A stretch of 64,000 nucleotides of DNA from Myxococcales bacterium. Its GTDB lineage: Bacteria > Myxococcota_A > Polyangia > Polyangiales > Polyangiaceae. Below are positions 1-64,000 of the stretch, one piece after another. The stretch is taken from positions 345,516 to 409,515 of the forward strand of contig JADKKK010000003.1 of assembly GCA_016720545.1 (NCBI GenBank), in the 5' to 3' direction. Every line of letters starts with the position of its first letter. Positions within the stretch are counted from its first letter, which is position 1. A program made the translations under genes and the position numbers. The notes under the pieces are model-generated. The model made no database searches and was not told where the DNA came from. It saw only the letters and a program-made list of their open reading frames with translations.

Positions 1-570
1 CCGACCTCTCTCGCCGCGACCGCGAGGAGGATGGCCTGCCCGATCGACAGCAGGGCGTACGCGCGCCGACGAACAGCGCGAGCGGGCCGAGCTCGCGCGA
101 GTCGAGGGCGAGCGCCGTCGCCGAGGCGAGCACGAGCAGCACGTTGAAGTAGAACGACACGGCCGCCGCGCGCGCGGCCGACACCGCCCCGACGGGATCG
201 CAGCGGAGCAGCTTGGACCCCGACAGCCAGAGCCACGCCGCGAGGACGAGCCCCGGGATGCTGAGGAGCCCCGCCCATCGCGACCAAGCCGAGGGAGCGC
301 CCACGCGAGCCCGGCAGGAACATGGAGCCCATCACGAAGCGGCTCAGCGCGGCGAGCCGCACCACCCCGGCGCGCGCTCTGAGATGACCCGTGAAGACCG
401 GGCCGCCCGAGCGGTAGGCGCTGCGGTCGAGCACCTCGGGCGCCTTCCGGAAGGTCTGCCACGTAGGGCGGGTCTTCGCCTCCTCGCGGAGGTACACGGC
501 GCCCGCCAAAGGCGCGGCGTGGGTGATCGCGAACGCGCTGACGAGCCCGAAAAATATGCCGTCCGACATG
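1..570 (-). pseudogene. Integral membrane protein, N-terminal part (runs off window 5' end). Start ATG revcomp at 568-570 (MSDGIFFGLVSAFAITHAAPLAG...). Frame breaks about 250 nt in.
   Basis: Manual reverse translation gives a hydrophobic GC3-rich reading frame. A second frame continues with LLSIPGLVLAAWLWLSGSKLL...FYFNVLLVLASATALAL. No family recognised. Confidence 0.4.
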
Positions 571-787
571 GTTCCCGTCCAATCGTGAGCGACGCGGAGA
601 GCTCCCTGGGCCGGCGCTCCGCCCGTTCCCCCACCAGAGACGCTAGGGGTCGACCGCGCGCAGAGCAAGGCGGCGGGCGCGCGCGCCTGCCCCTCCCGGA
701 ACGCCCCCCGGGTGCGACGGCATTCCGCCGCGCTCGCCGCAGAAATCGTCGAGACCGTGACGGGGCGCGGGTATGCTGCGATCCCCC

Positions 788-1620
788 ATGATCGACAGTG
801 CCTCCTCCGTCCGCGCCCGGCTCGAAGAGACCGTCAGCGCCGTGCGCGCCAAGTCCTCCACCAACCTCGCGTCGGCCTCGTCCTCGGGAGCGGCCTCGGC
901 GCCTTCGGTGACACGCTCGACGACTTGGTAAAGATTCCTTACCATGAGCTGCCCCACCTCCCGCAGTCGAAGGTGGTCGGCCACTCGGGGAACCTCTGCT
1001 TCGGCAAGGTGAACGGCGTGCCGGTCGTGTGCGTGCAGGCGCATTCACCTCTACGAGGGGCACTCGGTGGAGGCCGTGGTGCACGGCGCGCACGCTCGCG
1101 AGGCTCGGGGTCGAGTCGGTGCTCACTCACGAACGCCGCCGGCGGCATCGAGCCGGAGTGGGCGCCGGGCGATCTCATGGTGCTCACCGACCACCTGGAC
1201 CTCACGGGGCACAACCCGCTCGTGGGCCCCAACGACGACGCGCTCGGCCCGCGCTTCCCGGACATGTCGGCCGCGTACGACCCGAAGCTCCGCGGCGCCG
1301 CGCACCACGCCGCCCGCGAGGCGGGGTTCTCCTTGCGCGAGGGCGTGTACGCCGGCCTGCTCGGGCCGACGCAGAGACCCCCGCCGAGGTGCGCATGCTC
1401 CGCGCCCGGCGCGCAAGCGGTGGGCATGAGCACCGTGCTCGACACCATCGCCCTCCGGCACATGAAGGTGCGGGTGGGCGCGCTGTCCTGCATCACCAAC
1501 CTGGCCGCCGGCCTCTCGAAGACCGAGCTCGATCACTCCGAGGTCGAGCAGACCGCGCGCGGCGCGCGCGAGCGGCTCACGGCGCTGCTGCGCGGCTGGA
1601 TCCAAGGGGCCGCGGCGTGA
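788..1620 (+). pseudogene. punA: Purine nucleoside phosphorylase (PNP/MTAP family), disrupted by at least 3 frameshifts
   Basis: MIDSASSVRARLEET... (frame 2), then VGLVLGSGLG...GHSGNLCFGKVNGVPVV (frame 1). HLYEGHS.EAVVH and TLARLGVESVL lie in two other frames. LTNAAGGI, GPNDDALGPRFPDMS, GMSTV and ITNLAAG are classical PNP motifs. Confidence 0.8.
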
Positions 1621-2065
1621 GCGGGCGAGCCCACCCGGCCCCAGGTCGATCTCCTCGCCGCGCTCGTCGCCGAGGCCCGCGGCCGCCAGGCGCGCGCGTA
1701 CGCCGTACTCGGGCTTCCACGTGGGCGCCGCGCTGCTCACGAAGAGCGGCCGGGTGTTCGTGGGTGCAACGTGGAGAACGCGTCTACCCGCGGGCATCTG
1801 CGCCGAGCGCACCGCCATCGTCTCCGCTGATCGCCGCCGGCGAGCGCGACCCCGTGGCGATGGCGATCGTCACGCCGGGCAAGCGCGGCGGCTCGCCGTG
1901 CGGCATCTGCCGGCAGACCCTGAGCGAGTTCGCGCGCGACATGCCAATCGCGCTCGTGGGCGTGGACGGCGACAAGGAGGCGCGGCGTGACACGCGGCTC
2001 GCGGCGCTCCTGCCGGACGCGTTCGACTTCGAGCCCGAGCACGACCCGCGCTCGCGCAAGAGCCC
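1617..2065 (+). pseudogene. cdd: Cytidine deaminase, frameshifted. GTG start overlaps the punA stop (GTGA). True 3' end uncertain, between 2065 and 2159.
   Basis: AYA(P)[26 protein letters not shown]...AGICAERTAIV.. then ..GERDPVAMAIVTPGKRGGSPCGICRQTLSEF. Zinc-binding CAER and PCGxCRQ motifs are present. One deleted C at gccccg breaks the frame. Confidence 0.8.
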
Positions 2066-2122
2066 TGACCCCGGGCGAGCCCAGGGCCGGCGCAAACGTG
2101 CAGGTTGCACACACGTCGTCGC

Positions 2123-3337
2123 TCAGAAGAAGCGCAGGCCAAACCCGATGGGCGCGTAGAGCACGCGGTTGTCGTTGGCGGGTTCGCGAAAATAGTAGCC
2201 AATGCTCGCTGTGATGAGCCACTGGCCATAGGGCTTCGTGGCCACCGAGAAGGCGAGGTCGAAGGTGGGCGAGAACACGATGTTCGTCGCCAGCTTGGTC
2301 GTCCCGGTGCAGCTCTGCGCCTGCCCGCCGAGCAGGCCAACCCCGAGCCACGCCCAGTCGCGCGCGCACGGGAGATCGCCGGGCCCATGGAGAGAAGTTC
2401 GAGCCCGCCACGCTGCCACACTCCGACCCGATGGCGGTGAGCGCGCGGACGAGGATCTCGGCGCGGCGCGTGAACGCGTAGCCGCCCTCGACCGCGAGCG
2501 ATGGAGGCGCCGGTCGCGCTCGCCTCCTGCGGGCCTTGTCGGCCTTGAAGAAGGCGTAGGGGACCGCGACGAAGTGGGCGCCGAACACGAAGCCGTCGGG
2601 CGCCGGAGCCGGCGGAGTCTTCGGAGGCACGGGCGGCGTAGGCGCGGGCACCTCGGCCGGCGGGGGCGTGACGCCGGGCGCGCGGCGCAGGCATCGCAAG
2701 ACTGGGCCGCTTGAACCTGAGCGTCTCCGACGCGCGGGGCCCAGTGTGAGATCGCGCTCTTCGCGGTACTCATCGGCCTCCACGACGACGTGGTGGGCGC
2801 CCGCGCCGAGGAGCACGGCGGTGGGGGTGCGCTCCTGCAGCTGCGCACCGTCGATGAAGACGCGCATGCCGGGCGGCTCGCTCTCGACGCGGAGGCGCGC
2901 CGCGCGCGCCTTCAGCTGTGCGGCGGCGACCGCGGCGGCGGTGGCGAACTCGCCCCGCTCGCCCTCGTCGGCGATGTACCGCTCATAGCCGTCGACGGCG
3001 GCCTGGACGCGCCCGAGCCGCTCGTCGCAGGCGCGAGGTTGTAGACGATGACCGGAGCGTGGTGGAGCTGCTCCGCCTCGGCGAAGCGCTGTCGTGCGCC
3101 GAGGACGTCGCCACCCTGGTAGAGCTTCCTCCTCCTGGAAGAGAGAGCGCCCGCTCCACCGCCGGTGCTTCCGGCGCGGCCCGCGACTCCTCGGCGCGGG
3201 CTGCGCGGGGGCGCGGCGGCGCCCCAGGTGAAGGTGGAGGCGCACGCGCACGCCACGCCAGCGCGCCGAGGCGGGCGGTGCGCGCCGACCACGGCCCCTC
3301 CCGCCCTCGCACGCACCGCATTCACGCGAGCGACCAC
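2123..3337 (-). pseudogene. PEGA-domain outer-membrane beta-barrel protein with TPR-like N-terminal segment and Pro-rich linker; frameshifted
   Basis: PEGA motif MRVFIDGAQLQERTPTAVLLGAGAHHVVVEADEYREERDL. Linker PPPAEVPAPTPPVPPKTPPAPAP. C-terminal OMP signature ...YAPIGFGLRFF ending in Phe. The 5' boundary is approximate. Confidence 0.55.
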
Positions 3338-3395
3338 GCCTGGAAGCTAGCAGGCGCGACGCGGCGCGGGCCGAAAAACGCGCCCTCGCGCGACT

Positions 3396-4843
3396 CTACT
3401 TCTCCACCTTGCAGTCGAGATCCTCGCTCACGAGCTCTCCGCCCGCGGCGCCGCCGTCACGCACGTAGACGACGGTGAACCCGCCACGCGGCTTCGCGAA
3501 CAGGCGCGCCTCGGACGCCTTCTCGTCGTCCTTCGACACGGCGTACGCGCGCCCCTGCGAGCGGAAATCAGCGCCGATCGGCATGATCCGAGGTGCCCTT
3601 CCCTTCTCGACGTCGTCGAGGTAAGATCCAGCGCTGGCCCTTGTCGTCGCGGAGGGACTCGGGCGCGGGCCGTGTGCGCCGTGAGTCTTCGTCGGTCACG
3701 TTCGTGGGCCCTGCGGGCAGCGTACCGCCCGCGACGCGCGCGCCGCGAGGGTCCTGCACGCCCCTTGCCGGTCGCCTGGGCCGCCATGAGCACGGTGTCG
3801 CGCCGTCGCGGGCGATGTCGGGCATCTGGAGTAGCCGGGGTAGCTCTTCGGCGCCCATCGGCTTCTTGTCGTGCGACACGAACGACGCGACGAGCCGCCC
3901 GCGTGCCACGAAGAACGAGCCATCCCGAAGCCGTCGGAGATGGGTGTCGTAGTCGATTCCTGGAACGGGCTCGCGCTCATCGGCGTGGCGTACGAGGGCC
4001 CTCGCTGTTCCGGCCTGGCGATGGTGAGCCTCGCCTGGGACTTGGCGTCCGCCTCCGTCCACCACCGGACCTTGAAGCTCGACACGACGACCTCCTCGTT
4101 GCGCTTGTGGGGTCGAAGAACGGACGGCAGTCGCGCTCGCGGTAGGGCCAGGCCGCCGTGATGTGGTGGGCGGCGACGAACGCCGGCACCGGGTCTTTCG
4201 AGGTCTTTGGATCATCGAGCACCGCCGGGCGCTTCCAGTCGACCCCAGCGCTCCGTGACGTTCGGTGGGGCCGCACACGATGGCGCTGCTTTCCGGGCCC
4301 GCCGGGTCGGGCGCCCTGGAACCTCGCGAAAGTCGACGAACGCCCCACGTTCGCGCCCTCGATCTTCGCGGGCGTCACGCGCCAGATGATGCGCGTCCCT
4401 CGCCGGCCTTCGGGGCGCTTGGCGAACTCGAGCCGGGTTCAGGTGACCTTCTTTAGGCCGCCCGCCGCCCTCTCCTTTGACGTTGAAGAGCACGCACGGC
4501 GTGTTACCGAGCGCGAGCCCGACGACGTCGGTGCCGTCAGGGGTCCCTCCGCCGTGAGCCCCGTGAGTGTTGACCCTTGGTCCACACCTTCTGGTTCACC
4601 GTGCAGGTGGGCTTCAGCTCCGGCGCGCTCGGCGCGCTGGACGCTCGCCGTCGCGACGGGCTGCCCGACCGCCGCGCTCGCCGTGGCCGACGAAGCATTG
4701 GCGGCGCCGCCGGTGTCGTCGCTTCTTCTTGGGCAGCCCAGGAGGGCCGTCGCGGAGAGCGGTGACGACGAGAGGCAACAGCGGAGCGGCCCTTGCTCAC
4801 GGGCGATGCTACCAAGGTGCCGCTCGCGCGTCAACCCCAACAC
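3396..4843 (-). pseudogene. Secreted or lipoprotein of unknown family, mosaic of at least 5 frames. Contains the apparently intact 62-aa tail ORF 3396..3584.
   Basis: Protein-like segments in successive frames. Lipobox-like N-terminus ...ATALLGC. Then KPTCTVNQKVWTKG, PDGTDVVGLALGNTPCVLFNVKGEGGG, VAAHHITAAWPYRERDCRPFFDPT, SSFKVRWWTEADAKSQARLTIARPEQRGPSYA, GIDYDTHLRRLRDGSFFVARGRLVASFVSHDKKPMGAEELPRLLQMPDIARDG and MPIGADFRSQGRAYAVSKDDEKASEARLFAKPRGGFTVVYVRDGG...DCKVEK. Confidence 0.45.
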
Positions 4844-4846
4844 ACC

Positions 4847-7043
4847 TCAGTCGGACGGTTCTTGCGGCGTCGCGTCGTCTTCGGCACCTTGCCCTCGGCG
4901 GAGAACGCTGCGCAGTGGGCATCTGCCGGAAGCGGCTCTGGCCGGGCCGCGACCTCCGCGACGCGGACCACCTCTCCGGTGCTCTTGGAAGCGGTACTGC
5001 GAGCGGAACGCCGGCGCGCCCGCCTTTGGCCGACCCCTGGCCAGCGCCCGTCGCTCTGGAGGGCCCACGACCCGGCCGTGTCCTGGCTCGAGATCGAGCA
5101 TGTCCGCGCGGAGCTTCGCGCGCAGGGTGGCCCTCGATGGGGATCATCACCTCGACCCGCCGGTGAGGTTTCGCGGCATCCAGTCGGCGCTCGAGAGATA
5201 GGACCTCCTCTTTTCCGCCGTTGAAGCGGAAACACGCGACCGTGCTCAGGTACCGATCGACGATGGCGCGCCACCTCTGATGTTTTCGCTCACGTTCGGG
5301 ACACCGGGTCGCAGGCAGCAGATACCGCGAATGAGCAAGGTGATCTGCGCCTGCCTGGGAGGCGCAGTAGAGGGGCCTCGATCACGTCTTCGTCGACGAG
5401 CGAGTTCATCTTGGCCACGATGCGCGCCGGCTTCCCGTGGCGAGCCTGCTCGGCCTCCCGCGCGATGAGGCCCAGCACCCCCTCGTGGAGGCCGAGGGCG
5501 CGACGATGAGCGGGTTCCACGCGCCGGGCGCTGTAGCCGGTGAGCAGGTTGAAGAGCGACGACGCGTCTTCCCCGATGCTGGTGCGGCACGTGAGGAGCA
5601 GAAACGTCGGTGTAGTGCCTCGCGGTCCCCGGGTTGTAGGTGCCAGTCGACAGGTGCACGTACCGCCGCAGTCCGGCGCGCGCCGGACGATGAGCAGGCA
5701 CTTCGCGTGGGTCTTGAGGCCCATGAGGCCATGACCACGTACACGCCCGCTCTGCTCGAGGGTGCGGGCCCACTGGATGTTGGACTCTTCGTCGAAGCGG
5801 GCCTTCGAGCTCGACGATGGCGGTGACCTGCTTGCCCGACTCCGCGGCCCGCGCGAGCGCCTTGACGATGGAGAGTCGCCGCCGGCGCAGTAGAGGTCTG
5901 CTTGATGCCAACACGTCAGGGTCTTCGGCCGCGCGGCTGACGAGTTCGACGATCGGATCGAACGACTCGTAGGGGTGGTGAAGCAGGATGTCGCCGTCAC
6001 GGATGGCAGCGAAGATGTCCTCCGCGTCGCGCAGCCAGGGCACGGCAAGCGGCACGTCCGGCTCATCCCGCAGGTTGCGCCGCTCCTCGCGCGCGAACAG
6101 CGCGAGGGGATCGCTCACGTTCAGGACCGCCGTCGTGCGGTAGACGTCGCGCACGGGTCGAGCTTCAGGGCCTTCACCAGCTTGGAGAGCGACGCCTCGG
6201 TGTACTCTCGGACACCTCCAGCCTGACGGCGTTGCCGCGCTCGCGGCGGCGGGGCTCTCCTGCTGAATCGTCTGGAGGAGATCTTCCGCCTCCTCCTCGT
6301 CGATCTCGATGTCGAAGTTGCGTGTCACGCGGAACGCGTAGACCCCCTTCAGCCGCACCCCTGGGAAGATCATGTCGACGTGCCGCGCGACGATGTCCTC
6401 GAGCAGCACGAACGCGTGCGGCGCGACGACGCCGCGGCGCTCGGGACCAGGCCCACCATCATGAGGCGAGCAACATCGTGGGCACTTGCACGACGCCGAA
6501 GTTCACGTCGCCCGAGCCGTCGCGCGAGAACATGACGCCGAGGTTCAGGCTCTTGTTGCGCACGTGAGGAACGGGTGCCCCGGGTCGATCGCGATGGGCG
6601 TGAGGACCGGGAAGATCTCGCTGTGGAACCGCTCGTCGAGGCGGGCGAGCGCGTCCTCGGGGAGCTCCGCGGGCTTCAGCCACGCGTAGCCTTGCTCGGC
6701 CAGGGCGGGCAGGAGGTGGTGCTTCAGCACCTCGTCCTGGTGGAGCATCATCTCGTGCACTCGCTCGGAGATGCGGGTGATCTGTCGGCCGCACGCTCAT
6801 GCCGTCGGGGCGATCTCGCCGACCACGCCGGTGAGCTGCTGCTTAGGCCGGCCACCCGGACCATGAAAGAACTCGTCGAGGTTCGGGTGACGATCGCGTG
6901 GATTTCAGGCGCTCGAGGAGCGGCACGGTCTCAGTCTCGGCCTCGGCCAGCACGCGCGCGTTGAACTCGAGCCAGGACGCTCGCGGTTCCAGATAGAGGT
7001 GCGGGGCGCGCAGGTCGTCGGCCTCGCGGCTCGCCGGTGGCAT
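4847..7043 (-). pseudogene. ppk1: Polyphosphate kinase 1, at least 5 frameshifts. 3' end approximate.
   Basis: Start MPPASREADDLRAPHLYLEPRASWLEFNARVLAEAETETVPLLERLK (ATG revcomp 7041-7043). N-domain FHSEIFPVLTPIAIDPGHPF. Catalytic ...KTHAKCLLIVRR, YVHLSTGTYNP.TAR.YTD, FNLLTGYS, KMNSLVDE. C-terminus IVDRYL..FNGGKEEV...RRVEVMIPIE...LDLE. Confidence 0.85.
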
Positions 7044-7555
7044 CGACGCGGAGGTCGGTGCGGTCCGGCGGGCGACGTGGTGGAGAGCGGCGCCGGCTCG
7101 ATGGGATCCATGCGTGGTCCGTTCTGCAAGAACGCTTTCGGAACACCAACTTGCGCGCAACCTAGCCCGACCTGCGTCAGGGTCACGGGAGGCGACGACC
7201 CGGGGGCCGACGGCTGGTCGAAGCGCGGCGCGCTCCGACAGCGCGGTCGTTCCGCAAGAAGACCGCGTGCCCTGAGTTCGCCGTCTCCGTGTAGCTCGCG
7301 AGACCCACGCCGCGCTCTCGGGGCGGTGCTCCCCCCGAAATCGCGGACCGACTCCTGCCAGGTGATGAGCGGCGCTTTGTCGTGAAACGAACGCGGCCGG
7401 CGGCTTCGCGCGGAGCGCGCGAGGGAAGTCGCGCTCGTGCTCGTCGCGGAGGGCCACGATCTGGCGGGCCTGCACGGGGTTGGGGTGGAGGCCGACGGGA
7501 TCCGGCAGGTTGCCGCCCGCGAGCGCGGCGTCCGGGTTAGGTCGTAGGCGTAAAT

Positions 7556-8755
7556 TTAGGGCGTCGCGCTGAGTCGCTGGGCGAGGAAGAGGACGTAGGG
7601 GGGTCCATGCCGTAGGTCTGGACGCGCTCGTCCGGTTGGGTCGTGAGGCGCAGGTACAGAGGCGGCCTGACGGAGCTCCCACGGGAAGAAGTCGCTCGTC
7701 TGGAAGTACACGAGGTAGTCGTGCGACGTGCGCTCGATGGGGTCCCGGGCCTTCGTGAGGAGCCAGAGGCCCTGCACGTACGGCGAAATCGGCATCAACG
7801 TGGCGACCCGCAGCAGAGCGCGGCGCGCCGCAACGATGGGCAGGAGGCGATCGGGACGCCGCCGGGGCGCGGAAGGTGCGCTCGGCGTACCAGCAGACGA
7901 GCAGCACCCACTGGAGGCTCACCCCGCGCTCACCGGGTGGAAGTGGTAGGGAACCCTTTGCGCTGCGCGAGCATTTGCTCGCGAGGCCACTAGCGGGGGG
8001 CGAGCGCGATGGCGAGCGCGGCGCGGCAGCGTGCCCGTCGCGATGAGGCTCACGCCATCACCGCGCTCGTGGCGACCGCCGCCGCGGCGGGTGGAGAAGC
8101 CATCGAGGCCGAGGATCTCGTAGGGGGTGCGCGGCCAGATGAACCGGTACATGAGCGGCACGTCGACGAGGTAGGTGCGGAAGAACACCACCAGGTCCCC
8201 GAGGACCGCGAGGTAGAGCAACTGCGTGGCCGCGCCGAGCGCCGCGCCGACCGCGAAGGCGAAGAGCCGTCGCTTGCGGGGAGTGGGCACGTCGTCCACG
8301 AGGAGGGTCGCGATCTGAACGACCGTGAACAGGGCGTACGTGGGACGCCGAACCACAAGATGAGCGAGCGCGCCCGCCCACACGAGCGCAGCGCGCCCAG
8401 GGAACCAGGCCCCCTCCCCCGCGCGGCTGATGGCGGCGTCGGACTCGCCGTTCCGCATGCGGTCTTGGGCGGCGAGCGGGAGGCCGAGGAGGTCAGCGGG
8501 AACCAGTCGCGAAGCTCTCTCGCTGGGCCGTCCCAAAAATGTAGAGGAGATACTGCCCGCACTCAGCACCACCCAGGCGGCCAGCGCCCAGCCGGACCGG
8601 GAGGCGATCTCGCGGACCCACCGGGCGGCAGGCCCTGCCCGGAAGGTTCGGCCTCGCCCGCCGCCCGATCCAGGGATGCACGCGCCCACGAACGCGAAGG
8701 CGACGCCGCTCTCGAGATCGAGGACATGGAAGACGTGCTCGTCGGCGCCTCCCAA
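7556..8755 (-). pseudogene. Polytopic membrane protein, possible GT87/DUF2029-like glycosyltransferase; frameshifted across 7919/7922
   Basis: Multiple TM segments (WALAAWVVLSAGSISSTFLG, ALFTVVQIATLLV, LFAFAVGAALGAATQLLYLAVLGDLVVFF). Continues after a frame break as SLQWVLLVCWYAERTF...MPISPYVQGLWLLTKARDPIERTSHDYLVYFQTSDFFPWE. The family assignment is a guess. Confidence 0.4.
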
Positions 8756-9159
8756 CGAGAAACGCGATGTGGACCCGGTGGGTCAGCGGGCCGTTGACGT
8801 CGCGCACGTCGCGGTAGTCCACGTCGCCCTTCAGCACGGCCCAGGCGATGTACTGGAAGATCCCCTGGTCGCGCCCGAGCAGCCGAGGTCGCCCGGCAGG
8901 TGGCGTCGACCCACCAGTAGAGCGGGGGAGCGCCACGACCAGCGCGGGAGCAGCACCCGGAGGGCTCGCTGCCCCGAGGACGAGGCTCTTCTTGCGGGGC
9001 TCGCGGGCATGTCGGCGCCCGGCGTGCTTCCCATCATTGGCCCGGAGAAGCAAGCGCGGGCCGCCCCACCCCGTGGGGCTGGACACCTGCGACGTGCCTG
9101 CAAAAGGGCTCACGTCCCGACCCCAGAGGGGAGCACAATTCCGCTCCACTCCCAGGCGA

Positions 9160-10254
9160 AGCTGTTCGGCGCCTCAACGTCCCTCAAGCCGGTCCTGGAG
9201 CGCGCCCGCGCCCTGGCCGAGACCCTCGAGCTGGCTCAGGGCAAGCATCTGCTGGTCTCGCTGCGCGGCACCCCGATCCCGACGGGATCGCCTCCGCGCT
9301 CGCGCTGTCGCACATCGCGCTCCGGCTCGGTGTGGGACGTGACGTGGTGGTTACCGCGATCTGTCGCACCGCGAGAACCGCGCGCTGGTGAAGCTGCTCA
9401 ACATCGAGCTCAGAAGATGCGTAGTGTCGCGGAGATAGGTCAGGTCGACTACCTCGCGTTCGTCGACTCCCGACATCGATCCCGACCTCGGGGCGCCGGG
9501 GCATCGAGGTGCTCGCGATCGTAGACCACCACCGCGCGCAGACCCCCCAAGGCCCGCTTCGTGGACATGCGCCTCGACGTAGGGGCCACGGCGACGATGC
9601 TCGGGTACCTCCAGGAGCTGGCGCCGCTCGACAACTCGAGCGAGGAAGACCGCCGCGTGGCGACCGCGCTCATGCACGGTCTCGCGACCGACACCGACGA
9701 CTTCCAGCTCGCCAAGGGCATCGACTTCCGGGCCGCGGCCTACCTCACCGAAATGTGCGACAAAGACCTACTCACCGACCTCAGCCGGCGCCTCATCGCG
9801 CCCGAGGCGATGGACGTCATCGCCCGCGCGCTCGCGTCGCTCACGGTCCGGAGAAACTTCGCCATGGCCGGGGTCGGGTTCGTCTCCGACGGCGATCGCG
9901 ACACGGTCGCGCAGGCCTCGACTCCTCGTACGCCGCGAGGACATCGACACCGTGGTGGTGTACGGCGTCGTCGGCGAGCGGTTCATCGAAGGATCGCTGC
10001 GCACGCATTCGGCGAGCGTCGACCCCGCCGCCTGGCTCGAGAAGGCGTTCGGGCACGACGACCGCGGGCGCGCGTACGGCGGCGGCCGCCGCGACAAGGG
10101 CGGCTTCCGCATCCCGATCGGGTTCCTTGGCCGCTCGACCGACCGCGCGCAGCTCTGGCAGCTCGTGGAGCACGCGATGCGGCAGGCGCTCGTGCGCCAG
10201 CTCGGCGACGAGGCCATCCCTCAGCTCCCGCCCTCTGTCCAGACTCCGGGCTGA
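9160..10254 (+). pseudogene. DHH-family phosphoesterase (NrnA-like, DHH plus DHHA1), frameshifted. Start not resolved.
   Basis: LKPVLERARALAETLELAQGKHLLVSL then (frameshift) H..PDPDGIASALALSHIALRLGVGRDV. DHH motif GIEVLAIVDHH. DHHA1 tail VVYGVVGERFIEGSLRTHSASVDPAAWLEKAFGHDDRGRAYGGGRRDKGGFRIPIGFL. Confidence 0.7.
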
Positions 10255-10261
10255 AGGGTCG

Positions 10262-11245
10262 GTGGCCCGCCTCCGCGTCGCCTTCGTCGGGCTGCCGCTC
10301 GCGGCGCTCCTGCTCGCCGCGGACGGCCACGACGTGGTGTACGCGGGCATTTGCCGGGATCGCGCGCCGGGCACCCGCCGGCTTCGGGCGCGACTCGGCC
10401 GGGGCCGCGTGTTCGTGAAGCCAAGCCTCACCGCCCACGCCGACCGCGTGCGGGCCCTCGCGCCCGACGTCGTGGTGAGCTGGTTCTGGACTCGCAAGGT
10501 GCCGGCCTCGTTCCGGGAGGCCGCCCGCCTCGCGGCGTTCGGCGTGCACCCGTCGCTCCTGCCTCGCCATCGCGGCGGAGACCCGTATTTCGCAGCCATC
10601 GATGCCGGGGACACGGTGACCGCCGTCACCGCCCTGCTCCTCGTAGACGCCGACGACACGGGGCACGTTCTCGGGCGGCGCGCGCTCACGTTCGACCCGT
10701 CGTGGAGCGCGTGGCGGCTGGCGAAGCGCCTCGATCGCCCCTCGCTCTCGCTGCTCCGGGAGGTGACCCGCGCCTACGCGGAGGGCCGGCCGCCCACGCC
10801 CGAGCCTCAAGACGAGGCGCTCGCGACCGAGGCAGGGCTGCTCTCGGAGGAAGACCTCGAGCTCGATCTGTCCATGACGGCGGAGCAGCTGGCCCGGCGC
10901 GTGCGGGCGGCGAGCCCGTACCCGGGCGCGTACCTGTTCGTGGGCGAGGCGCTCCTCACCATCGTCCGCGCCGAGGCGACGCCGGCCGCGCCGCACGGTC
11001 TTCAGCCCGGCGAGATCGCCGTGGATCCGGGGGGCGCGGCGATCGTCAAGACCCGCGATGGCGGCCTCCGTCTGCTCGCGGCGCGCCTCGCTGACGACGA
11101 CGACGACGCGCCGGACGAAGCGGGCGAGCGCGAGCCGGGGCCGGAGCGGAGCTGGATCGTGGCGAGATCGCCGATCTCGTGCGCGCGCTCGCGCGGGGAG
11201 GCGAGGAAAGACGGTTCCCTTGAACCGAAGGCTTACGTAGACTGA
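10262..11245 (+). CDS. Formyltransferase-family protein (methionyl-tRNA formyltransferase-like)
   Basis: GTG start 7 nt after the DHH stop. VARLRVAFVGLP, VVSWFWTRKVP and HPSLLPRHRGGDP match the Fmt HxSLLPxxRG motif. The Asp-rich C-terminal tail may hide a frameshift. Confidence 0.65.
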   Translation: MARLRVAFVGLPLAALLLAADGHDVVYAGICRDRAPGTRRLRARLGRGRVFVKPSLTAHADRVRALAPDVVVSWFWTRKVPASFREAARLAAFGVHPSLLPRHRGGDPYFAAIDAGDTVTAVTALLLVDADDTGHVLGRRALTFDPSWSAWRLAKRLDRPSLSLLREVTRAYAEGRPPTPEPQDEALATEAGLLSEEDLELDLSMTAEQLARRVRAASPYPGAYLFVGEALLTIVRAEATPAAPHGLQPGEIAVDPGGAAIVKTRDGGLRLLAARLADDDDDAPDEAGEREPGPERSWIVARSPISCARSRGEARKDGSLEPKAYVD

Positions 11246-11295
11246 GGCGCTCGACCATTCGCGCCCCCTCGGCCCCGCAAGAGAGCCATCGGGTA

Positions 11296-12723
11296 TTGAC
11301 TGCCCACGCTGGGATCAGAGCCTCAGGAGAGTGCCCCGTGTCCGACCCCGTGACCACTTCGCGTTCTGCCCGTGAATCCTTGGCTCGTGGCCTCGCCGCG
11401 CTCCAGGTCGACCCAAGCACTCCGCCCGCCATCCTCGAGATAGCAGAGCCCATCGCGCTCGCCATGGGCTCGCTCCACAAAATCGAGAGCTCGCAAGGGG
11501 CAGCGCTCGTGCCCAACGCGGAGACCGCGCTCGGTCACGTGCGGGCCGCGCTGTCGCAGCTCCAGGCGCAGACCTCCGGCCACCCCTCGGTGCCCAACGC
11601 CATGGAGGCGGTCGCGGCGTCGCTCGGCCTCGTGCACCAGCTCTCGAAGATGGTGACCGGGCCGTCGGTCGCGCCGGCCGCGCCGGCCGCGCCGGCCGCG
11701 CCCGTGCAAGTCGCCCCCGTCGCCCCCGCCGCCCCCACCGCCCCCGCCGCCCCCGCCGCCCCCGCCGCGGCAGCGGTCCCACGCCTCGGCACCCAGCCGC
11801 TCGCTCCGGCGATGGCCCCGCGGCCCGTGGCGGCCCCGCAAGCCCCGATGGCCCCGATGGCGCAAGCCCCGATGGCCCCGCAAGCCCCGATGGCCCCGCA
11901 AGCCCCGATGGCCCCGCAAGCCCCGATGGCCCCGCAAGCCCCGATGGCCCCGCAAGCCCCGACGGCCCCGCAAGCCCCGGCGTTCGCTCACCAGCCGGTG
12001 GCTCACCAGCCCGCTCCCCAGCAGGCCCCGCAGTTCGCCCCCCCGCCCGTGGCTCACCAGCCCGCTCCCCAGCAGGCCCCGCTGCAGGCGCCGCCGCAAG
12101 CGTTCGCGCCCCAGCCCATGGCCCAGCAGCCCGCGCCTCCGCAGGCGTTCGCGCCCCAGCCCGTCGCGGCCCCCCAGTTCGCTCCCGCGCAGCAGCCCGC
12201 TCCGCAGTTTGCCGCGCCTCCGCAGCAGCAGCCCACGCTGGCGCAGACCGTGGCGCTCGGCCAGCCCCAGCCCCAGGGTATGCAGCACACGCTCCCGGTA
12301 GCCCCCCAGGCCGCGCCGGACCCGTTCGCGGCGCCCCGCGGCTCCGCTCCCGCGCCTGCGCCCGCCGCCGCCGGAGGCCCAGGCCGGCCGGTGCCGGTGC
12401 TGAACGCCGACCTCGGCGCCCACAGCCCCACGAACTTCTACAAGGGGCTCTCGGGCAACGACGTCGTCGATCACGGCGGCCTGTTCGTTGCAACCTACAT
12501 GATCCCGAAGATCGGCAGCCCAGTGCGGCTGCACGTCTCGCTGCCCGGCGGGTATGAGTTCGACGCGGAGGCGATCGTGCGCTGGGCGCGGGACCAGGCC
12601 GGCAGCTCGGAGAGCGCGCTCCCCGGCTTCGGCGCGCAGTTCACGAACATCTCGCCGGAAGCGCGCCAGCTCATTTACCGCTACGTGCGCAACCGCGAGC
12701 CGCTCTTCCACGACGACCTGTAG
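11296..12723 (+). CDS. PilZ-domain protein with long Pro/Ala/Gln-rich low-complexity region, including 6 tandem PMAPQA hexapeptides
   Basis: Intact 475-aa ORF. C-terminal PilZ-like segment LHVSLPGGYEFDAEAIVRWARD...GFGAQFTNISPEARQLIYRYV. 18-bp DNA repeats at about 11848-11965. Confidence 0.7.
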   Translation: MTAHAGIRASGECPVSDPVTTSRSARESLARGLAALQVDPSTPPAILEIAEPIALAMGSLHKIESSQGAALVPNAETALGHVRAALSQLQAQTSGHPSVPNAMEAVAASLGLVHQLSKMVTGPSVAPAAPAAPAAPVQVAPVAPAAPTAPAAPAAPAAAAVPRLGTQPLAPAMAPRPVAAPQAPMAPMAQAPMAPQAPMAPQAPMAPQAPMAPQAPMAPQAPTAPQAPAFAHQPVAHQPAPQQAPQFAPPPVAHQPAPQQAPLQAPPQAFAPQPMAQQPAPPQAFAPQPVAAPQFAPAQQPAPQFAAPPQQQPTLAQTVALGQPQPQGMQHTLPVAPQAAPDPFAAPRGSAPAPAPAAAGGPGRPVPVLNADLGAHSPTNFYKGLSGNDVVDHGGLFVATYMIPKIGSPVRLHVSLPGGYEFDAEAIVRWARDQAGSSESALPGFGAQFTNISPEARQLIYRYVRNREPLFHDDL

Positions 12724-12754
12724 AGCACCCGTAGTTGCGTAGCAGGCGGCTCGA

Positions 12755-13204
12755 GTGAGCGTCCCGCGCCTCTCCCCGGCGGAGGCTCTGGCCCTATTGC
12801 ATGAGGGTTACACGTACCTGGACGTGCGCTCCGAGAGCGAGTTCGCCGAGGGCCACCCCGAGGGCGCGGTCAACGTGCCCTGGCGCGTGGACGGCCCGAT
12901 CGGCACCCTGCCGAACGAGGCCTTCCTCGACGTGGTCGCCCGCGCCTTCGGCGAGGAGGCGCGGCTCGTCGTGGGCTGCCACTCCGGCGGCCGCTCCCGG
13001 CAGGCCGCTGCGGCCCTCGCCGCCCAAGGGTTCCGCGCGATCGTCGAGCAACGCGCGGGCTGGGACGGCGCGCGCGGCGCGTTCGGCGAGATCGTCGAGC
13101 CCGGGTGGCGGCGCCAGGGTCTCACGCGCTCCACCGCGGGCACCTCGTACGCGGCGCTGCTCGCGTCCTTGGAGCGCGCGCTCCCCGTGGCGCCAGCCCC
13201 CTGA
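12755..13204 (+). CDS. Rhodanese-domain sulfurtransferase
   Basis: LDVRSESEFAEGHPEGAVNVP and catalytic-loop CHSGGRS. Intact. Confidence 0.8.
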   Translation: MSVPRLSPAEALALLHEGYTYLDVRSESEFAEGHPEGAVNVPWRVDGPIGTLPNEAFLDVVARAFGEEARLVVGCHSGGRSRQAAAALAAQGFRAIVEQRAGWDGARGAFGEIVEPGWRRQGLTRSTAGTSYAALLASLERALPVAPAP

Positions 13205-13243
13205 CGCGGCCTCAGCTCCGTGACGCCGTGCGCTCGCGGAGCC

Positions 13244-13861
13244 TCAGCGGCGGGCGCGCTCGTAGTCGGCTGCCGCGCGCTCGACCACCGCGAGGTCGCG
13301 CGCGCTGCGTTCGGCCTCCGCCACGAGGTCGGCCGTGAACATGGTGAGCCCCCAAATGCCGTTGTCGCGCCTACGAAACGCGTACCGCGTGCCGCGCGCC
13401 GTGACGACGCTCGCGCGCTCGCCCTGCTCCTCGACCGAGACCGCGCCCGACAGATCACGCCGGAGGCGGCGGTCCCAACCGCGCTCCTTCGCGTACAGGG
13501 TGAAGACGTCCGCGCCGTCGGCCGCGGCCGCATAGCGCGCGTAGTCGCGCTCGAGGGCGCCACGCTCCCCGTCCGGATACCAGCGCCGCGCGAGGGCGAG
13601 CGCCTTCCTCCGGTTCTCTCCCACCGTGAAGCAGGCCCACTGAGCCTCGGTCTCGAGGTAGGGAAACGCCACCTGGATCTGCCCGTCGGTCAGGCCGTGG
13701 GCGATGCGTACGTACGCCCCCTCGGGGGTGCGATCCGAGGGGAAGGGCCGGTGCACTTTGGCGACGACGCCCGCCGCCACGACCGCGACGAGCACCGCGA
13801 CGAGCGCGACGCGCCGCGCGCCCGACGCACCTCGCGGTCTCGCCTCCTCGCTCGGGCCCAT
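13244..13861 (-). CDS. Hypothetical signal-anchored protein (205 aa)
   Basis: Intact ORF with N-terminal basic segment then a hydrophobic helix VALVAVLVAVVAAGVV. Protein-like composition downstream. Confidence 0.55.
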   Translation of the reverse strand: MGPSEEARPRGASGARRVALVAVLVAVVAAGVVAKVHRPFPSDRTPEGAYVRIAHGLTDGQIQVAFPYLETEAQWACFTVGENRRKALALARRWYPDGERGALERDYARYAAAADGADVFTLYAKERGWDRRLRRDLSGAVSVEEQGERASVVTARGTRYAFRRRDNGIWGLTMFTADLVAEAERSARDLAVVERAAADYERARR

Positions 13862-13954
13862 GCGCGCCCGACGCTAGCACCTTCGCGGGCGGGTCGTCCC
13901 CTGGAGGCCGCAGAGCGGTCGCGGCGCGCGGCCGGCTTCGAGTACCCTGCGACC

Positions 13955-14926
13955 TTGCCGCTCGCTCCACTGCGCACGCGTTTTGCGCCCTCGCCCACGG
14001 GGGATCTGCACCTCGGCGGGCTCCTCTGCGCGCTCGTGTCGTTCGCGCTCGCCCGCGCCTCGGGCGGCGCCTTCGTGCTGCGGATGGAGGACCTCGACGC
14101 TCCCCGAACGGTGAAGGGCAGCGCCGCCCGCATCGAGGCCGATCTCGCGCGGCTGGGTCTGGCCTGGGACGAGCCCGCGGCGGACGGCGCCGGGCTCCAT
14201 GCGCCCTACACGCAATCGGCCCGAGGCCCGCTGTACGAGGCGGCGCTGACCACGCTGGGCGAGGTCACGTACCCGTGCGACTGCTCCCGCTCCGAGCTGC
14301 TCGCGGCGAGCGCTCCACACGCGGGCGAGGACCGCGTCTACCCCGGCACCTGTCGGGAAAAAGATCCCGCGCGCGTGATGCGACGGCCACCCGCGCAGCG
14401 GCTCCGCGTCCCGGAGGGCGCGGTCGTCGAGCTCGTCGACCTCGCCGCGGGAACGCTCACGCAAGACGTCGGGCGCGAGGTGGGCGATTTCGTGCTGCGG
14501 CGTGGAGACGGCGTCTTCTCCTACCAGCTCGCCTGTGCGCTCGACGACCACGCGATGGCGATCGATCTCGTCGTCCGCGGGCGCGATCTCCTGACCTCCA
14601 CGCCCCGGCAGCTCCTGCTCGGGCGGCTCCTCGGCGCGCGCGCGGCGCCGCGCACGCTCCACGTGCCGCTGCTGGTGAACGGCTCCGGCGAGCGGCTGGC
14701 GAAGCGCACCGGCGGCATCGCGGTCCGCGAGCTGCTCGCGCGCGGCGTGCCGATGGAGGCGCTGTTCGGCGTGCTCGCCCACGCGGCGCGCCTCGCGACG
14801 ACGCCCGGCCCGCTCACGCTCGACGAGGTCGTCTCCCGCGCGGCCGCTCGCCTGCCCGCGCTGCTCCGCGGGGAGGTGCCCCTACCGGAGCGCGCGACAG
14901 TGCCCGACGCGCTCCAGGGGTGCTGA
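13955..14926 (+). CDS. gluQ: Glutamyl-Q tRNA(Asp) synthetase (YadB)
   Basis: TTG start gives MPLAPLRTRFAPSPTGDLHLGG (class I HIGH-type motif). Also YPCDCSRSE, YPGTCR and LAKR (KMSK-like). The 568-aa listed ORF is a fusion with the antisense of the upstream gene. Confidence 0.8.
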   Translation: MPLAPLRTRFAPSPTGDLHLGGLLCALVSFALARASGGAFVLRMEDLDAPRTVKGSAARIEADLARLGLAWDEPAADGAGLHAPYTQSARGPLYEAALTTLGEVTYPCDCSRSELLAASAPHAGEDRVYPGTCREKDPARVMRRPPAQRLRVPEGAVVELVDLAAGTLTQDVGREVGDFVLRRGDGVFSYQLACALDDHAMAIDLVVRGRDLLTSTPRQLLLGRLLGARAAPRTLHVPLLVNGSGERLAKRTGGIAVRELLARGVPMEALFGVLAHAARLATTPGPLTLDEVVSRAAARLPALLRGEVPLPERATVPDALQGC

Positions 14927-14936
14927 GCGGGCCGGC

Positions 14937-15097
14937 CTAGAGCGCCGAACCGCTTGATGACCGAGGATTTTCGCCGAGTTGCGAGCCGTGCGAGGCGCGA
15001 CGACGAGTCCTACTGCTGCTAGGCGAGGAGGAGCAACGAAAGTACGGCGACGTAAATCGGCGAAAAGCCGACCGAATCAAGCGGTTCGGCGCTCTAG
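14937..15097. repeat. 160-bp palindromic MITE/REP-like element with 22-bp perfect terminal inverted repeats (CTAGAGCGCCGAACCGCTTGAT / ATCAAGCGGTTCGGCGCTCTAG). Lies between convergent gluQ and the kinase gene.
   Basis: Seen directly. Internal complementarity (TTTTCGCCGA / TCGGCGAAAA). A second copy of the right half is at 55470-55548. Confidence 0.7.
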
Positions 15098-15098
15098 G

Positions 15099-16337
15099 TC
15101 AGCGGAGCCCGAGCGCTACGCCGACGACCACGCTCCCGCCGACCACGATGATCCACGCGAGCGTCCAGCCGAGCGCCCGACGCGGCGGAGTGACGGGCCG
15201 CTTCGACACGGTCTGCGACACCCGCGACCGGCTCGGGCGCTCGCGATCGGCGTCGCCCGTGCGGCGGCTATTCGGGGGGCGCGGCGAGAGCGAGGGCTCG
15301 GTGGTGCTCGCTTCGGCGGCGAACGGACCGGCGCTCGACGGCGTCGGCCCCGTGCGCTTGGTCTCGGGCACCGGCTCCTCGGGCGCCGGAGCCGGCGGGG
15401 TCTCCGGCGGGAGCGCGGCGCGCTCGGGCACGTCGTCGGGCTCGTCGGGGAAGATCTCGGCGCGCTCGAGCGAGGCCCGCATGGCGCCGGCCGACGAGTA
15501 GCGGTTGTTCGGGTCCTTCGACAGCGCGCGGAGCACGATCGCGGTCACGGCGGGCGAGAGGCCAGGCACCTTCGCCGCGGGCGAGGGCGGCGGCTCGGTG
15601 AGGTGGGCCGTGAGCACGGCGAGCGGCGTCTCCCCGCCGAAGGGAAGGGCGCCGGTGAGCATTTCGTAGAGCATCACCCCGCACGCGTAGAGATCGCACC
15701 GGCCGTCGAGCTCGTCGCCTTGGGCTTGCTCCGGAGACATGTACTCCGGCGTGCCAAACACCATGTTGAGGGTGGTGAGGTTGGTCGTCCCGGTGCCGCT
15801 GCCGCCGTTGACGATCTTCGAGAGGCCGAAGTCGACGACGGTGGCCCGCTCGGCGGCGTCGACGAGCACGTTGTGCGGCTTCAGGTCGCGGTGGATCACC
15901 CCCTGTCCGTGAGCGCACTCGAGCGCCTCGAGCACCTGCTTGGCGATGGCCACTGCGCGCGCCTCCGGGAGCTTGCCGTCTGCGATGAGTCGGTCGAGCG
16001 GCCGGCCATCGATGCGGGGCAGCGCGAGGCAGAGGAGGGGCACGCCGCCGGCCGGGTTCTCGACCTCGCCGACCTCGAGGATGCGGCACACGTGCGGCCC
16101 TTCGAGGCGGCGCAGGATGGCGCCCTCGCGCATGAAACGCCCGCGGATCTGCACCTCGCTCGCGAGGTGAGGGTGCATGACCTTGAGCGCGACGGACTCG
16201 CCGCTCGCGGTATCGCGTGCAGAATACACGACGCCCGTGCCGCCTTCGCCAAGTACGCCTTCGACCTCGTACTTGCCGAGCACGACCGCGCCCCGCCGGA
16301 GGCGCTCTTCGCTGGTGGTGCTCGCCGGGCCGTCCAT
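15099..16337 (-). CDS. Ser/Thr protein kinase with C-terminal TM anchor
   Basis: GEGGTGVVY, VALKVM, HRDLKPHNVLV, DFGLS, GTPEYMSPE. C-terminal WTLAWIIVVGGSVVVGVALGL. Confidence 0.9.
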   Translation of the reverse strand: MDGPASTTSEERLRRGAVVLGKYEVEGVLGEGGTGVVYSARDTASGESVALKVMHPHLASEVQIRGRFMREGAILRRLEGPHVCRILEVGEVENPAGGVPLLCLALPRIDGRPLDRLIADGKLPEARAVAIAKQVLEALECAHGQGVIHRDLKPHNVLVDAAERATVVDFGLSKIVNGGSGTGTTNLTTLNMVFGTPEYMSPEQAQGDELDGRCDLYACGVMLYEMLTGALPFGGETPLAVLTAHLTEPPPSPAAKVPGLSPAVTAIVLRALSKDPNNRYSSAGAMRASLERAEIFPDEPDDVPERAALPPETPPAPAPEEPVPETKRTGPTPSSAGPFAAEASTTEPSLSPRPPNSRRTGDADRERPSRSRVSQTVSKRPVTPPRRALGWTLAWIIVVGGSVVVGVALGLR

Positions 16338-16501
16338 CGCCGCGGCAGGATACCCGACACGCGAGCGGGCGCGAGCCTGGCGCTCCGTGCGCCAACGGTG
16401 CGTTACCCCGCACTTCCTGCGCCGCCCTCGGAGGAGCCCCGGGGCGCCCTCTCAGGTATCCGCGGGCCGCCGCTTGTCACGCGCCTTGCTTGGGTTGGTT
16501 C

Positions 16502-17839
16502 ATGGGCGACCGCTCGGCTCGCGTGCTCCATCTCGCCGTCTTGGCCGTGGTCCTCGCGACTTCGCAGGCGGGGCGCGGAGCTCCCCCCACCGACGCGTGC
16601 TCGCTGCGCGGCGCCGCGGGCGCCCGGGAGAGCGCCTCGCCGCTCGCCTGGCCGCTCGCGGTGACCCCCGCCTTCGCCGAGCCGAGAGGCGGCGCCCCGA
16701 CGCCCGACGAGCTCGCCGGCGGGTGGACGGGCACGGCCTCAATCACCGCGGCGCGGAGCCCGATGAAGCCCGTGGAGAGCGCGATGGCGCCCCACCTCGG
16801 GGTCGCGAGGGACATCGAAGCGGAGGCGAGCGCGTCGAGCGCCGGGGCGACCTTTGCGTTCGGAGGAAAAGGAAGCGCGTGGAGCTGCCCCTTCACGCTG
16901 GCCCGCGGGACGCTCAGCTGCACGACGCAGGTCTACGGCTACCGCATGACGATGACCGGCGCGCTCACGCGGTCGGGCGGCACGCTCCGGGTGAGCGGCG
17001 CCTGGAGCGCCTCGCAGCCCATGCTCACGCTGCGCGGCTCGTGGAGCCTGGAGAAGCCCTCGAGCGACGTGGAGATCGAGCTGCTCCACCCCGCCGGCCG
17101 GAGCCCGAGGGTCTTCACGTCGGGCTGGCTCTTTGGCGCGCGCTGCGTTCGCGGGAAGGGCACGCCCCGCGAGGTCGACCTCACGGCGGAGGTCGAGTGG
17201 GGTGGCACCGCCACGTTCACGCCGCCGCGCGGGACGCCCGTCCGCCCGCGCTTCGCGACCACGGGCAAGAACAAGCTCACCCTCACCTGCGACGGCGCCA
17301 AGAAGACCTTCGTGATCGAGACGGTCGGCACCGCCCGCTTCGCGCGGATGGGTCACTTGGCCTCCGCCCCTGCTGACGCGCACGGCTGCGGGGCCTGCCC
17401 ACACCCCGCGGTGACGGGGCCGATCGTCCAGGGGAGCCCATCCGTGCTCATCGACGGCTTCCCTGCCGCGCGCGTCGGCGACTACGGAGTGCACGCCGCG
17501 TGCTGCGGCGCCAACACGTTCCGTGTCGCCGCCGGCAACGACCACGGCGTGCTGATCGACGGTCGCCCCGCGACGACGATGGGCGCGCGTACGGTGCACT
17601 GCGGCGGGACCGGGAAGATCATCGAGGGCGCTGCGGGCAACTACGAGCCGCCATCGTTCGCCGAGGAGGCCAGCGGCGGCTTCTTTGGGGTCCCGAGCCC
17701 CGCGCCAGCGCGCGCGCCGGCGACGAGGCCACGCGCCACGGCGTCGTCCACGACGTCGACCGCAGTCGAGCCGCCGGTGGCGGCCGACGTGAAGCTCGAC
17801 GCGCCGGCCCCCGAGGACCTCGCGGCGCAGCGAGCGTGA
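16502..17839 (+). CDS. Secreted protein with C-terminal PAAR-like domain
   Basis: Signal peptide MGDRSARVLHLAVLAVVLATSQA. C-terminal half has two PAAR-type repeats: GPIVQGSPSVLIDGFPAARVGDYGVHAACCG and DHGVLIDGRPATTMGARTVHCGGTGKIIEGAAGN. Confidence 0.65.
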   Translation: MGDRSARVLHLAVLAVVLATSQAGRGAPPTDACSLRGAAGARESASPLAWPLAVTPAFAEPRGGAPTPDELAGGWTGTASITAARSPMKPVESAMAPHLGVARDIEAEASASSAGATFAFGGKGSAWSCPFTLARGTLSCTTQVYGYRMTMTGALTRSGGTLRVSGAWSASQPMLTLRGSWSLEKPSSDVEIELLHPAGRSPRVFTSGWLFGARCVRGKGTPREVDLTAEVEWGGTATFTPPRGTPVRPRFATTGKNKLTLTCDGAKKTFVIETVGTARFARMGHLASAPADAHGCGACPHPAVTGPIVQGSPSVLIDGFPAARVGDYGVHAACCGANTFRVAAGNDHGVLIDGRPATTMGARTVHCGGTGKIIEGAAGNYEPPSFAEEASGGFFGVPSPAPARAPATRPRATASSTTSTAVEPPVAADVKLDAPAPEDLAAQRA

Positions 17840-18423
17840 CGCTGCGCACCGAGCCTGGTGCGACGCGGGTCGTCCGCAACACGCCCGACGGCGCGGCGAG
17901 CCCCGCCTCCGCCATCGCCGTCCTGCCATCGTCGGGAGTCACGAGACGCCCGGAGGGGACGATCCACCTGACGCGGGGCGCGATCGTGGTCACCACGTTG
18001 CCCCCGGCCAAGCAGCTCATCGAGACCGACGCGGGCACGGTGGAGCTCGGCTCGCAGGCGCGCGTCGCGCTAGTCGACGGCGCCGTGGACGTGGCGCTGC
18101 TGGCAGGGAACGCCACACTCCGACCGCGAAGTGGGCCCGAGCTCCGGCTCTCCGCGGGGCAGTCGGTCCGCTTCACAGCGAAGGGGGCGATGGCCCCGCC
18201 GGCGGCGATGTCGCCCACGGAGGTCGGCGACGCCGTGCGCGCCCTGGTCGACCCCAAGGCGGCCGCGGCGACGGCCGGCTCCGAGGAGGAGCTCCACCCG
18301 CTCCTGCGCGACCGGCGGCTGTGGATGGCCCTCGGCGCCGGGGTGGCGATCGCCGCAGCCGTCATGGCGGCGGTGGTGCTCGCCCTCGCGAGCAGGCGCA
18401 AGGGCGGACCCGCGGCCCGGTGA
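17836..18423 (+). CDS. FecR-like beta-sandwich protein with C-terminal TM helix; GTG start overlaps upstream stop
   Basis: LIETDAGTVELGSQARVALVDGAVDVALLAGNATLRPRSGPELRLSAGQSV resembles a FecR domain. C-terminal RLWMALGAGVAIAAAVMAAVVLALASRRKG. Confidence 0.5.
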   Translation: MTLRTEPGATRVVRNTPDGAASPASAIAVLPSSGVTRRPEGTIHLTRGAIVVTTLPPAKQLIETDAGTVELGSQARVALVDGAVDVALLAGNATLRPRSGPELRLSAGQSVRFTAKGAMAPPAAMSPTEVGDAVRALVDPKAAAATAGSEEELHPLLRDRRLWMALGAGVAIAAAVMAAVVLALASRRKGGPAAR

Positions 18424-18483
18424 GACCCGTGGTGATCGAGCGATGCAGGTTGACACCCGCGCTCAGACTGCAACCTTCTGCGG

Positions 18484-19897
18484 ATGCGCCTCCGCACGCC
18501 CGCTCTTCCGCCTCGCTTGCCACGCTTGCCACGCTTGCCACGCTTGCCACGCTTGCCACGCGCCCTCGGCGCGCTCGGCTTCGCGGCGGCCGTCACCTCC
18601 TCCGCGACCCTCGCCCGCGCCGCCACGCTGGAGGTAGGGCCGGGCAAGCAGTACGCGGAGCTGTCGGCCATCGCCCGCATCGTGAAGCCGGGCGACGTCG
18701 TGGAGGTGCAGGGCGACCACACCTACGCGCCCGTCGAGTTCAACGTGAACGCCACGCAGGCGGCGCCGATCACCATCCGCGGGGTCCGCGTGAACGGCAA
18801 GCGCCCGATCGTGAAGGGCGGCGAGAACACGGTGCTCTTGCACGGAAACTTCTACACTTTCGAGGGCTTCGAGGTCACGGGCGGCACCGGAATCTGCGTG
18901 GTCCACAGCGCCAACGGGGTAACCCTCCGCGACGACGTGATCCACGACTGCCCGCGCCACGGCATCCTCGGGACCGACAGCGAGGCCGGCTCGCTCCTGA
19001 TGGAGTACGTGGAGGTGTACGCGGCCGGCAGCGAGCGCGCCGGCGAGGCGCTGAAGCACCCGGTGTACATCGCGACCAACGAGAGGATGTACCCGAAGTC
19101 GGTCTTCCGCATGCAGCACTGCTACGTGCATGACGCGAACGGCGGCAACTCGGTCAAGTCGCGCGCCGAGCGCAACGAGATCTACGGCAACTGGCTCGAG
19201 GGCGCGCAGTACTACGAGCTCGAGCTGATCGGCCCCGACGACGACAGCGGCGACACGGTCACCGCCCCGCGCGAAGACGGGGACGTCGTGGGCAACGTGC
19301 TCCTCCAGACCAAGTCGACCTCGTACGTCGTGCGCGTCGGCGGCGACGGCACGGGCCGCACTGGCGGGCGCTACCGCTTCGTGAACAACACGTTCATCGT
19401 CGGCAGTCACGCGAACAACGCGGGCGCGATGCGGGCCTCGTACGCGCTCGACTCGCTCGAGCTCTACAACAACGTCTTCTCCAGGGCCTCCGGCCGGATG
19501 GACTACCTCGTCCGCGAGACCGATCTCACCTGGATCGCGGGCCGCCAAATCGCCGGCGCGAACAACTACATCACCCAGGGCTCGGGCAACATCCCCGCTA
19601 CCCTCACCGGGAACATCTTGGGCACCAACCCGGATTCGTGGACCTCGCGAAGAAGGACCTGCGCCTCGCCGCCCCCCCGCGCCGGGTACGCCCGAGCCGC
19701 CGCCCGGGGTGGTGCCCGGATTGCCGGGGCTGCCGGGGGCGAGCGACGACGGGGGACCCGGCAGCACGGCCACCACGAGCTCGGGATGCGGCTGCGGCGC
19801 GGTGGGCACTCCAACCCACTCGCTGCTCGCCGGGGCAAGCCTCGTCGCAGCGCTTGGACTGCTCAGCCGCGCGCGCGCGCGGCGACGCGGTCGCTGA
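18484..19897 (+). pseudogene. Right-handed parallel beta-helix (pectate-lyase-fold) surface protein with MYXO-CTERM sorting signal; frameshifted near the 3' end
   Basis: Signal ...ALGALGFAAAVTSSATLARA. Beta-helix repeats (NTVLLHGNFYTFEGFEVTGG, GICVVHSANGVTLRDDVIHDC, HCYVHDANGGNSV). Tail in another frame [45 protein letters not shown] is a MYXO-CTERM-like GCGC-TM-Arg cluster. Confidence 0.65.
18497..18541. repeat. Perfect 9-bp tandem repeat (CTTGCCACG) x5 at the extreme 5' end or start region of the beta-helix gene
   Basis: Seen directly. Encodes LPRLPRLPRLPRLPR in the gene frame. Confidence 0.9.
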
Positions 19898-19987
19898 CAG
19901 ACTCCGAGCCCTGCCCGGTGCCGCGGCTCGTGCCACGTGGGCCGCTCGGGTCTTGCGCACTCGGGCGCATCGGCCATACTCCGCCGA

Positions 19988-20933
19988 ATGCGCGCCCTCT
20001 TCCTTGCACTGCCGCTGATTCTCGCACCATTCGCCACCTTCGCGTGCTCCAGCGACGATCCGGGCGATTCGGGCACCTCGCCGACGTCCACGTCCACCAC
20101 CACGACGCCCGTGCCCTCCGTGCTCCCCGACGGCGCCCCCAACCCGACGCCACGGCGACGACCGACGGCGGGGCCCCGGTCCCGACGGCACGGTGCCCCT
20201 GACCGACAGCGGCAACCGTCCACGCCCGGCGTCGTCGGAGCGAACGGCATCGCCGACTGGGACGCTCGGCGACAAGGCCCAGGTCAAGGTATTCCGCAGC
20301 TTCTTCTTGCACCAGTCGGTGGGCGGCGACCTGGAGGACGTCGCGCAGTTCAACGGCTACAAGTTCGAGTACGCGACGAGCGGCTCCACGAACCTCAGGC
20401 CGGGGCTCAACGGCGGGCTGTTCTCCACCAGCAACGGCAACCCGGCGGGCAAAATCGCCGAGTTTCGCTCGATGGCGCTGGCCAACAAGTCGAACCTCCG
20501 CGTGGCGATCATGAAGTTCGGCTACGCCGACATCGTCGCCGGCAAGGTCGCGGGCGCGCAGACCGCCTACGAGGCGGCCGTCGCCGCCGTGAAGGCCGAG
20601 GGCGTGCGCGTGCTCCACGTCACGCCGCCGTTCGTCTACAACGTGCCCGCAGAGAACGCGCCCAAGCAGGCGATGCGCACGTGGATGATGACCACGTTCC
20701 CGAACGACATCATCTTCGACCTGCAAGACATCGAGAGCACCGAGCCCGGGAGCGGCACGCGCTGCGAGCGCGGCGGCTCGTGGGAGATCTGCAACTCGAT
20801 CCGCTCGACGAGCGGCTGTGCGAGCCTCAATCAGGGCGTCGACTCGGCCTCGGGTCAGGGCCACCTCTGCTACACGCACGCCAAGCGCATCTCGAAGGCG
20901 TTCCTTTACGCGATCTACCTCGCGGGCAAGTGA
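19988..20933 (+). pseudogene. Lipoprotein of unknown function; one frameshift between the signal/linker and the body
   Basis: MRALFLALPLILAPFATFACSSDDPGDSGTSPTSTSTTTTP lipobox. Body ...KVFRSFFLHQSVGGDLEDVAQFNGYKFEYATSG...LHVTPPFVYNV... Confidence 0.55.
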
Positions 20934-20988
20934 GGGCACCCACGCGGGCTGTGGCTCGGCGCGGGAGAGCGCCCGCCACGCATCGCCT

Positions 20989-21558
20989 TTAGCGCGCACG
21001 CGGGAGGGGCACGCGCACCTCGCGACGGGCCGCGCCCGCGTCGGCGACGTCGCTCACGAGGAACGGCATCTCGAGGCGGCGCTTTACCGGCACGCACACC
21101 GCGTGGGTCGCCTCGTCGCACACCACGAGGTCCACGGTGCCAGCCAGGCCGGCCTCGGGGGCGCCGCGTGCGGCGACCACCCGCACGTCGAACCCACGGG
21201 AGACCTCCCGCCCCTTCCCACGCAGCTCGGGCGGCACCTCGGCGAGGCCTTCGCTCGTCGTCCACCTCACGTGAAAAGGGGCGTCGTCGTTCACCGCCGT
21301 TCCCAGCGGCGCCTCCCACGCGACGTGGATGGTCGTCGCGGCGCGCGACGAGATCGTGACGGCCGGCACGACCACGCTCACGGCGGCCGCAGGCGGCGGC
21401 GGGGATGGGGATGGGGCGCCCGCGTCGGGAGGATGGACGTCGGGCTTGGGGCCCCCGGCGCGCGAGCACCCGACGACGAGCGCGAGCACCGCCGCCAGGC
21501 CCCGACGCGCCCGCACGCGCGAGGCGCGCGAACCGCAGAGTGCCGAGCGCGCGATCAC
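20989..21558 (-). CDS. Lipoprotein (189 aa), unknown function
   Basis: LAAVLALVVGCS lipobox. Intact. Confidence 0.55.
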   Translation of the reverse strand: MIARSALCGSRASRVRARRGLAAVLALVVGCSRAGGPKPDVHPPDAGAPSPSPPPPAAAVSVVVPAVTISSRAATTIHVAWEAPLGTAVNDDAPFHVRWTTSEGLAEVPPELRGKGREVSRGFDVRVVAARGAPEAGLAGTVDLVVCDEATHAVCVPVKRRLEMPFLVSDVADAGAARREVRVPLPRAR

Positions 21559-22856
21559 GTGCCTAGGGGAATGCCGAGCGATTTTCCGATCCCACAGGCC
21601 GCTGTCGCCCCCACCGCCGTCGGGCGCGTGCGTACCGCCGCCGTCGTCCGAGGCGCGCCCGAAGAACCGAGCAGCTCGTCACGGCGCGCCTGGGCGTCCG
21701 CGCGCCCCATCTCGATGAGCTGCCGGCAGAACGGCCCGTCGAACAGCAGGTAGCTCGCGAGGTCGGCCTCGTCGCCGCCTCCGATGTCCAGGAGCGAGAA
21801 AAGACGCTTCGTAAGTAATGGATTTCCCTGAAACTTTCCCTTCCGCACGTGGACGGCGGCGAGCTTCCCGATGTCCTCGCTCGGCCTCACCGTGAGCGCC
21901 GTCACGTGGCGGTAGGGGCGCGCGCCGCGGCGCTCGGCCTCGACGCTCATCGCTCGCGTGAAGTCGGGCCCGTAGACCTTCGTGCCGTCGGCGACGACGT
22001 GGTTCACGCGGTTCAGCATCTCGATGTCGACGTCGACGTGGTCGAGCAGGAACGCGTTCAGGGCTTCCCGAGCAGGAACGCGGCACCGGGCGAGCGCGCG
22101 CTCTCCTTGGCCGGCTCGACGACGCCGCGGACCTCACGCGAGCCTCGCGATGGCAAAGATGTGGGTCGCGCCGAGGGCGAGGGCGGGCGCGATGGGCGTG
22201 TTCTGGCGGAGCCCTCCGTCGAGGTAGAGGTCGTGATCGATGCGCACCGGCGGGAACAGCAGCGGGATCGCCGCGCTCGCGAGCGCGTGCACCGGCCCGA
22301 TGTGCGCCTGGCGGAAGAGGGTCCGCGGGGGCACGACGTCGGGCATCGCGACGTTCGGTGCAGTCTGCACAAAAATCACCGTGCGGCCCGTCGCGACCTC
22401 GGTCGTCGACACGGTCAGCGCGCGGAGCTTGTTCTTGCGGAGCGAGCGGGCGACGGCGCGCCAGGAGATCTCTCGCCCGACGAGATCGGCCATCGGGCTC
22501 ACGTCGAAGAGGCCCGTCCCCGCGCCCCCGCCCATCACCACGCTGGGGAGCCCGGCGAACTGGCGGAGCCCGAAGCCCAGCACGCGGGTGATCTCGAGCT
22601 CGGACCACAGGTGCACGAGCCGGCGCAGGCCTAGCACGGGATCGGCGAGGTGCGCGGCGAGGTAGCACGCGTTGATCGCGCCCACGCTGGTGCCAGAGAG
22701 CACGTCGACGCGAGGCGGCCCGCCGCGCATCCGCGTGAGCTCCTCGAACACGTAGGAGAGGACGCCCACCTCGTACGCGCCGCGGGCGCCGCCGCCCGAG
22801 AAGATCATGCCGACGCGCTTCGGCGTGGGCTCGCCCCCGCTGGTGATGCTGGTCAT
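21555..22856 (-). pseudogene. Patatin-like phospholipase, frameshift between 22134 and 22019
   Basis: GGGARGAYEVGVL (oxyanion Gly-rich loop), LSGTSVGAIN (GxSxG nucleophile), DGG motif DLYLDGGL. Confidence 0.75.
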
Positions 22857-25800
22857 TTCTTCTCCGACGGCGGCAACGAGCGGGCGCCAAGCATGGCGGT
22901 GAGCTCGCTCGGTCGATCCGCGCGACGACCAGCGGCGAGGGCGTGGTGTCGAAGAGCGCGGCCACCATCGCGCGCTGCGAGTAGAGCTTCCGCAGGCGCA
23001 TGTTCCGGATGGTCTCCATCACGCCGGTCGCGTAGTCGACGGCGCGCTGTCACGTGGCGGCCGCCTGGGGACCCGCGCGCTTCAGCGCGTCGGCGCACAA
23101 GGTGCGCACGTCGAGCCCGTACTCGCTGCCTTGGAGCGCCTCGACCGCGCCGAGGGCGGTGGTCGCGAGCAGGGTGGCCGAGTGCACCTCGCCCGCGTCG
23201 ACGCGGGCCGAGGCCTCGATCGCGAACGCGTAGAAATGATAGGCCACGAGCGCCTGCTTCTCGGCCATCCGCCGGGCCTCGATCGCGAGCTCGATGGCCT
23301 TCTGAGGCTCGCGGCGCGCCTGCGCGATCGCCGCGCCCACGACCAGCCCGTGCGCCCGCCACCCGCCTCTTCGAGAGCGCCGTTGTCGAGAGCGACCTCC
23401 GGCGCTCACGAGCAGCGTGTCGGTGCGACCGTCTTTGTCGGCGTAGCGCTCTGGGCATCGCGCGCGCTGGAGGTAGGCCGCCGCGCGTGGCACGTCGCCG
23501 AGGCGCGAGTAGGCGTGCCCGATGTTGGCGAGCGTCTTGGCGGCTGGAACCGGCCGCCCACGGAGAGGTCGATTTGGATCGACTCGAACGCGAGCGCGAT
23601 GGCGTCTTCGTAGCGACCTTGCACGGAACATGGCGTAGGCGAGCGCGTTTTTGGCCCGCGCCTCTTGGCGATGCGCGCCGCTCTTGCGGTAGATCGCGAT
23701 CGCCTGCACGTAGTCGTCCACGGCCTCGCGCACTCGCCCCACACGACGGAGCAGCACCCGCGAGAGCGCAGCGCGTCGGCGCGCAGCCGCGGCGGCACGT
23801 TGGCGTTCACGTCGGGGTTCGCGGCGGCGAGCGCGCGGTCGGCCGCCGCGAGCGCCGCCTGCGTCGCCGAGCTCGCGACAGCTCGCTCGTGAGCGACTCG
23901 GCCTCGATCTCCAGCTGAAGGAAGCCGGAGCCGCGGGCGATTTGGGCGGCCTTCCGGGCGATCGGCAGGCCGTGGGGCAGCCGCCCTTCGTCGAGATCGA
24001 AGCGGGCCGTACGGAGGAACGCGAGGCACACGCTTCGAGGCGTACCGACGTGGCGCGCGCACGCGCGCATGCCCTCGAGCTGCGCGACGCGATCGCGCTT
24101 GCGGCCGAGCATCCGGTAGATGCCCTCGAGCGCCTCGTGCGCGACGAGCCTTCGCGGGTCGTCGATGGTGAGCTGGAGGAGGGCGCGCTTGTAATAACGG
24201 ACGGCGAGCGGCGTCTGGTAGGTCGTGCGCGCCGCGGTGGCCGCCTCGATGTAGTAGTGCGCCGCGCGCTCGCCGTCGTCGCCGCGGGCAAAATGGCTGG
24301 CCACGATCGCCGCGGAGACACCCCTCGCGAGCGGGGTGCCGGTGAGGTGCTCGCCGAGCGCCTTGTGCATTCGGGCTCGCGCGGTGGCAGAGAGCGCTCC
24401 GTAGGCGACGTCGCGCGTGAGCGGGTGGCGGAAGTCGAGGTCGCTCCCGCGCCGATCGCGAACCCCCGCTCGCAGAGGCGGGCGGCGGGCTCGGTGGCCA
24501 CGCTCGGGACGGAGCTCCCCTCAGCGAGCAACCGCTCCAGGTCGGGGACGGCGAGCGGACCGCCCGCGATCGCGAGCCAGTCCACGATGCGCCGCTCACG
24601 AGGCGGGAGCTCCTCGATGCGGTCGGCGAGGAGCTGCTCGAGCGTCTGGGGGAGGAAGAACTCGCGCTCGCCCTCCTCGGCGCGGACCAGGGCATCCTCC
24701 CGGATCTCGAGGACGCCCCGCTCGAGGAGCGCGTCGACGAGCTCGAGCAAGAAGAACGGATTGCCCCCCACGCGCGGGAGCAGCTCGGCGCACACCTCGC
24801 GGACCCCCTCCTTCACGCCGATGCGTGTCTCGACGAGCCGCACCTGCTGGTCGCCCGAGAGGCCGTGCAGCTCGATGCGCACCTTGCCCTCGAGGAGGGG
24901 GGCGAGACGCTCGTCGGGTCGGGTCACGAGGACCACCAAAATAGGCAGTGGATCCGTGGATTTCAGCAGATCCGCGAGGACGTCGAGGCTCGGCTTGTCG
25001 GCCCACTGCAGGCCCTCGGCGACGAGCACGACGGGGCCATCGGCGGCGAACGCGCCGAGGAGGTTGCGCACGCTCGTGACGAGCAGGCGCTTCTGGTAAG
25101 CCGCGTCGTCGTTGTCGCCCTGTCCAGACGGGCGGTTCGTCACGAGCTCGGCGAGCCGCGCGACCATGGGGTTGTCCCCCTTCGCGCCGGGTCCGCCCGC
25201 GGGCCCGAGCACCTCGACGACCTCCGCGTAGCTCTCCTCGCCCGTGAGCGCGGCGGCCGATCGGACGAGCTCGGCGATCGTCGCGAACGGCACCTCCATC
25301 CGCACCGGCGAGCACTCGGCGCGCACGATCCGCGCGTTCGGCGGCAGCTCGGCGAGGAAGCTGTGGACGAGCGCGGTCTTGCCGATACCGAGCTCACCGA
25401 CGACGGCGCGCGCGCTCATCTTGTCGTGGCTCGTGGCGTTCATCGCCGCGTGGTACGCCGCGACCAGCTCGGCCTTCTCCGCGTCCCGCCCGACCAAATC
25501 GTGCGGCGACGCCCCGAGCCGATCGCGCTCCTCCCGCGAGGCTGCGCTCGAGCGTGTAGATGCGCATCGTCGGCGGAGGTTTGGGACGTCGGTGTCGCTC
25601 GGGAAGTCGAGGCTCGGCGCGTCGCCCCAGCGAAACTCCCGGCGCACGAGGCGGTAGAGCCCGCCCGCGACCCACGTGGTGTTCGGCGGGGTCTTCCGGC
25701 TGAGCGTGTCGGCCAGGTAGGTGACCGGATCGTGCAACGTGTACCGGACGAGGTTCCCGCTCGCGTCGCGGATGCCCGAGGCGATCCCGCGGACCAGCGT

Positions 25801-27203
25801 CATCGTGGCCGACACGGGCGCGGGGAGATCGTCCGCCAGCGCGGCGAGGGCCTCGTGGGTCTCCAAGGCCAGCCACGCGGAGTCGGAGGGGGCGCGCGCG
25901 TGCCGCGCGGTGAGGCCTACGACGGCGCGGGCCTGGAAGTCGGAGGTCCACTGCCACCGCGCACCGCGCTTGTAGGCCATATCGTCGAGCATCGGGCGGA
26001 GCCGCAGGATCGCCCGCGCGAGGCGCGCGCGTTCGCCTTCGGTGAGCACCTGCTGCGGGGCGAGCTCGAGCGTCACGAGCGCGATGTGCCGCACCTCGCG
26101 GTGCTCGCCGCCGCGCTTGTTGGGCCTCGACGACGCGGGCGCGCGATCGCTCGCGATCGCCACCGGCGCCGCGGGGTTCGTGAGCTCGGGCCCAGGCGCG
26201 GGGGACCCGCCGCGATCGCCGCGACGATCGCTCGGCCGCGGGAGGAACGCGTGGATCGTCGCCTCCAGGGGCCGCGCCGTCCACCAGCTCTTGGCGCGAC
26301 AGGAGCGCTCGACCGATGGCCGCCACGAGCTCCCTCCCCGTCGCGTAGCGGCCCTCGGGCCGCGGCGCGAGGAGCTTCATCACGATCTGCTCGAGCTCGG
26401 CGGGCAGATCCATCGCGAACGTGCTCGGCGGCTCGACGCGGCCCGTGCGGACCACCTCGAGGAGCGCCGTCCCGGTGGCGCTGCCGGCGGGACCGGCCGG
26501 AGAGGCACTCCCAGAGGATGACGCCGAGCGAGTAGAGATCGCTGCGGCGGTCGACCCGCTCCCCGCGGGCCTGCTCGGGCGACATGTACCCGTACTTGCC
26601 CTTGATGACCCCCTGCTCGTCCTGCAGGAAGCGCGCGCTCGCGATGCCAAAATCCGCAATTTTTACGCTGCCGTCGTAGGAGAGCAGCACGTTCTGGGGC
26701 GACACGTCGCGGTGAACGATCTCGAGCGACGCGCCGCCGTCGTCTTTCTTCTCGTGCGCGTAGTGGAGGCCCTTGGCCACCTCGGCGATGACGTAGGCGC
26801 TCACCCAGGGCGGCAGGCGCACGCCGGCCGCGCGGGCGGCCGCGACGATCATGCCGAAGTCCGGGCCCTCGACGTACTCCATCGCGAGGATGTGCCCCTC
26901 GGCCCCCTCGTTCGAGAAGTCGTAGACCTGCACCACGTTCGGGTGGTTCAGGCGGGTGGCGAGCTGCGCCTCGTCGATGAACATCGTGCGAAAGCGCCGC
27001 GACGCCCCGAACGAGGGCAGGATGCGCTTGACGACGACGATCTTCGAGGTGCCCTCGGCGCCGCTCTTGCGCGCCAGGAACACCTCGGCCATGCCGCCCG
27101 CGCCGAGGCGCCGAAGCACGTCGTACTGCGCCAACTTTTCGGGGAAAGATTCAGTCACGGCGTGCGCGGTGTCGATGGACGGGCTTGGCCCCGTAGCCCC
27201 CAC
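22853..27203 (-). pseudogene. Multidomain signalling protein: N-terminal Ser/Thr kinase, cyclase-like region, AAA/STAND ATPase (Walker A GELGIGKT), long TPR array. Multiple frameshifts. Could alternatively be two adjacent genes.
   Basis: Kinase: LGAGGMAEVF, VVVKRI, HRDVSPQNVLL, KIADFGIA, GYMSPEQ. AAA: LVGRDAEKAEL...GELGIGKTALVHSF. TPR-like helices through 23100. The C-terminus shifts frame to end ...ARIDRASELTAMLGARSLPPSEKK with an ATGA overlap onto patatin. Confidence 0.6.
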
Positions 27204-27374
27204 CCCGGGAAAGTGCTGTCACCAGCGCCGCCCAGTGTACCCGCGTTCACGAGGGCGGCGCTCAGGAAAACCACGCGCGGAGGGGCGACGCGAGGGCGAC
27301 GCAGGGGCGAGCCACGCGGCGATCGCCGCCCGCGACGGTTTCACGCTCGCCTCGGCTGGTGATGCAGGATATTT

Positions 27375-29095
27375 TTGAGCCTGATGGAAGCCTTGCCCCC
27401 GCCGACGGCTGCCGGTCTGCTCGCAAAGACGCCGCTGGCGCACCTTTTCACCTACGTGATGGAGCGACGCCTCTCGGGCTCGCTCGTCCTCCGCCGCCCC
27501 GACGGCTGGGGCGGGGCCATCGTCTTCTTCGAGGGCCTGCCCCGAAAGGCCGACGCGCCGCCAGAGATCGCCCCGTCCGATCCCGGGGCGCTGGCAGCGC
27601 TCGAGGCGCAGGTGCAGTGCCTCTTCACCTTCCCGCCGGCCACGCAGTTCGCGTTCTACGAGGGGCGCGACACGCTGCAAGAGCGCGGGCCTGGCTTCGT
27701 CGAGGCCGATCCCCTGCGGCTCTTGTGGGCCGGGGTCCGCATGAACCCCTCGTGGGATCACGCGAACGCGGCGCTCGCGCGCCTGCAGACCGTGGCGATC
27801 CGCCTGAAGGCGTCCGCGGCCCCCGAGCGGTGCGGTTTCGACGCGAGCGAGCTGCAGATCGTGGAGCTGCTGCGGCATCGCCCGCTGTTCCTCGGCGACC
27901 TCACGGCGGCGCGCCTGGTCCCGCCGGCCCTGGCTCACTTGTTCGTCTATTTCATGCTGATCACGAAGCAGCTCGACCTGCTCGAGGCGCCGCCGGGGAT
28001 GAAAGCACCTCCGATCGTGCCGCTGGGGCCGCAGGCGCACCCGCAGCAGCCGCAGCCCTCGTTTCACCCGCACGCCGCGCATGCCCCACACGCGCATGCC
28101 CACCACGCCGCCCCGGCTCCCGGCATGAGCCCGATGCCCCAGGCCTACGCGGTCCCCGGCGCGCCGCCCGCGACGCGTCAGCACCCGCCTTCGGACGCGC
28201 CGTTCAACCCGTTCTCCGACCTCTCGCTTGGCCCGCCCCCGCCCGTCCCGGCGACCCGTTCGCGCCCACCTCGAGCCCAAGCTCCCGCCGAACGGGGCGG
28301 CCGGCGTGGCGGCGCCCCCGACGCGCCACAAGCCGACGCTGAGCGACGCTGACAGCGCCCCTGTGGGCCCGGGTCGTCGCCAAGGCGGCCTCGATCGACG
28401 AAGAGGACCACTACCAGGCGCTCGGGATCGCGCCGGCGACCCCGAAGGAAGACATCCAGAAGGCCTTCTTCGCCCTCGCCAAGACGTGGCACCCGGACAA
28501 GCTGCCGTCGACGCTCGGCGAGCTCCGCGACGCGTGCAGCAAGGTGTTCGCGCGCATCACCGAGGCGCACGCGGTCCTGACCGACGTGGCCCGGCGCGAG
28601 GAGTACGACAAGAACCTGCGCGACGGCACGGGCGGCGCGGCCGAGCAGGCGGAGGTCCAGCGCGCCCTCGAGGCGGCCAACAATTTCCAGAAGGCCCTCG
28701 TCTACTTGAAGCGCAACGACACCGCGACGTGCGAAGAGCTCGCGCGGAAGGCGCTCGAGGCCGACTCGACGCAGGCCGACTACCTCGCGCTCGTCACCTG
28801 GCTCGACGCCCAGAAGCCCCACAACCTGAACTTCGATCGCACCCGCGAGCTCATTCTCAAGCTCGACAACGCGATCGCCATGAACGGCAGCTGCGAGCGC
28901 GCCCACTTCTATCGAGGCATGCTCCACAAGCGCACGGAGAACCCGAAGCAGGCCCTGAAGGACTTCAAGCGCGCGGTGGAGCTGAACCCCCACAACCTCG
29001 ACGCCGCCCGCGAAATTCGCCTCCACGGCATGAGGCAGCCGTCCAAGGGAGAAGAGGGCGTCGGGGGGCTCCTGGGCCGCTTCTTCAAGAAGTAG
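27375..29095 (+). pseudogene. DUF4388-like N-terminal domain, HP/Q-rich linker, DnaJ J-domain and TPR-like C-terminal region; frameshift around 28300-28340
   Basis: LFTYVMERRLSGSLVLRRPDGWGGAIVFFEG. J-domain DHYQALGIAPATPKEDIQKAFFALAKTWHPDKLP (HPD motif). The J-domain N-terminus has no in-frame start, so it must continue from the upstream frame. Confidence 0.6.
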
Positions 29096-29110
29096 CCCGC
29101 GCCCCGCCCC

Positions 29111-30112
29111 ATGTCCTCCACCACTCCGACCCCGGCGCCCACGCACTCGTCCGCGAGCGCCGCGGGGCGCGCGGGCGTCGTCCTCGGCACCATGAATTTC
29201 GGGGCGCGGACGCCCGCCCGCGACGCTGAGCGCCTCGTCGCGCTCGCGCTCGAGCGGGGCGTCACGCGCGTCGACACCGCGAACCTGTACGCGGGCGGCG
29301 AGGCCGAGCGAATCCTAGGGCGCACGCTCGCGAGCGTCGCCGGGGCTCGCGACCGCGTGCACCTCGCGAGCAAGGTCGGCGCGCAGCCCACCGGCGGCGC
29401 GGGCCGCGGGGCCGAGGGCCTCTCCCACGCGCGGGTGCTCGCGGCGGTCGACGAGAGCCTCACGAGGCTCCGCACCGAACGAATAGACCTGCTCTATCTC
29501 CACGTACCCGACCCCGCGGTGCCCATCGCCGAGACGCTCTCGGCCATCGCGCACCTGCTCGAGCGCGGGAAGATCCTCGCGTGGGGCGCCTCGAACTACG
29601 CGGCGTGGCAGCTCGTGGAGCTCTTCGCAGCAGCGGAGGCCGCCGGGATCCCGCCGCCCGCGCGCGCGCAGCAGCTCTACAACGCGCTCGTGCGGCAGCT
29701 CGACGTCGAGTACCTCCCGTTCGCCGCCCGGTACGGGCTCGCCACCGAGGTCTACAACCCGCTGGCGGGCGGGCTCCTCACCGATCGGCACGCCGACGTC
29801 ACCGCCGATCGGCGCGGATCGCGCTTCTGGAAGAACAGCCGCTACGAGCGCCGCTACTGGAGCGCGCCTCTGTTCGCGCGGCGCGCCGAGCTCGCCGCGC
29901 TGGCCGAGTCGCTCGGGGTCTCGCTGGTCACGCTCGCGTACCGCTTCCTGCTCGCGCGGGGCGTGGCCGGGGTCGTGGTGGGCCCGGCCACGGCCGCTCA
30001 CCTCGACGCGGCGCTCGACGCGCTCACCGCGCCGCTCGACCCCCCGGCGATGGCGGCCATCGACAAGCTGCATACCGCATGGATCGGGACCGATGCCTGC
30101 TACGCCCGGTGA
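29111..30112 (+). CDS. Aldo/keto reductase
   Basis: VLGTMNFG, VDTANLYAGGEAE, LYLHVPD, GASNY. Intact 333 aa. Confidence 0.85.
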   Translation: MSSTTPTPAPTHSSASAAGRAGVVLGTMNFGARTPARDAERLVALALERGVTRVDTANLYAGGEAERILGRTLASVAGARDRVHLASKVGAQPTGGAGRGAEGLSHARVLAAVDESLTRLRTERIDLLYLHVPDPAVPIAETLSAIAHLLERGKILAWGASNYAAWQLVELFAAAEAAGIPPPARAQQLYNALVRQLDVEYLPFAARYGLATEVYNPLAGGLLTDRHADVTADRRGSRFWKNSRYERRYWSAPLFARRAELAALAESLGVSLVTLAYRFLLARGVAGVVVGPATAAHLDAALDALTAPLDPPAMAAIDKLHTAWIGTDACYAR

Positions 30113-30902
30113 TCCGTCGACCCTCCCGTACGACCTCGACGGCGCGCTCGCGCACTACCGGGCCCACGGCTACGCGCGGCTCGGGCGCCTGCTGGAGGAG
30201 CCCACGCTCGCGGCGCTCCGCGCGCGCATCGACGCGCTGATGCTCGGCGAGATCACCTACCCGGGCGTCTTCTTCCAGCGCGACACCGAGACCGGCGAGT
30301 ACGACGACCTCGCCTACGGGCGCGGGTACGAGGGGCCGTCGCTCAACTACCGCAAGGTCGAGAAGCTCGAGAAAGATCCGCTCTTTCTTGCGTGGATCGC
30401 GCACCCGTGGCTCGAGCCGCTCGCGCGCGCGGTGTACGGCGGCGACGTCACGCTCTACCGCGCGCTCGTGTTCAACAAGGCGGCGGCGACCGGGGGCTCG
30501 CGCCTGCCTTGGCACCAAGACGGCGGCGCGTTCTGGGGCCTCGACCGCGAGCCGGGGCTCCAGGTGTGGACGGCCCTGGACGACGCGCCGGAAGACGGCG
30601 GCTGCCTCGAGGTCGTGCCGGGGAGCCACGCCGCGGGCCTCGTGACGCCTCTCGGAGGCGTGGTGCCGGCGGAGGCCATCGCACGCGAGCGCCCCGAGGC
30701 GCGTTCGCTCCTCTTGCCCGCGGCGGCGGGCGAGGTGCTGCTCGTGCACAACCACCTCTGGCACCGCTCGGCGCGGAGCACCACGGGCAAGCCGCGCCGC
30801 GCCCTCACGGTCTGCTACCTCGACGCCCGCACCACGTGCCGCCGCAAGAAGCGCGCGCCGCGCGAGTTCTTCAAGGTGTTCCCGCGCGACCCGCGCGAGT
30901 AG
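30093..30902 (+). CDS. Phytanoyl-CoA dioxygenase (PhyH) family Fe(II)/2OG oxygenase
   Basis: WHQDGGAFW (HxD), ...HNHLWHRS. Intact. Confidence 0.75.
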
Positions 30903-30961
30903 TTTCGCGTCCCGCACGATTCCCCCTTTACGTCCGGGCGGCGCGGCGCGATACCCGCGGC

Positions 30962-31486
30962 ATGAGCGAGCGCCTCGTCCCGATGATCACCGCCGATGAA
31001 ATCCGAGCCCGCACCGCGGAGCTCGGCAAGCAGCTCACCGAAGACTACAAGGACAAGGCTCTCGTGCTCGTGTCGGTGCTGAAGGGGAGCTTCATCTTCG
31101 CGGCCGACCTGATGCGCGCCATCGACCTGCCGTGCCGCATCGACTTCCTGGGCGTGCGCTCCTACGGCGCGGGCACCGAGACCAGCGGCGTCGTGCAGAT
31201 CACGAGCGACCTCACGCGCCCCATCGACGGCCAGGACGTGCTCATCGTCGAGGACATCGTCGACACCGGGCTCACCATCGCGCACCTCATGGATCTCTTC
31301 CGAACGCGCAACCCGCGCAGCGTGAAGGTGTGCGCCCTCCTCCATAAGCCAGCGCGCGCGCGGGTCTCGGTGCCCGTCGACTACCTGGGCTTCACGATCG
31401 AAGACAAGTTCGTGGTCGGCTACGGCCTCGATTTCGACGAGAAATACCGCAACTTGCCCTACGTCGGCGTGATCGAGCGCGACTGA
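30962..31486 (+). CDS. hpt: Hypoxanthine phosphoribosyltransferase
   Basis: [17 protein letters not shown] and PRPP-binding [13 protein letters not shown]. Confidence 0.9.
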
Positions 31487-31516
31487 GACGGCGAGGGTCC
31501 ACGCCCTCGCGCTCCG

Positions 31517-32296
31517 CTACTGCGCGGCCCAGCCGCCGTCCATGTTCCAGGCCACGCCGCGCACCTGGCTCGCGGCGTCGCTGCACAAAAACCCGACCAG
31601 CTGCGCCAGCTGCGACGTAGTCACGAAGTCGCCCGACGGCTGCTTCTCGCAGAGCAGGGCGCGCTTCGCGGTCTCCTTGTCGGTGTCGTCCTTCGCCGCG
31701 CGCGCGTCGACCTGCGCCTCGACGAGCGGCGTGAGCACCCAGCCGGGGCACACCGCGTTGCACGTCACGCCGGTGCGCGCGGTCTCGAGCGCCGTCACCT
31801 TCGTGAGCCCCACGAGGCCGTGCTTGGCGGCCACGTACGCGGCCTTCTGCGGCGAGGCCACGAGGCCGTGCACCGACGCGACGTTGACGATTCGCCCCCA
31901 GTCGTTCCGCTTCATGTGGGGCAGCGCGAGCCGCGTCGTGTGGAACGCGGAGGTGAGGTTCACCGCGAGGACCGAGTCCCAGCAGTCGACCGGGAAGTCC
32001 TCCACGCTCGCCACGTGCTGGATGCCGGCGTTGTTCACGAGCACGTCGATGCCGCCGAACTCGACCTCGGCGTACCGCGCGAGGTCCTCGATGTCGGACG
32101 CGCGGCTCATGTCGGCGCCGTGATACCCCACGCGCGCGCCGGGCCGCGCCGCGGCCTCCACCTCGCGCCGCGGCCGGCTCTCTTCGCCGAAGCCGTTCAG
32201 CACCACGTGCGCGCCGTGCGCCGCCAGCACCCTCGCGATGCCAAGGCCAATGCCGCTGGTCGAGCCCGTGACGACCGCTGTCTTCCCGGATAGCAT
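31517..32296 (-). CDS. bdhA: 3-hydroxybutyrate dehydrogenase (SDR)
   Basis: TGSTSGIGLGIA (TGxxxGIG), NNAG, YVAAK catalytic YxxxK. Adjacent to the PHB depolymerase. Confidence 0.85.
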   Translation of the reverse strand: MLSGKTAVVTGSTSGIGLGIARVLAAHGAHVVLNGFGEESRPRREVEAAARPGARVGYHGADMSRASDIEDLARYAEVEFGGIDVLVNNAGIQHVASVEDFPVDCWDSVLAVNLTSAFHTTRLALPHMKRNDWGRIVNVASVHGLVASPQKAAYVAAKHGLVGLTKVTALETARTGVTCNAVCPGWVLTPLVEAQVDARAAKDDTDKETAKRALLCEKQPSGDFVTTSQLAQLVGFLCSDAASQVRGVAWNMDGGWAAQ

Positions 32297-32301
32297 GCAG
32301 C

Positions 32302-33585
32302 TTACACCCTTTCCTGAGCGTGGTCCCTACCGCTGCGCGCACCGACGAAATCGCGCACGATGGGGTAGATCGACTCGCGCCATCGCCGCCCGGAGAACAC
32401 TCCGTAGTGGCCACACCCGGCCGCCACGTGGTGGCGCCGGTGCTCGTCGGGCACGCCCGCGCACAGCGCGTGGGCGGCCTGGGTCTGCCCGAGGCCGGCG
32501 ATGTCGTCGTCGGCGCCTTCGATGGTGAGCAGCGCCGTATCGCGGATGGCGGCGGGCCTGACGCGCTCGCCGGCCACGTCCCACGTGCCCCGCGCGAGCG
32601 CGAACTCCTGGAACACGAGCCGCACGGTCTCCAGGTAATAGGGCGCGTCCATGTCGAGCACGGCGTTGTAGTCGTCGTAGAAGCGCTCGTGCGACGCGCG
32701 CTTCGCGTCGCCGTCGCTCCCCGTGAGGTGCCCGAGCCAGTACTCGACGTGGGCGTCGATGTGCCGCGACGGGTTCATCGCCACGAACGCGGAGAGCTGC
32801 AAAAACCCCGGGTAAACGCGGCGCCCGCGGCCCGGATAGCGCCCCGGGACGGTCTTGATGAGCGTGCGCTCGAACCACGCCAGCGATCGCTCGGTCGCGA
32901 GCCGGTTCACCTCGGTCGGGTTCCGGCGCGCGTCGACCGGGCCGCCCATGAGGGTGAGGGAGCGGGGCGTGGCCTCGCCGGCCTGCGCGAGCAGGGCGAT
33001 CGCGGCGAGCACCGGCACGGTGGGCTGGCACACGGCGACGACGTGGAGTGTTGCCGCGCCGAGCAGACGCACGAGCCGCTGCACCGTGTGCACGTAGTCG
33101 TCGAGGCTGAACGACCCCTGCGCCACGGGCACCTCGCGGGCGCAGACCCAGTCGGTGACGTAGACGTCGTGGTCGGCGAGCAGCGAGCGCACCGTGTCGC
33201 GCAAGAGCGTCGCGTGGTGCCCCGAGAGCGGGGCGCAGAGCAGCACCTTCGGCTGGGCGCGGAGGCGCTGGGCCAGCGCGGGGTCGGCGGTCTCGCGGAC
33301 GAACCGCACGAGCCGGCAGAACGGCTCGGCGTGCACGACCTCCTCGGTGACGCGCACCTCGCCGGCGGCGGCGCCGCCGACCGAGACGCGGTCGAGGCCG
33401 AACGCGGGCTTCTCGTAGCGCCTCGTCAGCCGGTGGAGCAGCGCGTGCCCGGCCCCGACCACGCGCGCGCCGGGCACATGAGAGAGCGGGCTCTTCTCGT
33501 GGGTGAGGAGGCGGGCGGTAGCGAAAGAGACGCGCGCCACCGGGTCGAGGCACGTGCGCTGGAGCTCATGAAGGCGGTAGAGCAT
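32302..33585 (-). CDS. phaZ: Intracellular poly(3-hydroxybutyrate) depolymerase (PhaZ family)
   Basis: Overall PhaZ-family layout: ...LLCAPLSGHHATLLRDTVRSLL...VVAVCQPTVPVL... Intact 427 aa. Confidence 0.75.
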   Translation of the reverse strand: MLYRLHELQRTCLDPVARVSFATARLLTHEKSPLSHVPGARVVGAGHALLHRLTRRYEKPAFGLDRVSVGGAAAGEVRVTEEVVHAEPFCRLVRFVRETADPALAQRLRAQPKVLLCAPLSGHHATLLRDTVRSLLADHDVYVTDWVCAREVPVAQGSFSLDDYVHTVQRLVRLLGAATLHVVAVCQPTVPVLAAIALLAQAGEATPRSLTLMGGPVDARRNPTEVNRLATERSLAWFERTLIKTVPGRYPGRGRRVYPGFLQLSAFVAMNPSRHIDAHVEYWLGHLTGSDGDAKRASHERFYDDYNAVLDMDAPYYLETVRLVFQEFALARGTWDVAGERVRPAAIRDTALLTIEGADDDIAGLGQTQAAHALCAGVPDEHRRHHVAAGCGHYGVFSGRRWRESIYPIVRDFVGARSGRDHAQERV

Positions 33586-33767
33586 GGTCTGGGTGGCGCG
33601 GGGTCTCGCGCAGAACCCAGTATGTGCACCTGCAACAATTTGTGCAACGCAATATTTTTGCGCGCCTTCACAGACAGGGTCCGTTCATCACGTGCGCACA
33701 CACGTGTGCTGCGGCGCACAAGCACAGCGGCGGCCGCGCGTCGGCGCGGCCGACTCCGCGACCGGCC

Positions 33768-34728
33768 TCAGCTCGCTTGCAGCGCCCCCAGGTAGTCGCT
33801 GAGGTTCCCCAGGTGCTGACGCCCGCCCTCGATCGCGAAGCCCGAGACCTTCTCGTCGCGCAGCTCGCGCGAGGTGCACACGAGCCGCATCGAGACGCGC
33901 GTCTTGGCGTCACGCCCGTCACGCCCGTCACCTTCCGCGGTGAGCGTGATCTCGGCGCGGAACATCACGGTCTCCCAGTCGCCGTGGTCGTACACGATGC
34001 GCTCGGGCTCGGTGAGCTCGACGTACGTCGCCTTGTTCGGCCAGCGCTTGCCGTCGGGACCTACCATCTCGAACTTCCACACGCCGCCCACGCGCACGTC
34101 TTGCTCGACGCCCACGTTGGTGAACCCGTTGGGCCCCCACCACTTGTTCACGTGCTCCGGATCGGTGAACACCTTCCACACGAGGGCGCGCGGCGCGGCG
34201 ACCACCCGCTCGAGGCGGATCTCGCGCTCGGTCTCGTCGAGGTAGCGATCGAGGCTCGCGAACATGCCGCCGAACCCCTGCGTCATGCCGCCTCGCGCGC
34301 CGTCGAACATGGCCAAGGCCTCGGCCTCGGCCTCGTAGGGCTGCCAGGTGACCGTGACCTTGGTCTCGCCGGGCCCCGCGTCTTCGAAGGTGGTGGTGGC
34401 CATCATTTGCAGTGGCCACGTCGCAGCCATCGGGTGACGGCAGAGGGCGCCGTGCTCGTCGGAGAAGCTCTGGAGGAAGACGAGCTTCTGGTCGGGGACG
34501 ACCTCGCGGTAGAGCTGCTTGCCCCAGGTCTTCTCGCCCTTCTCGTCCGTGTACCCGTAGTGGCACTCGCCGCCCGGCCGGATGTCGAGGTCGAGCTTGA
34601 TGACCTTCGCGCCCGCGGGCCCCATCCAGCGCGCGAGGTGCAGGGCGTCGGTGTGCATTTGGTAGACGAGCGGGCGGGGCGCGCGGAAGACGCGGGAGAT
34701 GCTGAAGGGATTGGTCGGATCGCTCATG
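33768..34728 (-). CDS. SRPBCC / AHSA1 (activator of Hsp90 ATPase-like) tandem-domain protein
   Basis: MSDPTNPFSISRVFRAPRPLVYQMHTDALHLARWMGP and a second repeat RLERVVAAPRALVWKVFTDPEHVNKWWGP. The ATGA overlap with the ArsR stop is the usual pairing. Confidence 0.8.
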
Positions 34729-35113
34729 GGCTCTCTTTCGGATCGGGCGTGTCGAGTGGCGTGGGGGGCGTGGCCGCGGGGGCCGGTGATGTGCGCTGGA
34801 GCTCGTGCAGGTAGGCGTCGAGCCGATCGAAGCGAGCCTCGAGCTCGCGGCGGGTGTGCTCGATCCAGTCGACCGCCTCGTCGAGCGGGCGCGCGTCGAG
34901 CCGGCACGGGCGCCACTGGGCGTTTCGGCCGCGAGTGATGAGCCCGCTCTCCTCGAGCACCTTGAGGTGCCGCGAGATGGCGGGCGCGCTCAGGTCGAAG
35001 GGCCGCGCCAGCTCCTGCACCGACGCCTCGCCCTGGCCGAGGCGCGCCAGAATGGCCCGCCGCGTGGGGTGCGCGAGGGCGGCGAACGTGCGGCTGAGGG
35101 GGTCGGAGGACAT
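34724..35113 (-). CDS. ArsR/SmtB-family transcriptional regulator
   Basis: FAALAHPTRRAILARLGQGEASVQELARPFDLSAPAISRHLKVLEESGLI (wHTH). Confidence 0.9.
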   Translation of the reverse strand: MSSDPLSRTFAALAHPTRRAILARLGQGEASVQELARPFDLSAPAISRHLKVLEESGLITRGRNAQWRPCRLDARPLDEAVDWIEHTRRELEARFDRLDAYLHELQRTSPAPAATPPTPLDTPDPKESP

Positions 35114-35114
35114 A

Positions 35115-35147
35115 GTTAACCCATTTGTTAATTAACAAATAGGTTAA
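35115..35147. promoter_or_regulatory. Near-perfect 32-bp AT-rich palindrome TTAACCCATTTGTTAATTAACAAATAGGTTAA abutting the arsR start codon; candidate ArsR autoregulatory operator
   Basis: Seen directly. One mismatch pair. It is the only AT-rich stretch for kilobases. Confidence 0.6.
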
Positions 35148-35189
35148 ATACAGCACCGGGTCAAGCCCGCGCGGCCGGACCGCTCGCGT

Positions 35190-36404
35190 TCACGTGGTGG
35201 GCAGGGGCCCCGGGCTCCAAATGTGCACGTCCTGGGCGACGCCCTTCAGGCGCTGCGCGCCGAGGTCCTCGCACGCGACGCCGGTCGCGTCGACGAACGC
35301 CTGGCTCACCAGGAGCGGCCGGTCGAGCGCACGACACAACCCCTGGATACGGCTGGCCAGGTTCACCGCCGGCCCGATCACAGTGAAGTCGAGGCGGTCG
35401 GGGCCGCCGATGTTCCCGTACATCACCTCGCCGAGGTGGATCGACGTGCCGAACTCGAGGAGCGCGCTCCCGGCGCGCGCGGCGTTCTTCGCCTGCGCGC
35501 GCTCGAAGGCCTCTCGCGCCGCGGCGAGGGCGGCGAGGCACGCGCGGCGCTCGTCGCCCACCGAAGAGCGGAACACCGCGAGCACCGCGTCGCCGACGAA
35601 CTTCAGCACCTCGCCACCGTGCGCCTGCACCGCGCCCACGACGCAGTCGAAGTAGTCGTTCAGCAGCGCCAGGAGCTCGGCGCTCGCGAGGCGGTCGGAG
35701 AGGACCGTGAAGTCGCGCAAATCGGTGAACGAGACCGCCGCGTGGATGGGCTCGCCGTCGCCGCGCTTCACCGCGCCTCGCAGCACCCGCGCGCCCGCGT
35801 CGGCGCCGAGGTAGGTCGTGAGGAGGGTGCGCGCGATGCGGGCCATCACGTGGGCGTCGAGGATGGGCTCGAGCCACCCGACGGTCGACAGCACGAGCGC
35901 GAGCGCCTCGTCGGTGAAGCCGCCCGGCGCGCGCGTGGCCACGCTCACCGCGCCGAACCCCGCGCTCACCGTGTGGCGCGTGCCCGCGATCAGGTAGTCG
36001 GTGAAGCCGTCCGCCCGGAGATCACCGACGATCGCGAAGTCGGCGGGGCACGCGGGGTCGGCGAGCGGCCGGCGGATCACGGCGTGGGTGCCGAGCTGGA
36101 TGCTGCGGAGCGGGCTCGCGGCGAACTCGGCGCCAAGGACCGCAGCCCACGCGCGGGCGATCTCGCGGACGGGCCGGCCCTCGCCCTCCCACACGAAGTT
36201 CCACGCGGCGACCTGCGGGTGCAGCGTGGGGATGACATAGAACGCCCGGTCGACGGGGACACCGTCGGCGCGAAGCGCGCGCACGTACCCCTCGATCAGC
36301 GCCGCGGTCGCGGGGGTCGCGCGAGCCTCGCCGTGCAAGTAGTGGAGGGTCGCCCCAGGCTCGACGCTGCCGAGCGGCGGCAACGGGACGTCGTAGATGG
36401 CCAT
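35190..36404 (-). CDS. Class III adenylate/guanylate cyclase with N-terminal sensor domain
   Basis: FTDLRDFTVLS, KFVGDAVLAVF, GEVMYGNIGGPDRLDFTVIGPAVNLASR. Confidence 0.85.
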   Translation of the reverse strand: MAIYDVPLPPLGSVEPGATLHYLHGEARATPATAALIEGYVRALRADGVPVDRAFYVIPTLHPQVAAWNFVWEGEGRPVREIARAWAAVLGAEFAASPLRSIQLGTHAVIRRPLADPACPADFAIVGDLRADGFTDYLIAGTRHTVSAGFGAVSVATRAPGGFTDEALALVLSTVGWLEPILDAHVMARIARTLLTTYLGADAGARVLRGAVKRGDGEPIHAAVSFTDLRDFTVLSDRLASAELLALLNDYFDCVVGAVQAHGGEVLKFVGDAVLAVFRSSVGDERRACLAALAAAREAFERAQAKNAARAGSALLEFGTSIHLGEVMYGNIGGPDRLDFTVIGPAVNLASRIQGLCRALDRPLLVSQAFVDATGVACEDLGAQRLKGVAQDVHIWSPGPLPTT

Positions 36405-36616
36405 CGGGCCGATGCTACCTCACCGCCCCCGCGCCGTGCCGCCGCGCGGTCGCGTGAAGCCGCGAGGAGGGCCGGCGAGGCCTCGTGCAAGCCCCGACAC
36501 AGCGTCCGCCGAGGCCGCCGGGCGAGTGTGGGCTTGCGCTCGCGGCGGGGAGTGACCATTCATCGCGAAGACCTGCCGCGTCCTCGAGGCGCGACGTACC
36601 CCAAGAGACGAAGGCG

Positions 36617-37228
36617 ATGACCACCCGCGAAGACCACTGGAACACGATTTACCGCACCAAGCCGGCCGACAGGGTGTCGTGGTACCAGGCCGACGTCTCC
36701 ACCTCGCTCGACCTCGTGCGCGCGTGCGGTCTCCCTCCCGGCGCGCCGCTCCTCGACGTGGGGGCCGGGGCCTCGCTGCTGGTCGATGGCCTCCTCGGCG
36801 CGGGCTTCACCGACGTCACCCTGCTCGACCTCGCGAGCGAGGCGCTGGCCGTCACCCGGGCCCGCCTCGGCGACGAGCCGCGCGTGCGGGAGGTCGTGGC
36901 CGACGTGGCGGCGTGGTCACCGACCCGCACCTACGCGCTCTGGCATGATCGCGCCGTGTTCCACTTCCTCGTCGAGCCCGAGGCGCGCGCGGGGTACTTG
37001 CGGGCGCTCGGCGCGGCCCTCGCGCCCGGTGCGCACGCCATCGTGGGCACCTTCGCCCTCGACGGCCCCGAGCGCTGCAGCGACCTGCCCGTGCGGCGGT
37101 ACTCGGCCGAGGGGCTGGCGGAGGAGCTCGCCCCCGTGCTCGAGCACGTGGAGTCGCGCCACCTCCTGCACACGACCCCGTGGGGCTCGTCGCAGTCGTT
37201 CGTGTTCGGCCGCTTTCGCGCGCGTTGA
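36617..37228 (+). CDS. Class I SAM-dependent methyltransferase
   Basis: LLDVGAGASLLVDGLL (motif I), ...YALWHDRAVFHFL. Confidence 0.75.
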   Translation: MTTREDHWNTIYRTKPADRVSWYQADVSTSLDLVRACGLPPGAPLLDVGAGASLLVDGLLGAGFTDVTLLDLASEALAVTRARLGDEPRVREVVADVAAWSPTRTYALWHDRAVFHFLVEPEARAGYLRALGAALAPGAHAIVGTFALDGPERCSDLPVRRYSAEGLAEELAPVLEHVESRHLLHTTPWGSSQSFVFGRFRAR

Positions 37229-37302
37229 AGGCGACCGATCACGCAGCGCGTGCGTGCCTCGCGCAGAGTCTGCGCCACACACACCGCCCGCGCGATGTCG
37301 CC

Positions 37303-38337
37303 TCACGGCCGGCGCGAGGCGCCCGCGGTCTGCGCGATGGCCTCCCAGTCGATCGGGACGCGGGGCACGTAGCCGAGCACGTCACGCGCCCGCCGCCCGT
37401 CCAGGACGCCGCTCAGGTGGAAGCGCAGCGCGTTCGAATCGTACCGAAACTCCGCGTGGATCGCCCGCTGGCGCAGGCCGTAGAGCGGCCGCAGGAGCGG
37501 CCCCGGGACCGGGATCGACACGCGGCGCGCGAGCTCCACGGCGCGGGAGAGCGGCAACACGTCCCGACCGACGATGTTGAAGATGCCGGTCGGGCGCGGC
37601 CCCTCGCCAAGCCCCCCGCGCGGCGCCGCGCCGTCGACCGCGCGAGGCGACCGCAACGCCGCGAGCGTCGCCGACACAGCGTCGTCGATCGAGAGCAGCG
37701 AGAGCATCGGGTCGAAGCCGATGGGACGAAAGCACACCTTGGACGACAGGTAGTCGAAGAGCTGGCTGCCCGAGGCGGGCGCGAGCAACTCGGCGAAGCG
37801 GAGCACCGCGATCGACAGCCGTGACATGCCCATGCGCATGCACACCGTCACGTCGGCCTCGAGGCGATCGCGCTCGATCTGCGGCATCCCGCCGACGAGG
37901 CGCAGCGGGTGCTCTTCGGCGATCAGCACCGGTTCGTCGGGGTCGATGCGGTAGACGTCGGCGTAGCTGCGAAAGACGAAGTGGTCGATCGTGGGGTGCT
38001 CTTCGGAGAGCCGCAGCAGCTCCCGCGTCGAGTCCACGTTGAGCTGCCTGATCTTCCGGCCCGCGTCGGCCGCGCGCCGGTGCCATGCGCCATGCACGAC
38101 GGCGCGTAGCCCGAGCTCGCGGGCCGGTCCGCCGAGCAAGGTCTGGAGGTCCCGCGGCCGGGTGAGATCCGCACGCACGTAGGTGAGCCGCGGATCGGCC
38201 GGCAAGAGCCGCGCGGCCTCCTCATTCGACTCGGCCCCCACCGCGAGCACGGGGCAGAGCCCTGGCTCCGCCAGCAGTCCCCGCGCGAGGGCGCGCCCGT
38301 AGGGCGTGGTCGCCCCTGTCAGCAACACCCCGCTCAC
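37303..38337 (-). CDS. NAD-dependent epimerase/dehydratase family protein
   Basis: GTG start VSGVLLTGATTPYGRALARGLL (Rossmann). GTGA overlap with the upstream acyltransferase stop. Confidence 0.75.
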   Translation of the reverse strand: MSGVLLTGATTPYGRALARGLLAEPGLCPVLAVGAESNEEAARLLPADPRLTYVRADLTRPRDLQTLLGGPARELGLRAVVHGAWHRRAADAGRKIRQLNVDSTRELLRLSEEHPTIDHFVFRSYADVYRIDPDEPVLIAEEHPLRLVGGMPQIERDRLEADVTVCMRMGMSRLSIAVLRFAELLAPASGSQLFDYLSSKVCFRPIGFDPMLSLLSIDDAVSATLAALRSPRAVDGAAPRGGLGEGPRPTGIFNIVGRDVLPLSRAVELARRVSIPVPGPLLRPLYGLRQRAIHAEFRYDSNALRFHLSGVLDGRRARDVLGYVPRVPIDWEAIAQTAGASRRP

Positions 38338-39227
38338 TGGAACACGCCCTTCCGTTCCCGCAGGCCCCGCGCGATGAGGGCCTCGACGGCCGCGCGCGTC
38401 CGGTCGGCGGCGCGCTGCACGATCTCGGGCCGGCGCGCGTCCTCCGGGGCGTAGCCGAAGTGGATCGGGGCTCCGTAGTGGATGTGGTAGCGGACCGGCA
38501 GCGGGAGCGGCGTCGCGGGCACGGGCAGGTAGGGCGCGCCGAGCACGCGTATCGGGAGGCGGGCGAGCTGCGGCCACTGCTCCTCCGCGCCGATCACCGC
38601 GACCGGGACGATGGGCACCCCGTGGGCGATCGCCGTCTCGGCGTGGCCCACCCGCCAGCCCTGCAAGCGGTAGCGCTCACGGAAGCGCTTGCCCACGCCC
38701 GGCGTGCCCTCGGGGAAGATGAGCACGAGCTCGCCCGCCTCGAGCAGGAAGCGCAGGTTTTCGCGGGTGCCAGGCGCCGCGCCCGCGCGCGCAAAGAAGA
38801 GGCCCGCGAAGGGCAGCAGCGGCACGAAGCGATCGACGATGGTCCGCGGCACGCGCGGCGGCTCGGTGTGGCGCTGCACGTCGAGGTAGATCATCGCGCC
38901 GTCGAGCGGGAGGGTGCCGCTGTGGTTGGAGACCAGGATCGCCGGGCCACGCGCCGGCAGGTGCTCGGTGCCGTGGGACTCGACTCGAAAATACGACTCG
39001 TAGAGGAACCGGAAGGCGCCGAGGCCCGCGGCGACCCAGTCGGGGTGGAGCCCGAGGGCGTCGTAGCCGTGACCCGCGTCGTCGTACTGAAGCCTCGCGA
39101 CGCGCTCGCGCTGGGCCTCGGGCAGCAGCACGCGCGCGAGGGCGCGCGCGAACGGGCGCGGCGCGGGGCGCGGCGCACCCGACGCGGGGCGCGACGCAGG
39201 GCACGAAGATGGGGGCTTGGGGGTCAT
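38334..39227 (-). CDS. 1-acyl-sn-glycerol-3-phosphate acyltransferase-like (PlsC family)
   Basis: NHSGTLPLDG (HX4D-type box), FPEGT. Operon with the epimerase. Confidence 0.75.
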   Translation of the reverse strand: MTPKPPSSCPASRPASGAPRPAPRPFARALARVLLPEAQRERVARLQYDDAGHGYDALGLHPDWVAAGLGAFRFLYESYFRVESHGTEHLPARGPAILVSNHSGTLPLDGAMIYLDVQRHTEPPRVPRTIVDRFVPLLPFAGLFFARAGAAPGTRENLRFLLEAGELVLIFPEGTPGVGKRFRERYRLQGWRVGHAETAIAHGVPIVPVAVIGAEEQWPQLARLPIRVLGAPYLPVPATPLPLPVRYHIHYGAPIHFGYAPEDARRPEIVQRAADRTRAAVEALIARGLRERKGVFQ

Positions 39228-39338
39228 CGGGTGCGCTGTCAGGGAGCAAGAACCGAGCCCACTCGTTCGCGTGGGCTGGGGCGACGCGGAGACCGGCGCC
39301 CGCGCCTCGTCGCCGCGCTCCGTGGTACCGTGGACGCC

Positions 39339-40208
39339 GTGAGCGCTCCGCTTCTCGCCGCGACCGATCTGCGCCTCGACGAGGGCGCGAGCGTCGTCGT
39401 CGAGGGGCTCACGTTCGAGACCCAGGGCGACAAGGTGCTCGTCTTCGGTGGGTCCTGGCCGGTGCTGCGCGCGGCCCTCCGCGAGCTCGCGCCGCGCCGC
39501 GGGGCCCTTCTGCTGGGCGGCCACACGCCCGAGCACGCGGCCCGCGCGTCGACCGTCGCGATCGCGCCGCTCGATCCGCCGCTGCCCCCAGAGCTCACGC
39601 CCCGAGCCTACATCGCGTGGAGCGCGCGGCTCGCCACGACCAACGCCGGCCTCGCGCGGAAGCGGGCCGCGGAGGCGCTGGGCGCGCTCGGGCTCGAGCC
39701 CGTCGCCGGCTCGCCGCTCGGCCGGTGCGCCCTCACGGGCAGGCGCGCGACGGTCGTGGCAGCGGCCCTCGCGACCGGCGCCCCCGCGCTGCTCGTGGCC
39801 GATCCCACCGCGGGGCTCGCCGACGACGAGGCGCGGGGGTTCGCGCGCATACTGGTCAAGTCACTTGACAATATACGCTGGGCGCTGTTCGCCCCTCGCC
39901 TCGCCCTCGAGAGCCCGCTCGCCCTCGCCGCCGACGAGGCGCTCGTCCTCGGCGCGAGCGAGGTCCTCGCGCAGGGCGCGCCCGGCGATGTGGCCGCGCG
40001 CGAGCGGCGCTTCGCGATGCGTGTCCATGGCGAGGCCGAGGCGTTCGCGGCCGCGCTCGCAGCGCGCGGCTTCACGACGTCGGGCTCCCCGCCCCGCCTC
40101 TTCGTGGAGCTCACGGGCTCGCAGGGCACGCGCGACCTCTTTGCGCTCGCCCTCGAGCACCGCGCGATCATCGTGGAGCTCTCCCCGGTCGCGGGTGCGC
40201 TCGCGTAG
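39339..40208 (+). CDS. ABC-ATPase-fold protein with degenerate Walker A (pseudo-ABC ATPase)
   Basis: Signature-like LTGRRATVVAAALATGAPALLVADPTAGLAD (LSGG to LTGR, Walker B LLVADP). Where the P-loop should be it reads VFGGSWPVLRAAL. Confidence 0.5.
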   Translation: MSAPLLAATDLRLDEGASVVVEGLTFETQGDKVLVFGGSWPVLRAALRELAPRRGALLLGGHTPEHAARASTVAIAPLDPPLPPELTPRAYIAWSARLATTNAGLARKRAAEALGALGLEPVAGSPLGRCALTGRRATVVAAALATGAPALLVADPTAGLADDEARGFARILVKSLDNIRWALFAPRLALESPLALAADEALVLGASEVLAQGAPGDVAARERRFAMRVHGEAEAFAAALAARGFTTSGSPPRLFVELTGSQGTRDLFALALEHRAIIVELSPVAGALA

Positions 40209-40278
40209 ACTCGCGCGACGGACCCACCCGACTGCTCCGACAGACCGACGAGACGACGAGACGAGGAGACGCGAAGGA

Positions 40279-40935
40279 ATGGCGAACGACGACGAAGCGC
40301 TCGAGCCCCGTGAGGGCGCAGGCACGCTGGCCGCGCGGAGCCTCGGGCCGAGCCGTATGGGGGTATACACCGCGCTCGGCACGCTGAGCGGCGTCGTGCC
40401 CCTGCCCTGGGTGCCCGACGCTGTGGCCCGTCGCATTCGAGGGGCGCTCGCCCACGAGATCGTGAGCCGCCACGGGCTGTCGCTCACGCCCGAGGCGAGG
40501 CGCATCCTCGCGAGCACGGGCGGCGTCGAGGGCCCGCGCGGCGTCGTCGCCGAGGCCGTGGTGTTCGCCACGACCAAGGTGCTCGGGCGCTTCGGGCCGC
40601 TCGCGTTCCTCGCGCCGGTGCGCCTCGGCGTGACCACGTTCCTCCTCGGGCACCTGCTGCAGCGCTACCTCGAGACCGCCCGCAAGGGGCGCGCCGTGAG
40701 GGTCGACGCCGAGGAGGCGCGCCGCGTGCGCCGGGCCATCGACCAGGCCGTGCTCTACGTGTTCACGACCGAGGGCGAGGGCGAGAAGTTTCAGATCCCA
40801 CGCGCGCCGGAAGACCTCCGCGACGGCACGACCCAGCTCATCGACAGCGTGCTCATCTCCGCCGCCAACGTGCCGGCGTGGCTCGTGCGCAGGGTCGAGA
40901 CCGCCTTCGACGAGCTGCTCACGACGCTCGCCTGA
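40279..40935 (+). CDS. Hypothetical protein (218 aa)
   Basis: Intact ORF, protein-like composition, no family recognised. Confidence 0.5.
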   Translation: MANDDEALEPREGAGTLAARSLGPSRMGVYTALGTLSGVVPLPWVPDAVARRIRGALAHEIVSRHGLSLTPEARRILASTGGVEGPRGVVAEAVVFATTKVLGRFGPLAFLAPVRLGVTTFLLGHLLQRYLETARKGRAVRVDAEEARRVRRAIDQAVLYVFTTEGEGEKFQIPRAPEDLRDGTTQLIDSVLISAANVPAWLVRRVETAFDELLTTLA

Positions 40936-41065
40936 CCGGCGCCGCCGAGGCGACAAAAGAGGAATCGTGTCAGGCGCTTGCGCGTGGCCTGTCTCGCCCA
41001 CGCGCGTGGCCGCGCGGCGCGACGCGTGGGCCGCCTTCGTCCGTCGCCGTGCTAACAAGCGGCCC

Positions 41066-42199
41066 ATGAGGCAGCTCGTCCAGAAGGCCCGGCGCGTCGT
41101 GGTGAAGGTGGGCTCGCGCACGCTCGCGAGCGACCGCGAGGTGTTCGGGCGGCTCGCCGACGCCGTCGCCCGCGCCCAGGCCGGCGGGCGCTCGGTCGTG
41201 CTGGTGTCGAGCGGGGCCATCGCTCTCGGCGCGAAGAAGCTCGGCTACCCTACCCGCCCCAAGGAGATGGCCAAGCTGCAGGCGGCCGCCGCGGCGGGGC
41301 AGAGCCTGCTCATGCGCGCCTACGAGGAGGCCTTCGGCGCGCGCGGACTCGCGGTCGCCCAGGTGCTGCTCACCCACGCCGATCTCGCCGATCGCGCGCG
41401 GGTCAACAACGCACGCGCGGCGCTGTCCGCGCTGCTCGACGCGCGCGCGGTGCCCGTCCTGAACGAGAACGACTCGGTCTCGGTGGAGGAGATCAAGTTC
41501 GGCGACAACGACCAGCTCTCGGCGCTGGTCGCGCCCCTCGTCGACGCGGAGCTCCTCGTGCTCTTGTCCGACATCCCGGGGCTGCTCGACGCGGAGGGCG
41601 AGCGCGTGCCCGAGGTGCGCGACATCACGAACGAGGCGATGCGCCTCGTGCGGAGCGGGAAGAGCGCCGAGGGCACGGGCGGCATGGCGAGCAAGCTCGA
41701 GGCCGCGCGCCTCGCGACGCTCACGGGCGCGCAGGTGGTCATCGCCGACGCGCGCGCGCGCGACGTGCTCGATCGCGTGCTCGCGGGCGACGACGTGGGC
41801 ACGTGGTTCGTGGCGCCCGAGAAGCGCATCTCCGCGAAGCGCGCGTGGATCGCGTTCACTCTTCGGCCGCGCGGCGCGCTCGTGCTCGACCCTGGCGCCG
41901 CCCGGGCTGTCACCGAGAAAGGCAAGAGCGTGCTCAGCGTGGGTGTGCTGGGCGTGCGCGGCGACTTCCGCGCGGGCGACGCCGTGCGCCTCTTGTCGCA
42001 CGAGGGGGTGGAGCTCGGCCGCGGCCTGTCTCGGCTCGCGGTGGAGGCGGCCACCCGCGTCGCGGGCACCAAGGCGAGCGCGCCCGTCACGCCGAAGGCG
42101 GGCGGGGGCAAGGTCGCGTCGAAGCCCGACGATGACCGCGACGTGCTCGTGCACCGCGACGAGCTCGTGGTGTTCGCGAAGGCGAGCGCCGTCGGCTAG
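41066..42199 (+). CDS. proB: Glutamate 5-kinase (with PUA domain)
   Basis: VVVKVGSRTL, VLVSSGAIALG, ENDSVSVEEIKFGDND, PUA segment. No proA adjacent. Confidence 0.9.
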   Translation: MRQLVQKARRVVVKVGSRTLASDREVFGRLADAVARAQAGGRSVVLVSSGAIALGAKKLGYPTRPKEMAKLQAAAAAGQSLLMRAYEEAFGARGLAVAQVLLTHADLADRARVNNARAALSALLDARAVPVLNENDSVSVEEIKFGDNDQLSALVAPLVDAELLVLLSDIPGLLDAEGERVPEVRDITNEAMRLVRSGKSAEGTGGMASKLEAARLATLTGAQVVIADARARDVLDRVLAGDDVGTWFVAPEKRISAKRAWIAFTLRPRGALVLDPGAARAVTEKGKSVLSVGVLGVRGDFRAGDAVRLLSHEGVELGRGLSRLAVEAATRVAGTKASAPVTPKAGGGKVASKPDDDRDVLVHRDELVVFAKASAVG

Positions 42200-42500
42200 C
42201 TAGTCCCCTGGAGTCGTGGTTCGTATCAGAAGTCCGGTCTTCGGTGTCATGCCGAGGAGCGAGGGGGTGCCCCGTTTTCGGCGGCGGCGGGCCCGTCCTC
42301 AACTCGGACGTCGTTCCGCGCGGTGGAGGCGGCGCTTTGCGCTCAGGGGACAGTGGTTTCGGGTGTGACCGCGCGAGAACGCCGACCCTCGAACATGAGT
42401 ATCCTCCCACCGCCGCCGAAAACGGGACACCCCCTCGCGCCCTTGTGGCGAAAGGCCGAGCCGCGCGACTTCTGGAAGGGATCACGCTTCCAGGGGACTA
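42196..42500. repeat. ~300-bp imperfect palindromic element between proB and the protease gene. Outer arms TAGTCCCCTGGAG / CTTCCAGGGGACTA. Inner 29-bp arms GAGCGAGGGGGTGCCCCGTTTTCGGCGGCGG / CCGCCGCCGAAAACGGGACACCCCCTCGC.
   Basis: Seen directly. Starts with GCTAGCTAG at the proB stop codon. Confidence 0.65.
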
Positions 42501-42574
42501 GGTCTGACCTCATTTTGGCGTCCTCTCGCCCCGCCGCGACTCGCGCGCGGCGCGCGAGCTGCTACATCCCTGAA

Positions 42575-43447
42575 GTGAGCCCGCTTCGCTCGCTTGGGCC
42601 TTCGACGGTCGCGAAGATCCTGACCGCGGGGAGCCTGCTCGCGCTCACCGGGTGCGCGTACCCATTCTCGGCGCTCTCGCCATTCTCGCGCACGAACGCG
42701 CGCGTCCTCGAGGAGACCTCGCTCGGCGGCGTGAGCGCGGGCAACGCGCGACCCGGCGACGCCGTGGTGCGCGTGTGGATAGGACGCGGCACCTGCTCTG
42801 GCGTGCTCGTCGCGCCGCGCGTCGTGCTGACGGCGCGGCACTGCATCACCGAGACCACCGCGAGCCGCGAGGCGACCTCGCGGCCGAAGGTGCCCGGCGC
42901 GCTCCACGTCGAGCTCGGCGGCGACTACCTCCCGTGGGGGCGCGTCGCGGTCACCGGCGTCCACGTGTGCGAAGCTTCACCGAACGAAGAGCGCGATCTC
43001 GCCGCGCTGCTCCTCGACCGGCCCGTGCCCCCCGACGTGCCGCTCTTGGCCCTCGGGAGCCCCCGCGACGACGGGCGCTACGCGGTGCTCGGGTTCGGGT
43101 CCGACGTGTGGCCCAAGACCGTGGGCGGGATCACGGCGGAGGCCAAGCGGCGGCACGTCACGCGCGGGTCCGTAAAATCCACCAGCCCCGACACGGTTAC
43201 GGTGCACGCCGCGACGCTGCACGGCGACTCGGGCGGCGCGGTGGTCGACCTCGAGACGCGCGCGCTCGTCGCCGTGGTCTCGCGCGGCGACTACGCCGAG
43301 CGGGCGATGGACAACGTGCGCTACGGCGACATCACCGTGGGCGCGCGGGTCGACCGCTGCGAGCACGCGGTGCGCGCGGCGCTGGTCGCCGCGGAGCCCG
43401 CTGGGGCCGCCAGCCGCGCGCGGCGGGTGGCGACGGTCCGCGACTGA
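42575..43447 (+). CDS. Trypsin-like (S1) serine protease lipoprotein
   Basis: Lipobox LLALTGCA. Triad context TARHC (His), DLAALLL (Asp), GDSGGAVV (Ser). Confidence 0.8.
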   Translation: MSPLRSLGPSTVAKILTAGSLLALTGCAYPFSALSPFSRTNARVLEETSLGGVSAGNARPGDAVVRVWIGRGTCSGVLVAPRVVLTARHCITETTASREATSRPKVPGALHVELGGDYLPWGRVAVTGVHVCEASPNEERDLAALLLDRPVPPDVPLLALGSPRDDGRYAVLGFGSDVWPKTVGGITAEAKRRHVTRGSVKSTSPDTVTVHAATLHGDSGGAVVDLETRALVAVVSRGDYAERAMDNVRYGDITVGARVDRCEHAVRAALVAAEPAGAASRARRVATVRD

Positions 43448-43468
43448 GCGCGGTCAGGCGCGGGCGAA

Positions 43469-44686
43469 TTAGATGTAGTGCACCTTGATCGTCTCGACGA
43501 TGGTCTTCAGGGCGCGCTTGACCACGTCGGTGCTCGGATCGCGGACGATGACGTACCCGTCGCCCTCGTAGCCGTCGCTCTTCGGGGCCCCCTCCTTCGG
43601 GAGGTCGGCCTCGACGACGAGGCGCCCCACGGCGGCGTGTGTCTCCCGCACGCCCGAGACCCCCACCACGCGCCCGCGGCCCATGCCCCGGAGGAAGGCG
43701 CAGCCGACCGCGTACTTGCGGTGCCACGGGGCGTCGAGCTCGCCGTCCACCACGGCGCGCGCCCAGCCGCGGTACGGGTCGATGTCGTGCGCGAGGCCGG
43801 TCATGCGCGAGATGTTCGCGCCCGGCGGACGCTGCGCGATCTCGCCGATCGCGAGGGTGCCGTCGCCGCGCTGGAACCACTCCATGTGCGTGAACCCGTC
43901 GTCGAGGCCGAGCGCCTCGACCGCGGCGAAACCGAGCGTGCGCGCGCCGTCGTACTCGGGCCCCTCGATGTCGCGCGGCAAGAGACACGACCACTGGATC
44001 CACGGATTCTCCAGGACCTCGAGGCAGCTCGGCAGGTAGTGCGAGAGCGAGTACACGCGTGGCTTGCCCCCGAGCGTGATGGTCTCGAAGCTGAACTCGC
44101 GGCCGCGCAGGAACTCCTCGGCGAGCACGGGCTGCTCGGCGGACACGCGCAGCCCCGCGAGCGCGGCGGACAGCTCCTCGTTCGAGCCCACGCGGAACGT
44201 GGCCTTGGCGCCCATACCCGCCGGCGGCTTCAGCACGATGGGGAAGCCCACGTCGGCCGCGAACGCGCGGGCGTCTGCCTCGTTCGTGGCGAGCTTGTGC
44301 CGCGCGACGGGCAGGCCGGCGGCGCGGAGCGCGTCCTTCATGCGCGCCTTGTCGCGGAAGAGGTCGGCCGTGCGAGGCGAGGTGCCGGGCACGTTGAACG
44401 CCGCGCGCGCCTCGGCGAGCTGCACCATCAGCGCCTCCAGAATGCCCACGATGCGCGCCGGCTGACCGTGGCGACGCCGCAGCACCTCGACGGCCTCGAG
44501 CAGCTCGCGGCCCGAGAGCGGATCGGAGACCCGCACGAGGTCGTGGTAGAGGCGCGCGTCCGCGCCCTGCGGCGGCGTGTGCACGACGCCGAGCACCCGC
44601 ACGTCGTGCAGGCCGGCGACGGCGCGGAGGAAGCGCATGGTGGTCTCGGCCGGGAAGGGCGCGACGAAGACGATGTTGCGAGGCAT
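43469..44686 (-). CDS. ATP-grasp domain protein, carboxylate-amine / L-amino-acid-ligase-like
   Basis: FRDKARMKDAL, IVLKPPAGMGAKATF, EEFLRGREFSFETI, C-terminal extension. Intact 405 aa. Confidence 0.7.
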   Translation of the reverse strand: MPRNIVFVAPFPAETTMRFLRAVAGLHDVRVLGVVHTPPQGADARLYHDLVRVSDPLSGRELLEAVEVLRRRHGQPARIVGILEALMVQLAEARAAFNVPGTSPRTADLFRDKARMKDALRAAGLPVARHKLATNEADARAFAADVGFPIVLKPPAGMGAKATFRVGSNEELSAALAGLRVSAEQPVLAEEFLRGREFSFETITLGGKPRVYSLSHYLPSCLEVLENPWIQWSCLLPRDIEGPEYDGARTLGFAAVEALGLDDGFTHMEWFQRGDGTLAIGEIAQRPPGANISRMTGLAHDIDPYRGWARAVVDGELDAPWHRKYAVGCAFLRGMGRGRVVGVSGVRETHAAVGRLVVEADLPKEGAPKSDGYEGDGYVIVRDPSTDVVKRALKTIVETIKVHYI

Positions 44687-44874
44687 GGCGCGCAGGGTGG
44701 TCCGCCGAGGGCCGCGGCGTCAACCGCCTCCGTGCGAGGCGGCCCCGCCGTCCGCCGCGCCGGCGCTCCGGGCGCAGAGCTCGCGCGAGTCGCGGTCTCG
44801 GACACGCAGAGGTTGCGTGGCGGTCTGCCTCATCGGCCGGCCCCGCGCGACCGCGGCCGTGGTACATCCTCCGG

Positions 44875-46092
44875 ATGCGCGTCGTCTTCCTTGCGCCCCT
44901 CTATCCGCCGGAGATGCAGCAGTACACGCGCGGGCTCGCCGAGGTGGGCGCCGAGGTGTACGGCGTCGCCGACACCCCGCGCGAGGCCGTGCCGCCTTCG
45001 CTGCGTCCCTACCTGCGCGACTACCTCCAGGTGCCTCGCATCATGGACGAGGACGACGTCATCGCGCGCGTGTCGCGGTGGCTCCGCGGGAAATCGATCG
45101 ATCGCGTCGTGACCAACTGGGAGCCCCTCGTCGTCACCGCGGCGCGGCTCCGCGAACGCTGGGGAATGCCCGGCATGAGCGTCGACACCGCGCGCGGGTT
45201 CCGCGACAAGCAGCTCATGAAGGACCGTGTCCGCGCGGCGGGCCTCCGCGTGCCGCGGTCGCGGCGCGTGCGTGGGGAGCGCGAGATCCGCGCCGCCGCG
45301 GAGGAGATAGGCTATCCGCTCATCGTCAAGCCGATCGACGGCGCCGGCAGCGCCAACACCTACAAAGCGACGACCGACAAGGAGCTAGACGACCTCATCC
45401 CGCGCATGCGCGGCGTGCCCGAGTGCATCTGCGAGGAGTTCATCGAAGGCGAGGAGTTCACCTTCGACACCGTCTGCATCGAGGGGCGCCCCGCGTTCGA
45501 GAACATCGCGGCCTATCTCCCCAAGCCGCTCGAGATGCGCACGGTCGAGTGGATAAGCCCGGTCATCATCACCGTGAAAGACATGTACCAGCCGCGCCTC
45601 CGCGGGGGCGTCACGCTCGGCCGCAAGGTGCTCGGCGCGCTCGGCATGGACGACGGCTTCACGCACATGGAGTGGTACCTCACCTCGAAGGGCGAGGCGG
45701 TGTTCGGCGAAATCGGGTGTCGCCCAGGCGGCGCGTGCCTCGTCGACCAGATGAACTACACGTGCGACATCGACCTGTTTCGCGAGTGGGCGCGCGTGGT
45801 CTGCTACGGGCGCTTCGAGGCGAGCACCAAGCGCAAGTACAACGCGGGCATCGTGTTCAAGCGCGCGCTCGGCGAGGGGCGTATCACGCGCATCGAGGGG
45901 CTCGACGCGTGGCTTCGCGCGTGCGGCGACTGGGTGACCGACGAGCAGCTGCTCCGGCCCGGCACCCCCCGTCGAAACTGGAAGAACACCTTGCTGTCGG
46001 ACGGGTGGGTGCATGTGCGCCATCCCGACTGGGCCGAGGCGCACCGCATGGCCTTCGCGGCGGCCTCCGGCATTAAAATGTTCGCGGAGTAG
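44875..46092 (+). CDS. ATP-grasp domain protein, paralog of 43469..44686, divergently transcribed
   Basis: FRDKQLMKDRV, LIVKPIDGAGSANTY, EEFIEGEEFTFDTV. Same N-terminal pre-domain layout (MRVVFLAPLYPPE.. vs MPRNIVFVAPFPAE..). Confidence 0.7.
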   Translation: MRVVFLAPLYPPEMQQYTRGLAEVGAEVYGVADTPREAVPPSLRPYLRDYLQVPRIMDEDDVIARVSRWLRGKSIDRVVTNWEPLVVTAARLRERWGMPGMSVDTARGFRDKQLMKDRVRAAGLRVPRSRRVRGEREIRAAAEEIGYPLIVKPIDGAGSANTYKATTDKELDDLIPRMRGVPECICEEFIEGEEFTFDTVCIEGRPAFENIAAYLPKPLEMRTVEWISPVIITVKDMYQPRLRGGVTLGRKVLGALGMDDGFTHMEWYLTSKGEAVFGEIGCRPGGACLVDQMNYTCDIDLFREWARVVCYGRFEASTKRKYNAGIVFKRALGEGRITRIEGLDAWLRACGDWVTDEQLLRPGTPRRNWKNTLLSDGWVHVRHPDWAEAHRMAFAAASGIKMFAE

Positions 46093-46151
46093 CCGCGCTG
46101 CGCTCGGGGGGGAACGCGGGGCGGCCGGTACCGCGCTCCCCGCCGGGTCGC

Positions 46152-47093
46152 TCAGAAGTGCTCCATCCACTTCCACATGGGCACTCGGTACACGTCGCGC
46201 AGATCGTGCTTGTAGGGGCTCGTCGCCGTGTCTTCGCACCAGAGCACGGGCGCGGCGCCGGGGCAGCCGTCGTAGGCGACACAGCCCTTCGCGTCGAGCC
46301 CCCACTGCGTGACGGGCTTCGAGGCCTTGGAGCACCCGTTGATGGCGATCCATTTGTCGCGCGCCGCGACGCCGTTCGCCACCGGCTCGTCGTCGTCCTC
46401 GCGGCGGTGATAGACGAGGGCGGACGTCTTGCCGCACCCGCTCTCCTTGTCCGCGAAGCCGCCGTCGGCGGCGACGATCGCGCGCACCGCCGACGAACGC
46501 CTGCAGCCCAGGTGGTTCGTCATGTACGCGCCGTAGCTGAAGCCGAGCGCGAACACCCGCTGCGGGTTCACGCACAGCGTGGCGCCCAGGCTCTTCTGCA
46601 TAGCGTCGAAGAAGAGCAGGTCTTGCTCGCCCTCGATGTCCCAACGCCCGCCCGCGCCGTCGGGGAACACGACGATGGCGTTGCCCGCGGAGTAGTCTTG
46701 CATCTTTACGAACTGGGACATCTGCGTGCCGTTGGCGCCGATCCCGTGGAACACGAAGACCACGGGGTAGGCGCGCGATGGGTCGTACCCGGCGGGCACG
46801 TAGAGCACGTACGAGCGCTTCGCCGCGCCCACGTCGACGGTCTTCTTGTCGCCGGCGGCTGGGCTCGGCTTCGCCGCCACACCACACCCGGGCGTCGTGG
46901 TGGGTAAGCCGCTCCCGCCGTCGTCGCCGGGCGCGGTGCCCGTGCCGGTCGCGGTGGCCGTGGCGGTGGCCGTGGCGGTGGGCGCGTCGGCCCCCTGCGC
47001 GCCGCCGTCGCCGGACGCGCCAGGGTCGTCACCGCCGCAGCGTATCAGGAAGGGTGCGAGCGCCCCCAAGAGCGCGAGCCGTGCGAACCTCAT
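46152..47093 (-). CDS. Secreted esterase lipoprotein, PHB-depolymerase/LpqC-like alpha/beta hydrolase
   Basis: Signal plus Cys, (TA)n/(TG)n linker, VVFVFHGIGANG, GFSYGAYM (GxSxG). Confidence 0.7.
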   Translation of the reverse strand: MRFARLALLGALAPFLIRCGGDDPGASGDGGAQGADAPTATATATATATGTGTAPGDDGGSGLPTTTPGCGVAAKPSPAAGDKKTVDVGAAKRSYVLYVPAGYDPSRAYPVVFVFHGIGANGTQMSQFVKMQDYSAGNAIVVFPDGAGGRWDIEGEQDLLFFDAMQKSLGATLCVNPQRVFALGFSYGAYMTNHLGCRRSSAVRAIVAADGGFADKESGCGKTSALVYHRREDDDEPVANGVAARDKWIAINGCSKASKPVTQWGLDAKGCVAYDGCPGAAPVLWCEDTATSPYKHDLRDVYRVPMWKWMEHF

Positions 47094-47371
47094 CCCTCGA
47101 CTCTCCCAGGCTTCGGGCGGATCGTCGAGCAGAGAGAGCGCACGACCTCACGTGGAGGCGCATGACGCCATCCCCCCCGCAGCCCCCGCAGCCCGAACCC
47201 GGGGCGGCGCGCGAGCCGCGCGGGCAACATGTTAGTGCAACATACACACAACGCGGCCCCGAAGGCGCCGCGCGCTCGCGCACGGGAAGCGTCCGAGGTC
47301 ACGCGGCTACGCCTCCAGGGTGTCCCTCGCCAGCCACGCGAGGGCGGCGGCGAGGCGCGCCGATCCGACGC

Positions 47372-47626
47372 CTACTTGACGAGGCGATCGACCAACGCGA
47401 CGTACGCCGTCATGGCGCTGTCCTTCGAGGTGCCCTTCTTGGCCGCCCATGCGTCGAACTTCGCGCGCCCCTTGAAGTCCATCATGCCGGGGCGCGAGCC
47501 CGTCACGTCGCCCGCCGAGGCCTGCTTGTAGAGCGCATAGAGCTCAAGCAGTTGGTCGTTCGAGGGGGCCTGAGTGAGGGTCTTCACGCGGGCCTGGGCG
47601 TCTTGGAAGGAGGCAGCGAGATCCAT
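47372..47626 (-). CDS. Acyl-CoA-binding protein
   Basis: LLELYALYKQASAGD...KFDAW...KG (ACBP signature). Confidence 0.85.
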   Translation of the reverse strand: MDLAASFQDAQARVKTLTQAPSNDQLLELYALYKQASAGDVTGSRPGMMDFKGRAKFDAWAAKKGTSKDSAMTAYVALVDRLVK

Positions 47627-47709
47627 TGCGCGGGAGCCTATCAGGATCCCGCGCGGCGCGGTGGGAGCGGTGCCCGGCGCCTAAATAGGTCGCCTTTCCG
47701 ACGCTGGGC

Positions 47710-49176
47710 CTACTCGCTCGGCGGCTGGATGCTGCGGTAGATGCGCTCGTAGCTCGCGACGCGTTCGGCCCACCCGAAGCGGAGCCGCATGCCGTTCTGT
47801 TGGAGCCTCCGCCAGCGCGCGCGGTCCTCACCGCGGCCGGTGCCCCAGGTGCGGAGCGCCTGGTCGACGCCGTACGCGAAGCCGGGCTCATCGAAGTGAT
47901 CGAACACGAAGCCGTTGCCCTCGCCGCTGCGTCGGTCGAAGGCCGTGACCGTGTCGGCGAGGCCGCCCGTGCGATGCACGACGGGCGGGGTGCCGTAGCG
48001 CAGGCTGTACATCTGGTTCAGACCGCAGGGCTCGTAGCGCGAGGGCATGAGGAAGCAGTCGGAGCCGGCCTCCACTTTGTGCGCGATAGGCTCGCTGAAC
48101 GCCGCGCGATAGGCCACCTGGTTCGGGAACCGGCGGGAGAGACCGCGAAAAAACTCCTCGTATTTCGGCTCACCGGTGCCGAGCACCACGAGCTGCACGG
48201 GGCGACGCGCCAGCACGCGAGGCAGCACGCCGAAGCAGAGGTCGAAGCCCTTCTGCCAGGCGAGGCGCGACACGATGCCGAACACGAGGACGTGCGCGTG
48301 GTACCTGAGCCCCGCGGAGCGCACGAGGTCGCGCTTGCACACCTCCTTGCCCTCGAGCGAGTCGATCGCGTAGCGCTGGGCGAGGTGCGGATCGGTCTCG
48401 GGGCTCCAGTCGTTCTCGTCGACGCCGTTCAGGATGCCGAACAGCACGTTTTCGCGCTCACGCAGGAAGGCGTCGAGCCCGGCGCCGTGCTCCGGTCGCT
48501 GGATCTCCTTCGCGTACGTGGGGCTCACCGTGGTGAGCGCGTTCGCGTAGAGAATGCCCGTGAGCAGGAAGTTGATGCGCCCCTCGCGGAGCTGGTCTTG
48601 GTGGAAGTGGTGGGCGGCCGCGCCGAGGCCCGTCTCCCCCAAGATGCGCGCGTCGAAGGAGCCCTGGTGGCCGATGTTGTGAATCGTGAGCACGCAGCGG
48701 GTGCGCTCGAAGAGGCGATCCCACGCGAACGCGGTCTTCAGGAGCAACGGCAAGAGGGCCGTCTGCCAGTCGTTCGCGTGGACGATGTCGGGCGCGAACC
48801 CGAGGCGCTGGCAGAGCAGCAGCGACGCCCACGACAAGACGATGAAGCGAAGGTGCTCGTCGGCGTCTTGGGTGTAGATCGAGGGGCGGTCGTAGAGCCC
48901 CGGACAACGCACGAAGTAGACGGGCGCGCGGGTCCCCGGGAACACGCCCTCGAGGATCGACACGATCACCCGCGTGCCGCCGAGCTCGATCGAGAGCTCG
49001 CTCACGGCGGTCGTGAGGTCGGGCGCGTGCGCGTGCACTCGCGGGTAAAGCGGCATCACGACGCGTACGTCGTGACCACGCTCCGCGAGCCGCTGCGGCA
49101 GCGCGCCGGCCACGTCGCCGAGGCCCCCGGTCTTCGCGAAGGGGGCGACCTCCGAGGCGACGAAGAGCACCCTCAC
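47710..49176 (-). CDS. glgA: Glycogen synthase (GT5)
   Basis: GTG start VRVLFVASEVAPFAKTGGLGDV, HANDWQTAL, SRYEPCGL. Confidence 0.9.
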   Translation of the reverse strand: MRVLFVASEVAPFAKTGGLGDVAGALPQRLAERGHDVRVVMPLYPRVHAHAPDLTTAVSELSIELGGTRVIVSILEGVFPGTRAPVYFVRCPGLYDRPSIYTQDADEHLRFIVLSWASLLLCQRLGFAPDIVHANDWQTALLPLLLKTAFAWDRLFERTRCVLTIHNIGHQGSFDARILGETGLGAAAHHFHQDQLREGRINFLLTGILYANALTTVSPTYAKEIQRPEHGAGLDAFLRERENVLFGILNGVDENDWSPETDPHLAQRYAIDSLEGKEVCKRDLVRSAGLRYHAHVLVFGIVSRLAWQKGFDLCFGVLPRVLARRPVQLVVLGTGEPKYEEFFRGLSRRFPNQVAYRAAFSEPIAHKVEAGSDCFLMPSRYEPCGLNQMYSLRYGTPPVVHRTGGLADTVTAFDRRSGEGNGFVFDHFDEPGFAYGVDQALRTWGTGRGEDRARWRRLQQNGMRLRFGWAERVASYERIYRSIQPPSE

Positions 49177-49365
49177 GAGCGAGGGTCCCAGGTGGGAGCG
49201 GGGGCGCCGCGCGAGGCGGCGGGACGCGGTACGGGAGACGAAGGCGAGACGGAGTGGGCACACGCGCGCGGGGCGCGGGCGAGAGAGGAGGCGTCGCTCA
49301 TGGGCGGCCGGAGCATCGCACAGAGTCGCGCCCCCTCTCACCGAAACCCGCAGTAAGCGCGCCGA

Positions 49366-49841
49366 TCAGGGCTTCCTTTTCGGCGCGGCGGCCTTCTTCT
49401 TCGGCGCGGCCTTCTTCGGCGCGGCGGCCTTCTTCGGCGCGGCGGCCTTCTTCGGCGCGGCGGCCTTCTTCGGCGCGGCCGCCGGCGCGGCTTGCTCCCA
49501 TATGCCGAGCGCCGCGCCCGAGGGATCGAGGAAGACGCCGAGCGCCCCCATGTTGGGGATGGGCTGGTACTCGACCAGGATCGTGGCGCCGCGCTTCTTC
49601 GCCTTCGCGATGGTCTTCTTCACGCTGTCGACCTGCACGTATGGCAACCACTGCTTCGGCGCGCCGGGCGTCGGGTTCGGGCCCATACCGCCCCCAGCCC
49701 CGGGGCCGTTGCCGACGCCGAGCATGGTGTAGCCCGGCATAGGCGACGTGAACTCCCACGCGAAGAGGCCCTTGTAGAACTTCTTCGAGGCTGCGAGGTC
49801 GGAGGTGTTGAGCTCGATGTGAACGAATGCATTCGGCATGG
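49366..49841 (-). CDS. VOC (glyoxalase/bleomycin-resistance fold) protein fused to a Lys/Ala/Pro-rich histone-H1-like tail: (AAPKKA)n
   Basis: MPNAFVHIELNTSDLAASKKFYKGLFAWEF... then PKKAAAPKKAAAPKKAAAPKKAAPKKKAAAPKRKP. Encoded by a 21-bp DNA repeat x4. RBS GGAG upstream. Confidence 0.7.
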
Positions 49842-49914
49842 TGTCTCCCCTTCCAAAAATGGACCCCGAAACGTACGCAAGACCCGACCGGCCGTCCATG
49901 GTGGCCTCGCGCGG

Positions 49915-50445
49915 CGCGGCGCGGGAGCGCCCGGCGTGCGATGGCGGCCACCGTTCATGGACGACACCTCGCCTTGGGCTCGGGGCGTGTCTCCACGGTC
50001 TCCACGAGGTCACCGCGCGAACGCCGATCGCCGAGCTCAGCAATCACGAGCACCTTCGTGAATGACTAGCGCTACTGCGAGACTTCGCACGAAGCGCGCC
50101 AAGTCGATCCACGCGCCGATCACGCTTGGCTTACGAGGGAGAACCATTCGAGTGTTCGAAGTCCGTACACGGGATGTTCGGAAGCGGTACGTACGCGCGC
50201 TCTCCGTTCAGGGGTGTGGCGTGGAAAGACCAGCTCGTCATGCAGCGGAGCTCGCCCCTCCGGCTTGCGAGCGCGAGTCGCGCCGGATCGCTCTTGCTCG
50301 CACGGCGCCGATGTCTGGGGTCCCCGAGCGACGAGGGGGCGGACGGAACGCGGCCATCGAGCGCGGCGCGGGAGCGCCCGGCGTGCGATGGCGGCCACCG
50401 GGCGTGTCTCCAGGAGGTCACCGCGCGCGCGAACCCCGGGCCCCA
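49915..50445. repeat. Two direct repeats (about 110 bp at 49915-50030, about 90 bp at 50358-50445) sharing a 39-bp identical core GCGCGGGAGCGCCCGGCGTGCGATGGCGGCCACCG plus GGGCGTGTCTCCA..AGGTCACCGCGCG. They sit in a 690-bp divergent intergenic region.
   Basis: Seen directly. Confidence 0.7.
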
Positions 50446-50533
50446 AGACTCGACAATACCCTGTCACATCAAACACTTGCGGAGCCTCACGCGCGCGCCG
50501 TTCGCCTGGCACTCGCCGTGCTCATGGAGGCGC

Positions 50534-51745
50534 ATGCACAAACACGCCGCCCTCGCCCTCGTGCTCGTCTCCACCTTCGCGTGCTCGCTCGCGTCGCTGC
50601 CGGAAGGCGGGCCGTCCGTCGAGCCCGAGGCGACCGCGACCGAAGCGCGCGGAGAGGCCGAGGCCGACGCGGCGGCTCCAGACGTCGCGCCCGCGCCAGC
50701 GGCTGAGCTCACCGGAGCCGAGCCCGCGACGCTCCCGGTCGTGCACGCGGGCAAGCGCGCCTTCGTGGTGCTGAAGGCGAGTGGCGCGCGCGACGACGCC
50801 GGCGGGGCGCTCGCCGAGGGCCCGCCTCGGCTCGTCGAGACCGACACCGAGGGTGCGTTCGCGGCCCAGCGCGCGGTAGCGGTGGGGAGGCTCGCCCCCG
50901 CGTCGCGAGGGCTGGTCGGCCGGCGGGTGCGCCTCGTCGGTGAAGGCGGCGCCGTGTGCGAGGCTGTGCTCGGGGAGATCTCGCTGCTCGAGCGGGTCTA
51001 CCCCGACGGCGAAGACTACGCGCGGTGGTCGGGCACGGCGCTGGACGACCGCGGTCGAGCGCGCCCTCGCCTCGCCTCGGAGACGATCGCCCTCGAGCTC
51101 TGGCGCAGCACGGACGCCGATCCGTCGGCCGAGCACCCGCTCGTGGCCGCGGTGCGGGCCGTGTCGGGCGACTGCGACGGCGCGGTCGCCGCCCGCGTCG
51201 ACGATGCCGCCGCGCTCTCGGCGACGGAGCGCGCGAGCGACGCGCTCGAGTCCCGCGCGCTGCGCGCCTTCCGCGCGCTGCCCGAGCACACGCGCGTGGG
51301 CGTCGACTACGAGACGCGGTGGCTCGACGAGGTGCGCGCGCTCGAAGGGGCGACGGCGCGGCCTGGCGAGCTCGCGCTCGGTGGAGAGCGCGCCGACGCC
51401 CCCACGCGGAGCGCCACCTGGGACACCCACGCCGAGGCGAGCCCGTCGGTGCGCACGATCGTGGTCGGCGGCGAGACCCTGGTGTGGGTCTCCGCGAGCG
51501 TAGGCGAGGGGTGCGGGGACTTCTCCGCGCAGCTCTCCGCGCTGTTCCGGCGCTCCGAAGACGGGGAGCTCACGGTCGTGCGGGTGTTCGACGGCTTCGC
51601 CGCCGAGCTCGGCGCGGTCGGCGCGCGCGCGGCGGGCTCGCGAAGCGCGCGCGGCTACTCGCTGTACTTCCCCGAAGCGACCGCGGAGACCGTCGACGGC
51701 GAGGTGACCTCGCTCGCGCCCCGAACGTTCGGCTGCGGCTGCTGA
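50534..51745 (+). CDS. Lipoprotein (403 aa), unknown function
   Basis: MHKHAALALVLVSTFACS lipobox. Ends ...FGCGC. Confidence 0.55.
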   Translation: MHKHAALALVLVSTFACSLASLPEGGPSVEPEATATEARGEAEADAAAPDVAPAPAAELTGAEPATLPVVHAGKRAFVVLKASGARDDAGGALAEGPPRLVETDTEGAFAAQRAVAVGRLAPASRGLVGRRVRLVGEGGAVCEAVLGEISLLERVYPDGEDYARWSGTALDDRGRARPRLASETIALELWRSTDADPSAEHPLVAAVRAVSGDCDGAVAARVDDAAALSATERASDALESRALRAFRALPEHTRVGVDYETRWLDEVRALEGATARPGELALGGERADAPTRSATWDTHAEASPSVRTIVVGGETLVWVSASVGEGCGDFSAQLSALFRRSEDGELTVVRVFDGFAAELGAVGARAAGSRSARGYSLYFPEATAETVDGEVTSLAPRTFGCGC

Positions 51746-51749
51746 GCGC

Positions 51750-51790
51750 GACAGACAAAAAAAAGAAGAGCCCGCGATCGCTCGCGGGCT
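51750..51790 (-). terminator. Rho-independent terminator for the minus-strand TRL-like gene. On the minus strand, a hairpin GAGCCCGCGAGCGATCGCGGGCTC is followed by TTCTTTTTTTT.
   Basis: Seen directly. The T-run is rare in this GC background. Confidence 0.75.
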
Positions 51791-51814
51791 CAACCTGCCG
51801 TACGGCGCAGCGGC

Positions 51815-52141
51815 TCAGTTGCCGTTGACGACCGTGCAGCCCTGCTGCCAGATGCCGAGGATGTTGGTGCCGTGGAACTCCACCGAGTGGACGTCCGTGA
51901 CGCCAGCGGCCTTCTTGGCGGCGCCGAGCGAGCCGTCGCCCCAGGACGCGATCCCGAGGACGCCCGACACGCAGGCCTCGCCGTTCTTCGCGCCGGTCTT
52001 GGCCGCGCCCGCGGTCTCGTTGCGGGCCATGCCGTGCGGGATGGTGGAGCCGTTGTACGCGGAGCCGTTGGGGTAGCCGGCGCCACAGCCAACGACGACC
52101 GCGAGAATGCTGCCACACGCGAAAAGTCCGAGCTTGTTCAT
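51815..52141 (-). CDS. Small secreted protein (109 aa), TRL-like family candidate
   Basis: MNKLGLFACGSILAVVVGCGAGY signal. Cys pairs. ...VEFHGTNILGIWQQGCTVVNGN. Preceded by RBS GGGAGA and an AT-richer promoter region. Locally lower GC. Confidence 0.55.
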   Translation of the reverse strand: MNKLGLFACGSILAVVVGCGAGYPNGSAYNGSTIPHGMARNETAGAAKTGAKNGEACVSGVLGIASWGDGSLGAAKKAAGVTDVHSVEFHGTNILGIWQQGCTVVNGN

Positions 52142-52186
52142 TCGATATCTCCCTAGGTTCTTCTTCACGAAAACTTGCCTGGCGTT

Positions 52187-52868
52187 TTAAGGACTCTCCG
52201 ACCGCCCCGAGGTGTCTGCCGGTTTCGGCAGGGCCGGGACCAGGTCGAATCGAAATGAGATCGTCAGGCCCTGAGCGGTGTACCCCATCCCGAAGAGTCT
52301 CCACAAGTACTCGGTGTGCGCGCCCACAGCCAAACGAAATCTACCCGTGTGCACCGCGACAGCGAGCCCCGCGCGGGGTGCGAAAATGTCGACGCTCCAT
52401 TCGCCACGCGCCGCGCTAACCCCGAGCAATCCCAGGCCTATTTGGGCCTCCATTTCCAGGGGGCCGGCCTTGATCCCGCTGGCGTATCCCAGCTGGACGA
52501 GCGTCCAAAGGTATGTCTTGGAGTCGAAGGCGCGAAATACGGTACGCAGCGAGCCGGCCAGGTAGAGGTGCTCTGTCGCGGCGGTGGTGGTCTGCCCCGC
52601 CCCGAGCTCGACCGTGCCTAGGCGCAGCGGCTCGCCGCGCGCGCGGTACCACACGGGGCCGCCGTCAGCCTCGAGCCCCACGGTCGTGTTGGAAGCGTCG
52701 AAGAGCCCCGCGCGCTTCGTGGTGCTCTTCTTCGGCAACGCGCGAGGATCTTCCTCCGCGGGCGGCACGCCGGGCACGCGCGTCCAGTCGACGCCCTGCG
52801 CGCGGGCGGGCCGCGGCGCGAGGCCGAGCGCCAGAAGGCACAGCCCCGCCAGCGCTCGCTTCACGGGC
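52187..52868 (-). CDS. Outer-membrane beta-barrel-like secreted protein (227 aa)
   Basis: GTG start VKRALAGLCLLALGLAPRPARAQG signal. Alternating amphipathic beta-strand pattern. Confidence 0.5.
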
Positions 52869-53868
52869 GGCCCGCGCCGCGGTCGAGGGCGTCGGGGAAG
52901 GGACCAAAGCGCTGGTCGGCGAGCGCGCGGACGGCCCGCGCGATGCGCGGATCGCCGGGCTGGGGCGGCGCCGGATCGCGGTCGAAGAGGCGCGTGGCTT
53001 CGGACGCGAACGCGAGGATCTCGGGCCGAACGCTGAGCTCGCCGTTGCCGCTGACGGCGAGGACCGCGCCGATGCGCTGGTCGGCGGTGAAGCGACGGTA
53101 CACCTCGCGCTTGGCCTCGAAATACGCCCACGCCGCGCCGCGGTTCGGCAGCGGTCCGAGCGCCGCGACGTAGCGCGACGGCTCGGCGAAGAGCCCCACC
53201 GGGTAGGCCTCGCCGCGCGGCACGCCGAGGTAGGTCATGATGGTGCTGATCGAGGGCAGGTTGCTCGCGGGCCCCACGGGCGGCGGCTTGCCCCCGCCCG
53301 CCTCGACGGAGAGCGCCACGAGCTCGGAGCAATAGAGCGCCGAGTGGTCGTGCGTGTCGAAGTGCGTGTCGAACTTCACATCGCCGCGCGCGTAGAGAGA
53401 GCGCGCGTACGCCGCCATTTTCTCGCCGTCGGTGCCGGGTGGCGGATCGTAGATCTCGGTGTGGATGTTCGGGCTCGCGTACTCGAAGAGCGGCCGGCGG
53501 TACATCTTGCCCGAGATGTTGTCGAGCATGCGCGAGTGGAGCGGCACCGACGCCACCTCGCCGGTCACGTCGTACACGTACGGCTCGTCGTCCTCGATCG
53601 AGAGCACGGCCGCGTGCGTGAACGGGTAGAACTTGTCGGGCAGCATGAGGAACGCGTAGCTGGTCGCGTCCGGCGACTCGGTGAGCACGATCTGCCCCGA
53701 GCGGAGCGGCATCCCGAGGTAGTTGTTCTTGGGCGGCTTCACCCCCGCGGGCACGCCCCGGTCGATGATGTTCACACGACCCACCGGGCGCGCCATCGCG
53801 CAGCCGCTCGCGAGCGCGAGGACCGCTACGCCCAGCACCAGGGCCCCAAGACCTGGCCGACGGCTCAT
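52861..53868 (-). CDS. Lipoprotein with YiiX/YaeF (C92, permuted papain-fold) domain
   Basis: Lipobox LALASGC. HSALYCSELVALSV matches the YiiX QYCSEVVWKV catalytic Cys. Upstream SGQIVLTE / AAVLSIEDDEPYVYDVTGEV parallels GDIIF / HTGMLV..PYVFEAVGPV. Confidence 0.65.
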   Translation of the reverse strand: MSRRPGLGALVLGVAVLALASGCAMARPVGRVNIIDRGVPAGVKPPKNNYLGMPLRSGQIVLTESPDATSYAFLMLPDKFYPFTHAAVLSIEDDEPYVYDVTGEVASVPLHSRMLDNISGKMYRRPLFEYASPNIHTEIYDPPPGTDGEKMAAYARSLYARGDVKFDTHFDTHDHSALYCSELVALSVEAGGGKPPPVGPASNLPSISTIMTYLGVPRGEAYPVGLFAEPSRYVAALGPLPNRGAAWAYFEAKREVYRRFTADQRIGAVLAVSGNGELSVRPEILAFASEATRLFDRDPAPPQPGDPRIARAVRALADQRFGPFPDALDRGAGRP

Positions 53869-54215
53869 CGCCCCCCCCCGTCGGCGGGCTGGGAGACGGG
53901 CGCCGCGACGGACCCGACCGGCGCGACGGATGCAGCGGGCGGCGCAGAAGCCTCCGGGGCTGCGCTGTCGGGGCTGCCCTCTCCGGCGTCGCGAGTGAGC
54001 GACGGCATCGGCCCCACGAGATCGCGCCCCTTCGCCGTGCCGTGCGCCCCGGCTCGGAAGTTCGAGCGCTCGCCCGGCCCTACCTCGCGGAAGTCGGCCC
54101 GCAGCGAGTCAGGAATGTGAACGCACGCGAGCGCCCCACACGACACCACCCCTGCCAACGCCAGCCCTCGCACACCCATGCGCGCCACATACTCCAAAAC
54201 CCCACCCGACGTCAT
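53865..54215 (-). CDS. Small lipoprotein (116 aa)
   Basis: MGVRGLALAGVVSCGALAC. Overlaps the downstream gene by 4 nt. Confidence 0.45.
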   Translation of the reverse strand: MTSGGVLEYVARMGVRGLALAGVVSCGALACVHIPDSLRADFREVGPGERSNFRAGAHGTAKGRDLVGPMPSLTRDAGEGSPDSAAPEASAPPAASVAPVGSVAAPVSQPADGGGR

Positions 54216-54286
54216 GCGCCGCGCGCGCCGCGGCGACCGCTCGGGCACGGATCTGACCGCGGCGGTTTGCTGTACGCTTCTGCCAC

Positions 54287-55384
54287 GTGACGCGAGCCTG
54301 CGCCTTCCCCGTGGCGGTCCTCGCCGCCGCCCTCGCGTGCGCCACTGTCGGCGCGGAGAAGCGGGCGTTCGCCGACGAGCCGAAGCCCCGTTCCACCGTC
54401 CTGCAGCGCGCCCGCGCGAGCTCAGACCTGCTCGACACGGCGCCCACCATCGCGGCGGTCGAGGGCACATGGTCGATCATGCTCCAGGCCGGCACCCTCA
54501 TGAGCACGCGGGCGTGGCTCGGCCCGTACCCGCGCGGGCTCGCAGCCCACGTCGCCACGCGCGCCCTCTACGGCACCACGTGGTCGGTGATGCTCGCCTC
54601 GGAGACCCTCCTCGCCCTCACCGTCTCGGGCGGCAGCTTCGCGTGGCTCGGCGAGGCCCACTACCGGGCCGATCAGCTCTTCGGCGTCGGCGTGCCCGCG
54701 GGGTGCGGCTCGTTCGGCGCGAACGGCGGCTGCGGGGTGGGGCTGGGCGGCTTCGCGGGGCTCCACGCGCGCCTCTCGGGCTCGCCGGTTTGGGTCGAGG
54801 TGTCGGGCGGCTGGATCCAGCAGCGCGTGGGCACCGACGCCCAGCGCACGCTCGGCGAGTCGACCTGGGTGATGACCCCGATCGGGATCACCGCCGAGGG
54901 CGTGGTGAACCGGGGCGGCGCGGTCGAGCTCCGCGCGACCGGCGGACCCCACCTCCAGTTCGGCATGCACAACGGGCACGTGCACCCCACGGCGCTCGGC
55001 GACGAGACCCTCTCGGTCCCCTGGACCGAGCTCTTCCCCATGCACATGGGCCTCGGGCCGGGCGCGCGCGCCGAGGTGCGGCTCGTGCTTGGCCAGCGGG
55101 TCTCCCTCGACCTCGAGGGCGTCTTCACGCCGCTGCTGCTCTCCAGCACCGAGGAGCACCCGCGGGCCGTCCTCGCGCCGCTCGGCCCCACGGCCGGCCA
55201 GGGATTGCCCACGTGGCGCCGCCTCGCGATAGGTGCAAGCTACATCGATCGCGCCGTCCGCGTGGGCCTCTCGTTCTTCGGCGCGGAGCTGTCGGGGCGC
55301 CCGGTGACCACGCTCGGACACCAGGCGATCGCCCTGCGGCTCGACTTCCCGCTCGGGCTCGACTCCCGCGAATCCAGGCGCTAG
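54287..55384 (+). CDS. Secreted Gly-rich protein (365 aa), unknown function
   Basis: Signal FPVAVLAAALACATVGA. Gly/Cys-rich GCGSFGANGGCGVGLGGFAGL. Confidence 0.5.
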   Translation: MTRACAFPVAVLAAALACATVGAEKRAFADEPKPRSTVLQRARASSDLLDTAPTIAAVEGTWSIMLQAGTLMSTRAWLGPYPRGLAAHVATRALYGTTWSVMLASETLLALTVSGGSFAWLGEAHYRADQLFGVGVPAGCGSFGANGGCGVGLGGFAGLHARLSGSPVWVEVSGGWIQQRVGTDAQRTLGESTWVMTPIGITAEGVVNRGGAVELRATGGPHLQFGMHNGHVHPTALGDETLSVPWTELFPMHMGLGPGARAEVRLVLGQRVSLDLEGVFTPLLLSSTEEHPRAVLAPLGPTAGQGLPTWRRLAIGASYIDRAVRVGLSFFGAELSGRPVTTLGHQAIALRLDFPLGLDSRESRR

Positions 55385-55469
55385 CGCTCCGCGGCCACTG
55401 GCGCGAGCCTCGGGCAAGCCTCGCTCCGACGAGGCCGCCGAGCCTCTGGCTCGTCGAGCAACTCGGGTA

Positions 55470-55548
55470 GCTGCCGAGGAGGAGCGTCGAAGCGCGGCGA
55501 CGCAAATCGGCGGAAAGCCGACCGAATCAAGCGGTTCGGTGCTCTAGG
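55470..55548. repeat. Second, half-length copy of the 14937-15097 element (about 85% identity over about 80 bp: GAGGAGGAGC..CGAAAG..CGGCGACG.AAATCGGCG.AAAGCCGACCGAATCAAGCGGTTCGG.GCTCTAGG)
   Basis: Seen directly. Confidence 0.7.
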
Positions 55549-55628
55549 CAGCCAGGGGTGGGCTGGTGTAACCTCGGCCCGGCCACTCGGCCCTCCGAGC
55601 CACGCCCACGCCACCCAGAAAGAGCTCT

Positions 55629-56870
55629 GTGATCTCCTCGAAACTCCCCCGCACCAAAGAAGACCGCGCGATCTTCTTCGACGAAAAGGCCTGGCTGAAC
55701 CGCTGGGACCGGCTGACCGAGGAGGGGAAGAAGCTCAAGCGCTGCAAGCGCTGCCTGTACGGCGAGGATCTCCCGTCCATTAAGTTCGACGAGCTCGGCG
55801 TCTGCAACTACTGCGCGATGCACGACAAGCTCGAGGCCGAGTACCAGACCGGCTCCGAGGCGGCTTCGCGCCGGTTCTCGGAGATCGTGCAGAGCATCAA
55901 GGACGAGGGCCGGGGAAAACCCTACGATCTGGTGGTCGGGGTGAGCGGCGGCGCCGATTCGTCGTACCTCATCCACCTCGCGAAGGAGCGCGGCCTCCGC
56001 CCGCTCGCTGTTCACTACGACAACACGTGGAACTCCACCATCGCGGTGGAGAACATCCATAGCGTGCTGAAGAAGCACGACGTGGAGCTCAACACCTACG
56101 TGGTCGACAACGAGGAGTACGACGAGATTTACCGCGCGTTCCTGCGCTCTGGCACGATCGACCTCGACTGCCCGACCGATCTCGCCCTCGCGACCGTGCT
56201 CAATCGCGTCGCTGAAGAGGTGGGGACGCGCTTCATCTTCGAGGGCCACTCCTTCCAGAGCGAGGGCCTGTTCCCCATCGGCTGGCTCTACATGGACGCT
56301 CGCTACGTCCAGAGCGTCGTCACGCGCCATGGAAACGTGAAGCTCGACACGTATCCGAGCCTCTGGTTGAAAGACCAACTCCGCTGGATGCTCGCGCGGC
56401 GAATCAGGAAGGTACGACCGCTCTGGTATCTCCGGTACGACAAGCCGGCCGTCAAGGAGATGCTCATCCGAGACTACGGCTGGAAGTGGTACGGCGGTCA
56501 CCACCTCGAGAACCGGATCACCTCTTTCTGGCACACCTACTTCGCCCCCCGCAGGTGGAGCATCGACGCCCGCATCGTCGGGCACTCCGCGCACGTTCGC
56601 TCGGGCCTCCTGGGCCGCGACGAGGCGGCGGCCGATATCGAGGGACCTCCGCCTTGCTCCATGGACCAAGTGTTCATGATCATGAAGCGCTGGGGGTTCG
56701 ACCAGGCCCAATTCGAAGACTTGATGACGCTTCCGTTCCACGGGTATCGTGAATACGACACGTACAAGACCGTCTTCGAGAGGGGGCGCCCGTTCTTCTA
56801 CATGCTCGCCAAGCTCGAGCTCATTCCGATGAGCTTCTACGTAAAGTACACGTCGAAGGACAACATCTGA
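55629..56870 (+). CDS. N-acetyl sugar amidotransferase (WbpG/PseA-like PP-loop ATP pyrophosphatase)
   Basis: CxxC...CxxC N-terminus (CKRCLYGEDLPSIKFDELGVCNYC). PP-loop VGVSGGADSSY. Noticeably lower GC and A/T-ending codons compared with neighbours. Confidence 0.7.
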   Translation: MISSKLPRTKEDRAIFFDEKAWLNRWDRLTEEGKKLKRCKRCLYGEDLPSIKFDELGVCNYCAMHDKLEAEYQTGSEAASRRFSEIVQSIKDEGRGKPYDLVVGVSGGADSSYLIHLAKERGLRPLAVHYDNTWNSTIAVENIHSVLKKHDVELNTYVVDNEEYDEIYRAFLRSGTIDLDCPTDLALATVLNRVAEEVGTRFIFEGHSFQSEGLFPIGWLYMDARYVQSVVTRHGNVKLDTYPSLWLKDQLRWMLARRIRKVRPLWYLRYDKPAVKEMLIRDYGWKWYGGHHLENRITSFWHTYFAPRRWSIDARIVGHSAHVRSGLLGRDEAAADIEGPPPCSMDQVFMIMKRWGFDQAQFEDLMTLPFHGYREYDTYKTVFERGRPFFYMLAKLELIPMSFYVKYTSKDNI

Positions 56871-57002
56871 GGAACGAGATCTCGTGAAGTTGGGTTGGTC
56901 CTATTCCCACATGGAGTCGACGCAGATCGCCTGCGTCGAGCAGCTCGCGTCCACGGGGACCGTGCGCGACGGCGCTGCGCAGCGCGATTCGAGAGGTAGC
57001 AA

Positions 57003-58010
57003 GTGAGCGACGCAGGTCTTTCTGAACACTGGAGCGCGGACCGCCTCAAGCTTCCGTCGCAAATCGCCCCCGACGACTACGTGAAGGCCCTCCTCGCGTC
57101 CGTGCCCGAGGAACGATACGACCACTATCGGCTCTACCCTGCGACGGACAAGAAGGGCTGGCAGGAGTTCCGGCGAGAGCGCCTGAGAGACGCGCTCGCC
57201 GACGAGGAGACCGTCTTCTTCGGCGACATCGTAGATGGCTTGGCGCTGGCCGTTGGCTGCAAGCTGCCCAGCTGGGACCTGAACCACTTCGGCTTCCCCA
57301 TCGCGAAGATCACCTGGATGGTCTCGTACAACTTGGCGGGCGCCTCGCGAGTCATGGCGCGCCTCATGGACGAGTGCATGGCGTTCCTCGCGAGCCGCGG
57401 CGTCAAGCTCATCGTCACGAGGGTGGACGGGGACGATCTCGCGAACCTCCACCTGCTCGAAGATCAGGGGTATCGGTACTACGAGAACTCGCTCTGGTCC
57501 GTCATGGACTACTCGAAGATGCCGGCGTCGTTCGAGCGTCCCAACGTTCGCTTCATCGAAGACGCGGACATCGAGCGGGTGCTCGATCTCGCGGGGCGCT
57601 ACCAGTACTCGCGCAGCCACTACTACTGCGACGAGCGCATGGATCGCGCCCGGATCGACGACATGTACCGGGAGTGGTTCAAGACCAGCCTTCGGCGCAA
57701 AGAGCCCGTCATGGTCGTCCTCGACGAGGGCGAGGTCATCGGGGGCATCGTCTACCGGTTCCAGCCTTCGCTCTCGAAGCATCTGGGCCACAACTACGGC
57801 CAGCCCCACCTCATGATGATCGAGCCCCGCTCGCGCGGGAAGGGGCTCGGCATGGCGATGTTCCAGGGGAGCATGTACCTCATGTCGACCCTCGGCTCCA
57901 CGTGGCTCGACACGGGCCTCGCGAGCAGGAATCACCCCTCCGCGCGCACCACGATCACCTCGGGCTTCCGCCCCGTCTACGAGGAGATCACCTTCCACCG
58001 TTGGCTCTGA
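57003..58010 (+). CDS. GNAT-fold acyltransferase (two-lobed, sugar N-acyltransferase-like)
   Basis: C-terminal GNAT core VMVVLDEGEVIGGIVY...PRSRGKGLGMAMF. Lower GC, like the amidotransferase. Confidence 0.55.
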   Translation: MSDAGLSEHWSADRLKLPSQIAPDDYVKALLASVPEERYDHYRLYPATDKKGWQEFRRERLRDALADEETVFFGDIVDGLALAVGCKLPSWDLNHFGFPIAKITWMVSYNLAGASRVMARLMDECMAFLASRGVKLIVTRVDGDDLANLHLLEDQGYRYYENSLWSVMDYSKMPASFERPNVRFIEDADIERVLDLAGRYQYSRSHYYCDERMDRARIDDMYREWFKTSLRRKEPVMVVLDEGEVIGGIVYRFQPSLSKHLGHNYGQPHLMMIEPRSRGKGLGMAMFQGSMYLMSTLGSTWLDTGLASRNHPSARTTITSGFRPVYEEITFHRWL

Positions 58011-58101
58011 GCGGCGGCAGCTCGCGAGGTGGCGCGGCTCCGCGCGGGCGTGGCGGCATCGGCCCGTGTATCAACGGGCTTAGCAGCCCGCGCCGGGCTC
58101 G

Positions 58102-59490
58102 TCAGCCCACCTGCCCCGCGCACTCGACGCGAAAATCCCCCGAGCCGTCGAACCACACGTCGAAGATGGGGAGGCCATTTCCAAGGACGAACAATGTACG
58201 TGCAAGTTGCACGGACGCGAGCTGACTGATCTCTTCGGTGAGCGCCGCCGCTAGCTTCGCCTCCACGAGGCCCAGGCGTATCAACAGCTTCACGGTGAAG
58301 CCGCGCGTCGCGACGGCGACCTCGGGGTGGGCCACGAACATCTGCGTCCCGTAGGCGAGGGGTGAGATCAGCGGCACTTGCGAGAAGGGTCCGAGCGCGT
58401 CGTCGAGCCTCACGCGAAGCACGGCCCCCTCCACGTGCCCCCCCGGGAGCGCCGCGTAGAGGGCCTCCGTCGACCCGCTCCAGCGTGCGCTGAAGAACGT
58501 CCGCAGGAAGGCGCGCACGAGATCTCGCCGGGTGCCGTAGTCGTCCGCGTGGAGCATCGACAACTTGAGATGGCCACAGCCAAGGAGCTCGGGGGTCGAC
58601 AGCATGTCGAGCAGATGCGGCACCGCCTCGGGAGGGGGGGCCGTGAAGAACCTCCGCCACTCCCAGGTCTCGGAGATGCCCTCGACGTGCCGCGCGAGGT
58701 CTGGGTGGGCGCGTGCCGCCGCGATGGTCCTATTCCCTGCGGTCGTGTCCGTGTGCAGGCCACACGCCCCGAAGTCGTCGAGGCGTGCCTCCAGCACGGC
58801 GCCCACCTCGGCCTCGGTCATCGCGCGCTTGCGGAGGCTCTCGAGCGCCGAGAGCGCGAGGAGGATCTCGCCGCCGTCGCCGCCGGGCGTGCCCCAGAGG
58901 GCCCCGTGGTCACGCCCGTCGACACACGAGAGGTGCCCGCCCATGAGCAGGGCGCCGAGCTTCTGCCGGTGGATCGCCCGCGGATCGCCGAGGTGTTCGC
59001 GAATGTCTTCCAGGGAGAGCCGTCGACGCTCGGCCTCGAAGTGGGGAGCGATGCGGGCGATCTTGCCGAGGCGGAGGGGGAGCGCGCGGGTCGTCGCGTA
59101 GCCCCGAGAGCGCCACTCCGAGATGCCGCCCCACATGTAGGCGACGAAGCGCATTCCGCGCCCCTCGAGGGCCTTCGCGAGCGCGGGGGCGCGCTCGTTG
59201 GCGCGGTCGACCAGGAGCACCGGGTCGTCGCGATCGAGCGCCTCGACGACCTGTCCGAGGTCCTCGGGGCACACCGAGAAAGAGCCAGGGACCCGGCCCA
59301 TCGGCCCCGAGAGCTCGGCCGCGTCGCGCACGTCGACGAAGTGAAGGAGGCGGGCGTGCTTCGCGGCGAACGCGGCCGTCAGCGCCGGCTCCTGGCTCGC
59401 GCTGCGCACGATGGACTCCGCCCAGGTGAGGCGGAAGCTCCGGAGAGACGGCGGGACCGAGCCTATCTCTGGCACGAGGGACGTATCCAT
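58102..59490 (-). CDS. Rhodanese-domain protein with large uncharacterised C-terminal domain (463 aa)
   Basis: FVDVRDAAELSG..GRVPGS and LLVDRANERAPALAKALEGRGMRFVAYMWGGISEW, then about 300 aa with no recognised motif. Confidence 0.55.
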   Translation of the reverse strand: MDTSLVPEIGSVPPSLRSFRLTWAESIVRSASQEPALTAAFAAKHARLLHFVDVRDAAELSGPMGRVPGSFSVCPEDLGQVVEALDRDDPVLLVDRANERAPALAKALEGRGMRFVAYMWGGISEWRSRGYATTRALPLRLGKIARIAPHFEAERRRLSLEDIREHLGDPRAIHRQKLGALLMGGHLSCVDGRDHGALWGTPGGDGGEILLALSALESLRKRAMTEAEVGAVLEARLDDFGACGLHTDTTAGNRTIAAARAHPDLARHVEGISETWEWRRFFTAPPPEAVPHLLDMLSTPELLGCGHLKLSMLHADDYGTRRDLVRAFLRTFFSARWSGSTEALYAALPGGHVEGAVLRVRLDDALGPFSQVPLISPLAYGTQMFVAHPEVAVATRGFTVKLLIRLGLVEAKLAAALTEEISQLASVQLARTLFVLGNGLPIFDVWFDGSGDFRVECAGQVG

Positions 59491-59697
59491 CCGCAAAGAG
59501 TACGCCGCCCCGCGCGGGCCCCCGCGAGAATTGCGGGCTTCGCAGCCCGATCGCCGGGGCGCCGGGGCGCCGCCGCGGACACGACCGCCGGGGACCTGGG
59601 CACGTGCCCACCGTCCGCGCACGCCTGCCACCGGGGCCGCCTCGCGCGGGCGTTCCTCCTCACGCTCGGCCGGATTGTGGCCTATAGAGACGGCTCG

Positions 59698-60312
59698 ATG
59701 GGTCTCTCGCCTGCCCTCCCGGGTTCGTCACGGTCACGCGCGGCGCGTCCGGCTACGCCGCGCGCGAGCGCCCACCTGCTCCTCGGCGCCATCGCGCCCA
59801 TGCTGCTCACGGGCTGCATTCGCGGCTTCACGCGCGCGGAGACCGGCGCCGCGTACAACCTCGCCGCGCGCGACGGCCACTCGGGGCAGGTGTTCTCGGT
59901 CGACACCGCGATCGGGGTGGACGCCAAGACCGTCAAGTGGATCGACGGGGGGCCGCTGCCGTTCGCGGTGCACACGTCAGGCACGGCGATCCTCGCGCCG
60001 GATCGCAAGGTGTTCGGCTGGGGCACGGGGCTCGCGTACTACGGCTCGCCGCGGCCAATCTCCGGCTACCTGCTCGGCGGCACGTCGCTCCACTTCGACG
60101 AGATCAATGGCAAGTTCAGCTTCGGCAACGTGAGCCCGTACGGCGAGGTCGGTATCCTCACGTCGGTCCCGGCGCGCCACCGGCCCGAGGGCAACGGGCT
60201 CATCTTGAGCTTAGGCCTCCAGGGCGCGACGTACTTCAACTATCTCGTCAAGGGCAACGAGGTCGACGGCTTCCTCCTCGTGAAGCTGGGAGTCGGCTGG
60301 GAAGTGAACTGA
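59698..60312 (+). CDS. Lipoprotein (204 aa)
   Basis: LLLGAIAPMLLTGC lipobox. Beta-rich C-terminus. Confidence 0.5.
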   Translation: MGLSPALPGSSRSRAARPATPRASAHLLLGAIAPMLLTGCIRGFTRAETGAAYNLAARDGHSGQVFSVDTAIGVDAKTVKWIDGGPLPFAVHTSGTAILAPDRKVFGWGTGLAYYGSPRPISGYLLGGTSLHFDEINGKFSFGNVSPYGEVGILTSVPARHRPEGNGLILSLGLQGATYFNYLVKGNEVDGFLLVKLGVGWEVN

Positions 60313-60380
60313 GCGCGCGCCCGCGGTCGAGACCTTTCGCGTCTTCGCGTGAGGCGAGCGACCGCGACCCGGTCCGGGTA

Positions 60381-60829
60381 GCGCTCTAGCTAGCTAAGCT
60401 AGTCGCTGCGCTTTCGGCTCCGGGACCGCTTGCTCCGGGTCCGGCACCTCAGGCTTGGGGCCGGTCACTTTTTTCCCTTTCTCGGCCGCCTCTCGCTCCC
60501 GCTCCGCGCGCTTTGCGATGGCCTCCGCGGGCGGGCCTCACTTCCAGGTTCGCCATCGCCCGTGGTGAAGCGGTTGAAGCGGTCGCCGCGGTGGAGATCG
60601 CCGCCCACGCGGGGGACGCCACCCAAGAAGCGGCCGACCGATGCGTCGTCCTCGGGGATCGGTTGGTGGCGCTCCTCACGGGCCTCATCCGCCGCTGAGG
60701 GTTCGCGCTCGCCGCCCGCGGCTTCGGGTCGCGGTCGCGGTCGGGGGTCGGGGTCGCGGTCGGGGGTCGCGGGTCGGGGTCGCGGTCGGGTGGCGTTGGT
60801 CTTTTCCCGACACACTCCTAGCTAGAGCG
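60381..60829. mobile_element. ~450-bp MITE-like element bounded by perfect 12-bp inverted repeats CGCTCTAGCTAG / CTAGCTAGAGCG. Contains hexanucleotide (GGGTCG/CGGTCG) repeats and a small RP/DP-rich ORF (60465..60815, minus strand).
   Basis: Seen directly. Termini share GCGCTCTAG with the 14937-15097 family. Confidence 0.55.
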
Positions 60830-61736
60830 ACGTGTTCATCACCGCGCGCGTGACGGTGTCGGCCACGAGGGGGTACTTGTTCGCGCTCAAGGGCACCGGG
60901 AACGCCACCCCGGTGAGCTTGCAGCCGGCCTTCGCGCCGGCGAACTCTACCAGCCCGGTGCCGGGCGTGACATTGGAGATGAACACGTTGGCGCCGCGAT
61001 CGCCGGCGCTGGCGGTGAGCGCGAGGTTCGGGTTGAAGGAGCCCGAGTCGGCGTACTGAACCACGGCCTCCGGGTGGCCCGGGATCGTCACGACGAAGCC
61101 GCTCGCGTCGCAGGTGGGCTCGGCCCTGTTGATCACCAGGTAGAAATGGGCCTTCGCGGCGTTGTAGGTGGCGTCGAAGGACCCCATGGTCGTCTTCGCG
61201 AACACGGAGACGTCGGTGTCGGTCCGCACGCCGGGGGGGAAGTTGTAGACGACGCTCGCGCTCTTGTAGAAATCCGCGGGGTTCGTGGACGTCACGAGCA
61301 GGTAGTGGTTCACGCCAGTGGTCGGAGTGAAGCGCACGCGCGAGCCGGCGTAGGGGAGGGGCGCGCTCGTCCCCTGGCACGCGTCCACGAGCTGGATCGA
61401 GGTCTTGCCGCTGGGGTCGGTCCCGCTGTTCGCGGGGTTGAGCTTCACATCGGTCGCGCCCTTGTCGGTGCACGCGCCGGCCTCCGTAGGAGCGTCGGGC
61501 GAGGCGTCGACTGGCGGGGGTGCATCGGGCGTGGCAGCGTCCGTCGCCGTCGCTGACGCGTCGGGGGTCGGCGTGGTGGTCGTCGTCGTCGCCGTCGTCG
61601 TGGTCGTCGTGGTCGGCGCGGGGCCCGCGTCGGTCGCGGCCGGATCGCTGCTGCAGGCGCCGAGGGGCGCGAGGGGCGCGATCGCGCCGACGGCGAGGAG
61701 GGCGAGCAGCGGACGCTTCAGGGTGAAGTTGTGCAT
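60822..61736 (-). CDS. Lipoprotein with poly-Thr linker (304 aa)
   Basis: LAPLGACSS lipobox. TTTTTTTATTTTTT encoded by a (GTC)n tract. CTAGCTAG sits at both gene ends (60818, 61744). Confidence 0.6.
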   Translation of the reverse strand: MHNFTLKRPLLALLAVGAIAPLAPLGACSSDPAATDAGPAPTTTTTTTATTTTTTPTPDASATATDAATPDAPPPVDASPDAPTEAGACTDKGATDVKLNPANSGTDPSGKTSIQLVDACQGTSAPLPYAGSRVRFTPTTGVNHYLLVTSTNPADFYKSASVVYNFPPGVRTDTDVSVFAKTTMGSFDATYNAAKAHFYLVINRAEPTCDASGFVVTIPGHPEAVVQYADSGSFNPNLALTASAGDRGANVFISNVTPGTGLVEFAGAKAGCKLTGVAFPVPLSANKYPLVADTVTRAVMNTSL

Positions 61737-61912
61737 GAGGCCTAGCTAGGGGGGGGCGAGTGAAGGTGGGTACAAGCATACGCGGCCGAGGCGGAGAGGC
61801 AACCGAACATCGAGCGCCCGCGAGGAGCGGCGAACGCAGCGATGCGAGGCGGGCCGGGCGCGGCGAGCTTGGAGATTGCGCCACGCCTCGCGCGGCGCTA
61901 CGAGGTCCGGGG

Positions 61913-62680
61913 TTGCCCACGGCCATCGACATACGCGGGGTGCACCGGCGCTTCGTGACGGGCGGGGGCACTCTCGCCACGCGCGCGACGGTCACCGCTC
62001 TCGACGGCGTCGACCTCGCCATCGAGGAGGGCAGCTTCGTGGCGCTCATCGGCCCCTCCGGCTGCGGCAAGTCGACCTTGCTCCGCATCATCGCCGGGCT
62101 CGACGCGCCCGACGAAGGGACCGTACGGCTCGACCCGGACCACGCGCGCGCCATCGCCTACGTGTTCCAGGACGCGCACCTCATGCCGTGGCGCACGGTG
62201 GCCGAGAACGTGGGGCTGCCGCTCGAGCTGCGCGGTGTGCCGCGCTCCGAGCGCGAGGCGGCGGTGGCAGCCGCGCTGGAGCAGGTGGAGCTCGCGGACG
62301 CGGCGACGCGCTACCCGGCCGCGCTCTCGGGCGGCATGCGCATGCGCGCGTCGATCGCGCGGGCGCTCGTCACGCGGCCTCGCCTGTTGCTCATGGACGA
62401 GCCGTTCGCGGCGCTCGATGAGCTCACCCGCCAGCGCCTCGACGAGCGCCTCCTCGCGCTCTGGCGCGAGCACCGCTTCACGGCCCTGTTCGTGACGCAC
62501 GCGATCTTCGAGGCGACGTTCCTCGCGGAGCGCGCCGTCGTGCTCTCCGGTCGACCCGCGCGGGTGCTCCACGACGCCGCGATCGACCTACCGCCAGAGC
62601 GTACGGCCGCCCTCCGCGGCGAGCCCGCCTTCGCGCGCGAGGCCGCGAGGCTCCTCGCCGCGCTCGACGAGGGCGCGTGA
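61913..62680 (+). CDS. ABC transporter ATP-binding protein (NitT/TauT family: sulfonate/nitrate/taurine type)
   Basis: GPSGCGKSTLL, LSGGMRMRASIARAL, LLLMDEPFAALD. Start codon uncertain (61760-61925). Confidence 0.8.
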   Translation: MPTAIDIRGVHRRFVTGGGTLATRATVTALDGVDLAIEEGSFVALIGPSGCGKSTLLRIIAGLDAPDEGTVRLDPDHARAIAYVFQDAHLMPWRTVAENVGLPLELRGVPRSEREAAVAAALEQVELADAATRYPAALSGGMRMRASIARALVTRPRLLLMDEPFAALDELTRQRLDERLLALWREHRFTALFVTHAIFEATFLAERAVVLSGRPARVLHDAAIDLPPERTAALRGEPAFAREAARLLAALDEGA

Positions 62681-63450
62681 CGCGAGCGACGCGCGTCGTG
62701 CTCCCACCGCTCCTCGCCGCGGCGGTGGGCCTCGCGCTGTGGGAGGGCGCGGCGCGCGGGCTCGCGATCCCCGCGTACCTCCTCCCGCCGCCGAGCGCCG
62801 TGGCGCGCGCGCTGGTCAGCGAGGCCTCGGTGCTCGCGGCGGCGACGGCCACCACAGCGGCGGCCGCGCTGGCCGGCTTCGTCGCGAGCGCCGTGCTCGG
62901 CGTCGCGTTCGGCTTCCTCCTCGCCTCCTCGCGCACGATCGAGCGCGGCCTCTACCCCTACGCCGTGATCCTCCAGACCGTCCCGATCGTCGCGATCGCC
63001 CCGCTGCTCGTGCTCTGGTGCGGCGTGGGCTCGCGCGCCGTCGCGGCCTCGGCGTTCATCGTCTCGGTCTTCCCCGTGATCACGAGCTCGCTCGCAGGCG
63101 TACGAGCTGTGGACCCCTCGCTCCGCGCGCTGTTCGCGCTCTATCGGGCCTCTCGCTTTCAAGTGCTCGTGAAGCTCGAGCTGCCCGGGGCAGCCCCACA
63201 GATCGCCACGGGTCTCCGCGTCGCGTGCGGCCTCGCGGTGATCGGCGCGATCGTCGGCGAGTTCGTCGCCGGCTTCTCCGAGGGGAGCCCAGGGCTCGGC
63301 ATCCTCGTCATGACCTCGTACCGACAGCTCCGCACCGACCTCCTGTTCGCGGCGGTGGGCTGCTCCTCGCTGCTCGGCATGGCGATGCTCGGGGCGGTCT
63401 CGCTGGTGTCGCATGGCCTCCTGCGTCGCTGGTGCGCGCCCGCGCGCTGA
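62677..63450 (+). CDS. ABC transporter permease (SsuC/TauC type)
   Basis: Six predicted TM segments. GTGA overlap with the ATPase stop. Confidence 0.75.
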   Translation: MTRATRVVLPPLLAAAVGLALWEGAARGLAIPAYLLPPPSAVARALVSEASVLAAATATTAAAALAGFVASAVLGVAFGFLLASSRTIERGLYPYAVILQTVPIVAIAPLLVLWCGVGSRAVAASAFIVSVFPVITSSLAGVRAVDPSLRALFALYRASRFQVLVKLELPGAAPQIATGLRVACGLAVIGAIVGEFVAGFSEGSPGLGILVMTSYRQLRTDLLFAAVGCSSLLGMAMLGAVSLVSHGLLRRWCAPAR

Positions 63451-63471
63451 GCGCGCTGATCGGGTATGTAG

Positions 63472-64000
63472 GTGGGTATGCGCCGCCGCCTCGCCCTCGG
63501 GCTCCTCGCCGCCATGCCGCTCGTCCTGCTCGGCTGCAAGGGCGGCTCGAAGCCGGACCCTCAGGGACACGCCGCGGGCTCCGACGCCGCGCGGGTGACG
63601 AGGGTAAAGGTCCAGCTGAACTGGGTCCCCGAGCCCGAATTCGGTGGGCTCTACGCCGCGAGAGAGAGCGGCGCCTACGCGCGTGCCGGACTCGACGTCG
63701 ACATCCTCGGCGGCGGGCCTGGCTCGCCGGTCGTGCAGCTCGTCGCGAGCGGCCAGGCCGACTTCGCGGTGGCGGGCGCCGACGACGTGGTCCTCGCGCG
63801 CTCGCGAGGCGCGGACCTCGTCGCCGTCTTCGGCACGTTCCAGACCTCGCCGCAGGGCATCATGGTGCACGCGGGCAAGTACCTCGCGTCGCTGGCCGAC
63901 CTCAAGTCCGGCACCCTCGTGCTCGAGCCGGGCTCCCCTTCGGGATGTACCTGAAGAAGAAGTTCGGGTTCGCCGGAGCGAAGCTCGTGCCGTACGACGG
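63472..64000 (+). pseudogene. ABC substrate-binding lipoprotein (NMT1/SsuA-like), 3'-partial; frameshift at about 63940
   Basis: Lipobox PLVLLGC. VKVQLNWVPEPEFGGLYAA. Continues in another frame as GLPFGMYLKKKFGFAGAKLVPYD. Confidence 0.7.

Follow-up and report, generated by a model that had tools for sequence, protein, structure and literature searches.

In this work we have examined a nested-hairpin element which lies between two co-oriented genes in a window of 64 kb, the whole stretch of DNA that was analysed. The upstream gene (41066-42199, plus strand) is proB, encoding a glutamate 5-kinase of 377 aa with the Pfam domains AA_kinase and PUA, and it was left undamaged by the insertion. Counted with both of its flanking CTAG motifs, the element occupies 302 bp (42200-42501, no strand assigned). 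As the earlier note on this DNA had claimed, it starts exactly at the proB stop, where the CTAG at 42200 adjoins the TAG codon at 42197-42199, and it ends, at 42501, just before an S1-protease gene. The latter (42575-43447, plus strand) codes for a trypsin-like lipoprotein matching Pfam Trypsin and Trypsin_2; its GTG start at 42575, which is followed by the lipobox LALTGC, is conserved in two relatives (L001 and L004). The segment between the element and this GTG is the original proB-protease spacer (42502-42574, plus strand), which aligns with the spacers of about 70 nt in the same two relatives and is now 302 bp away from proB. Public gene calls for the protease begin at an ATG inside the element (window position 42395) and are 60 aa longer.

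The element is built as one hairpin inside another. Its outer repeat is perfect over 13 of 13 bp (42200-42212, CTAGTCCCCTGGA, and 42489-42501) and is extended imperfectly to arms of 35 nt which are 80% complementary (28/35; 42200-42234 and 42467-42501). The inner arms are 36 nt long, 92% complementary and 114 nt apart (42256-42291 and 42406-42441), and within them a stretch of 29 bp with one mismatch (42259-42287 and 42410-42438) has about 122 nt between its halves. Both inverted repeats, the 13-bp outer one and the 29-bp inner one, had been described from the sequence before, together with some 120 bp enclosed by the inner repeat and spacers of similar length on either side, and our measurements bear this description out, the outer and inner arms being separated by 21 nt and 25 nt. 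The inner core hairpin (42253-42445) consists of the 36-nt arms and the 114-nt centre, inside which there is a conserved second stem. The predicted folds are very stable, with -189.3 kcal/mol for the plus-strand RNA (z -8.47) and -178.7 kcal/mol for the minus-strand RNA (z -9.44), each against 100 shuffles; the z for the DNA fold is -8.14, and 0/100 shuffles folded as well as the element. This nested hairpin is the palindromic body of the element.

The sequence of the locus was found in two independent assemblies (L009, 100% identical, and L010, 99.8%) and in part in four more, and their agreement means that the hairpin is not an assembly artefact. Homologues of proB which are 93% identical occur in Polyangiaceae MAGs, and the element is not present in the proB-protease spacer, of about 70 nt, of L001/L002 (proB 93%) or of L004-L007 (proB 89%); altogether, the orthologous spacer lacks it in three related lineages. 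In the sister species one CTAG only stands at the proB stop, but the spacer there has diverged, and a nucleotide-exact empty site was not found among the element-free relatives, all of which have diverged spacers. The sister MAG with the empty site carries a related copy at another place (L106), as well as further copies of the terminal repeat at contig ends. One further contig, L003, was tried as a filled site on account of its 370-nt spacer and was rejected, the insert being an unrelated gene of 74 aa on the opposite strand. It had also been remarked that no proA lies beside proB. This is true here, but the same proB-protease adjacency is found in the relatives without the element, so that the missing proA is a trait of the lineage and irrelevant to the element.

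When other sequences were searched for copies, as the earlier note had proposed, many were found at unrelated loci. A core-pattern search returned 29 metagenome contigs, of which 27 hold copies that are 92-99.5% identical, and at least 20 further loci in wastewater metagenomes carry the element with flanks that differ at every locus (about 19 distinct right flanks and about 7 left ones were seen). The homology shared with over 25 other copies breaks off at 42199/42200 and at 42501/42502, and the terminal repeats are kept in all copies. Most copies lie at contig ends, and 4/6 of the short-read contigs with an identical proB break inside the element. A six-frame search for spurious ORFs with the core gave one protein, and through it the source genome was seen to hold another copy (L164, 3524-3825; GCA_963852875.1, contig CAWKVH010000004.1), 98.3% identical; additional cores without the terminal repeats did not come to light in this search. 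No second copy was found within the 64-kb window, no DNA match to the element in the plasmid collection, and no match to the terminal or core pattern among viral contigs, which gives no sign of a phage vector. The ORFs that cross the element have no Pfam match and their frames vary between copies; the element is small and without coding capacity. The termini are not restricted to these copies. In many Vicinamibacterales (Acidobacteriota) the same termini bound a well-conserved MITE of 166 bp, and further MITEs with these termini occur in other Myxococcota, which indicates that the transposase lineage is widespread in soil and sludge bacteria. The MITEs of other phyla with the same ends have unrelated interiors. 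We also compared by eye the outer part of the element, about 116 nt, with a 111-bp MITE from Kofleriaceae as a case of nested insertion; this was rejected, the similarity being confined to the terminal repeat.

Could the element be a structured RNA which belongs to this particular locus? A large structured sRNA and a cis-regulatory RNA had both been put forward beside a MITE, and such an RNA might act as a large sRNA, as an element of the proB 3'-UTR or as a leader of the protease gene. The very stable predicted fold, the position between two co-oriented genes and the compensatory changes seen in the inner stem among diverged copies would accord with this. However, copies of the element, more than 20 in number, are scattered over unrelated loci, they face the abutting gene in either orientation, and the orthologous spacers of relatives do without the element. 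The sRNA option is left unsupported by its absence from the sister-species spacer and by the fact that both RNA strands, as well as single-stranded DNA, fold equally well; the cis-regulatory option fares no better, since the element is not at the orthologous site in relatives and its orientation to genes varies. A second hairpin element in the window likewise behaves as a dispersed element rather than a locus-specific RNA. A search of Rfam 15 for a structured RNA family, with the region and the whole 64-kb window, yielded nothing at the gathering score (the best was MIR1437, with 36 bits against 168), and only sub-threshold matches were obtained with L141, L160, L106, L016, the 166-bp relatives and the second hairpin. 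These sub-threshold matches are to plant miRNA-precursor models, that is, to generic long hairpins. We consider a locus-specific structured RNA to be extremely improbable. As the host is a myxobacterium, a retron msr/msd was considered too, and it was dismissed because the element is a dispersed repeat with no gene for a reverse transcriptase next to it.

The boundaries of the element are more informative. On the left they read G-CTAG-CTAG (42195-42203), and in the tandem CTAGCTAG (42196-42203) the first CTAG contains the proB stop (42197-42199) while the second flanks the element. The ends of the element read CTAG-TCCCCTGGAAGCGTGAT..., and CTAG stands at the start of 60/68 and at the end of 63/68 paired elements; over all loci, CTA precedes 210/284 element ends. 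For IS630 the target is CTAG and the TA is duplicated, giving a target-site duplication of 2 bp (PMC2577343 Table 1; PMC2170065). A search for flanking duplications, which the earlier note had suggested, thus leads to the TA within each CTAG (42201-42202 on the left and 42499-42500 on the right), a putative duplication since CTAG is palindromic and, on filled sites alone, duplicated TA is inseparable from the inverted repeat. A 4-bp duplication of CTAG would look identical on such sites. The part between the two TAs, 296 bp (42203-42498), would be the mobile one; its left terminal inverted repeat (42203-42234, plus strand, GTCCCCTGGAGTCGTGGTTCGTATCAGAAGTC) pairs with the right one (42467-42498, minus strand, with the reverse complement GTCCCCTGGAAGCGTGATCCCTTCCAGAAGTC). 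The octamer CTAGCTAG has four occurrences in the window where 0.09 would be expected and is also found at four other element junctions, and the window holds one CTAG more than the simplest insertion model predicts. CTAG is about 3 times under-represented in this genome of 72% G+C and often arises from C followed by a TAG stop. In six other independent loci, too, the flanking CTAG supplies the TAG stop of a long ORF with high GC3, and at these stop-codon loci the gene-facing end of the element varies, either end and both orientations being seen.

A candidate for the autonomous partner was found in two elements of about 1.19 kb (L061, 1971-3163, and L165, 1188 bp) which are bounded by CTAG-TCCCCTGGAA termini. 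Their proteins of 364 and 363 aa score 267 and 281.5 bits against NF033545, 'IS630 family transposase', whose cutoff is 100 bits; they carry HTH and DDE_3 domains and share about 55% identity with plasmid-borne proteins annotated as IS630 family. When compared together with the CTA, the left end of the MITE is identical over its first 13 nt to both ends of L165, L164 and L061 and matches the transposase-distal end of L165 at 26/33 positions. The right end with its CTA agrees with that same end of the intact L165 IS over the first 21 nt and at 29/33 positions overall, and outside the ends the rest of the IS has no match to the MITE. In the source genome we saw one IS copy only (L164, 2294-3527), which is decayed, being full of frameshifts and stop codons, and which has its terminal CTAG in common with the MITE copy that abuts it. 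The intact copy in L165 comes from a metagenome contig unlinked to the source genome, and the 64-kb window itself has no gene for an IS630 transposase.

These ends also bear on whether the element was moved by a transposase of the IS5 family with a 4-bp duplication of CTAG, in which case the element proper would run from TCCCC to GGGGA. IS5-type MITEs which duplicate CTAG do exist, such as MITEPsy1 of Pseudomonas syringae (PMC3189936), a CTAG-bounded element of the IS5 family adjoins related MITEs in our collection (L074, L093), and clean loss of an element inserted in this way would leave CTAGCTAG, the octamer enriched in the window. On the other hand, the ends of our MITE match IS630-family ends, with 13-21 nt perfect and 29/33 overall, and are unlike the ends of the IS5-like element (CAGGCTGCTGAA). 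In variants of the ends, GTCCCC keeps its G and GGGGAC its C while the CTA varies, which fits the G and the C being part of the element. MITEPsy1 inserts at CTAG as ours does, but its duplication is of 4 nt and its ends are of the IS5 type. We find the IS5 alternative very unlikely. The dispersed copies, the IS630-type ends and the empty sites strongly support the MITE option of the earlier note, and with a high degree of confidence we regard the element as a MITE derived from an IS630-family IS and probably moved by its transposase; that it is mobile is judged from these sequence comparisons. The MITE and its IS630 partner are a previously undescribed family of an ordinary kind.

By analogy with IS630 and ISY100, an IS630-family transposase supplied in trans would bind both ends and cut the element out, and the element would then be pasted into the TA of a CTAG with duplication of that TA. 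Insertion at a C+TAG stop should be harmless, since the TA together with the first G of the element would restore TAG, and this may be why copies gather precisely where genes end. That the element sits on the proB stop would thus follow from the frequent coincidence of the CTAG target with a TAG stop, and the empty junction is predicted to have read GTCGGCTAGCTAGGTCTGACC or GTCGGCTAGGTCTGACC. Transcripts of proB reading into the element would gain a very stable 3' hairpin, probably as a side effect and not as a designed regulator. Has this hairpin been co-opted as a terminator of proB or as a 3' structure stabilising its mRNA? The element lies directly 3' of the proB stop, and MITE hairpins such as Correia and ERIC are processed by RNase III or alter mRNA levels (PMC10969869). 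However, the element has no U-tract, a scan of 42000-42700 found no terminator-like site, relatives manage without the element, and the preference for CTAG accounts for its position, so we think co-option unlikely. The same promoter and terminator scan found no promoter consensus. The earlier note was right in calling the structure too elaborate for a simple terminator.

More questions are raised by the inner core. Once, in L141 (4068-4260) and L160, it occurs with no IS630-type ends within 150 nt; this copy lies between convergent genes and has the same architecture, with 36-nt arms at 92% which are 117 nt apart. In the sister species the copy of 302 bp (L106, 78% identical) is of a different build, its core being joined to the ends by other linkers. 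Among diverged copies the inner stem shows compensatory changes, including a series from U-A through U.G to C-G, and 12/68 consensus pairs still pair after changes on both sides. A core found without IS630 ends whose stem is kept is not predicted by a plain model of IS ends plus junk. It may be that the inner hairpin of 190 nt is an independent module, either captured by a short IS630-type MITE or inserted into it, and that it is a structured RNA, a hairpin of single-stranded DNA or a palindromic repeat of older origin; the unrelated interiors of same-ended MITEs in other phyla would agree with such a composite origin. Against this, a single copy without the terminal repeats stands beside 27 with them and could be a decayed MITE which has lost its ends, and an nhmmer profile of the core gave known copies only in all the collected sequence. 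Several of the 'compensatory' columns fall in G-run and C-run tracts where the alignment is arbitrary, and the core has no Rfam match. A composite origin is in our opinion unlikely. With the same reserve, the core at 42253-42445 may be a structurally constrained module which an IS630-type MITE delivers onto TAG stops. If this were true, it would be a self-spreading 3'-end hairpin cassette, and the CTAGCTAG octamers would be footprints of its excisions.

As a MITE of the IS630 family, the element has relatives in kind among known repeats. The closest parallel is RUP, the repeat unit of pneumococcus, a MITE which has been ascribed to IS630-Spn1 (Oggioni and Claverys 1999, reviewed in PMC2229807). 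Both are small, non-coding and TA-flanked, have many intergenic copies and bear terminal repeats resembling a resident IS630-family IS. RUP often adjoins or enters other IS; here we saw IS|MITE and MITE|MITE junctions with a common CTAG. RUP is 107 bp long and inserts at any TA, whereas our element, at 302 bp, is three times longer and uses the full CTAG. It also has a 36-bp inner stem with a separately conserved core, often sits on stop codons in a myxobacterium of 72% G+C and has no sequence similarity to RUP. The partner elements L061 and L165 resemble two members of the IS630/Tc1/mariner family, the Shigella sonnei IS630 and the Synechocystis ISY100, in matching NF033545, in carrying HTH and DDE_3 domains, in their length of about 1.2 kb and in being bounded by TA within CTAG (PMC2577343; PMC2170065). 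Our element, unlike these, has no transposase and has only about 33 nt per end in common with its partner IS. Correia or NEMIS elements of Neisseria are likewise TA-flanked MITEs which form a long transcript hairpin and are often co-transcribed with their neighbours (PMC2229807; PMC10969869), but they have promoters, an IHF site and demonstrated RNase III processing, are unrelated in sequence and lack a known partner IS. REP/BIME sequences, which are described as palindromes of 20-40 bp tagged GTAG or CGTC (PMC3733652), were ruled out on that basis, our unit having 302 bp and CTAG-TCCCC termini.

The present findings leave the current understanding of transposition unchanged, and what they add is a MITE/IS630 pair not described before. 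Short-read assemblies of a common wastewater Polyangiaceae species are broken by the repeat, which also gives the public gene call of the neighbouring protease a spurious N-terminus and could pass for a regulatory RNA. In a high-G+C genome the preference for CTAG makes TAG stops safe landing sites. Stable hairpins would thus be put at the 3' ends of genes, which would be a simple way for MITEs to alter mRNA ends, and one open to testing.

Inspection of the region downstream of proB bore out its description in the earlier note, the features being present at 42196-42505. The 302-bp element (42200-42501) has a perfect outer inverted repeat of 13 bp (CTAGTCCCCTGGA), outer arms of 35 nt with 80% complementarity (42200-42234 and 42467-42501) and inner arms of 36 nt with 92% (42256-42291 and 42406-42441), which lie 114 nt apart and contain the 29-bp inner repeat with one mismatch that had been recorded there. 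The whole unit is predicted to fold into a single long imperfect hairpin with a branched centre. Predicted RNA fold energies are -189.3 kcal/mol (+ strand, z -8.5) and -178.7 kcal/mol (- strand, z -9.4), the single-stranded DNA fold has a z of -8.1, and no shuffled sequence reached the RNA or DNA values. Since both strands fold equally well, the predicted structures point to a palindrome at the DNA level and not to an RNA specific to one strand. The same note had proposed a large structured sRNA or a cis-regulatory RNA as further options. A locus-specific RNA of either kind is not supported: no Rfam family reached threshold in the element region, the whole window or related loci, no promoter-like or terminator-like sites are present at the element, the ORFs crossing it have no Pfam match and their frames are not conserved between copies, and its orientation relative to the abutting gene varies. 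Correia and ERIC suggest by analogy that the element may act passively on the proB mRNA, forming a 3' hairpin or a substrate of RNase III (PMC10969869).

The upstream gene, proB (41066-42199; AA_kinase and PUA domains), ends in a TAG stop codon (42197-42199) inside the first CTAG of G-CTAG-CTAG. The window sequence is identical to contig CAWKVH010000008.1 of GCA_963852875.1 and also matches contigs of several wastewater assemblies; the nearest proB homologues carry the label Polyangiaceae. Sister lineages have the same protease gene after proB, across a spacer of only ~70 nt that lacks the element and aligns with window 42502-42574 (L001/L002, proB 93% identical; L004-L007, 89%). From this short spacer we infer that the 302-bp unit is an insertion specific to the window species. 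A further relative, L003 (proB 92% identical), carries another insert at the same spot, with a 74-aa ORF on the opposite strand (5189-5413), so the spacer has gained different inserts in different lineages. The product of this ORF has a lipoprotein-like signal peptide. Six contigs have an identical proB; two of them span the element and the other four, from short reads, stop 23-126 nt inside it, as assemblers do at repeats. For the trypsin-like gene downstream the conserved start is the GTG at 42575, after which comes a lipoprotein signal peptide; in relatives the protease has 272-287 aa, with a conserved start that corresponds to this GTG. Public calls (L009/L010, gene 3330-4382) start at an ATG within the MITE and give 350 aa; the first 60 aa (window 42395-42574) are probably an annotation artefact made by the insertion.

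Is the element repeated elsewhere? A metagenome scan with a conserved core pattern that the window shares with L106, a locus of a sister MAG with an empty proB site, returned 29 contigs, and 27 of these hold window-type copies, 92-99.5% identical and for the most part situated at contig ends. The match to the window ends at 42199/42200 and 42501/42502, with ~19 different right and 7 different left flanks. Such copies, sharply bounded and differently flanked, together with a second copy in the source genome (L164), uphold the MITE option of the earlier note. L106 itself contains a 302-bp relative with 78% identity in the core, which is joined to the ends through different linkers; a solo end follows in tandem. 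The core (42253-42445) also has a homologue, 77% identical, at L141 4068-4260 (L160 1847-1962 is the same locus), built in the same way, with 36-nt arms of 92% complementarity that are spaced by 117 nt. No IS630-type ends surround this core, which is placed between convergent ORFs, one with a PD40 repeat. The consensus fold of six cores has 68 pairs, 12 of which still pair after changes on both sides, some columns falling in G-run/C-run tracts. Among the robust compensatory changes are G-C to C-G and G-C to U-A, both common to L106 and L141, and close copies add a U-A / U.G / C-G series. Because of the tract columns, and because just one copy of the core without terminal repeats was found, we give only minority weight to the reading of the core as a structured module of its own.

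For the MITE reading, a partner was found among loci with the same termini. These lie ~1.19 kb apart at two loci: L061 (1971-3163) encodes a 364-aa ORF with DDE_3 and HTH domains that reaches 267 bits against NCBIfam NF033545 'IS630 family transposase' (cutoff 100), and L071 is a frameshifted copy. A six-frame search with the window core reached the second source-genome locus, L164 (contig CAWKVH010000004.1). It holds a full MITE copy (3524-3825, 98.3% identical to the window element) and, directly to its left, a 1234-bp copy of an IS of this kind (2294-3527), with CTAG common to both. This IS copy is decayed by frameshifts and in-frame stop codons. Its best-preserved segment led to a 98%-identical protein on the 1188-bp contig L165, a complete IS whose 363-aa ORF is intact (281.5 bits on NF033545). 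Compared with L165, the L164 copy, the source genome's sole observed copy of the partner IS, has 26 gap openings besides the in-frame stops; these differences are either true decay or long-read consensus errors at a repeat. The two ends of the MITE are similar to the transposase-distal end of the L165 IS (29/33 and 26/33 positions, the first 13-21 nt identical), and outside the ends the two have no other match.

The termini are widely shared. A genome scan with the terminal pattern CTAGTCCCCTGGANNCGTG gave at least 120 loci; those listed are mostly from Vicinamibacterales and other Acidobacteriota, the others being labelled Polyangiaceae, Sandaracinaceae, Kofleriaceae, Myxococcaceae, Chloroflexia, Gemmatimonadota and Burkholderiales MAGs. 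Among the matches listed, at least 68 pairs of termini face each other, 45 of them exactly 166 bp long and the others 68-355 bp; 60 of the 68 elements start and 63 finish with CTAG, and no direct repeats longer than CTAG flank them. Their interiors vary between lineages, which, with common termini, is typical of MITE families using one transposase. The 166-bp MITE occurs in many Vicinamibacterales and other Acidobacteriota species-representative genomes (L015-L134, e.g. L016 1435-1600), several copies per genome, with at least 45 copies of exactly this length and a mean pairwise identity of 81%; relatives of 68-230 bp occur in Kofleriaceae, Sandaracinaceae, Myxococcaceae and Chloroflexia MAGs. 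Some 166-bp copies (L027, L029, L045, L117, L123) contain an extra hairpin of ~42 nt (CCACCCCACCGCGCA...GCGCGGCGGGGGCCCCGG) at varying internal positions, as if an even smaller palindromic repeat were inserting into the MITE.

The position of the element at a stop codon fits the target preference of this IS family: IS630 reportedly duplicates the TA of a CTAG target, and ISY100 inserts almost exclusively at TA (PMC2577343 Table 1; PMC2170065). CTAG is three-fold under-represented in the window (29 vs 88.8 +/- 8.1 in shuffles). Six independent copies adjoin a long high-GC3 ORF whose stop codon is the TAG of the flanking CTAG (...NNC-TAG followed by TCCCCTGG), the gene abutting the right end in four and the left end in two. 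Insertion into C-TA-G would rebuild the stop codon from TA and the element's first G, so that such sites would be tolerated. The proB locus has one extra CTAG between stop codon and element. The octamer CTAGCTAG occurs at four window sites (42196, 60386, 60818 and 61742; 0.09 expected), three of them without an adjoining element and two of these flanking a minus-strand gene at ~60822-61737, and at four further Polyangiaceae-type element junctions. These octamers may mark places from which CTAG-targeting elements were excised, or sites that are preferred as targets; it is speculation that earlier excisions left them as TA+G/C+TA or by loss of a CTAG-duplicating element.

Other elements are bounded by CTAG as well. 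A second, unrelated hairpin of 161 bp (14937-15097; CTAG at both ends, 22-bp perfect terminal stem, -93.7 kcal/mol, z -10.3) sits between the 3' ends of convergent genes (13220-14926, +; 15099-16337, -). Copies with 94-99% identity (L154 1404-1489, L158 1-124) lose similarity exactly at 14937 and 15097, and it is probably another CTAG-targeting MITE. A 1303-bp IS5-family element (NF033581, 273.7 bits; L074 6311-7613, L093 1356-2658), bounded by CTAGCAGGCTGCTGAA...TTCAGCAGCCTGCTAG, has short derivatives in the same group of loci (L074, L093, L073 5395-5511). Element and derivatives directly adjoin 166-bp MITE copies with CTAG common to both; thus, CTAG-targeting elements of two IS families pile up end to end. 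The same pile-up is seen at L164 (IS and MITE) and L106 (MITE and solo end).

The element has every testable defining feature of an IS630-derived MITE, save a nucleotide-exact duplication, and its mobilisation in trans is putative. Among described elements the nearest analogue is RUP of Streptococcus pneumoniae, a MITE whose assignment to IS630-Spn1 likewise rests on similar terminal repeats and on TA targets (PMC2229807). A full-text literature search found no description of the present family, which is an undescribed instance of a known element type and not a new mechanism. Knowledge of it helps annotation, and its stop-codon targeting and wide distribution make it mildly interesting.

Follow-up and report, generated by a model that had tools for sequence, protein, structure and literature searches.

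Organization of the grA/grB locus

In the window analyzed here, a stretch of 64,000 nucleotides from the genome of a Myxococcales bacterium (Polyangiaceae), two genes, here named grA and grB, are located head-to-head on either side of a short intergenic region (Table 1). Their homologs are full-length (100% coverage) and of equal length, which supports the assigned start codons. The two proteins are paralogs with 34% identity across 389 aa (E = 5e-68), and both carry the motifs FRDKxxMK, (L/V)KPxxGxG(A/S)xxT, and EEFxxGxEFxFxT, which are among 76 columns fixed to one residue common to the grA and grB ortholog groups. The open reading frames, motifs, and identity confirm the first-pass annotation of this DNA, which had described two ATP-grasp paralogs of ~405 aa and one architecture, arranged divergently across ~190 bp (188 bp as measured). 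No signal peptides were seen on reading the GrA and GrB sequences, and both proteins are therefore likely cytoplasmic.

Table 1. Features of the grA/grB locus (positions in the window)
Feature	Position	Strand	Description
grA	43469..44686	minus	405 aa, ATG start; LAL-like ATP-grasp enzyme, paralog A
Divergent intergenic region	44687..44874		188 bp; presumed to hold both promoters; without coding or structured-RNA content
GTCAAC (GTTGAC on the grA strand)	44718..44723	minus	-35-like hexamer, ~32 to 37 nt upstream of the grA ATG
grB	44875..46092	plus	405 aa, ATG start; LAL-like ATP-grasp enzyme, paralog B
glgA (glycogen synthase)	47710..49341	minus	Recurrent neighbor of the pair; start codon may be 49263

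The pair is flanked, as had also been noted before, by an S1 protease (Pfam Trypsin match, 47 bits) and an alpha/beta-hydrolase esterase. When the window neighbors were searched by tblastn in 80 loci, no locus yielded the protease and just one, the near-identical L001, yielded the esterase, and the two adjacent genes should not be read as parts of a cluster.

The intergenic region was examined for regulatory and coding elements. No Rfam match was obtained in the spacer at E ≤ 1, and none in the whole window; a simple scan of the spacer revealed no consensus sigma-70 promoters or terminators. In an alignment of 19 spacers from different lineages, the hexamer GTCAAC recurs in most, spaced much alike from the grA start, and may represent a promoter element of grA. 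The sole free open reading frame of the spacer, of 37 aa (positions 44720 to 44833, minus strand), has no counterpart in the 95 to 97% identical L001, where indels of 23 nt and 1 nt disrupt the reading frame. Its GC3 and GC2 values (0.82 and 0.68) also differ from those of real genes (0.92 to 0.96 and 0.47 to 0.48). Equivalent spacers in 41 other loci measure 19 to 170 bp (19 to 100 bp in most orthologous loci), and since they can be as short as 19 bp, they leave no room for a precursor gene; neither do the gaps of 21 and 59 bp downstream of the two genes.

These data bear on the possibility that grA and grB encode macrocyclases of a microviridin-type graspetide or another RiPP acting on an unannotated precursor. 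According to PMC12848669, two ATP-grasp ligases serve in the formation of microviridin-type graspetides, which are found in myxobacteria, and the likeness to MdnB/MdnC pairs, including the myxobacterial MyxF systems, lies in two ATP-grasp genes acting together. However, neither the fold nor the sequence of GrA and GrB is of the MdnB/MdnC type, and the scan of the spacer and flanks for short reading frames yielded no precursor candidate, in line with the earlier remark that no obvious one was annotated. A lasso- or graspetide-type peptide cluster was rejected for this locus, and this explanation is effectively refuted. Of the small-peptide or graspetide-type pair proposed in the first-pass annotation, the part that stands is the peptide or amide ligase, which is favored by the fold described below; the graspetide and the assignment to secondary metabolism do not.

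Family placement and catalytic motifs

Both proteins scored above the cut-off with Pfam ATP-grasp models, and their AF2 models are confident and match hundreds of ATP-grasp structures, which places them in the ATP-grasp superfamily. L-amino-acid ligases (LALs) ranked first for both in sequence as well as structure comparison, and no other ATP-grasp family is as near to GrA and GrB. Furthermore, both display the LAL-type architecture (~400 to 470 aa, with N-terminal, central, and C-terminal domains plus a C-terminal subdomain), and enzymes that form dipeptides are their closest structural matches. Across 36 to 37 sequences covering both families, no variation is seen in the ATP-binding Lys, the EE hinge, or the Mg/phosphate motifs HxE and E-I-x-x-R-P-x-G; in the alignment, RizA carries the same 'EIAMR' variant. 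Judged by these motifs, GrA and GrB are probably both catalytically competent.

The distance to characterized LALs is considerable. Identity to the Bacillus enzymes RizA (4wd3), BL00235 (3vot), and BacD/YwfE (3vmm, 3wnz) is 18 to 21%, and the curated models for BacD (NF053745; 44.6 bits versus a cut-off of 850) and DdaF (NF041595; 23.4 versus 840) were not passed. Pfam LAL_C2 was absent from both proteins at E ≤ 0.01, with a faint precomputed match in one GrA ortholog only. The top-scoring curated models for GrA, GrB, and a third paralog, GrC (see below), were PRK02186 and PRK07206, which align with most of the ATP-grasp module at 48 to 78 bits; these scores lie far below the respective cut-offs of 625 and 302, and the lyase fusion of PRK02186 is lacking. 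Both models themselves describe uncharacterized LAL-like proteins, PRK02186 being a fusion of ATP-grasp and argininosuccinate-lyase-like parts and PRK07206 a hypothetical ATP-grasp protein of 416 aa. A search of PADLOC-DB gave no match for either protein at E ≤ 0.001, and a defense system was rejected.

Automatic annotation would instead make GrA and GrB divergent versions of known primary enzymes, namely PurK- or PurT-like proteins, biotin carboxylase, or carbamoyl-phosphate synthase. Scores with the curated models for purK (N5-CAIR synthetase; 39.4 versus 318 bits), purT (GAR transformylase 2; 22.6 versus 502), accC (24 versus 626.5), and the carbamoyl-phosphate synthase large subunit (44 versus 1,027) were all far below the cut-offs. 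The biotin-carboxylase C-terminal domain is lacking, and the three paralogs reside in a ligase/hydrolase neighborhood and not in pur or acc contexts, with no relation to purine synthesis. Such an identity is thus very unlikely, and the earlier suggestion of a LAL-like rather than a PurK architecture is borne out. The names 'biotin carboxylase', 'carbamoyl-phosphate synthase large subunit', and 'GAR transformylase' are accordingly corrected as misleading.

The two paralogs differ from each other at 67 positions that are fixed within each family, are spread across all domains, and include the active-site loop (EIGCRPGG versus EIAQRPPG). Each of the A, B, and C families also has divergent members, which occur separately. 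The 67 family-specific positions and the separate occurrence of divergent members suggest that GrA and GrB are distinct, nonredundant enzymes. Among remote relatives, singletons similar to GrB (44%, L083) and GrA (43%, L084) were found in uninformative gene contexts. These relatives also include a natural protein of 818 aa in which two LAL-like modules are fused, which speaks for a joint function of GrA and GrB. This tandem LAL-LAL fusion and a possible, weak HAD-like N terminus were the only fusions seen, and neither points to a substrate.

Conservation and recurrent neighbors in Myxococcota

For comparison across genomes, locus genes were called with a GC3-based caller. It replaced stop-to-stop clustering of open reading frames, in which long antisense frames merged clusters and made the result too noisy at 70% GC. 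Apart from the 97% identical proteins of L001, GrA and GrB orthologs are 69 to 82% identical, and every major lineage of myxobacteria has them: Polyangiaceae, Labilithrix, Sandaracinaceae, Kofleriaceae, Myxococcaceae, Archangium, Anaeromyxobacteraceae, and Bradymonadia. A Myxococcus sp., for example, carries grB at 72% identity (L041). Across one common set of 18 genomes, mean identity was 71% for GrA and 76% for GrB versus 65% for GlgA, the pair being more conserved than glycogen synthase. A grA ortholog was found in 57 of 82 related loci, and since it lies head-to-head with grB, with starts <400 bp apart, in 42 of these 57 and across orders, the pairing is not due to chance and speaks for joint function. 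On the evidence of these comparisons, the pair probably belongs to the conserved core physiology of the phylum Myxococcota and is not a variable or strain-specific secondary-metabolite cluster. The first-pass annotation had named placement in a primary-metabolism clade with conserved synteny as an argument against its proposal. Synteny and conservation are indeed like those of core physiology, but no known primary-metabolism clade takes in the pair, and every curated NCBIfam model gave a score well short of its cut-off.

In other genomes, the pair is repeatedly accompanied by an FGase-like amidohydrolase, glgA, and an operon comprising grC, an S51-like peptidase, two esterases, a divergent ATP-grasp-like protein, and a GCS2-CBS ligase. 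Labilithrix luteola (L081) has the complete gene set. Only glgA is also present in the window, where tblastn did not detect grC, the S51 peptidase, either esterase, c6, GCS2-CBS, or the FGase-like gene. The latter is operonic with grA in 13 loci (gaps of 5 to 32 bp), operonic with grB in two, and convergent to grB in three. Genes of the grC operon were located <10 kb away in 31 of 82 loci and in three different arrangements; a 54% identical grC-like gene is accompanied by the same operon content, with a strong S51 match. Sequence searches of the PDB gave no match for the FGase-like protein and matched c6 at the ATP-binding segment and c9 (GCS2-CBS) at the CBS domains only.

The glgA gene was found by tblastn <10 kb from grB in 19 of 80 loci (Polyangia, Anaeromyxobacteraceae, Sandaracinaceae, and Bradymonadia). 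In L081 and L082, its product contains Glyco_transf_5 and Glycos_transf_1 (Pfam), and the gene is a tight divergent partner of grC. A functional link between glgA and grA/grB is uncertain.

This neighborhood raises the question of whether the A, B, and C enzymes synthesize a poly-amino-acid reserve polymer, cyanophycin-like or of another type, that the S51- and FGase-like hydrolases mobilize, co-localized and co-regulated with glycogen synthesis. The linkage of glgA to the pair and to grC would fit such a role, as would the sharing of one neighborhood by multiple ligases and hydrolases and the association of an ATP-grasp ligase with an S51 peptidase, which recalls cyanophycin synthetase and cyanophycinase. 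That partner, however, accompanies grC in other genomes and is absent from the window, and the glgA linkage could be inherited synteny. A weak similarity to cyanophycin synthetase (36 to 42 bits) would also fit but is generic to the ATP-grasp core; the scores with the model cya_phycin_syn (41.9/36.3 bits) are far from its cut-off of 850. CphA is a multidomain enzyme of ~900 aa with a Mur-ligase-like module, whereas GrA and GrB are single LAL modules of 405 aa without such a domain, and their nearest structures form dipeptides. The searched literature also reports no such polymer for myxobacteria, and we regard a polymer synthetase as unlikely. Alternatively, GrA and GrB might add amino acids to the C terminus or a side chain of a specific protein or ribosomal peptide, as RimK, TTL, or PGM1 do, with the FGase- and S51-like proteins as erasers. 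We consider this quite improbable.

Proposed function and implications

We propose that GrA and GrB are two LAL-type ligases catalyzing two steps of one conserved cytoplasmic pathway that is independent of ribosomes and NRPS, a reading to which we assign a probability of roughly 55%. ATP-grasp enzymes activate a carboxylate with ATP to an acyl-phosphate, which is attacked by an amine to yield an amide, ADP, and Pi. Following this scheme, GrA and GrB would each phosphorylate the carboxylate of a substrate, and the attacking amine would most likely be the alpha-amino group of an amino acid or short peptide. Fold and motifs suggest that the amide formed may be a dipeptide of unprotected L-amino acids. 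The two genes may be co-regulated from the short shared divergent promoter region, and their products would catalyze two different ligations, acting one after the other or within a hetero-oligomer. In other genomes, the FGase-like amidohydrolase and the grC operon enzymes may be further parts of the pathway. The combination of ligase and hydrolase partners suggests that a small peptide or oligomer, which probably contains Asp/Glu, is made and turned over.

More tentatively, the three ligases, as ancient LAL-type paralogs, may form, with the ATP-grasp-like and GCS2-CBS proteins and the S51-like, FGase-like, and esterase hydrolases, and often beside glgA, an undescribed phylum-wide NRPS-independent multi-ligase system. 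The peptide that it would make and recycle inside the cell could be a small acidic or thiol compound resembling glutathione, or else a poly-amino-acid reserve parallel to glycogen. The literature searched contained no description of the GrA/GrB family or of this gene combination.

Known LALs are encoded by single genes in strain-specific antibiotic clusters, such as those for rhizocticin and bacilysin. GrA and GrB, in contrast to the Bacillus enzymes, form a paralog pair (a triad with GrC) that is phylum-wide at 70 to 80% identity and has hydrolase partners. Myxobacteria are abundant soil predators and major producers of natural products. If the proposal is true, they hold a strongly conserved, wholly uncharacterized ribosome-independent peptide pathway of LAL-type enzymes, a type described up to now mostly in a small number of strain-specific antibiotic clusters. 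These ligases would supply LALs of new specificities for enzymatic peptide synthesis, and their product could be a new core metabolite of the phylum, e.g., an osmolyte, a redox peptide, or a nitrogen store.

The divergent grA-grB pair and its family placement

The window has a G+C content of ~72%; among public sequences it is closest to L001, a Polyangiaceae MAG contig with 95 to 97% protein identity. The two divergent ATP-grasp genes, here named grA and grB, were located exactly where the first-pass annotation had placed them, both of the same length and with ATG starts, and are separated by a 188-bp spacer. The claim of a common architecture also held: the products share 34% identity over 389 residues (E = 5e-68) and are clear paralogs carrying the quoted motifs, and a trypsin-family protease and a secreted esterase do flank the pair (see table).

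In Pfam, only generic ATP-grasp models matched grA and grB, barely over threshold, and NCBIfam assigned them to no family. The top NCBIfam models were PRK02186 (78 and 66 bits for grA and grB, respectively; cut-off, 625) and PRK07206 (48 and 59 bits; cut-off, 302), while the models for purK, purT, accC, CPSase, Ddl, RimK, and cyanophycin synthetase, names that automatic annotation puts on homologs, were missed by an order of magnitude. The placement comparison gave about 29 to 31 for PurT/PurK, 22 to 27 for GAR synthetase, biotin carboxylases, and CPSase, 18 to 21 for Ddl, LysX, RimK, and PGM1, about 17 for glutathione synthetase, and 13.6 to 16.3 for the graspetide ligases CdnC, PsnB, AMdnB, MdnC, and PruB. 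The outcome was L-amino-acid ligase (LAL) type, which bears out the earlier preference for LALs over Ddl, RimK, or PurK. That the pair represents known primary enzymes, e.g., PurK, PurT, or biotin carboxylase, is quite improbable, since every curated cut-off failed and the genomic context is wrong. Compared with characterized LALs, however, both proteins are only 18 to 21% identical and fail the curated LAL models. grA and grB are LAL-type ATP-grasp ligases, predicted to work as LALs do but lying outside every characterized LAL family. Full-text searches found no literature on the family or its gene combination, and the pair was filed as a new, uncharacterized family within the LAL-type ligases. 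A defense-system identity was rejected, as PADLOC returned no match.

An alignment of 36 to 37 sequences spanning the two ortholog groups shows no variation in the ATP-binding lysine of (V/L)KP, the EE hinge, H-M-E-W, and E-I-x-x-R-P-x-G, so that neither protein looks like a pseudoenzyme and activity is predicted for both. The E-I-A-x-R form of their Mg/phosphate motif is shared by RizA, a Bacillus LAL. Furthermore, at 67 positions, spread over all domains and the active-site loop, each group has its own invariant residue, the signature of two constrained, different functions. In P0371 (818 aa), a remote homolog from the representative library, two LAL-like ATP-grasp modules are naturally fused in tandem; ATP-grasp_4 and LAL_C2 fall in the first half, while the second is related to the grA/grB family.

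Spacer and immediate neighborhood

Neither tRNA genes nor Rfam families at the gathering threshold were found in window positions 1 to 64000, and the spacer contained no Rfam family at E ≤ 1 and, in a simple scan, no consensus sigma-70 site. The first-pass annotation had proposed scanning this region for short ORFs; the only free-standing one encodes 37 aa. It was rejected as a precursor gene, as its codon-position GC is non-coding and it is missing from L001, whose spacer is 74% identical with 23-nt and 1-nt indels. Graspetide macrocyclization is very improbable: a precursor is absent, and both ligase clade and distribution are wrong. Also, the described myxobacterial microviridin-type systems (PMC12848669) use a different ligase class.

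The motif GTCAAC (GTTGAC on the grA strand) recurs across 19 spacers, ~32 to 50 nt from the grA ATG, and could represent a -35-like box; a TGn-TACATC element lies 7 nt before the grB ATG. Together they suggest very short or leaderless transcripts. No obvious Shine-Dalgarno sequence (GGAGG type) was seen for either gene in the window, and leaderless mRNAs or very short leaders are possible. In other genomes only 19 to 25 bp separate the two start codons, and the promoters there must lie inside the partner's coding sequence.

Every window neighbor was queried by tblastn against 80 related loci. The S1 protease never recurred, and the esterase and an ACBP recurred in L001 only; all three were therefore ruled out as members of the unit, and the proposal that the flanks form a cluster with the ligases did not stand. 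The esterase, conserved only in this near-identical contig, is unrelated to the pair; it bears a (Thr-Ala)n linker, and its top curated match is an extracellular short-chain PHA depolymerase type 1 (67 bits; cut-off, 150). The other neighbors (proB, acyltransferase, epimerase, methyltransferase, cyclase, ACBP, and a glyoxalase-fold protein) show no NRPS, PKS, or RiPP machinery. A dip in G+C (0.63 versus ~0.72) at 55629-58010 encloses two ORFs and may be a horizontally acquired segment.

Features of the window and of related loci
Feature	Location	Strand	Description
grA	43469-44686	-	405 aa, ATG start
Spacer ORF	44720-44833	-	37 aa
grB	44875-46092	+	405 aa, ATG start
Trypsin-family protease	21 bp downstream of grA		convergent
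Esterase	46152-47093	-	secreted alpha/beta-hydrolase, 59 bp downstream of grB, convergent
Glyoxalase/VOC-fold protein	49366-50013	-	C-terminal AAPKK-type repeat tail, lysine/alanine-rich, histone-H1-like
ORF in G+C dip	55629-56870	+	413 aa, SGGADSSY PP-loop-like motif
ORF in G+C dip	57003-58010	+	335 aa
FGase-like gene	L035:2341-3246, L074:7808-8713, L027:4447 onward, L017:11225 onward		amidohydrolase
grC operon	L081:1149-3328, L082:1761-3973; also L003, L046, L047, L051, L068, L071, L074
grC	operon gene 1		third LAL-like paralog, ~408 aa, 35-37% identical to grA and grB
S51-like protein	operon gene 2
Esterase	operon gene 3		enterochelin-esterase-like
413-aa protein	operon gene 4		similar solely to ATP-binding segment of ATP-grasp enzymes
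Second esterase-like protein	operon gene 5
GCS2-CBS protein	operon gene 6		glutamate-cysteine-ligase family 2 (28 bits; cut-off, 21) plus CBS pair

Conservation and recurrent partners

Relatives of grB number in the thousands, the best 120 all being at least 75% identical, and grA shows a similar pattern. A relative is encoded by 260 stretches of the one-genome-per-species data; the 80 loci retained (69 to 97% identical) represent Polyangiaceae/Polyangiales, Labilithrix, Sandaracinaceae, Kofleriaceae, Myxococcaceae, Myxococcus, Archangium, Anaeromyxobacteraceae, and Bradymonadia. The family is narrow, with just 210 matches at E ≤ 1e-30 among 1.8 billion representatives clustered at 50% identity; these include separate divergent A-like, B-like, and C-like members (40 to 54% identity), so that the split is old. 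Across 18 genomes in which the three genes are neighbors, mean identity to the window proteins was 71% for grA, 76% for grB, and 65% for glycogen synthase (glgA), which, on these sequences, is the conservation level of core physiology. The pair is a real, non-random, strongly conserved feature. Its first-pass interpretation as a small secondary-metabolite or graspetide cluster is not right.

Of the 82 loci, 57 contain grA, and 42 of these 57 have the head-to-head starts <400 bp apart (median, ~70 bp; minimum, 19 bp); grA was absent within 10 kb in 18 of the 75 loci with enough upstream sequence. Partners were identified by GC3-based gene calling and clustering of all loci, followed by Pfam, NCBIfam, and tblastn checks. 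A gene of the N-formylglutamate-amidohydrolase (FGase)-like type (PF05013, 28 bits, just below the cut-off of 28.9) immediately follows grA in 13 loci (gaps, 5 to 32 bp) and grB in 2, is convergent to grB in 3, and is nearby in 3; in Archangium/Myxococcaceae-type loci it shares an operon with grA, in Anaeromyxobacteraceae loci with grB. The six-gene grC operon lies no more than 10 kb from grA/grB in 31 of the 82 loci, where it takes three arrangements, and a contig with a 54%-identical grC-like gene carries the same S51 (strong match)-esterase-423 aa-esterase block. glgA is present in 19 of 80 loci, often paired divergently with grC (spacers, 27 to 86 bp), and is the only one of these partners in the 64-kb window, 1.6 kb from grB. 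Nothing inside the window is mechanistically surprising; the informative partners lie outside it.

A proposed two-ligation pathway

ATP-grasp enzymes of the LAL type form an acyl-phosphate and transfer it to an amine. Each enzyme would thus use ATP to convert a substrate carboxylate to an acyl-phosphate, which would then be transferred to an amine. We favor, with a probability of about 0.55, two LAL-type ligations in one conserved cytoplasmic pathway, in which grA and grB would catalyze different steps and be co-regulated from the shared spacer. Enzymes of the FGase and S51 families target N-acyl-Glu and Asp-peptide bonds. Their links to the pair, together with that of the GCS2 ligase, suggest as the product a small acidic peptide, or an oligomer, that undergoes both synthesis and degradation. 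The analysis establishes fold, motifs, paralogy, conservation, and linkage, and substrates, order of action, and product are inferred. LALs form dipeptides from L-amino acids (PMC9486568).

A cyanophycin-like reserve polymer would fit the S51 and glgA links but is unlikely, as a CphA-like architecture is absent. Slightly less likely still is protein or peptide tagging, for which a conserved target gene is absent and the known tagging ligases are structurally distant. Beyond the favored two-ligation pathway, we consider it only a tentative possibility that all three paralogs, along with the partner genes, constitute an undescribed, phylum-wide multi-ligase pathway. The pair offers a good starting point for tracing a conserved pathway in myxobacteria.

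Follow-up and report, generated by a model that had tools for sequence, protein, structure and literature searches.

The 64,000-nt stretch analysed here (hereafter, the window) comes from a Myxococcales bacterium of the Polyangiaceae (assembly GCA_016720545.1, contig JADKKK010000003.1, positions 345,516-409,515 of the forward strand). Its minus strand carries, at 49366..49839, a complete gene of 157 codons plus TGA, which is supported by the open reading frame and its translation, by a GC3 of 0.92, and by orthologs. The gene starts with an ATG at 49839, two bases short of the end given in the initial annotation (49841), and stops at 49366-49368. The 157-aa product contains a single VOC module followed by a C-terminal Lys/Ala/Pro tail, and its orthologs share the same N-terminal residues (MPNAF/MPNPF). 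A Shine-Dalgarno-like GGAAGGGGAGA can be read from the sequence 4 nt upstream of the ATG (49844..49854, minus strand). The scan of positions 49100-50300 revealed neither a sigma-70-like promoter nor an intrinsic terminator, as expected in a genome with 72% GC, and the protein sequence contains no recognisable signal peptide or sorting motif. The best explanation for these features is a small, cytoplasmic, two-part protein.

The genes downstream on the same strand encode a glycogen synthase (glgA), an acyl-CoA-binding protein, and an alpha/beta hydrolase, and a divergent gene upstream encodes a hypothetical protein. Only the nearest Polyangiaceae relative has these genes in the same order (VOC, glgA, acyl-CoA-binding protein, hydrolase), which is absent from the more distant members with a tail. 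When the neighbouring ORFs of 80 orthologous loci (see below) were clustered all against all, no conserved partner was common to more than 7 loci. A link to glycogen is therefore not supported. The gene behaves as a stand-alone unit, and its context holds no clue to a function or pathway.

The VOC domain spans residues 1-116 (49492..49839, minus strand) and comprises two beta-alpha-beta-beta-beta units that form one non-swapped cup, as indicated by Pfam, AlphaFold2, and Foldseek. The Pfam profile Glyoxalase (PF00903) matches residues 5-110 with 38 bits (cut-off 20.6), and Ble-like_N (PF22677) matches the N-terminal half only (residues 5-43, 33.7 bits, cut-off 24.5). The AlphaFold2 model of residues 1-116 has a pLDDT of 87.7. 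It predicts eight strands (5-12, 30-34, 37-40, 49-54, 63-69, 86-94, 98-104, 110-115) and two helices (15-25, 73-82) in the order expected for this fold, which is finished at W114-E115, in strand beta-8, ahead of the tail. A profile match above its curated threshold and the paired beta-alpha-beta-beta-beta cup place the domain in the VOC superfamily.

The top structural matches retrieved by Foldseek in the PDB are all VOC proteins, the best being 2r6u (TM 0.84), followed by Rv0577 of Mycobacterium tuberculosis (3oxh, TM 0.78) and AbxF. The mitomycin-binding protein MRD (1kmz) superposes with a TM of 0.68, and the domain-swapped structures of glyoxalase I superpose poorly (TM ~0.4). The sequence search of the PDB with phmmer gives Rv0577 as the nearest protein, matched in both its modules (E=4e-24), and then AbxF (8stb, 8eo9, 9jt3) and the uncharacterised RHA04853 from Rhodococcus (2r6u). 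The domain shares with Rv0577 and RHA04853 the VOC branch, the non-swapped cup, and a C-terminal DP.G...W motif that can be seen in the alignment. We conclude that the domain is a single VOC module, complete and non-swapped, from the COG3324/Rv0577-like branch. Rv0577, a homologue of Streptomyces KbpA, is like KbpA a protein of two tandem modules (about 250-260 aa) that lacks a basic tail, whereas the protein studied here has one module of 116 aa and a tail. The NCBIfam model of KbpA (NF053614) scores 30 bits, far below its cut-off of 250. The homology with Rv0577 is real at the level of the domain, the protein lacks the two modules and the full-length KbpA match of that family, and the homology assigns no function to it.

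We aligned 34 members of the family, five of which have no tail. Fifteen positions are invariant (L10, F21, Y22, F26, W28, G50, W64, Y67, V70, G84, G98, D105, P106, G108, W114), H7 and E9 are near-invariant, and E115 is variable (E/Q/A/S/K). The module thus has a conserved, aromatic-rich cup (H7, E9, Y22, W28, Y37, W64, Y67, D105, W114). Glyoxalase I and the VOC proteins that bind bleomycin or mitomycin belong to the same fold superfamily, and the initial annotation had labelled the domain glyoxalase/VOC and suggested a detoxifying or sensory role. The metal ligands of Escherichia coli GloA are H5, E56, H74, and E122 (His, Glu, His, and Glu on strands beta-1, beta-4, beta-5, and beta-8). The hhalign comparison of the family alignment with GloA pairs H5 with H7 and places a Gly opposite E56, a gap or Y67 opposite H74, and G112 opposite E122. 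Only one of the four ligands, H7, is therefore retained. On this basis we rejected the identification as glyoxalase I, and the label of detoxifying or sensor protein finds no support. Because the metal site of glyoxalase I is absent, the module probably binds a small molecule, or transforms one without the canonical metal.

The tail covers residues 117-157 (49369..49491, minus strand) and reads AAPAAAPKK(AAAPKK)x3AAPKKKAAAPKRKP, as delimited by composition, AlphaFold2, and orthologs. If the preceding Q is counted it reads QAAPAAAPKK(AAAPKK)x3 AAPKKKAAAPKRKP, i.e., the tail has 41-42 residues. Together with the match to PF00903, this bears out the architecture first proposed for the protein, a VOC fold with an H1-like Lys/Ala/Pro tail. 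The fractions of Lys/Arg, Ala, and Pro are 0.33, 0.45, and 0.19, respectively, and the net charge is +14. In the AlphaFold2 model of the full-length protein the tail has no secondary structure, with mean pLDDT values of 48-62 in blocks of 10 residues. It is thus, according to the model, an intrinsically disordered polycation.

The DNA encoding the tail contains an exact tandem repeat of 18 nt, GCCGCCGCGCCGAAGAAG, in 4.1 copies (49406..49479, minus strand, 74 nt), which was identified by a periodicity scan. Its unit corresponds to six codons, GCC GCC GCG CCG AAG AAG. Tandem Repeats Finder (TRF) extends it to a degenerate array at 49375-49483 (period 18, 6.1 copies, 89% matches), and a separate repeat search returned four families, D1-D4, also spaced by 18. 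The perfect repeat of four 21-bp units reported in the initial annotation is therefore a misreading of the period: at 21 nt the longest stretch is merely 11+21 nt. In the six frames of the 64-kb window there is no other stretch rich in Lys, Ala, and Pro. Across 565 kb, comprising the window and related loci, the six-frame scan identified 56 such segments, and all 56 are the tail of this very gene. Hence, the tail does not reflect a habit common to the genes of these genomes, nor is it a chance feature.

A frameshift was one conceivable origin of the tail, and the initial annotation had named another frame with a nearby stop and a conventional VOC C-terminus as the observation that would refute its reading. 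The tail survives this comparison. Neither of the two other frames of the minus strand offers a nearby stop or a VOC-like C-terminus, and GC3 is 0.92 in the domain and in the tail alike. Since the last strand closes at residue 115, the tail does not stand in for a missing piece of the fold. An in-frame tail recurs in 52 of the 80 orthologous loci. It is also present in an independent metagenome contig of the same species (L087), whose protein is the same apart from one missing Lys codon, the length difference being divisible by three. We therefore give a negligible probability to an artefact of frameshift, assembly, or gene calling, with the true protein stopping near residue 116, even if untailed orthologs from other phyla do stop there and database entries with mis-framed tails occur (P0075).

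The first search for homologues used the full-length protein and candidates pre-selected by shared words, which biased it towards tails, and it returned almost exclusively tailed proteins. For this reason the search was redone with a query limited to the domain, without a word index, on a set of 1.84 billion cluster representatives. The best 150 matches of this search comprise 111 proteins of about 250 aa that have two modules and resemble Rv0577, and 39 proteins with a single module. Among the latter, i.e., the closest single-module relatives within these 150, 27 of 39 are extended at the C-terminus by 15 aa or more, the extension having a net charge of +5 or higher. We then scanned one genome per species with a narrower domain-only alignment (A2), obtained 80 loci, and read each gene to its stop codon.

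Loci labelled as Polyangiaceae, Polyangiales, Polyangia, or Sorangium are tailed in 25 of 26 cases, the exception being cut by the end of its contig, and so are all 15 loci labelled "Myxococcales" and the single loci of Labilithrix luteola, Haliangiales, and Sandaracinaceae. Tail length in these groups ranges from 14 to 122 aa; when all tailed loci are pooled, the median length is 38.5 aa and the net charge about +0.4 per residue. The two loci of Archangium have basic stubs of 7-10 aa only, which means that a long tail is not needed throughout the phylum. Ten of the 11 loci from Acidobacteriota are untailed, the other one being a Holophagales locus with a tail of 18 aa. The remaining groups are untailed: Eremiobacterota, including Vulcanimicrobiota (3 loci), Verrucomicrobiota, Desulfovibrionales, and Alphaproteobacteria (2 each), and Nitrospirae and Elusimicrobiota (1 each). 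The untailed orthologs, which come from seven other phyla, share 47-51% identity with the query and stop 2-8 aa past the final Trp (W114). Judging from this distribution, the tail is lineage-specific and was presumably added in the myxobacterial lineage. Several of the untailed orthologs are encoded in DNA of 63-72% GC. Base composition therefore does not explain the tail, and GC content as its cause was rejected for this reason and because neighbouring genes are free of tails. The domains differ in charge between the two sets: they are less acidic in tailed orthologs (mean net charge -0.6) than in untailed ones (-3.8).

Lineages share the composition of the tail but not its sequence. Repeat units vary between lineages: the AAAPKK of our protein is replaced by AAPKK in the closest relative, whose domain is 81% identical, by six copies of AGAKK in Labilithrix, and elsewhere by four copies of PAAKK or of AEPAKK. 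The tails cannot be aligned across lineages, and their length varies from 12 to 122 aa between species, with composition and charge density being kept. Variation is visible within the species too. The contig L087 (Ga0073904_10043304) is 99.76% identical to the window over 2908 nt (47109-50016), with four substitutions and one indel of 3 nt. The indel is in frame, L087 lacking one Lys codon (49393..49395, minus strand; KKK in the window, KK in L087), as seen in the alignment of the two, and a synonymous substitution adjoins it at 49390. Thus, two of the five differences fall within the 123 nt of the tail tract (P ~0.016 in a simple binomial calculation done by hand on this small sample). The variable copy number anticipated in the initial annotation holds in kind, as a one-codon indel between strains and a range of 12-122 aa between species; the two strains do not differ by a whole 18-bp unit. 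These patterns suggest that the DNA of the tail evolves rapidly by in-frame slippage of short GC-rich repeats, and that selection acts on the charge and composition of the tail rather than on its sequence.

The full-length search also drew proteins from other VOC subfamilies, some with C-terminal tails (P0040-P0045, P0048) and some with N-terminal ones (P0046, P0047, P0050, P0051). We used the domain of P0050, stripped of its tail, to query the latter type; this domain is PF18029-like and ~30% identical to the one studied here. The search resulted in 1949 matches at E<=1e-10, and the best 120 of them are nearly all proteins of 136-196 aa with a domain of about 110 aa. Every one of the 31 full-length members sampled has an N-terminal Lys/Ala/Pro/Arg tail of 26-87 aa with a net charge of +12 to +29. 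Where the organism is named, it is "Polyangia bacterium". Some of these N-tailed members carry a precomputed Pfam hit to HC2 (PF07382, histone-H1-like). The search for fusions of VOC with KAAAPKK in other Myxococcota, which had been suggested at the outset, thus revealed that the tail is the rule in Polyangia and that a second VOC subfamily is tailed at its N-terminus. These comparisons indicate that two different small VOC families of Polyangia gained similar tails independently, and at opposite ends. Such a pattern is poorly explained by neutral repeat expansion, and we regard this convergence as the strongest indirect argument for a function. Overall, a tail that characterises a whole class, is specific to the gene, and has arisen twice indicates a selected function.

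What this function may be is suggested by Lys-rich tails described in other proteins. The closest precedent is the C-terminal tail of mycobacterial HBHA (heparin-binding hemagglutinin), which consists of 39 aa of Lys/Ala/Pro with three KKAAPA and two KKAAAKK repeats and binds heparin and heparan sulfate (PMC3293801). HBHA binds DNA independently of sequence and is found together with the nucleoid; deletion of its C-terminal domain abolishes the binding of DNA (PMC10665949). The PAKKA repeats of mycobacterial Ku and of Hlp/HupB also interact with DNA (PMC3553676). In Pseudomonas, AlgP and PhaF bind DNA through their KPAA tails, which also position granules relative to the nucleoid, of polyphosphate in the case of AlgP and of PHA in that of PhaF; the tract of AlgP is a mutational hot spot (PMC9239181). 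In a myxobacterium, the H1-like domain of Anaeromyxobacter CarD serves as the DNA-binding module of this protein, and it is reported to be able to stand in for the HMGA-type DNA-binding domain of Myxococcus xanthus CarD (PMC2919716, citing Garcia-Heras et al. 2009).

The tail studied here is nearly identical in chemistry to that of HBHA. It has 41 aa, with four copies of AAAPKK and degenerate copies on either side, i.e., repeats of the HBHA/PAKKA type at the terminus of the protein. Both tails are C-terminal and belong to small proteins without signal peptide. The structured part of HBHA is a coiled coil, in Actinomycetota, and here it is a VOC fold, in Myxococcota. The two tails are therefore analogous and not homologous. 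The tails of Ku, Hlp/HupB, AlgP, PhaF, and CarD are likewise lineage-specific, low-complexity Lys/Ala/Pro extensions of unrelated proteins. In Ku, Hlp, and CarD they extend proteins that already work on DNA or RNA polymerase, and in PhaF and AlgP they are attached to a granule-binding or helical domain, whereas the cargo here is a VOC fold. It weighs against a role on DNA that VOC domains are not known to act on nucleic acids and that most of the precedent tails extend proteins already acting on DNA. The tail also has the character of the disordered Lys/Ala/Pro C-terminal domain of H1, a resemblance of composition only. The protein has no match at E<=1 to the Pfam linker histone domain, its structured part being a VOC fold and not a winged helix, and none at E<=1 to the profile of chlamydial Hc2 (Pfam PF07382, HC2).

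By analogy with these proteins, non-specific binding of DNA by the tail is plausible. We lean towards a reading in which the tail anchors the VOC module to a cellular polyanion, most likely the nucleoid. The anchor would be electrostatic and independent of sequence, its most probable target would be chromosomal DNA, and the VOC module would thereby be concentrated there. Many VOC proteins dimerise; should this one do so, the dimer would have two such anchors. Similar tails also bind heparan sulfate and, in other bacteria, associate with polyphosphate granules and lipid inclusions, and DNA is therefore not the sole candidate.

The tail might accordingly bind another polyanion in place of the chromosome, such as polyphosphate granules, RNA (ribosomal or not), or polysaccharides, acidic or sulfated, that belong to the matrix or to prey. 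We consider this the main alternative, if a rather unlikely one. The sequence analysis presented here reveals a polycation and does not designate its partner, the KPAA-tailed AlgP has been seen on polyphosphate granules (PMC9239181), and heparin and heparan sulfate are ligands of the near-identical HBHA repeats (PMC3293801). However, HBHA is associated with the nucleoid through its tail (PMC10665949), no conserved genes for polyphosphate, ribosomes, or exopolysaccharides adjoin ours, and the sequence has no signal peptide or sorting motif. A target among surface polysaccharides presumes export without a signal peptide, as in HBHA.

It is improbable that the protein is instead an architectural component of the nucleoid, in which the VOC module would be a dimerisation scaffold with vestigial binding of small molecules and the two basic tails would bridge or condense DNA. 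HBHA, with a coiled coil and a similar tail, works in this way (PMC10665949). The protein is also small and strongly basic overall, and the same class has tails on two unrelated small VOC families. The cup speaks against a mere scaffold: L10, F21, Y22, F26, W28, G50, W64, Y67, D105, P106, G108, and W114 are invariant in tailed and untailed members, which suggests continued selection on the ancestral ligand site.

Slightly less probable still is a tail without any binding role, either a tolerated by-product of slippage in GC-rich repeats or an 'entropic bristle' that favours solubility. The tandem repeat is indeed near-perfect and variable, by one codon between strains and in length from 12 to 122 aa between species. 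Yet the frame is always the Lys-rich one, the tail keeps a steady charge density of about +0.4 per residue, and the tail persists over a deep divergence of myxobacteria, between domains that are about 50% identical. It is also missing from the neighbouring genes in 0.5 Mb and from orthologs in equally GC-rich genomes, and there was an independent gain at the opposite terminus of another VOC family.

Anchoring to the nucleoid, if it is the role of these tails, can be extended to a more general scenario, which is speculative and which we regard as unlikely as it stands. Polyangia would have recruited at least two small VOC proteins to the nucleoid through independent H1/HBHA-like tails, giving rise to a class of DNA-tethered proteins that bind or detoxify small molecules and act on the chromosome. 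Such proteins could, for example, sequester or inactivate genotoxic electrophiles or natural products that damage DNA. This protective role would suit soil predators that are prolific producers of secondary metabolites.

In the literature that we searched, whose limited coverage makes this weak evidence of absence, we found no description of a VOC or glyoxalase domain fused to an H1-like tail. The components are known and the combination appears to be new: an H1/HBHA-like tail that has a VOC fold for its cargo, is conserved throughout Polyangia, and recurs by convergence. The Lys-rich tails known so far are found on proteins that handle DNA (HU/Hlp, Ku, CarD) or tether granules (PhaF, AlgP), and the VOC fold is a different kind of cargo. 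Should the tail indeed bring the module to the nucleoid, a metabolic or protective activity could be directed to the chromosome in a simple and evolvable manner, and a first functional handle would be gained on the large uncharacterised COG3324/Rv0577-like branch of VOC proteins. The family itself constitutes a natural series, with tails of 0-122 aa on one conserved domain, that is well suited to study how polycationic tails evolve and how their length relates to binding. Databases already annotate its proteins as "VOC family protein".

Lys/Ala-rich tails are found in two further VOC subfamilies. The second subfamily is PF18029 Glyoxalase_6-like, with a domain that starts with VVHWEVQA (database proteins P0046, P0047, P0050, P0051, and P0201-P0317), and carries its tails at the N-terminus: all 31 full-length members examined, retrieved with the tail-less domain of P0050, have a Lys/Ala/Pro/Arg tail of 26-87 aa. 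Some members have a precomputed Pfam HC2 match, and the organism, wherever it is named, is "Polyangia bacterium". The third subfamily (P0040-P0045 and P0048) is approximately 30% identical and has the N-terminus MSH.VNWF.IQGPNG. Its Lys/Ala-rich tails are C-terminal, and its members come only from a search biased towards tailed proteins.

Two database proteins depart from the architecture of the VOC gene. P0075, an ortholog of 331 aa, continues after the VOC domain with GAEEGRQEGCAEEGCEEG..., a sequence that resembles the tail repeat of the VOC gene read in the +1 frame (RAEEGRRAEEG). Judging from this sequence, P0075 is likely a frameshifted or mis-called entry. This is the opposite of the artefact feared in the initial annotation, namely that the tail of the VOC gene itself resulted from a frameshift. 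The other protein, P0039, is chimeric. It is the product of a junction in locus L086 (GCA_020049675.1, contig JAHZTT010528609.1, 1366 nt), which matches window positions 49719-50461 with 99.9% identity over 743 nt. The match breaks at around codon 40 of the VOC gene, after which the contig continues into an SMP-30/gluconolactonase-like fragment. The junction is probably an assembly chimera, from a very fragmented assembly. The contig shows that the species of the window is also present in the sample behind L086.

The neighbouring glgA is listed as a minus-strand ORF at 47710-49341. Because approximately 55 Arg/Pro-rich residues precede the conserved VRVLFVASE...KTGGLGDV motif in this ORF, the true start is probably near 49170, which would place glgA about 190 bp from the VOC gene. 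A plus-strand ORF of 162 aa (49254-49742) overlaps the VOC gene, including the tail (RRPSSARRPSS...). It is an antisense reading of the VOC gene, which alone explains its recurrence in 19 loci.

The VOC gene and the hypothetical gene that diverges from it are separated by approximately 700 bp, and this region holds a perfect direct repeat of 40 nt (49914-49953 and 50361-50400), with two copies in the whole window versus zero expected by chance. Similarity resumes beyond the repeat copies (49976-50035 versus 50393-50447), and copy A includes a short insertion. Duplication of a regulatory or mobile element is one possible origin of the repeat. On the other side of the VOC gene, downstream of the hydrolase, lie two ATP-grasp genes in divergent orientation (43469-46092), a pair that is shared with L001, the nearest Polyangiaceae relative.

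Follow-up and report, generated by a model that had tools for sequence, protein, structure and literature searches.

The locus and its two cargo genes

The window, a 64-kb stretch of DNA, comes from a Polyangiaceae (Myxococcota) genome. It contains a lineage-specific insert of about 2.7 kb, whose cargo consists of two genes, one for an N-acetyl sugar amidotransferase (NASAT) and one for a tandem GNAT acyltransferase. The insert and the features around it are collected in Table 1.

Table 1. Features of the window discussed in the text.
Feature	Position	Strand	Remarks
Full-length MITE-like palindromic element	14935-15103		53-nt inverted arms, 79% complementary
Native left flank, conserved 365-aa hypothetical protein	54287-55384	+	91% aa identity in L014/L015, same relative orientation
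Lineage-specific insert (real island)	55385-58101		Flanked by conserved native genes in convergent orientation
Right-arm copy of the MITE-like palindromic repeat	55470-55549	+	Directly upstream of the NASAT gene
NASAT (WbuX/WbpG/PseA family), 413 aa	55629-56870	+	TIGR03573 match, motifs
Tandem (two-lobed) GNAT N-acyltransferase, WecD-related, 335 aa	57003-58010	+	Acetyltransf_1, AF2/Foldseek
Native right flank, rhodanese-fusion protein, 462 aa	58102-59490	-	Conserved in relatives, not cargo
Native lipoprotein, 204 aa	59698-60312	+	Lipobox LLTGC; 97% aa identity in L014/L015; not cargo
Separate indel of ~480 nt	60335-60817		Between lipoprotein and secreted-protein genes

The NASAT matches the TIGR03573 WbuX profile over model positions 2-343 of 344 (E 1e-56); its 192.9 bits lie 10 bits below the curated cutoff of 203.2, while the NASAT of the canonical locus L047 scores 236.9 bits. 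The family is defined by the motif SGGXDS and a zinc-binding tetracysteine (PMC10607449), and we found both: the PP-loop reads S106-G107-G108-A-D110-S111 (SGGADS), and the tetracysteine CXXCXn[GN]XCXXC is present as C39-K-R-C42 ... G57-V-C59-N-Y-C62. They are invariant in a 25-sequence alignment, in which the window protein keeps all 66 invariant columns. More than 4,000 homologues were found, and the window NASAT is 55-77% identical to homologues that lie in glycan clusters. Comparison with the 88%-identical NASAT of locus L017 (dN 0.081, dS 0.71, omega 0.11) shows purifying selection, and the gene is intact.

The tandem GNAT carries a Pfam Acetyltransf_1 domain at residues 217-289 (33.7 bits, cutoff 20.7). 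GNAT enzymes bind acetyl-CoA through the motif R/Q-x-x-G-x-G/A, which is conserved here in the C-lobe as RGKGLG (R278-G279-K-G281-L-G283). The AF2 model (mean pLDDT 80.2, pTM 0.78) has two alpha/beta lobes, and its top Foldseek matches are 7Q3A, 5KGA/5KF1, 7WX5, 2FS5 and 1OZP. WecD (2FS5) is matched with E 1e-10 and a target TM-score of 0.66 at ~12% sequence identity, and the profile of the GNAT family finds 2FS5 with E 3e-13 over profile positions 125-318. The window protein itself hits no NCBIfam family at E<=0.001, the WecD models NF008212 and TIGR02382 included; among 45 aligned relatives, 36 match the former and 23 the latter (best E 5.5e-24). The reading frame is full length and keeps the invariant family residues. 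Judged by these likenesses, the protein would work like a WecD-type enzyme, though it is not filed as WecD. The first-pass annotation had named a WbpG/PseA-type amidotransferase and a two-lobed GNAT acyltransferase; the full-length profile match with both motifs confirms the one, the Acetyltransf_1 match and the AF2 model the other.

Extent and base composition of the insert

The limits of the insert follow from two related Polyangiaceae MAGs, L014 and L015, in which both flanking genes are kept while the genes in the slot are different. By blastn, the match to these relatives ends at ~55363 and restarts at ~58101; the renewed homology starts where the rhodanese gene has its stop codon (58102), and 58102-60312 is native. 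The L015 slot holds an Oxidored_FMN gene, that of L014 an OYE remnant with two other ORFs; the OYE gene or remnant is common to both, and the window shows no trace of it. In three more distant lineages (L056-L059) neither a NASAT nor a GNAT gene stands beside the rhodanese orthologue, and the pair is found near this orthologue in none of five related lineages. Two other samples yielded Logan contigs (L007/L008) with the same insert at 99.87% identity, and both proteins find 100% matches in a JGI contig (L021).

From this comparison the slot between the left-flank and rhodanese genes appears hypervariable, and the absence of the pair from the site in the closest available relatives is consistent with an acquired cargo for acetamidino-sugar modification. 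Gain versus loss is settled by parsimony alone, since the relatives compared are MAG contigs and the distant lineages share the rhodanese gene only. An acquired island had been proposed for 55470-60829. The acquisition agrees with the synteny, as the pair is missing from the orthologous site, but the block was drawn too long. Indeed, the rhodanese-fusion and lipoprotein genes lie downstream of the pair as described, yet they are conserved in the relatives (84% and 97%) and do not belong to the island. The rhodanese-fusion protein, with its rhodanese domain confined to the N-terminal part, has orthologues with 83-84% identity in L014/L015 and with 69-75% in L056-L059. The left-flank protein has no match in Pfam or NCBIfam.

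Nothing was found that accounts for the insertion: there is no integrase or transposase gene, the window has no tRNA gene, and no direct repeats longer than chance flank the insert. The only mobility signature is half of a MITE-like copy at the left edge. This copy is ~90% identical to 15019-15100 (92% to 15040-15098 over 59 nt), and no more than a degenerate left arm, if any, accompanies it. Two instances of the 23-nt core GCCGACCGAATCAAGCGGTTCGG are present in the window against none in 100 shuffles, and the RNA fold of the full-length element has -105.5 kcal/mol (z = -9.5). On the right, a perfect 12-nt inverted repeat, CGCTCTAGCTAG/CTAGCTAGAGCG, lies at 60382-60393 and 60818-60829, at the ~480-nt indel. 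This element is present as a single copy in the window, is replaced by 34 nt in L015, and shows neither a coding signal nor a Pfam match. The repeat copy and the inverted repeat thus exist as described, but we reject them as the limits of one mobile unit: they are unrelated except for a short common CGCTCTAG end motif, and the right one is a separate indel 2.2 kb past the true end of the insert, two native genes away.

The GC trough that had drawn attention to the region is real. The insert has a GC content of 0.641 compared with 0.721±0.016 in 558 same-size windows elsewhere (z = -5.05; minimum 0.683). The A/T-ending codons ascribed to the pair, in contrast, are not there: GC3 is 0.88 for the NASAT and 0.90 for the GNAT gene, with neighbours at 0.81-0.98 (GC1/2/3 of the rhodanese-fusion gene 0.73/0.50/0.89). 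The synonymous codon usage of both genes is indistinguishable from that of the 41 other ORFs in the window, with normalised codon log-likelihoods of -0.022 and +0.013 against 0.010±0.090 for 43 ORFs. The low GC sits in codon positions 1 and 2. G, A, R and P make up 25.7% of the residues in the pair compared with 42.4%, and F, Y, M, I, N and K make up 25.0% compared with 12.2%; NASAT homologues in loci of ~65% GC (L001/L004) have the same GC1/GC2/GC3 pattern. The dip therefore reflects the amino-acid composition of the two protein families and not foreign codon usage, and composition fails as an argument for transfer. The island inference is carried by synteny. Given the host-like third positions, the donor was itself a high-GC3 bacterium, or the insert has been in the host for so long that its synonymous sites have equilibrated. 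The case is also instructive for method: with a genome at 72% GC, a 2.7-kb trough of z = -5 arose wholly from codon positions 1 and 2, and since it stems from protein composition with host-like third positions, such a dip alone is no evidence of recent transfer.

Partner genes and related systems

The first-pass annotation was right that the usual HisH/HisF-like partners are missing. A tblastn search of the whole 64 kb with four HisH/HisF/GATase queries (E<=1) returned noise only. Neither sugar-nucleotide genes nor homologues of aminotransferases, dehydratases, glycosyltransferases or flippases occur in the 64 kb, which counts against the reading we prefer below, and 43 glycan-cluster proteins found no match in the window except a generic ABC ATPase. 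The neighbours encode hypothetical proteins, the rhodanese fusion, an ABC transporter, GlgA, ProB and ATP-grasp proteins. The NASAT gene thus lies outside any O-antigen, CPS or EPS cluster, and the canonical O-antigen setting that would have spoken against an island is absent.

Elsewhere, HisH and HisF are both adjacent in 13 sampled NASAT loci, and at least HisH in two more; they adjoin the NASAT gene in L001, in L018-L020 and in nine of nine GNAT-family loci with enough flank. Among 35 metagenome loci of the GNAT family we found a recurrent cluster of SDR dehydratase/epimerase, PseC-like aminotransferase, AsnB-like protein, tandem GNAT, NASAT, HisH, HisF and Wzx. In this apparently uncharacterised cluster (L026, L030, L036, L040, L043, L046, L047, L052, L054) the same tandem-GNAT family (30-38% identity) adjoins a NASAT. 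The window differs in its reversed gene order, in having no SDR, aminotransferase, AsnB, HisH or HisF gene, and in the subclade of its NASAT, which shares no more than 44-53% identity with the NASATs usually linked to this tandem-GNAT family. Its identity rises to 76-77% with P0003/P0004, NASATs whose glycan clusters have no tandem GNAT; these stand beside HisH-like genes, in L001 with a HisF-like gene as well. Together these identities indicate that the NASAT/tandem-GNAT pairing arose more than once. In loci collected from the NASAT side, a hexapeptide-repeat or small GNAT acetyltransferase is close to the NASAT. In L017 the gene after the 88%-identical NASAT encodes another tandem GNAT (28% identity).

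The NASAT-HisH-HisF systems of E. coli O145 (WbuX/WbuY/WbuZ), P. aeruginosa (WbpG), Legionella (LpNASAT, 8WEX) and the Sphingomonas EPS cluster RS19260-RS19270 (PMC11340318) use the same enzyme family as the window and presumably share one chemistry, in which a sugar N-acetyl group, NH3 and ATP give an acetamidino group. Unlike them, the window has neither a glutaminase/cyclase partner nor a glycan cluster within its 64 kb. Compared directly with 8WEX, the window NASAT shows only weak similarity (E 5e-5 over ~80 residues). On the acetyltransferase side, the TDP-fucosamine (dTDP-4-amino-4,6-dideoxy-D-galactose) acetyltransferase WecD/RffC (2FS5/2FT0) likewise has an extra N-terminal lobe before the catalytic one, and members of the tandem-GNAT family follow PseC/WecE-like aminotransferases. 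WecD has a length of ~224 aa (the 2FS5 chain comprises 235 residues), whereas the window GNAT is longer and has a full second GNAT-like lobe. The solved tandem GNATs MAB_4324 (7Q3A), C. acetobutylicum glucosamine N-acetyltransferase (5KF1/5KGA) and MshD (1OZP) share the two-lobed architecture with the acetyl-CoA motif in the C-lobe only (Foldseek E 2e-11 to 3e-8, TM-score ~0.5), but at 13-16% identity and with different contexts and substrates.

Function of the pair

We lean, with little more than even confidence, towards the pair being a gained sugar-tailoring cassette that acetylates and then amidinates, works in trans and sits in a hypervariable slot. Genes elsewhere in the genome would supply a nucleotide-linked amino sugar, whose amino group the WecD-like tandem GNAT would N-acetylate. 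As a zinc-ribbon PP-loop ATP pyrophosphatase, the NASAT would then adenylate the resulting acetamido carbonyl and exchange its oxygen for ammonia, and the acetamidino sugar so formed would go into LPS, EPS or glycoprotein. Since HisH/HisF are missing from the window, the source of the ammonia would have to be either free NH3/NH4+ or the products of HisH/HisF genes located beyond the window. Substrate, reaction order, ammonia source and expression are all predictions of this model. The recurrent adjacency of acetyltransferase and NASAT genes in other loci is in line with it.

It is unlikely that the genes are instead a non-functional leftover, a stranded piece of a larger glycan cluster that was partly transferred or rearranged and makes no product. 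The missing partners, which stand adjacent in all sampled loci with sufficiently long flanks, would fit such a remnant, as would the NASAT-GNAT order, the reverse of the canonical one, and an in-frame TAG in the tandem GNAT beside the L017 NASAT. Both window ORFs, however, are full length with every invariant residue kept, the omega value speaks for purifying selection, codon usage is fully host-adapted, and the insert recurs almost unchanged in two other samples; the independent re-pairing of NASAT and acetyltransferase argues for a functional unit. Somewhat less probable still is an ancient native pair, inherited at this site from the ancestor of the Polyangiaceae and later replaced in the lineage of L014/L015, with no horizontal transfer. 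Host-like GC3 and codon usage and the lack of mobility genes and att-like repeats agree with this, and the exact slot is seen in only one close sister lineage (L014/L015, mutual dS 0.19). The OYE trace shared by these two slots and absent here speaks against it, as does the lack of the pair near the rhodanese orthologue in all five related lineages; moreover, the NASAT dS of 0.71 to the nearest homologue exceeds the rhodanese-gene dS of 0.37-0.44 to L014/L015, the nearest NASAT homologues have other neighbours, and homology to L017 stops exactly at the ORF boundaries.

We hold it for quite improbable that the two enzymes acetylate and then amidinate an amine on something other than a nucleotide sugar, such as a myxobacterial secondary metabolite, lipid or cell-wall component. 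The lack of sugar-nucleotide and glycan-assembly genes and of HisH/HisF in the 64 kb would suit this, the NASAT score is slightly under the family cutoff, and the tandem GNAT fold also serves non-sugar substrates (MshD, a clavulanate-pathway tandem GNAT and VipF are among the fold matches). Against it, all homologous contexts examined for either gene are glycan clusters, including those of the NASAT homologues, and no PKS/NRPS-type genes were seen in the annotated 40-64 kb part.

The gained sugar-tailoring cassette, our preferred reading, describes a surface-sugar tailoring module of ordinary type, whose one peculiarity is that it stands without its usual helper genes. A bolder version, which we consider doubtful, is that the pair is self-contained and portable, leading from amine to acetamide to acetamidine and retrofitting a glycan whose core pathway lies elsewhere; its NASAT would be free of a dedicated HisH/HisF pair, using ammonia directly or housekeeping HisH/HisF. 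Little is known so far of the biochemistry of NASATs (PMC10607449). An active pair would be a case of a NASAT working with no HisH/HisF pair dedicated to ammonia delivery, and of a surface glycan gaining a positively charged acetamidino group through two genes alone. Such an activity, if real, bears on the diversification of surface polysaccharides, and should the portable version hold true, the re-pairing of this NASAT subclade in the window and in L017 would mark modular surface-sugar diversification in myxobacteria.

Extent and base composition of the insert

With the rhodanese-fusion protein as query, we retrieved three Polyangiaceae/Myxococcales MAG contigs, of which L016 was left out of the slot comparison because its contig ends within the rhodanese gene. 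The slot is the interval between a gene for a 365-aa hypothetical protein (54287-55384) and the rhodanese-fusion gene. The flank gene, the rhodanese, lipoprotein and secreted-protein genes follow a gene order common to the window and the related MAGs L014 and L015. Nucleotide homology to both ends at ~55363 and restarts at ~58101, and the slot content differs. L015 holds an intact Oxidored_FMN (old-yellow-enzyme, OYE, type) flavin oxidoreductase gene (5143-6321), while L014 keeps only an OYE gene remnant (~3878-4066) and two other ORFs. In three further lineages with rhodanese orthologues of 69-75% identity, a VanY-like gene lies downstream, and no NASAT or GNAT was found within 8 kb of the orthologue. 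Of the genes that fill the slot in the relatives (OYE and others), no remnant turned up in the window. So the lineage-specific segment is 55385-58101 only. The insert recurs at 99.87% identity on contigs of two Logan samples (SRR10932012 and SRR30303794), and both proteins have 100% matches on the JGI contig L021 (Ga0073904).

The first-pass annotation had drawn a longer island, 55470-60829, that included the rhodanese-fusion and lipoprotein genes. A mobile unit of this span was rejected because 58102-60312 is syntenic in the relatives, and both genes are native, being kept in L014 and L015 at 83-84% and 97% identity, as are the left flank gene (91%) and the secreted protein (about 80%). The island as such stands: the synteny comparison that had been suggested finds the NASAT-GNAT pair absent from the slot in L014 and L015 between conserved flanks. 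Among close relatives, the neighbourhood is a hot spot of gene flux.

Genes in and next to the insert
Feature	Position	Strand	Remarks
N-acetyl sugar amidotransferase (NASAT)	55629-56870	+	413 aa; TIGR03573 (WbuX)
Tandem GNAT	57003-58010	+	335 aa; Acetyltransf_1
Rhodanese-fusion gene	58102-59490	-	native; syntenic in relatives
Lipoprotein gene	59698-60312	+	native; syntenic in relatives

The rhodanese-fusion protein itself (462 aa) is without Pfam match over its C-terminal ~330 residues, and its orthologues (35-84% identity) come from Polyangiaceae, Sandaracinus and other sources. In L014, the lipoprotein and rhodanese genes are separated by an inserted fatty-acid hydroxylase gene (887-1738).

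The window, with a mean GC of 72%, has a single marked trough at ~55.5-58.0 kb, where 1-kb windows give 0.61-0.64 compared to at least 0.675 in all others. The insert has a GC of 0.641 versus 0.721±0.016 (minimum 0.683) in 558 same-size windows elsewhere (z = -5.05); therefore the dip reported in the first-pass annotation is genuine. Its attribution to A/T-ending codons did not hold. Codon-position GC 1/2/3 is 0.58/0.39/0.88 in the NASAT ORF and 0.61/0.42/0.90 in the GNAT ORF, compared to about 0.72/0.56/0.88-0.95 in neighbour genes. The codon score, a leave-one-out log-likelihood of synonymous choice normalised for amino-acid content, is -0.022 for NASAT and +0.013 for GNAT, within the range of 43 ORFs (0.010±0.090). 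The trough stems instead from amino-acid composition: G+A+R+P residues make up 25.7% in the two genes versus 42.4%, and F+Y+M+I+N+K residues 25.0% versus 12.2%. The closest NASAT homologues, located on ~65%-GC contigs, have the same profile (0.57/0.39/0.87 and 0.56/0.40/0.89), and therefore the pattern seems to travel with the NASAT protein family. Host-like GC3 and codon usage led us to reject a recent transfer from a low-GC donor.

Repeats and mobility signals

The repeat copy noted at 55470 is real. It matches, as a partial copy (55470-55549), the right arm of a MITE-like palindromic element of ~170 nt, whose left arm is degenerate at 55.4 kb. The full copy at 14935-15103 has inverted arms of ~50 nt with the ends CCTAGAGCG...CGCTCTAGG and a predicted fold of -105.5 kcal/mol (z = -9.5). 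The element has no match in Rfam, and its 23-nt core is found in 0/20 of the comparison loci L001-L020. The element proposed as the right border of the island, a segment of ~480 nt (60335-60817) between the lipoprotein and secreted-protein genes, indeed contains a perfect 12-nt inverted repeat (CGCTCTAGCTAG/CTAGCTAGAGCG), but it lies two native genes past the insert. The window has one copy of this segment, with internal GGTCGCGGTCGGGG-type repeats, and L015 has 34 nt in its place; it matches no Pfam family and contains no convincing ORF. It shares a short CGCTCTAG end motif with the MITE-like element, but the two sequences are otherwise unrelated. The two repeat elements thus bracket no unit. 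Direct or inverted repeats flanking the insert gave chance-level matches only, and no mobility gene was found for it. Rfam at the gathering threshold and a tRNA scan returned nothing for the whole window, nor did sigma-70 promoter and intrinsic-terminator scans of 55300-58200. All in all, the observation of a low-GC sugar-modification island is partly confirmed and its interpretation as acquired cargo partly supported: the island exists, whereas its length, the GC mechanism and the delimitation by repeats were not borne out.

Other repeats occur elsewhere in the window. A perfect 40-nt direct repeat (49914-49953 and 50361-50400, copies 447 nt apart) is situated near the junction of two ORFs. 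Extensive 9-/18-nt tandem repeats of the CCCCGATGGCCCCGCAAGC type at 11712-12225, inside the ORF 11224-12723, encode a Pro/Ala/Gln-rich low-complexity region. Two divergently oriented ATP-grasp genes, 43469-44719(-) and 44398-46092(+), have inverted-repeat stretches of 60-68 nt (78-79% complementary) in common and are probably paralogues.

The amidotransferase and the tandem GNAT

The assignment of the first gene as a WbpG/PseA-type amidotransferase is confirmed. NASAT matches TIGR03573 over model positions 2-343 of 344 (E 1e-56), at a score of 192.9 bits that is slightly below the curated cutoff of 203.2. The family is defined by the motifs CXXCXn[GN]XCXXC and SGGXDS, as laid out in the LpNASAT structure paper (PMC10607449), and both are present (C39/C42/G57/C59/C62 and S106-GGADS111). 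In addition, each of the 66 columns that are invariant in a 25-sequence alignment is conserved in NASAT. Homologues number in the thousands; >100 share 52-61% identity with it, and the closer ones reach 88%, 77% and 76%. Compared with the 88%-identical copy in locus L017 (dN 0.081, dS 0.71, omega 0.11), the gene is under purifying selection.

The second protein is two-lobed, as was noticed on the first reading: its AlphaFold2 model (pLDDT 80, pTM 0.78) has two alpha/beta lobes, and the top Foldseek matches are the tandem GNATs 7Q3A, 5KF1/5KGA, VipF and MshD, together with WecD (2FS5). The single Acetyltransf_1 match is in the C-terminal half, and a conserved RGKGLG motif is present. A word-indexed homologue search gave 3 relatives only. 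That it is a rare orphan protein was nevertheless rejected because an exhaustive profile search revealed a sizeable family of proteins with ~320-335 aa, in which 67 cluster representatives pass E<=1e-30 and 1,017 pass E<=1e-10. A profile of 45 family members matches WecD (2FS5) with E 3e-13, and 36/45 of these members match the WecD model NF008212, but the window protein on its own gives no match to this model at E<=0.001. We therefore call it WecD-like in predicted function, not a WecD.

Neighbourhoods elsewhere and proposed function

HisH, HisF and GATase proteins of homologous loci found nothing in the 64-kb window, even at E<=1, in line with the lack of such partners reported before. Searches with 43 glycan-cluster proteins (aminotransferases, dehydratases, glycosyltransferases, Wzx, others) hit a generic ABC ATPase only. 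The genes annotated at 40-64 kb are those for ProB, a protease, ATP-grasp enzymes, GlgA, a glyoxalase-family protein, hypotheticals and an ABC transporter. Elsewhere the arrangement is different. HisH and HisF adjoin NASAT in four loci (L001, L018, L019, L020), the HisH N-terminus follows NASAT directly in L011, and in L004 a hexapeptide acetyltransferase gene separates NASAT from a GATase located about 1 kb upstream. Among 35 metagenome loci of the tandem-GNAT family, retrieved with an alignment of 8 closer sequences, the order NASAT, HisH, HisF was seen in 9/9 NASAT-containing loci with enough flank. Adjacent WbuX-, HisF2- and HisH-family genes were also all transposon-screen hits in a study of Sphingomonas EPS (PMC11340318). 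Because the partners are adjacent in all other sampled loci with enough flank, the orphan state of the window NASAT is truly atypical.

The tandem GNAT and NASAT occur together in a conserved and widespread glycan cluster (L026, L030, L036, L040, L043, L046, L047, L052, L054; metagenome contigs of 28-47% GC) with the order SDR, PseC-like aminotransferase, AsnB-like, tandem GNAT, (formyltransferase), NASAT, HisH, HisF, Wzx. Three ORFs of the L047 cluster, the tandem GNAT among them, have no NCBIfam match at E<=1e-5. The window has members of both protein families, but its NASAT reaches no more than 44-53% identity with those usually linked to this tandem-GNAT family; thus the window pair is a fresh combination, not a piece cut from this cluster type. 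In L017 (67-2288), the NASAT gene precedes one for a different tandem GNAT (28% identical) with an in-frame TAG, either a pseudogene or an assembly error, and nucleotide homology to the window covers the NASAT ORF alone and ends exactly there.

Since its usual partners are missing, the pair could be a stranded and inactive fragment. Intact motifs, purifying selection and host-adapted codons speak against this, and we consider it unlikely. The host-like GC3 would also suit ancestral genes that were lost from the relatives, a reading that seems rather improbable to us: the pair is in 0/5 related lineages, and the slot content common to the relatives is without trace in the window. Finally, we see little chance that the pair acts on a non-sugar substrate, given that all homologous contexts seen are glycan clusters.

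A role of the pair in sugar tailoring remains our preferred reading. An N-acetyltransferase close to NASAT is recurrent across the sampled loci, and other NASAT clusters contain a hexapeptide-repeat or small GNAT acetyltransferase in place of the tandem GNAT. Because this pairing is repeated and independent, it supports a putative functional unit. In such a unit, the GNAT would acetylate a sugar amine, and NASAT would then adenylate the acetamide carbonyl and swap in ammonia to give an acetamidine; free NH3, or HisH/HisF encoded elsewhere, may be the ammonia source. Both enzymes belong to known families as ordinary members, and the chemistry of the system is sugar tailoring of a known kind. 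The stand-alone two-gene arrangement without HisH/HisF, in a hypervariable Polyangiaceae slot, is mildly unusual.
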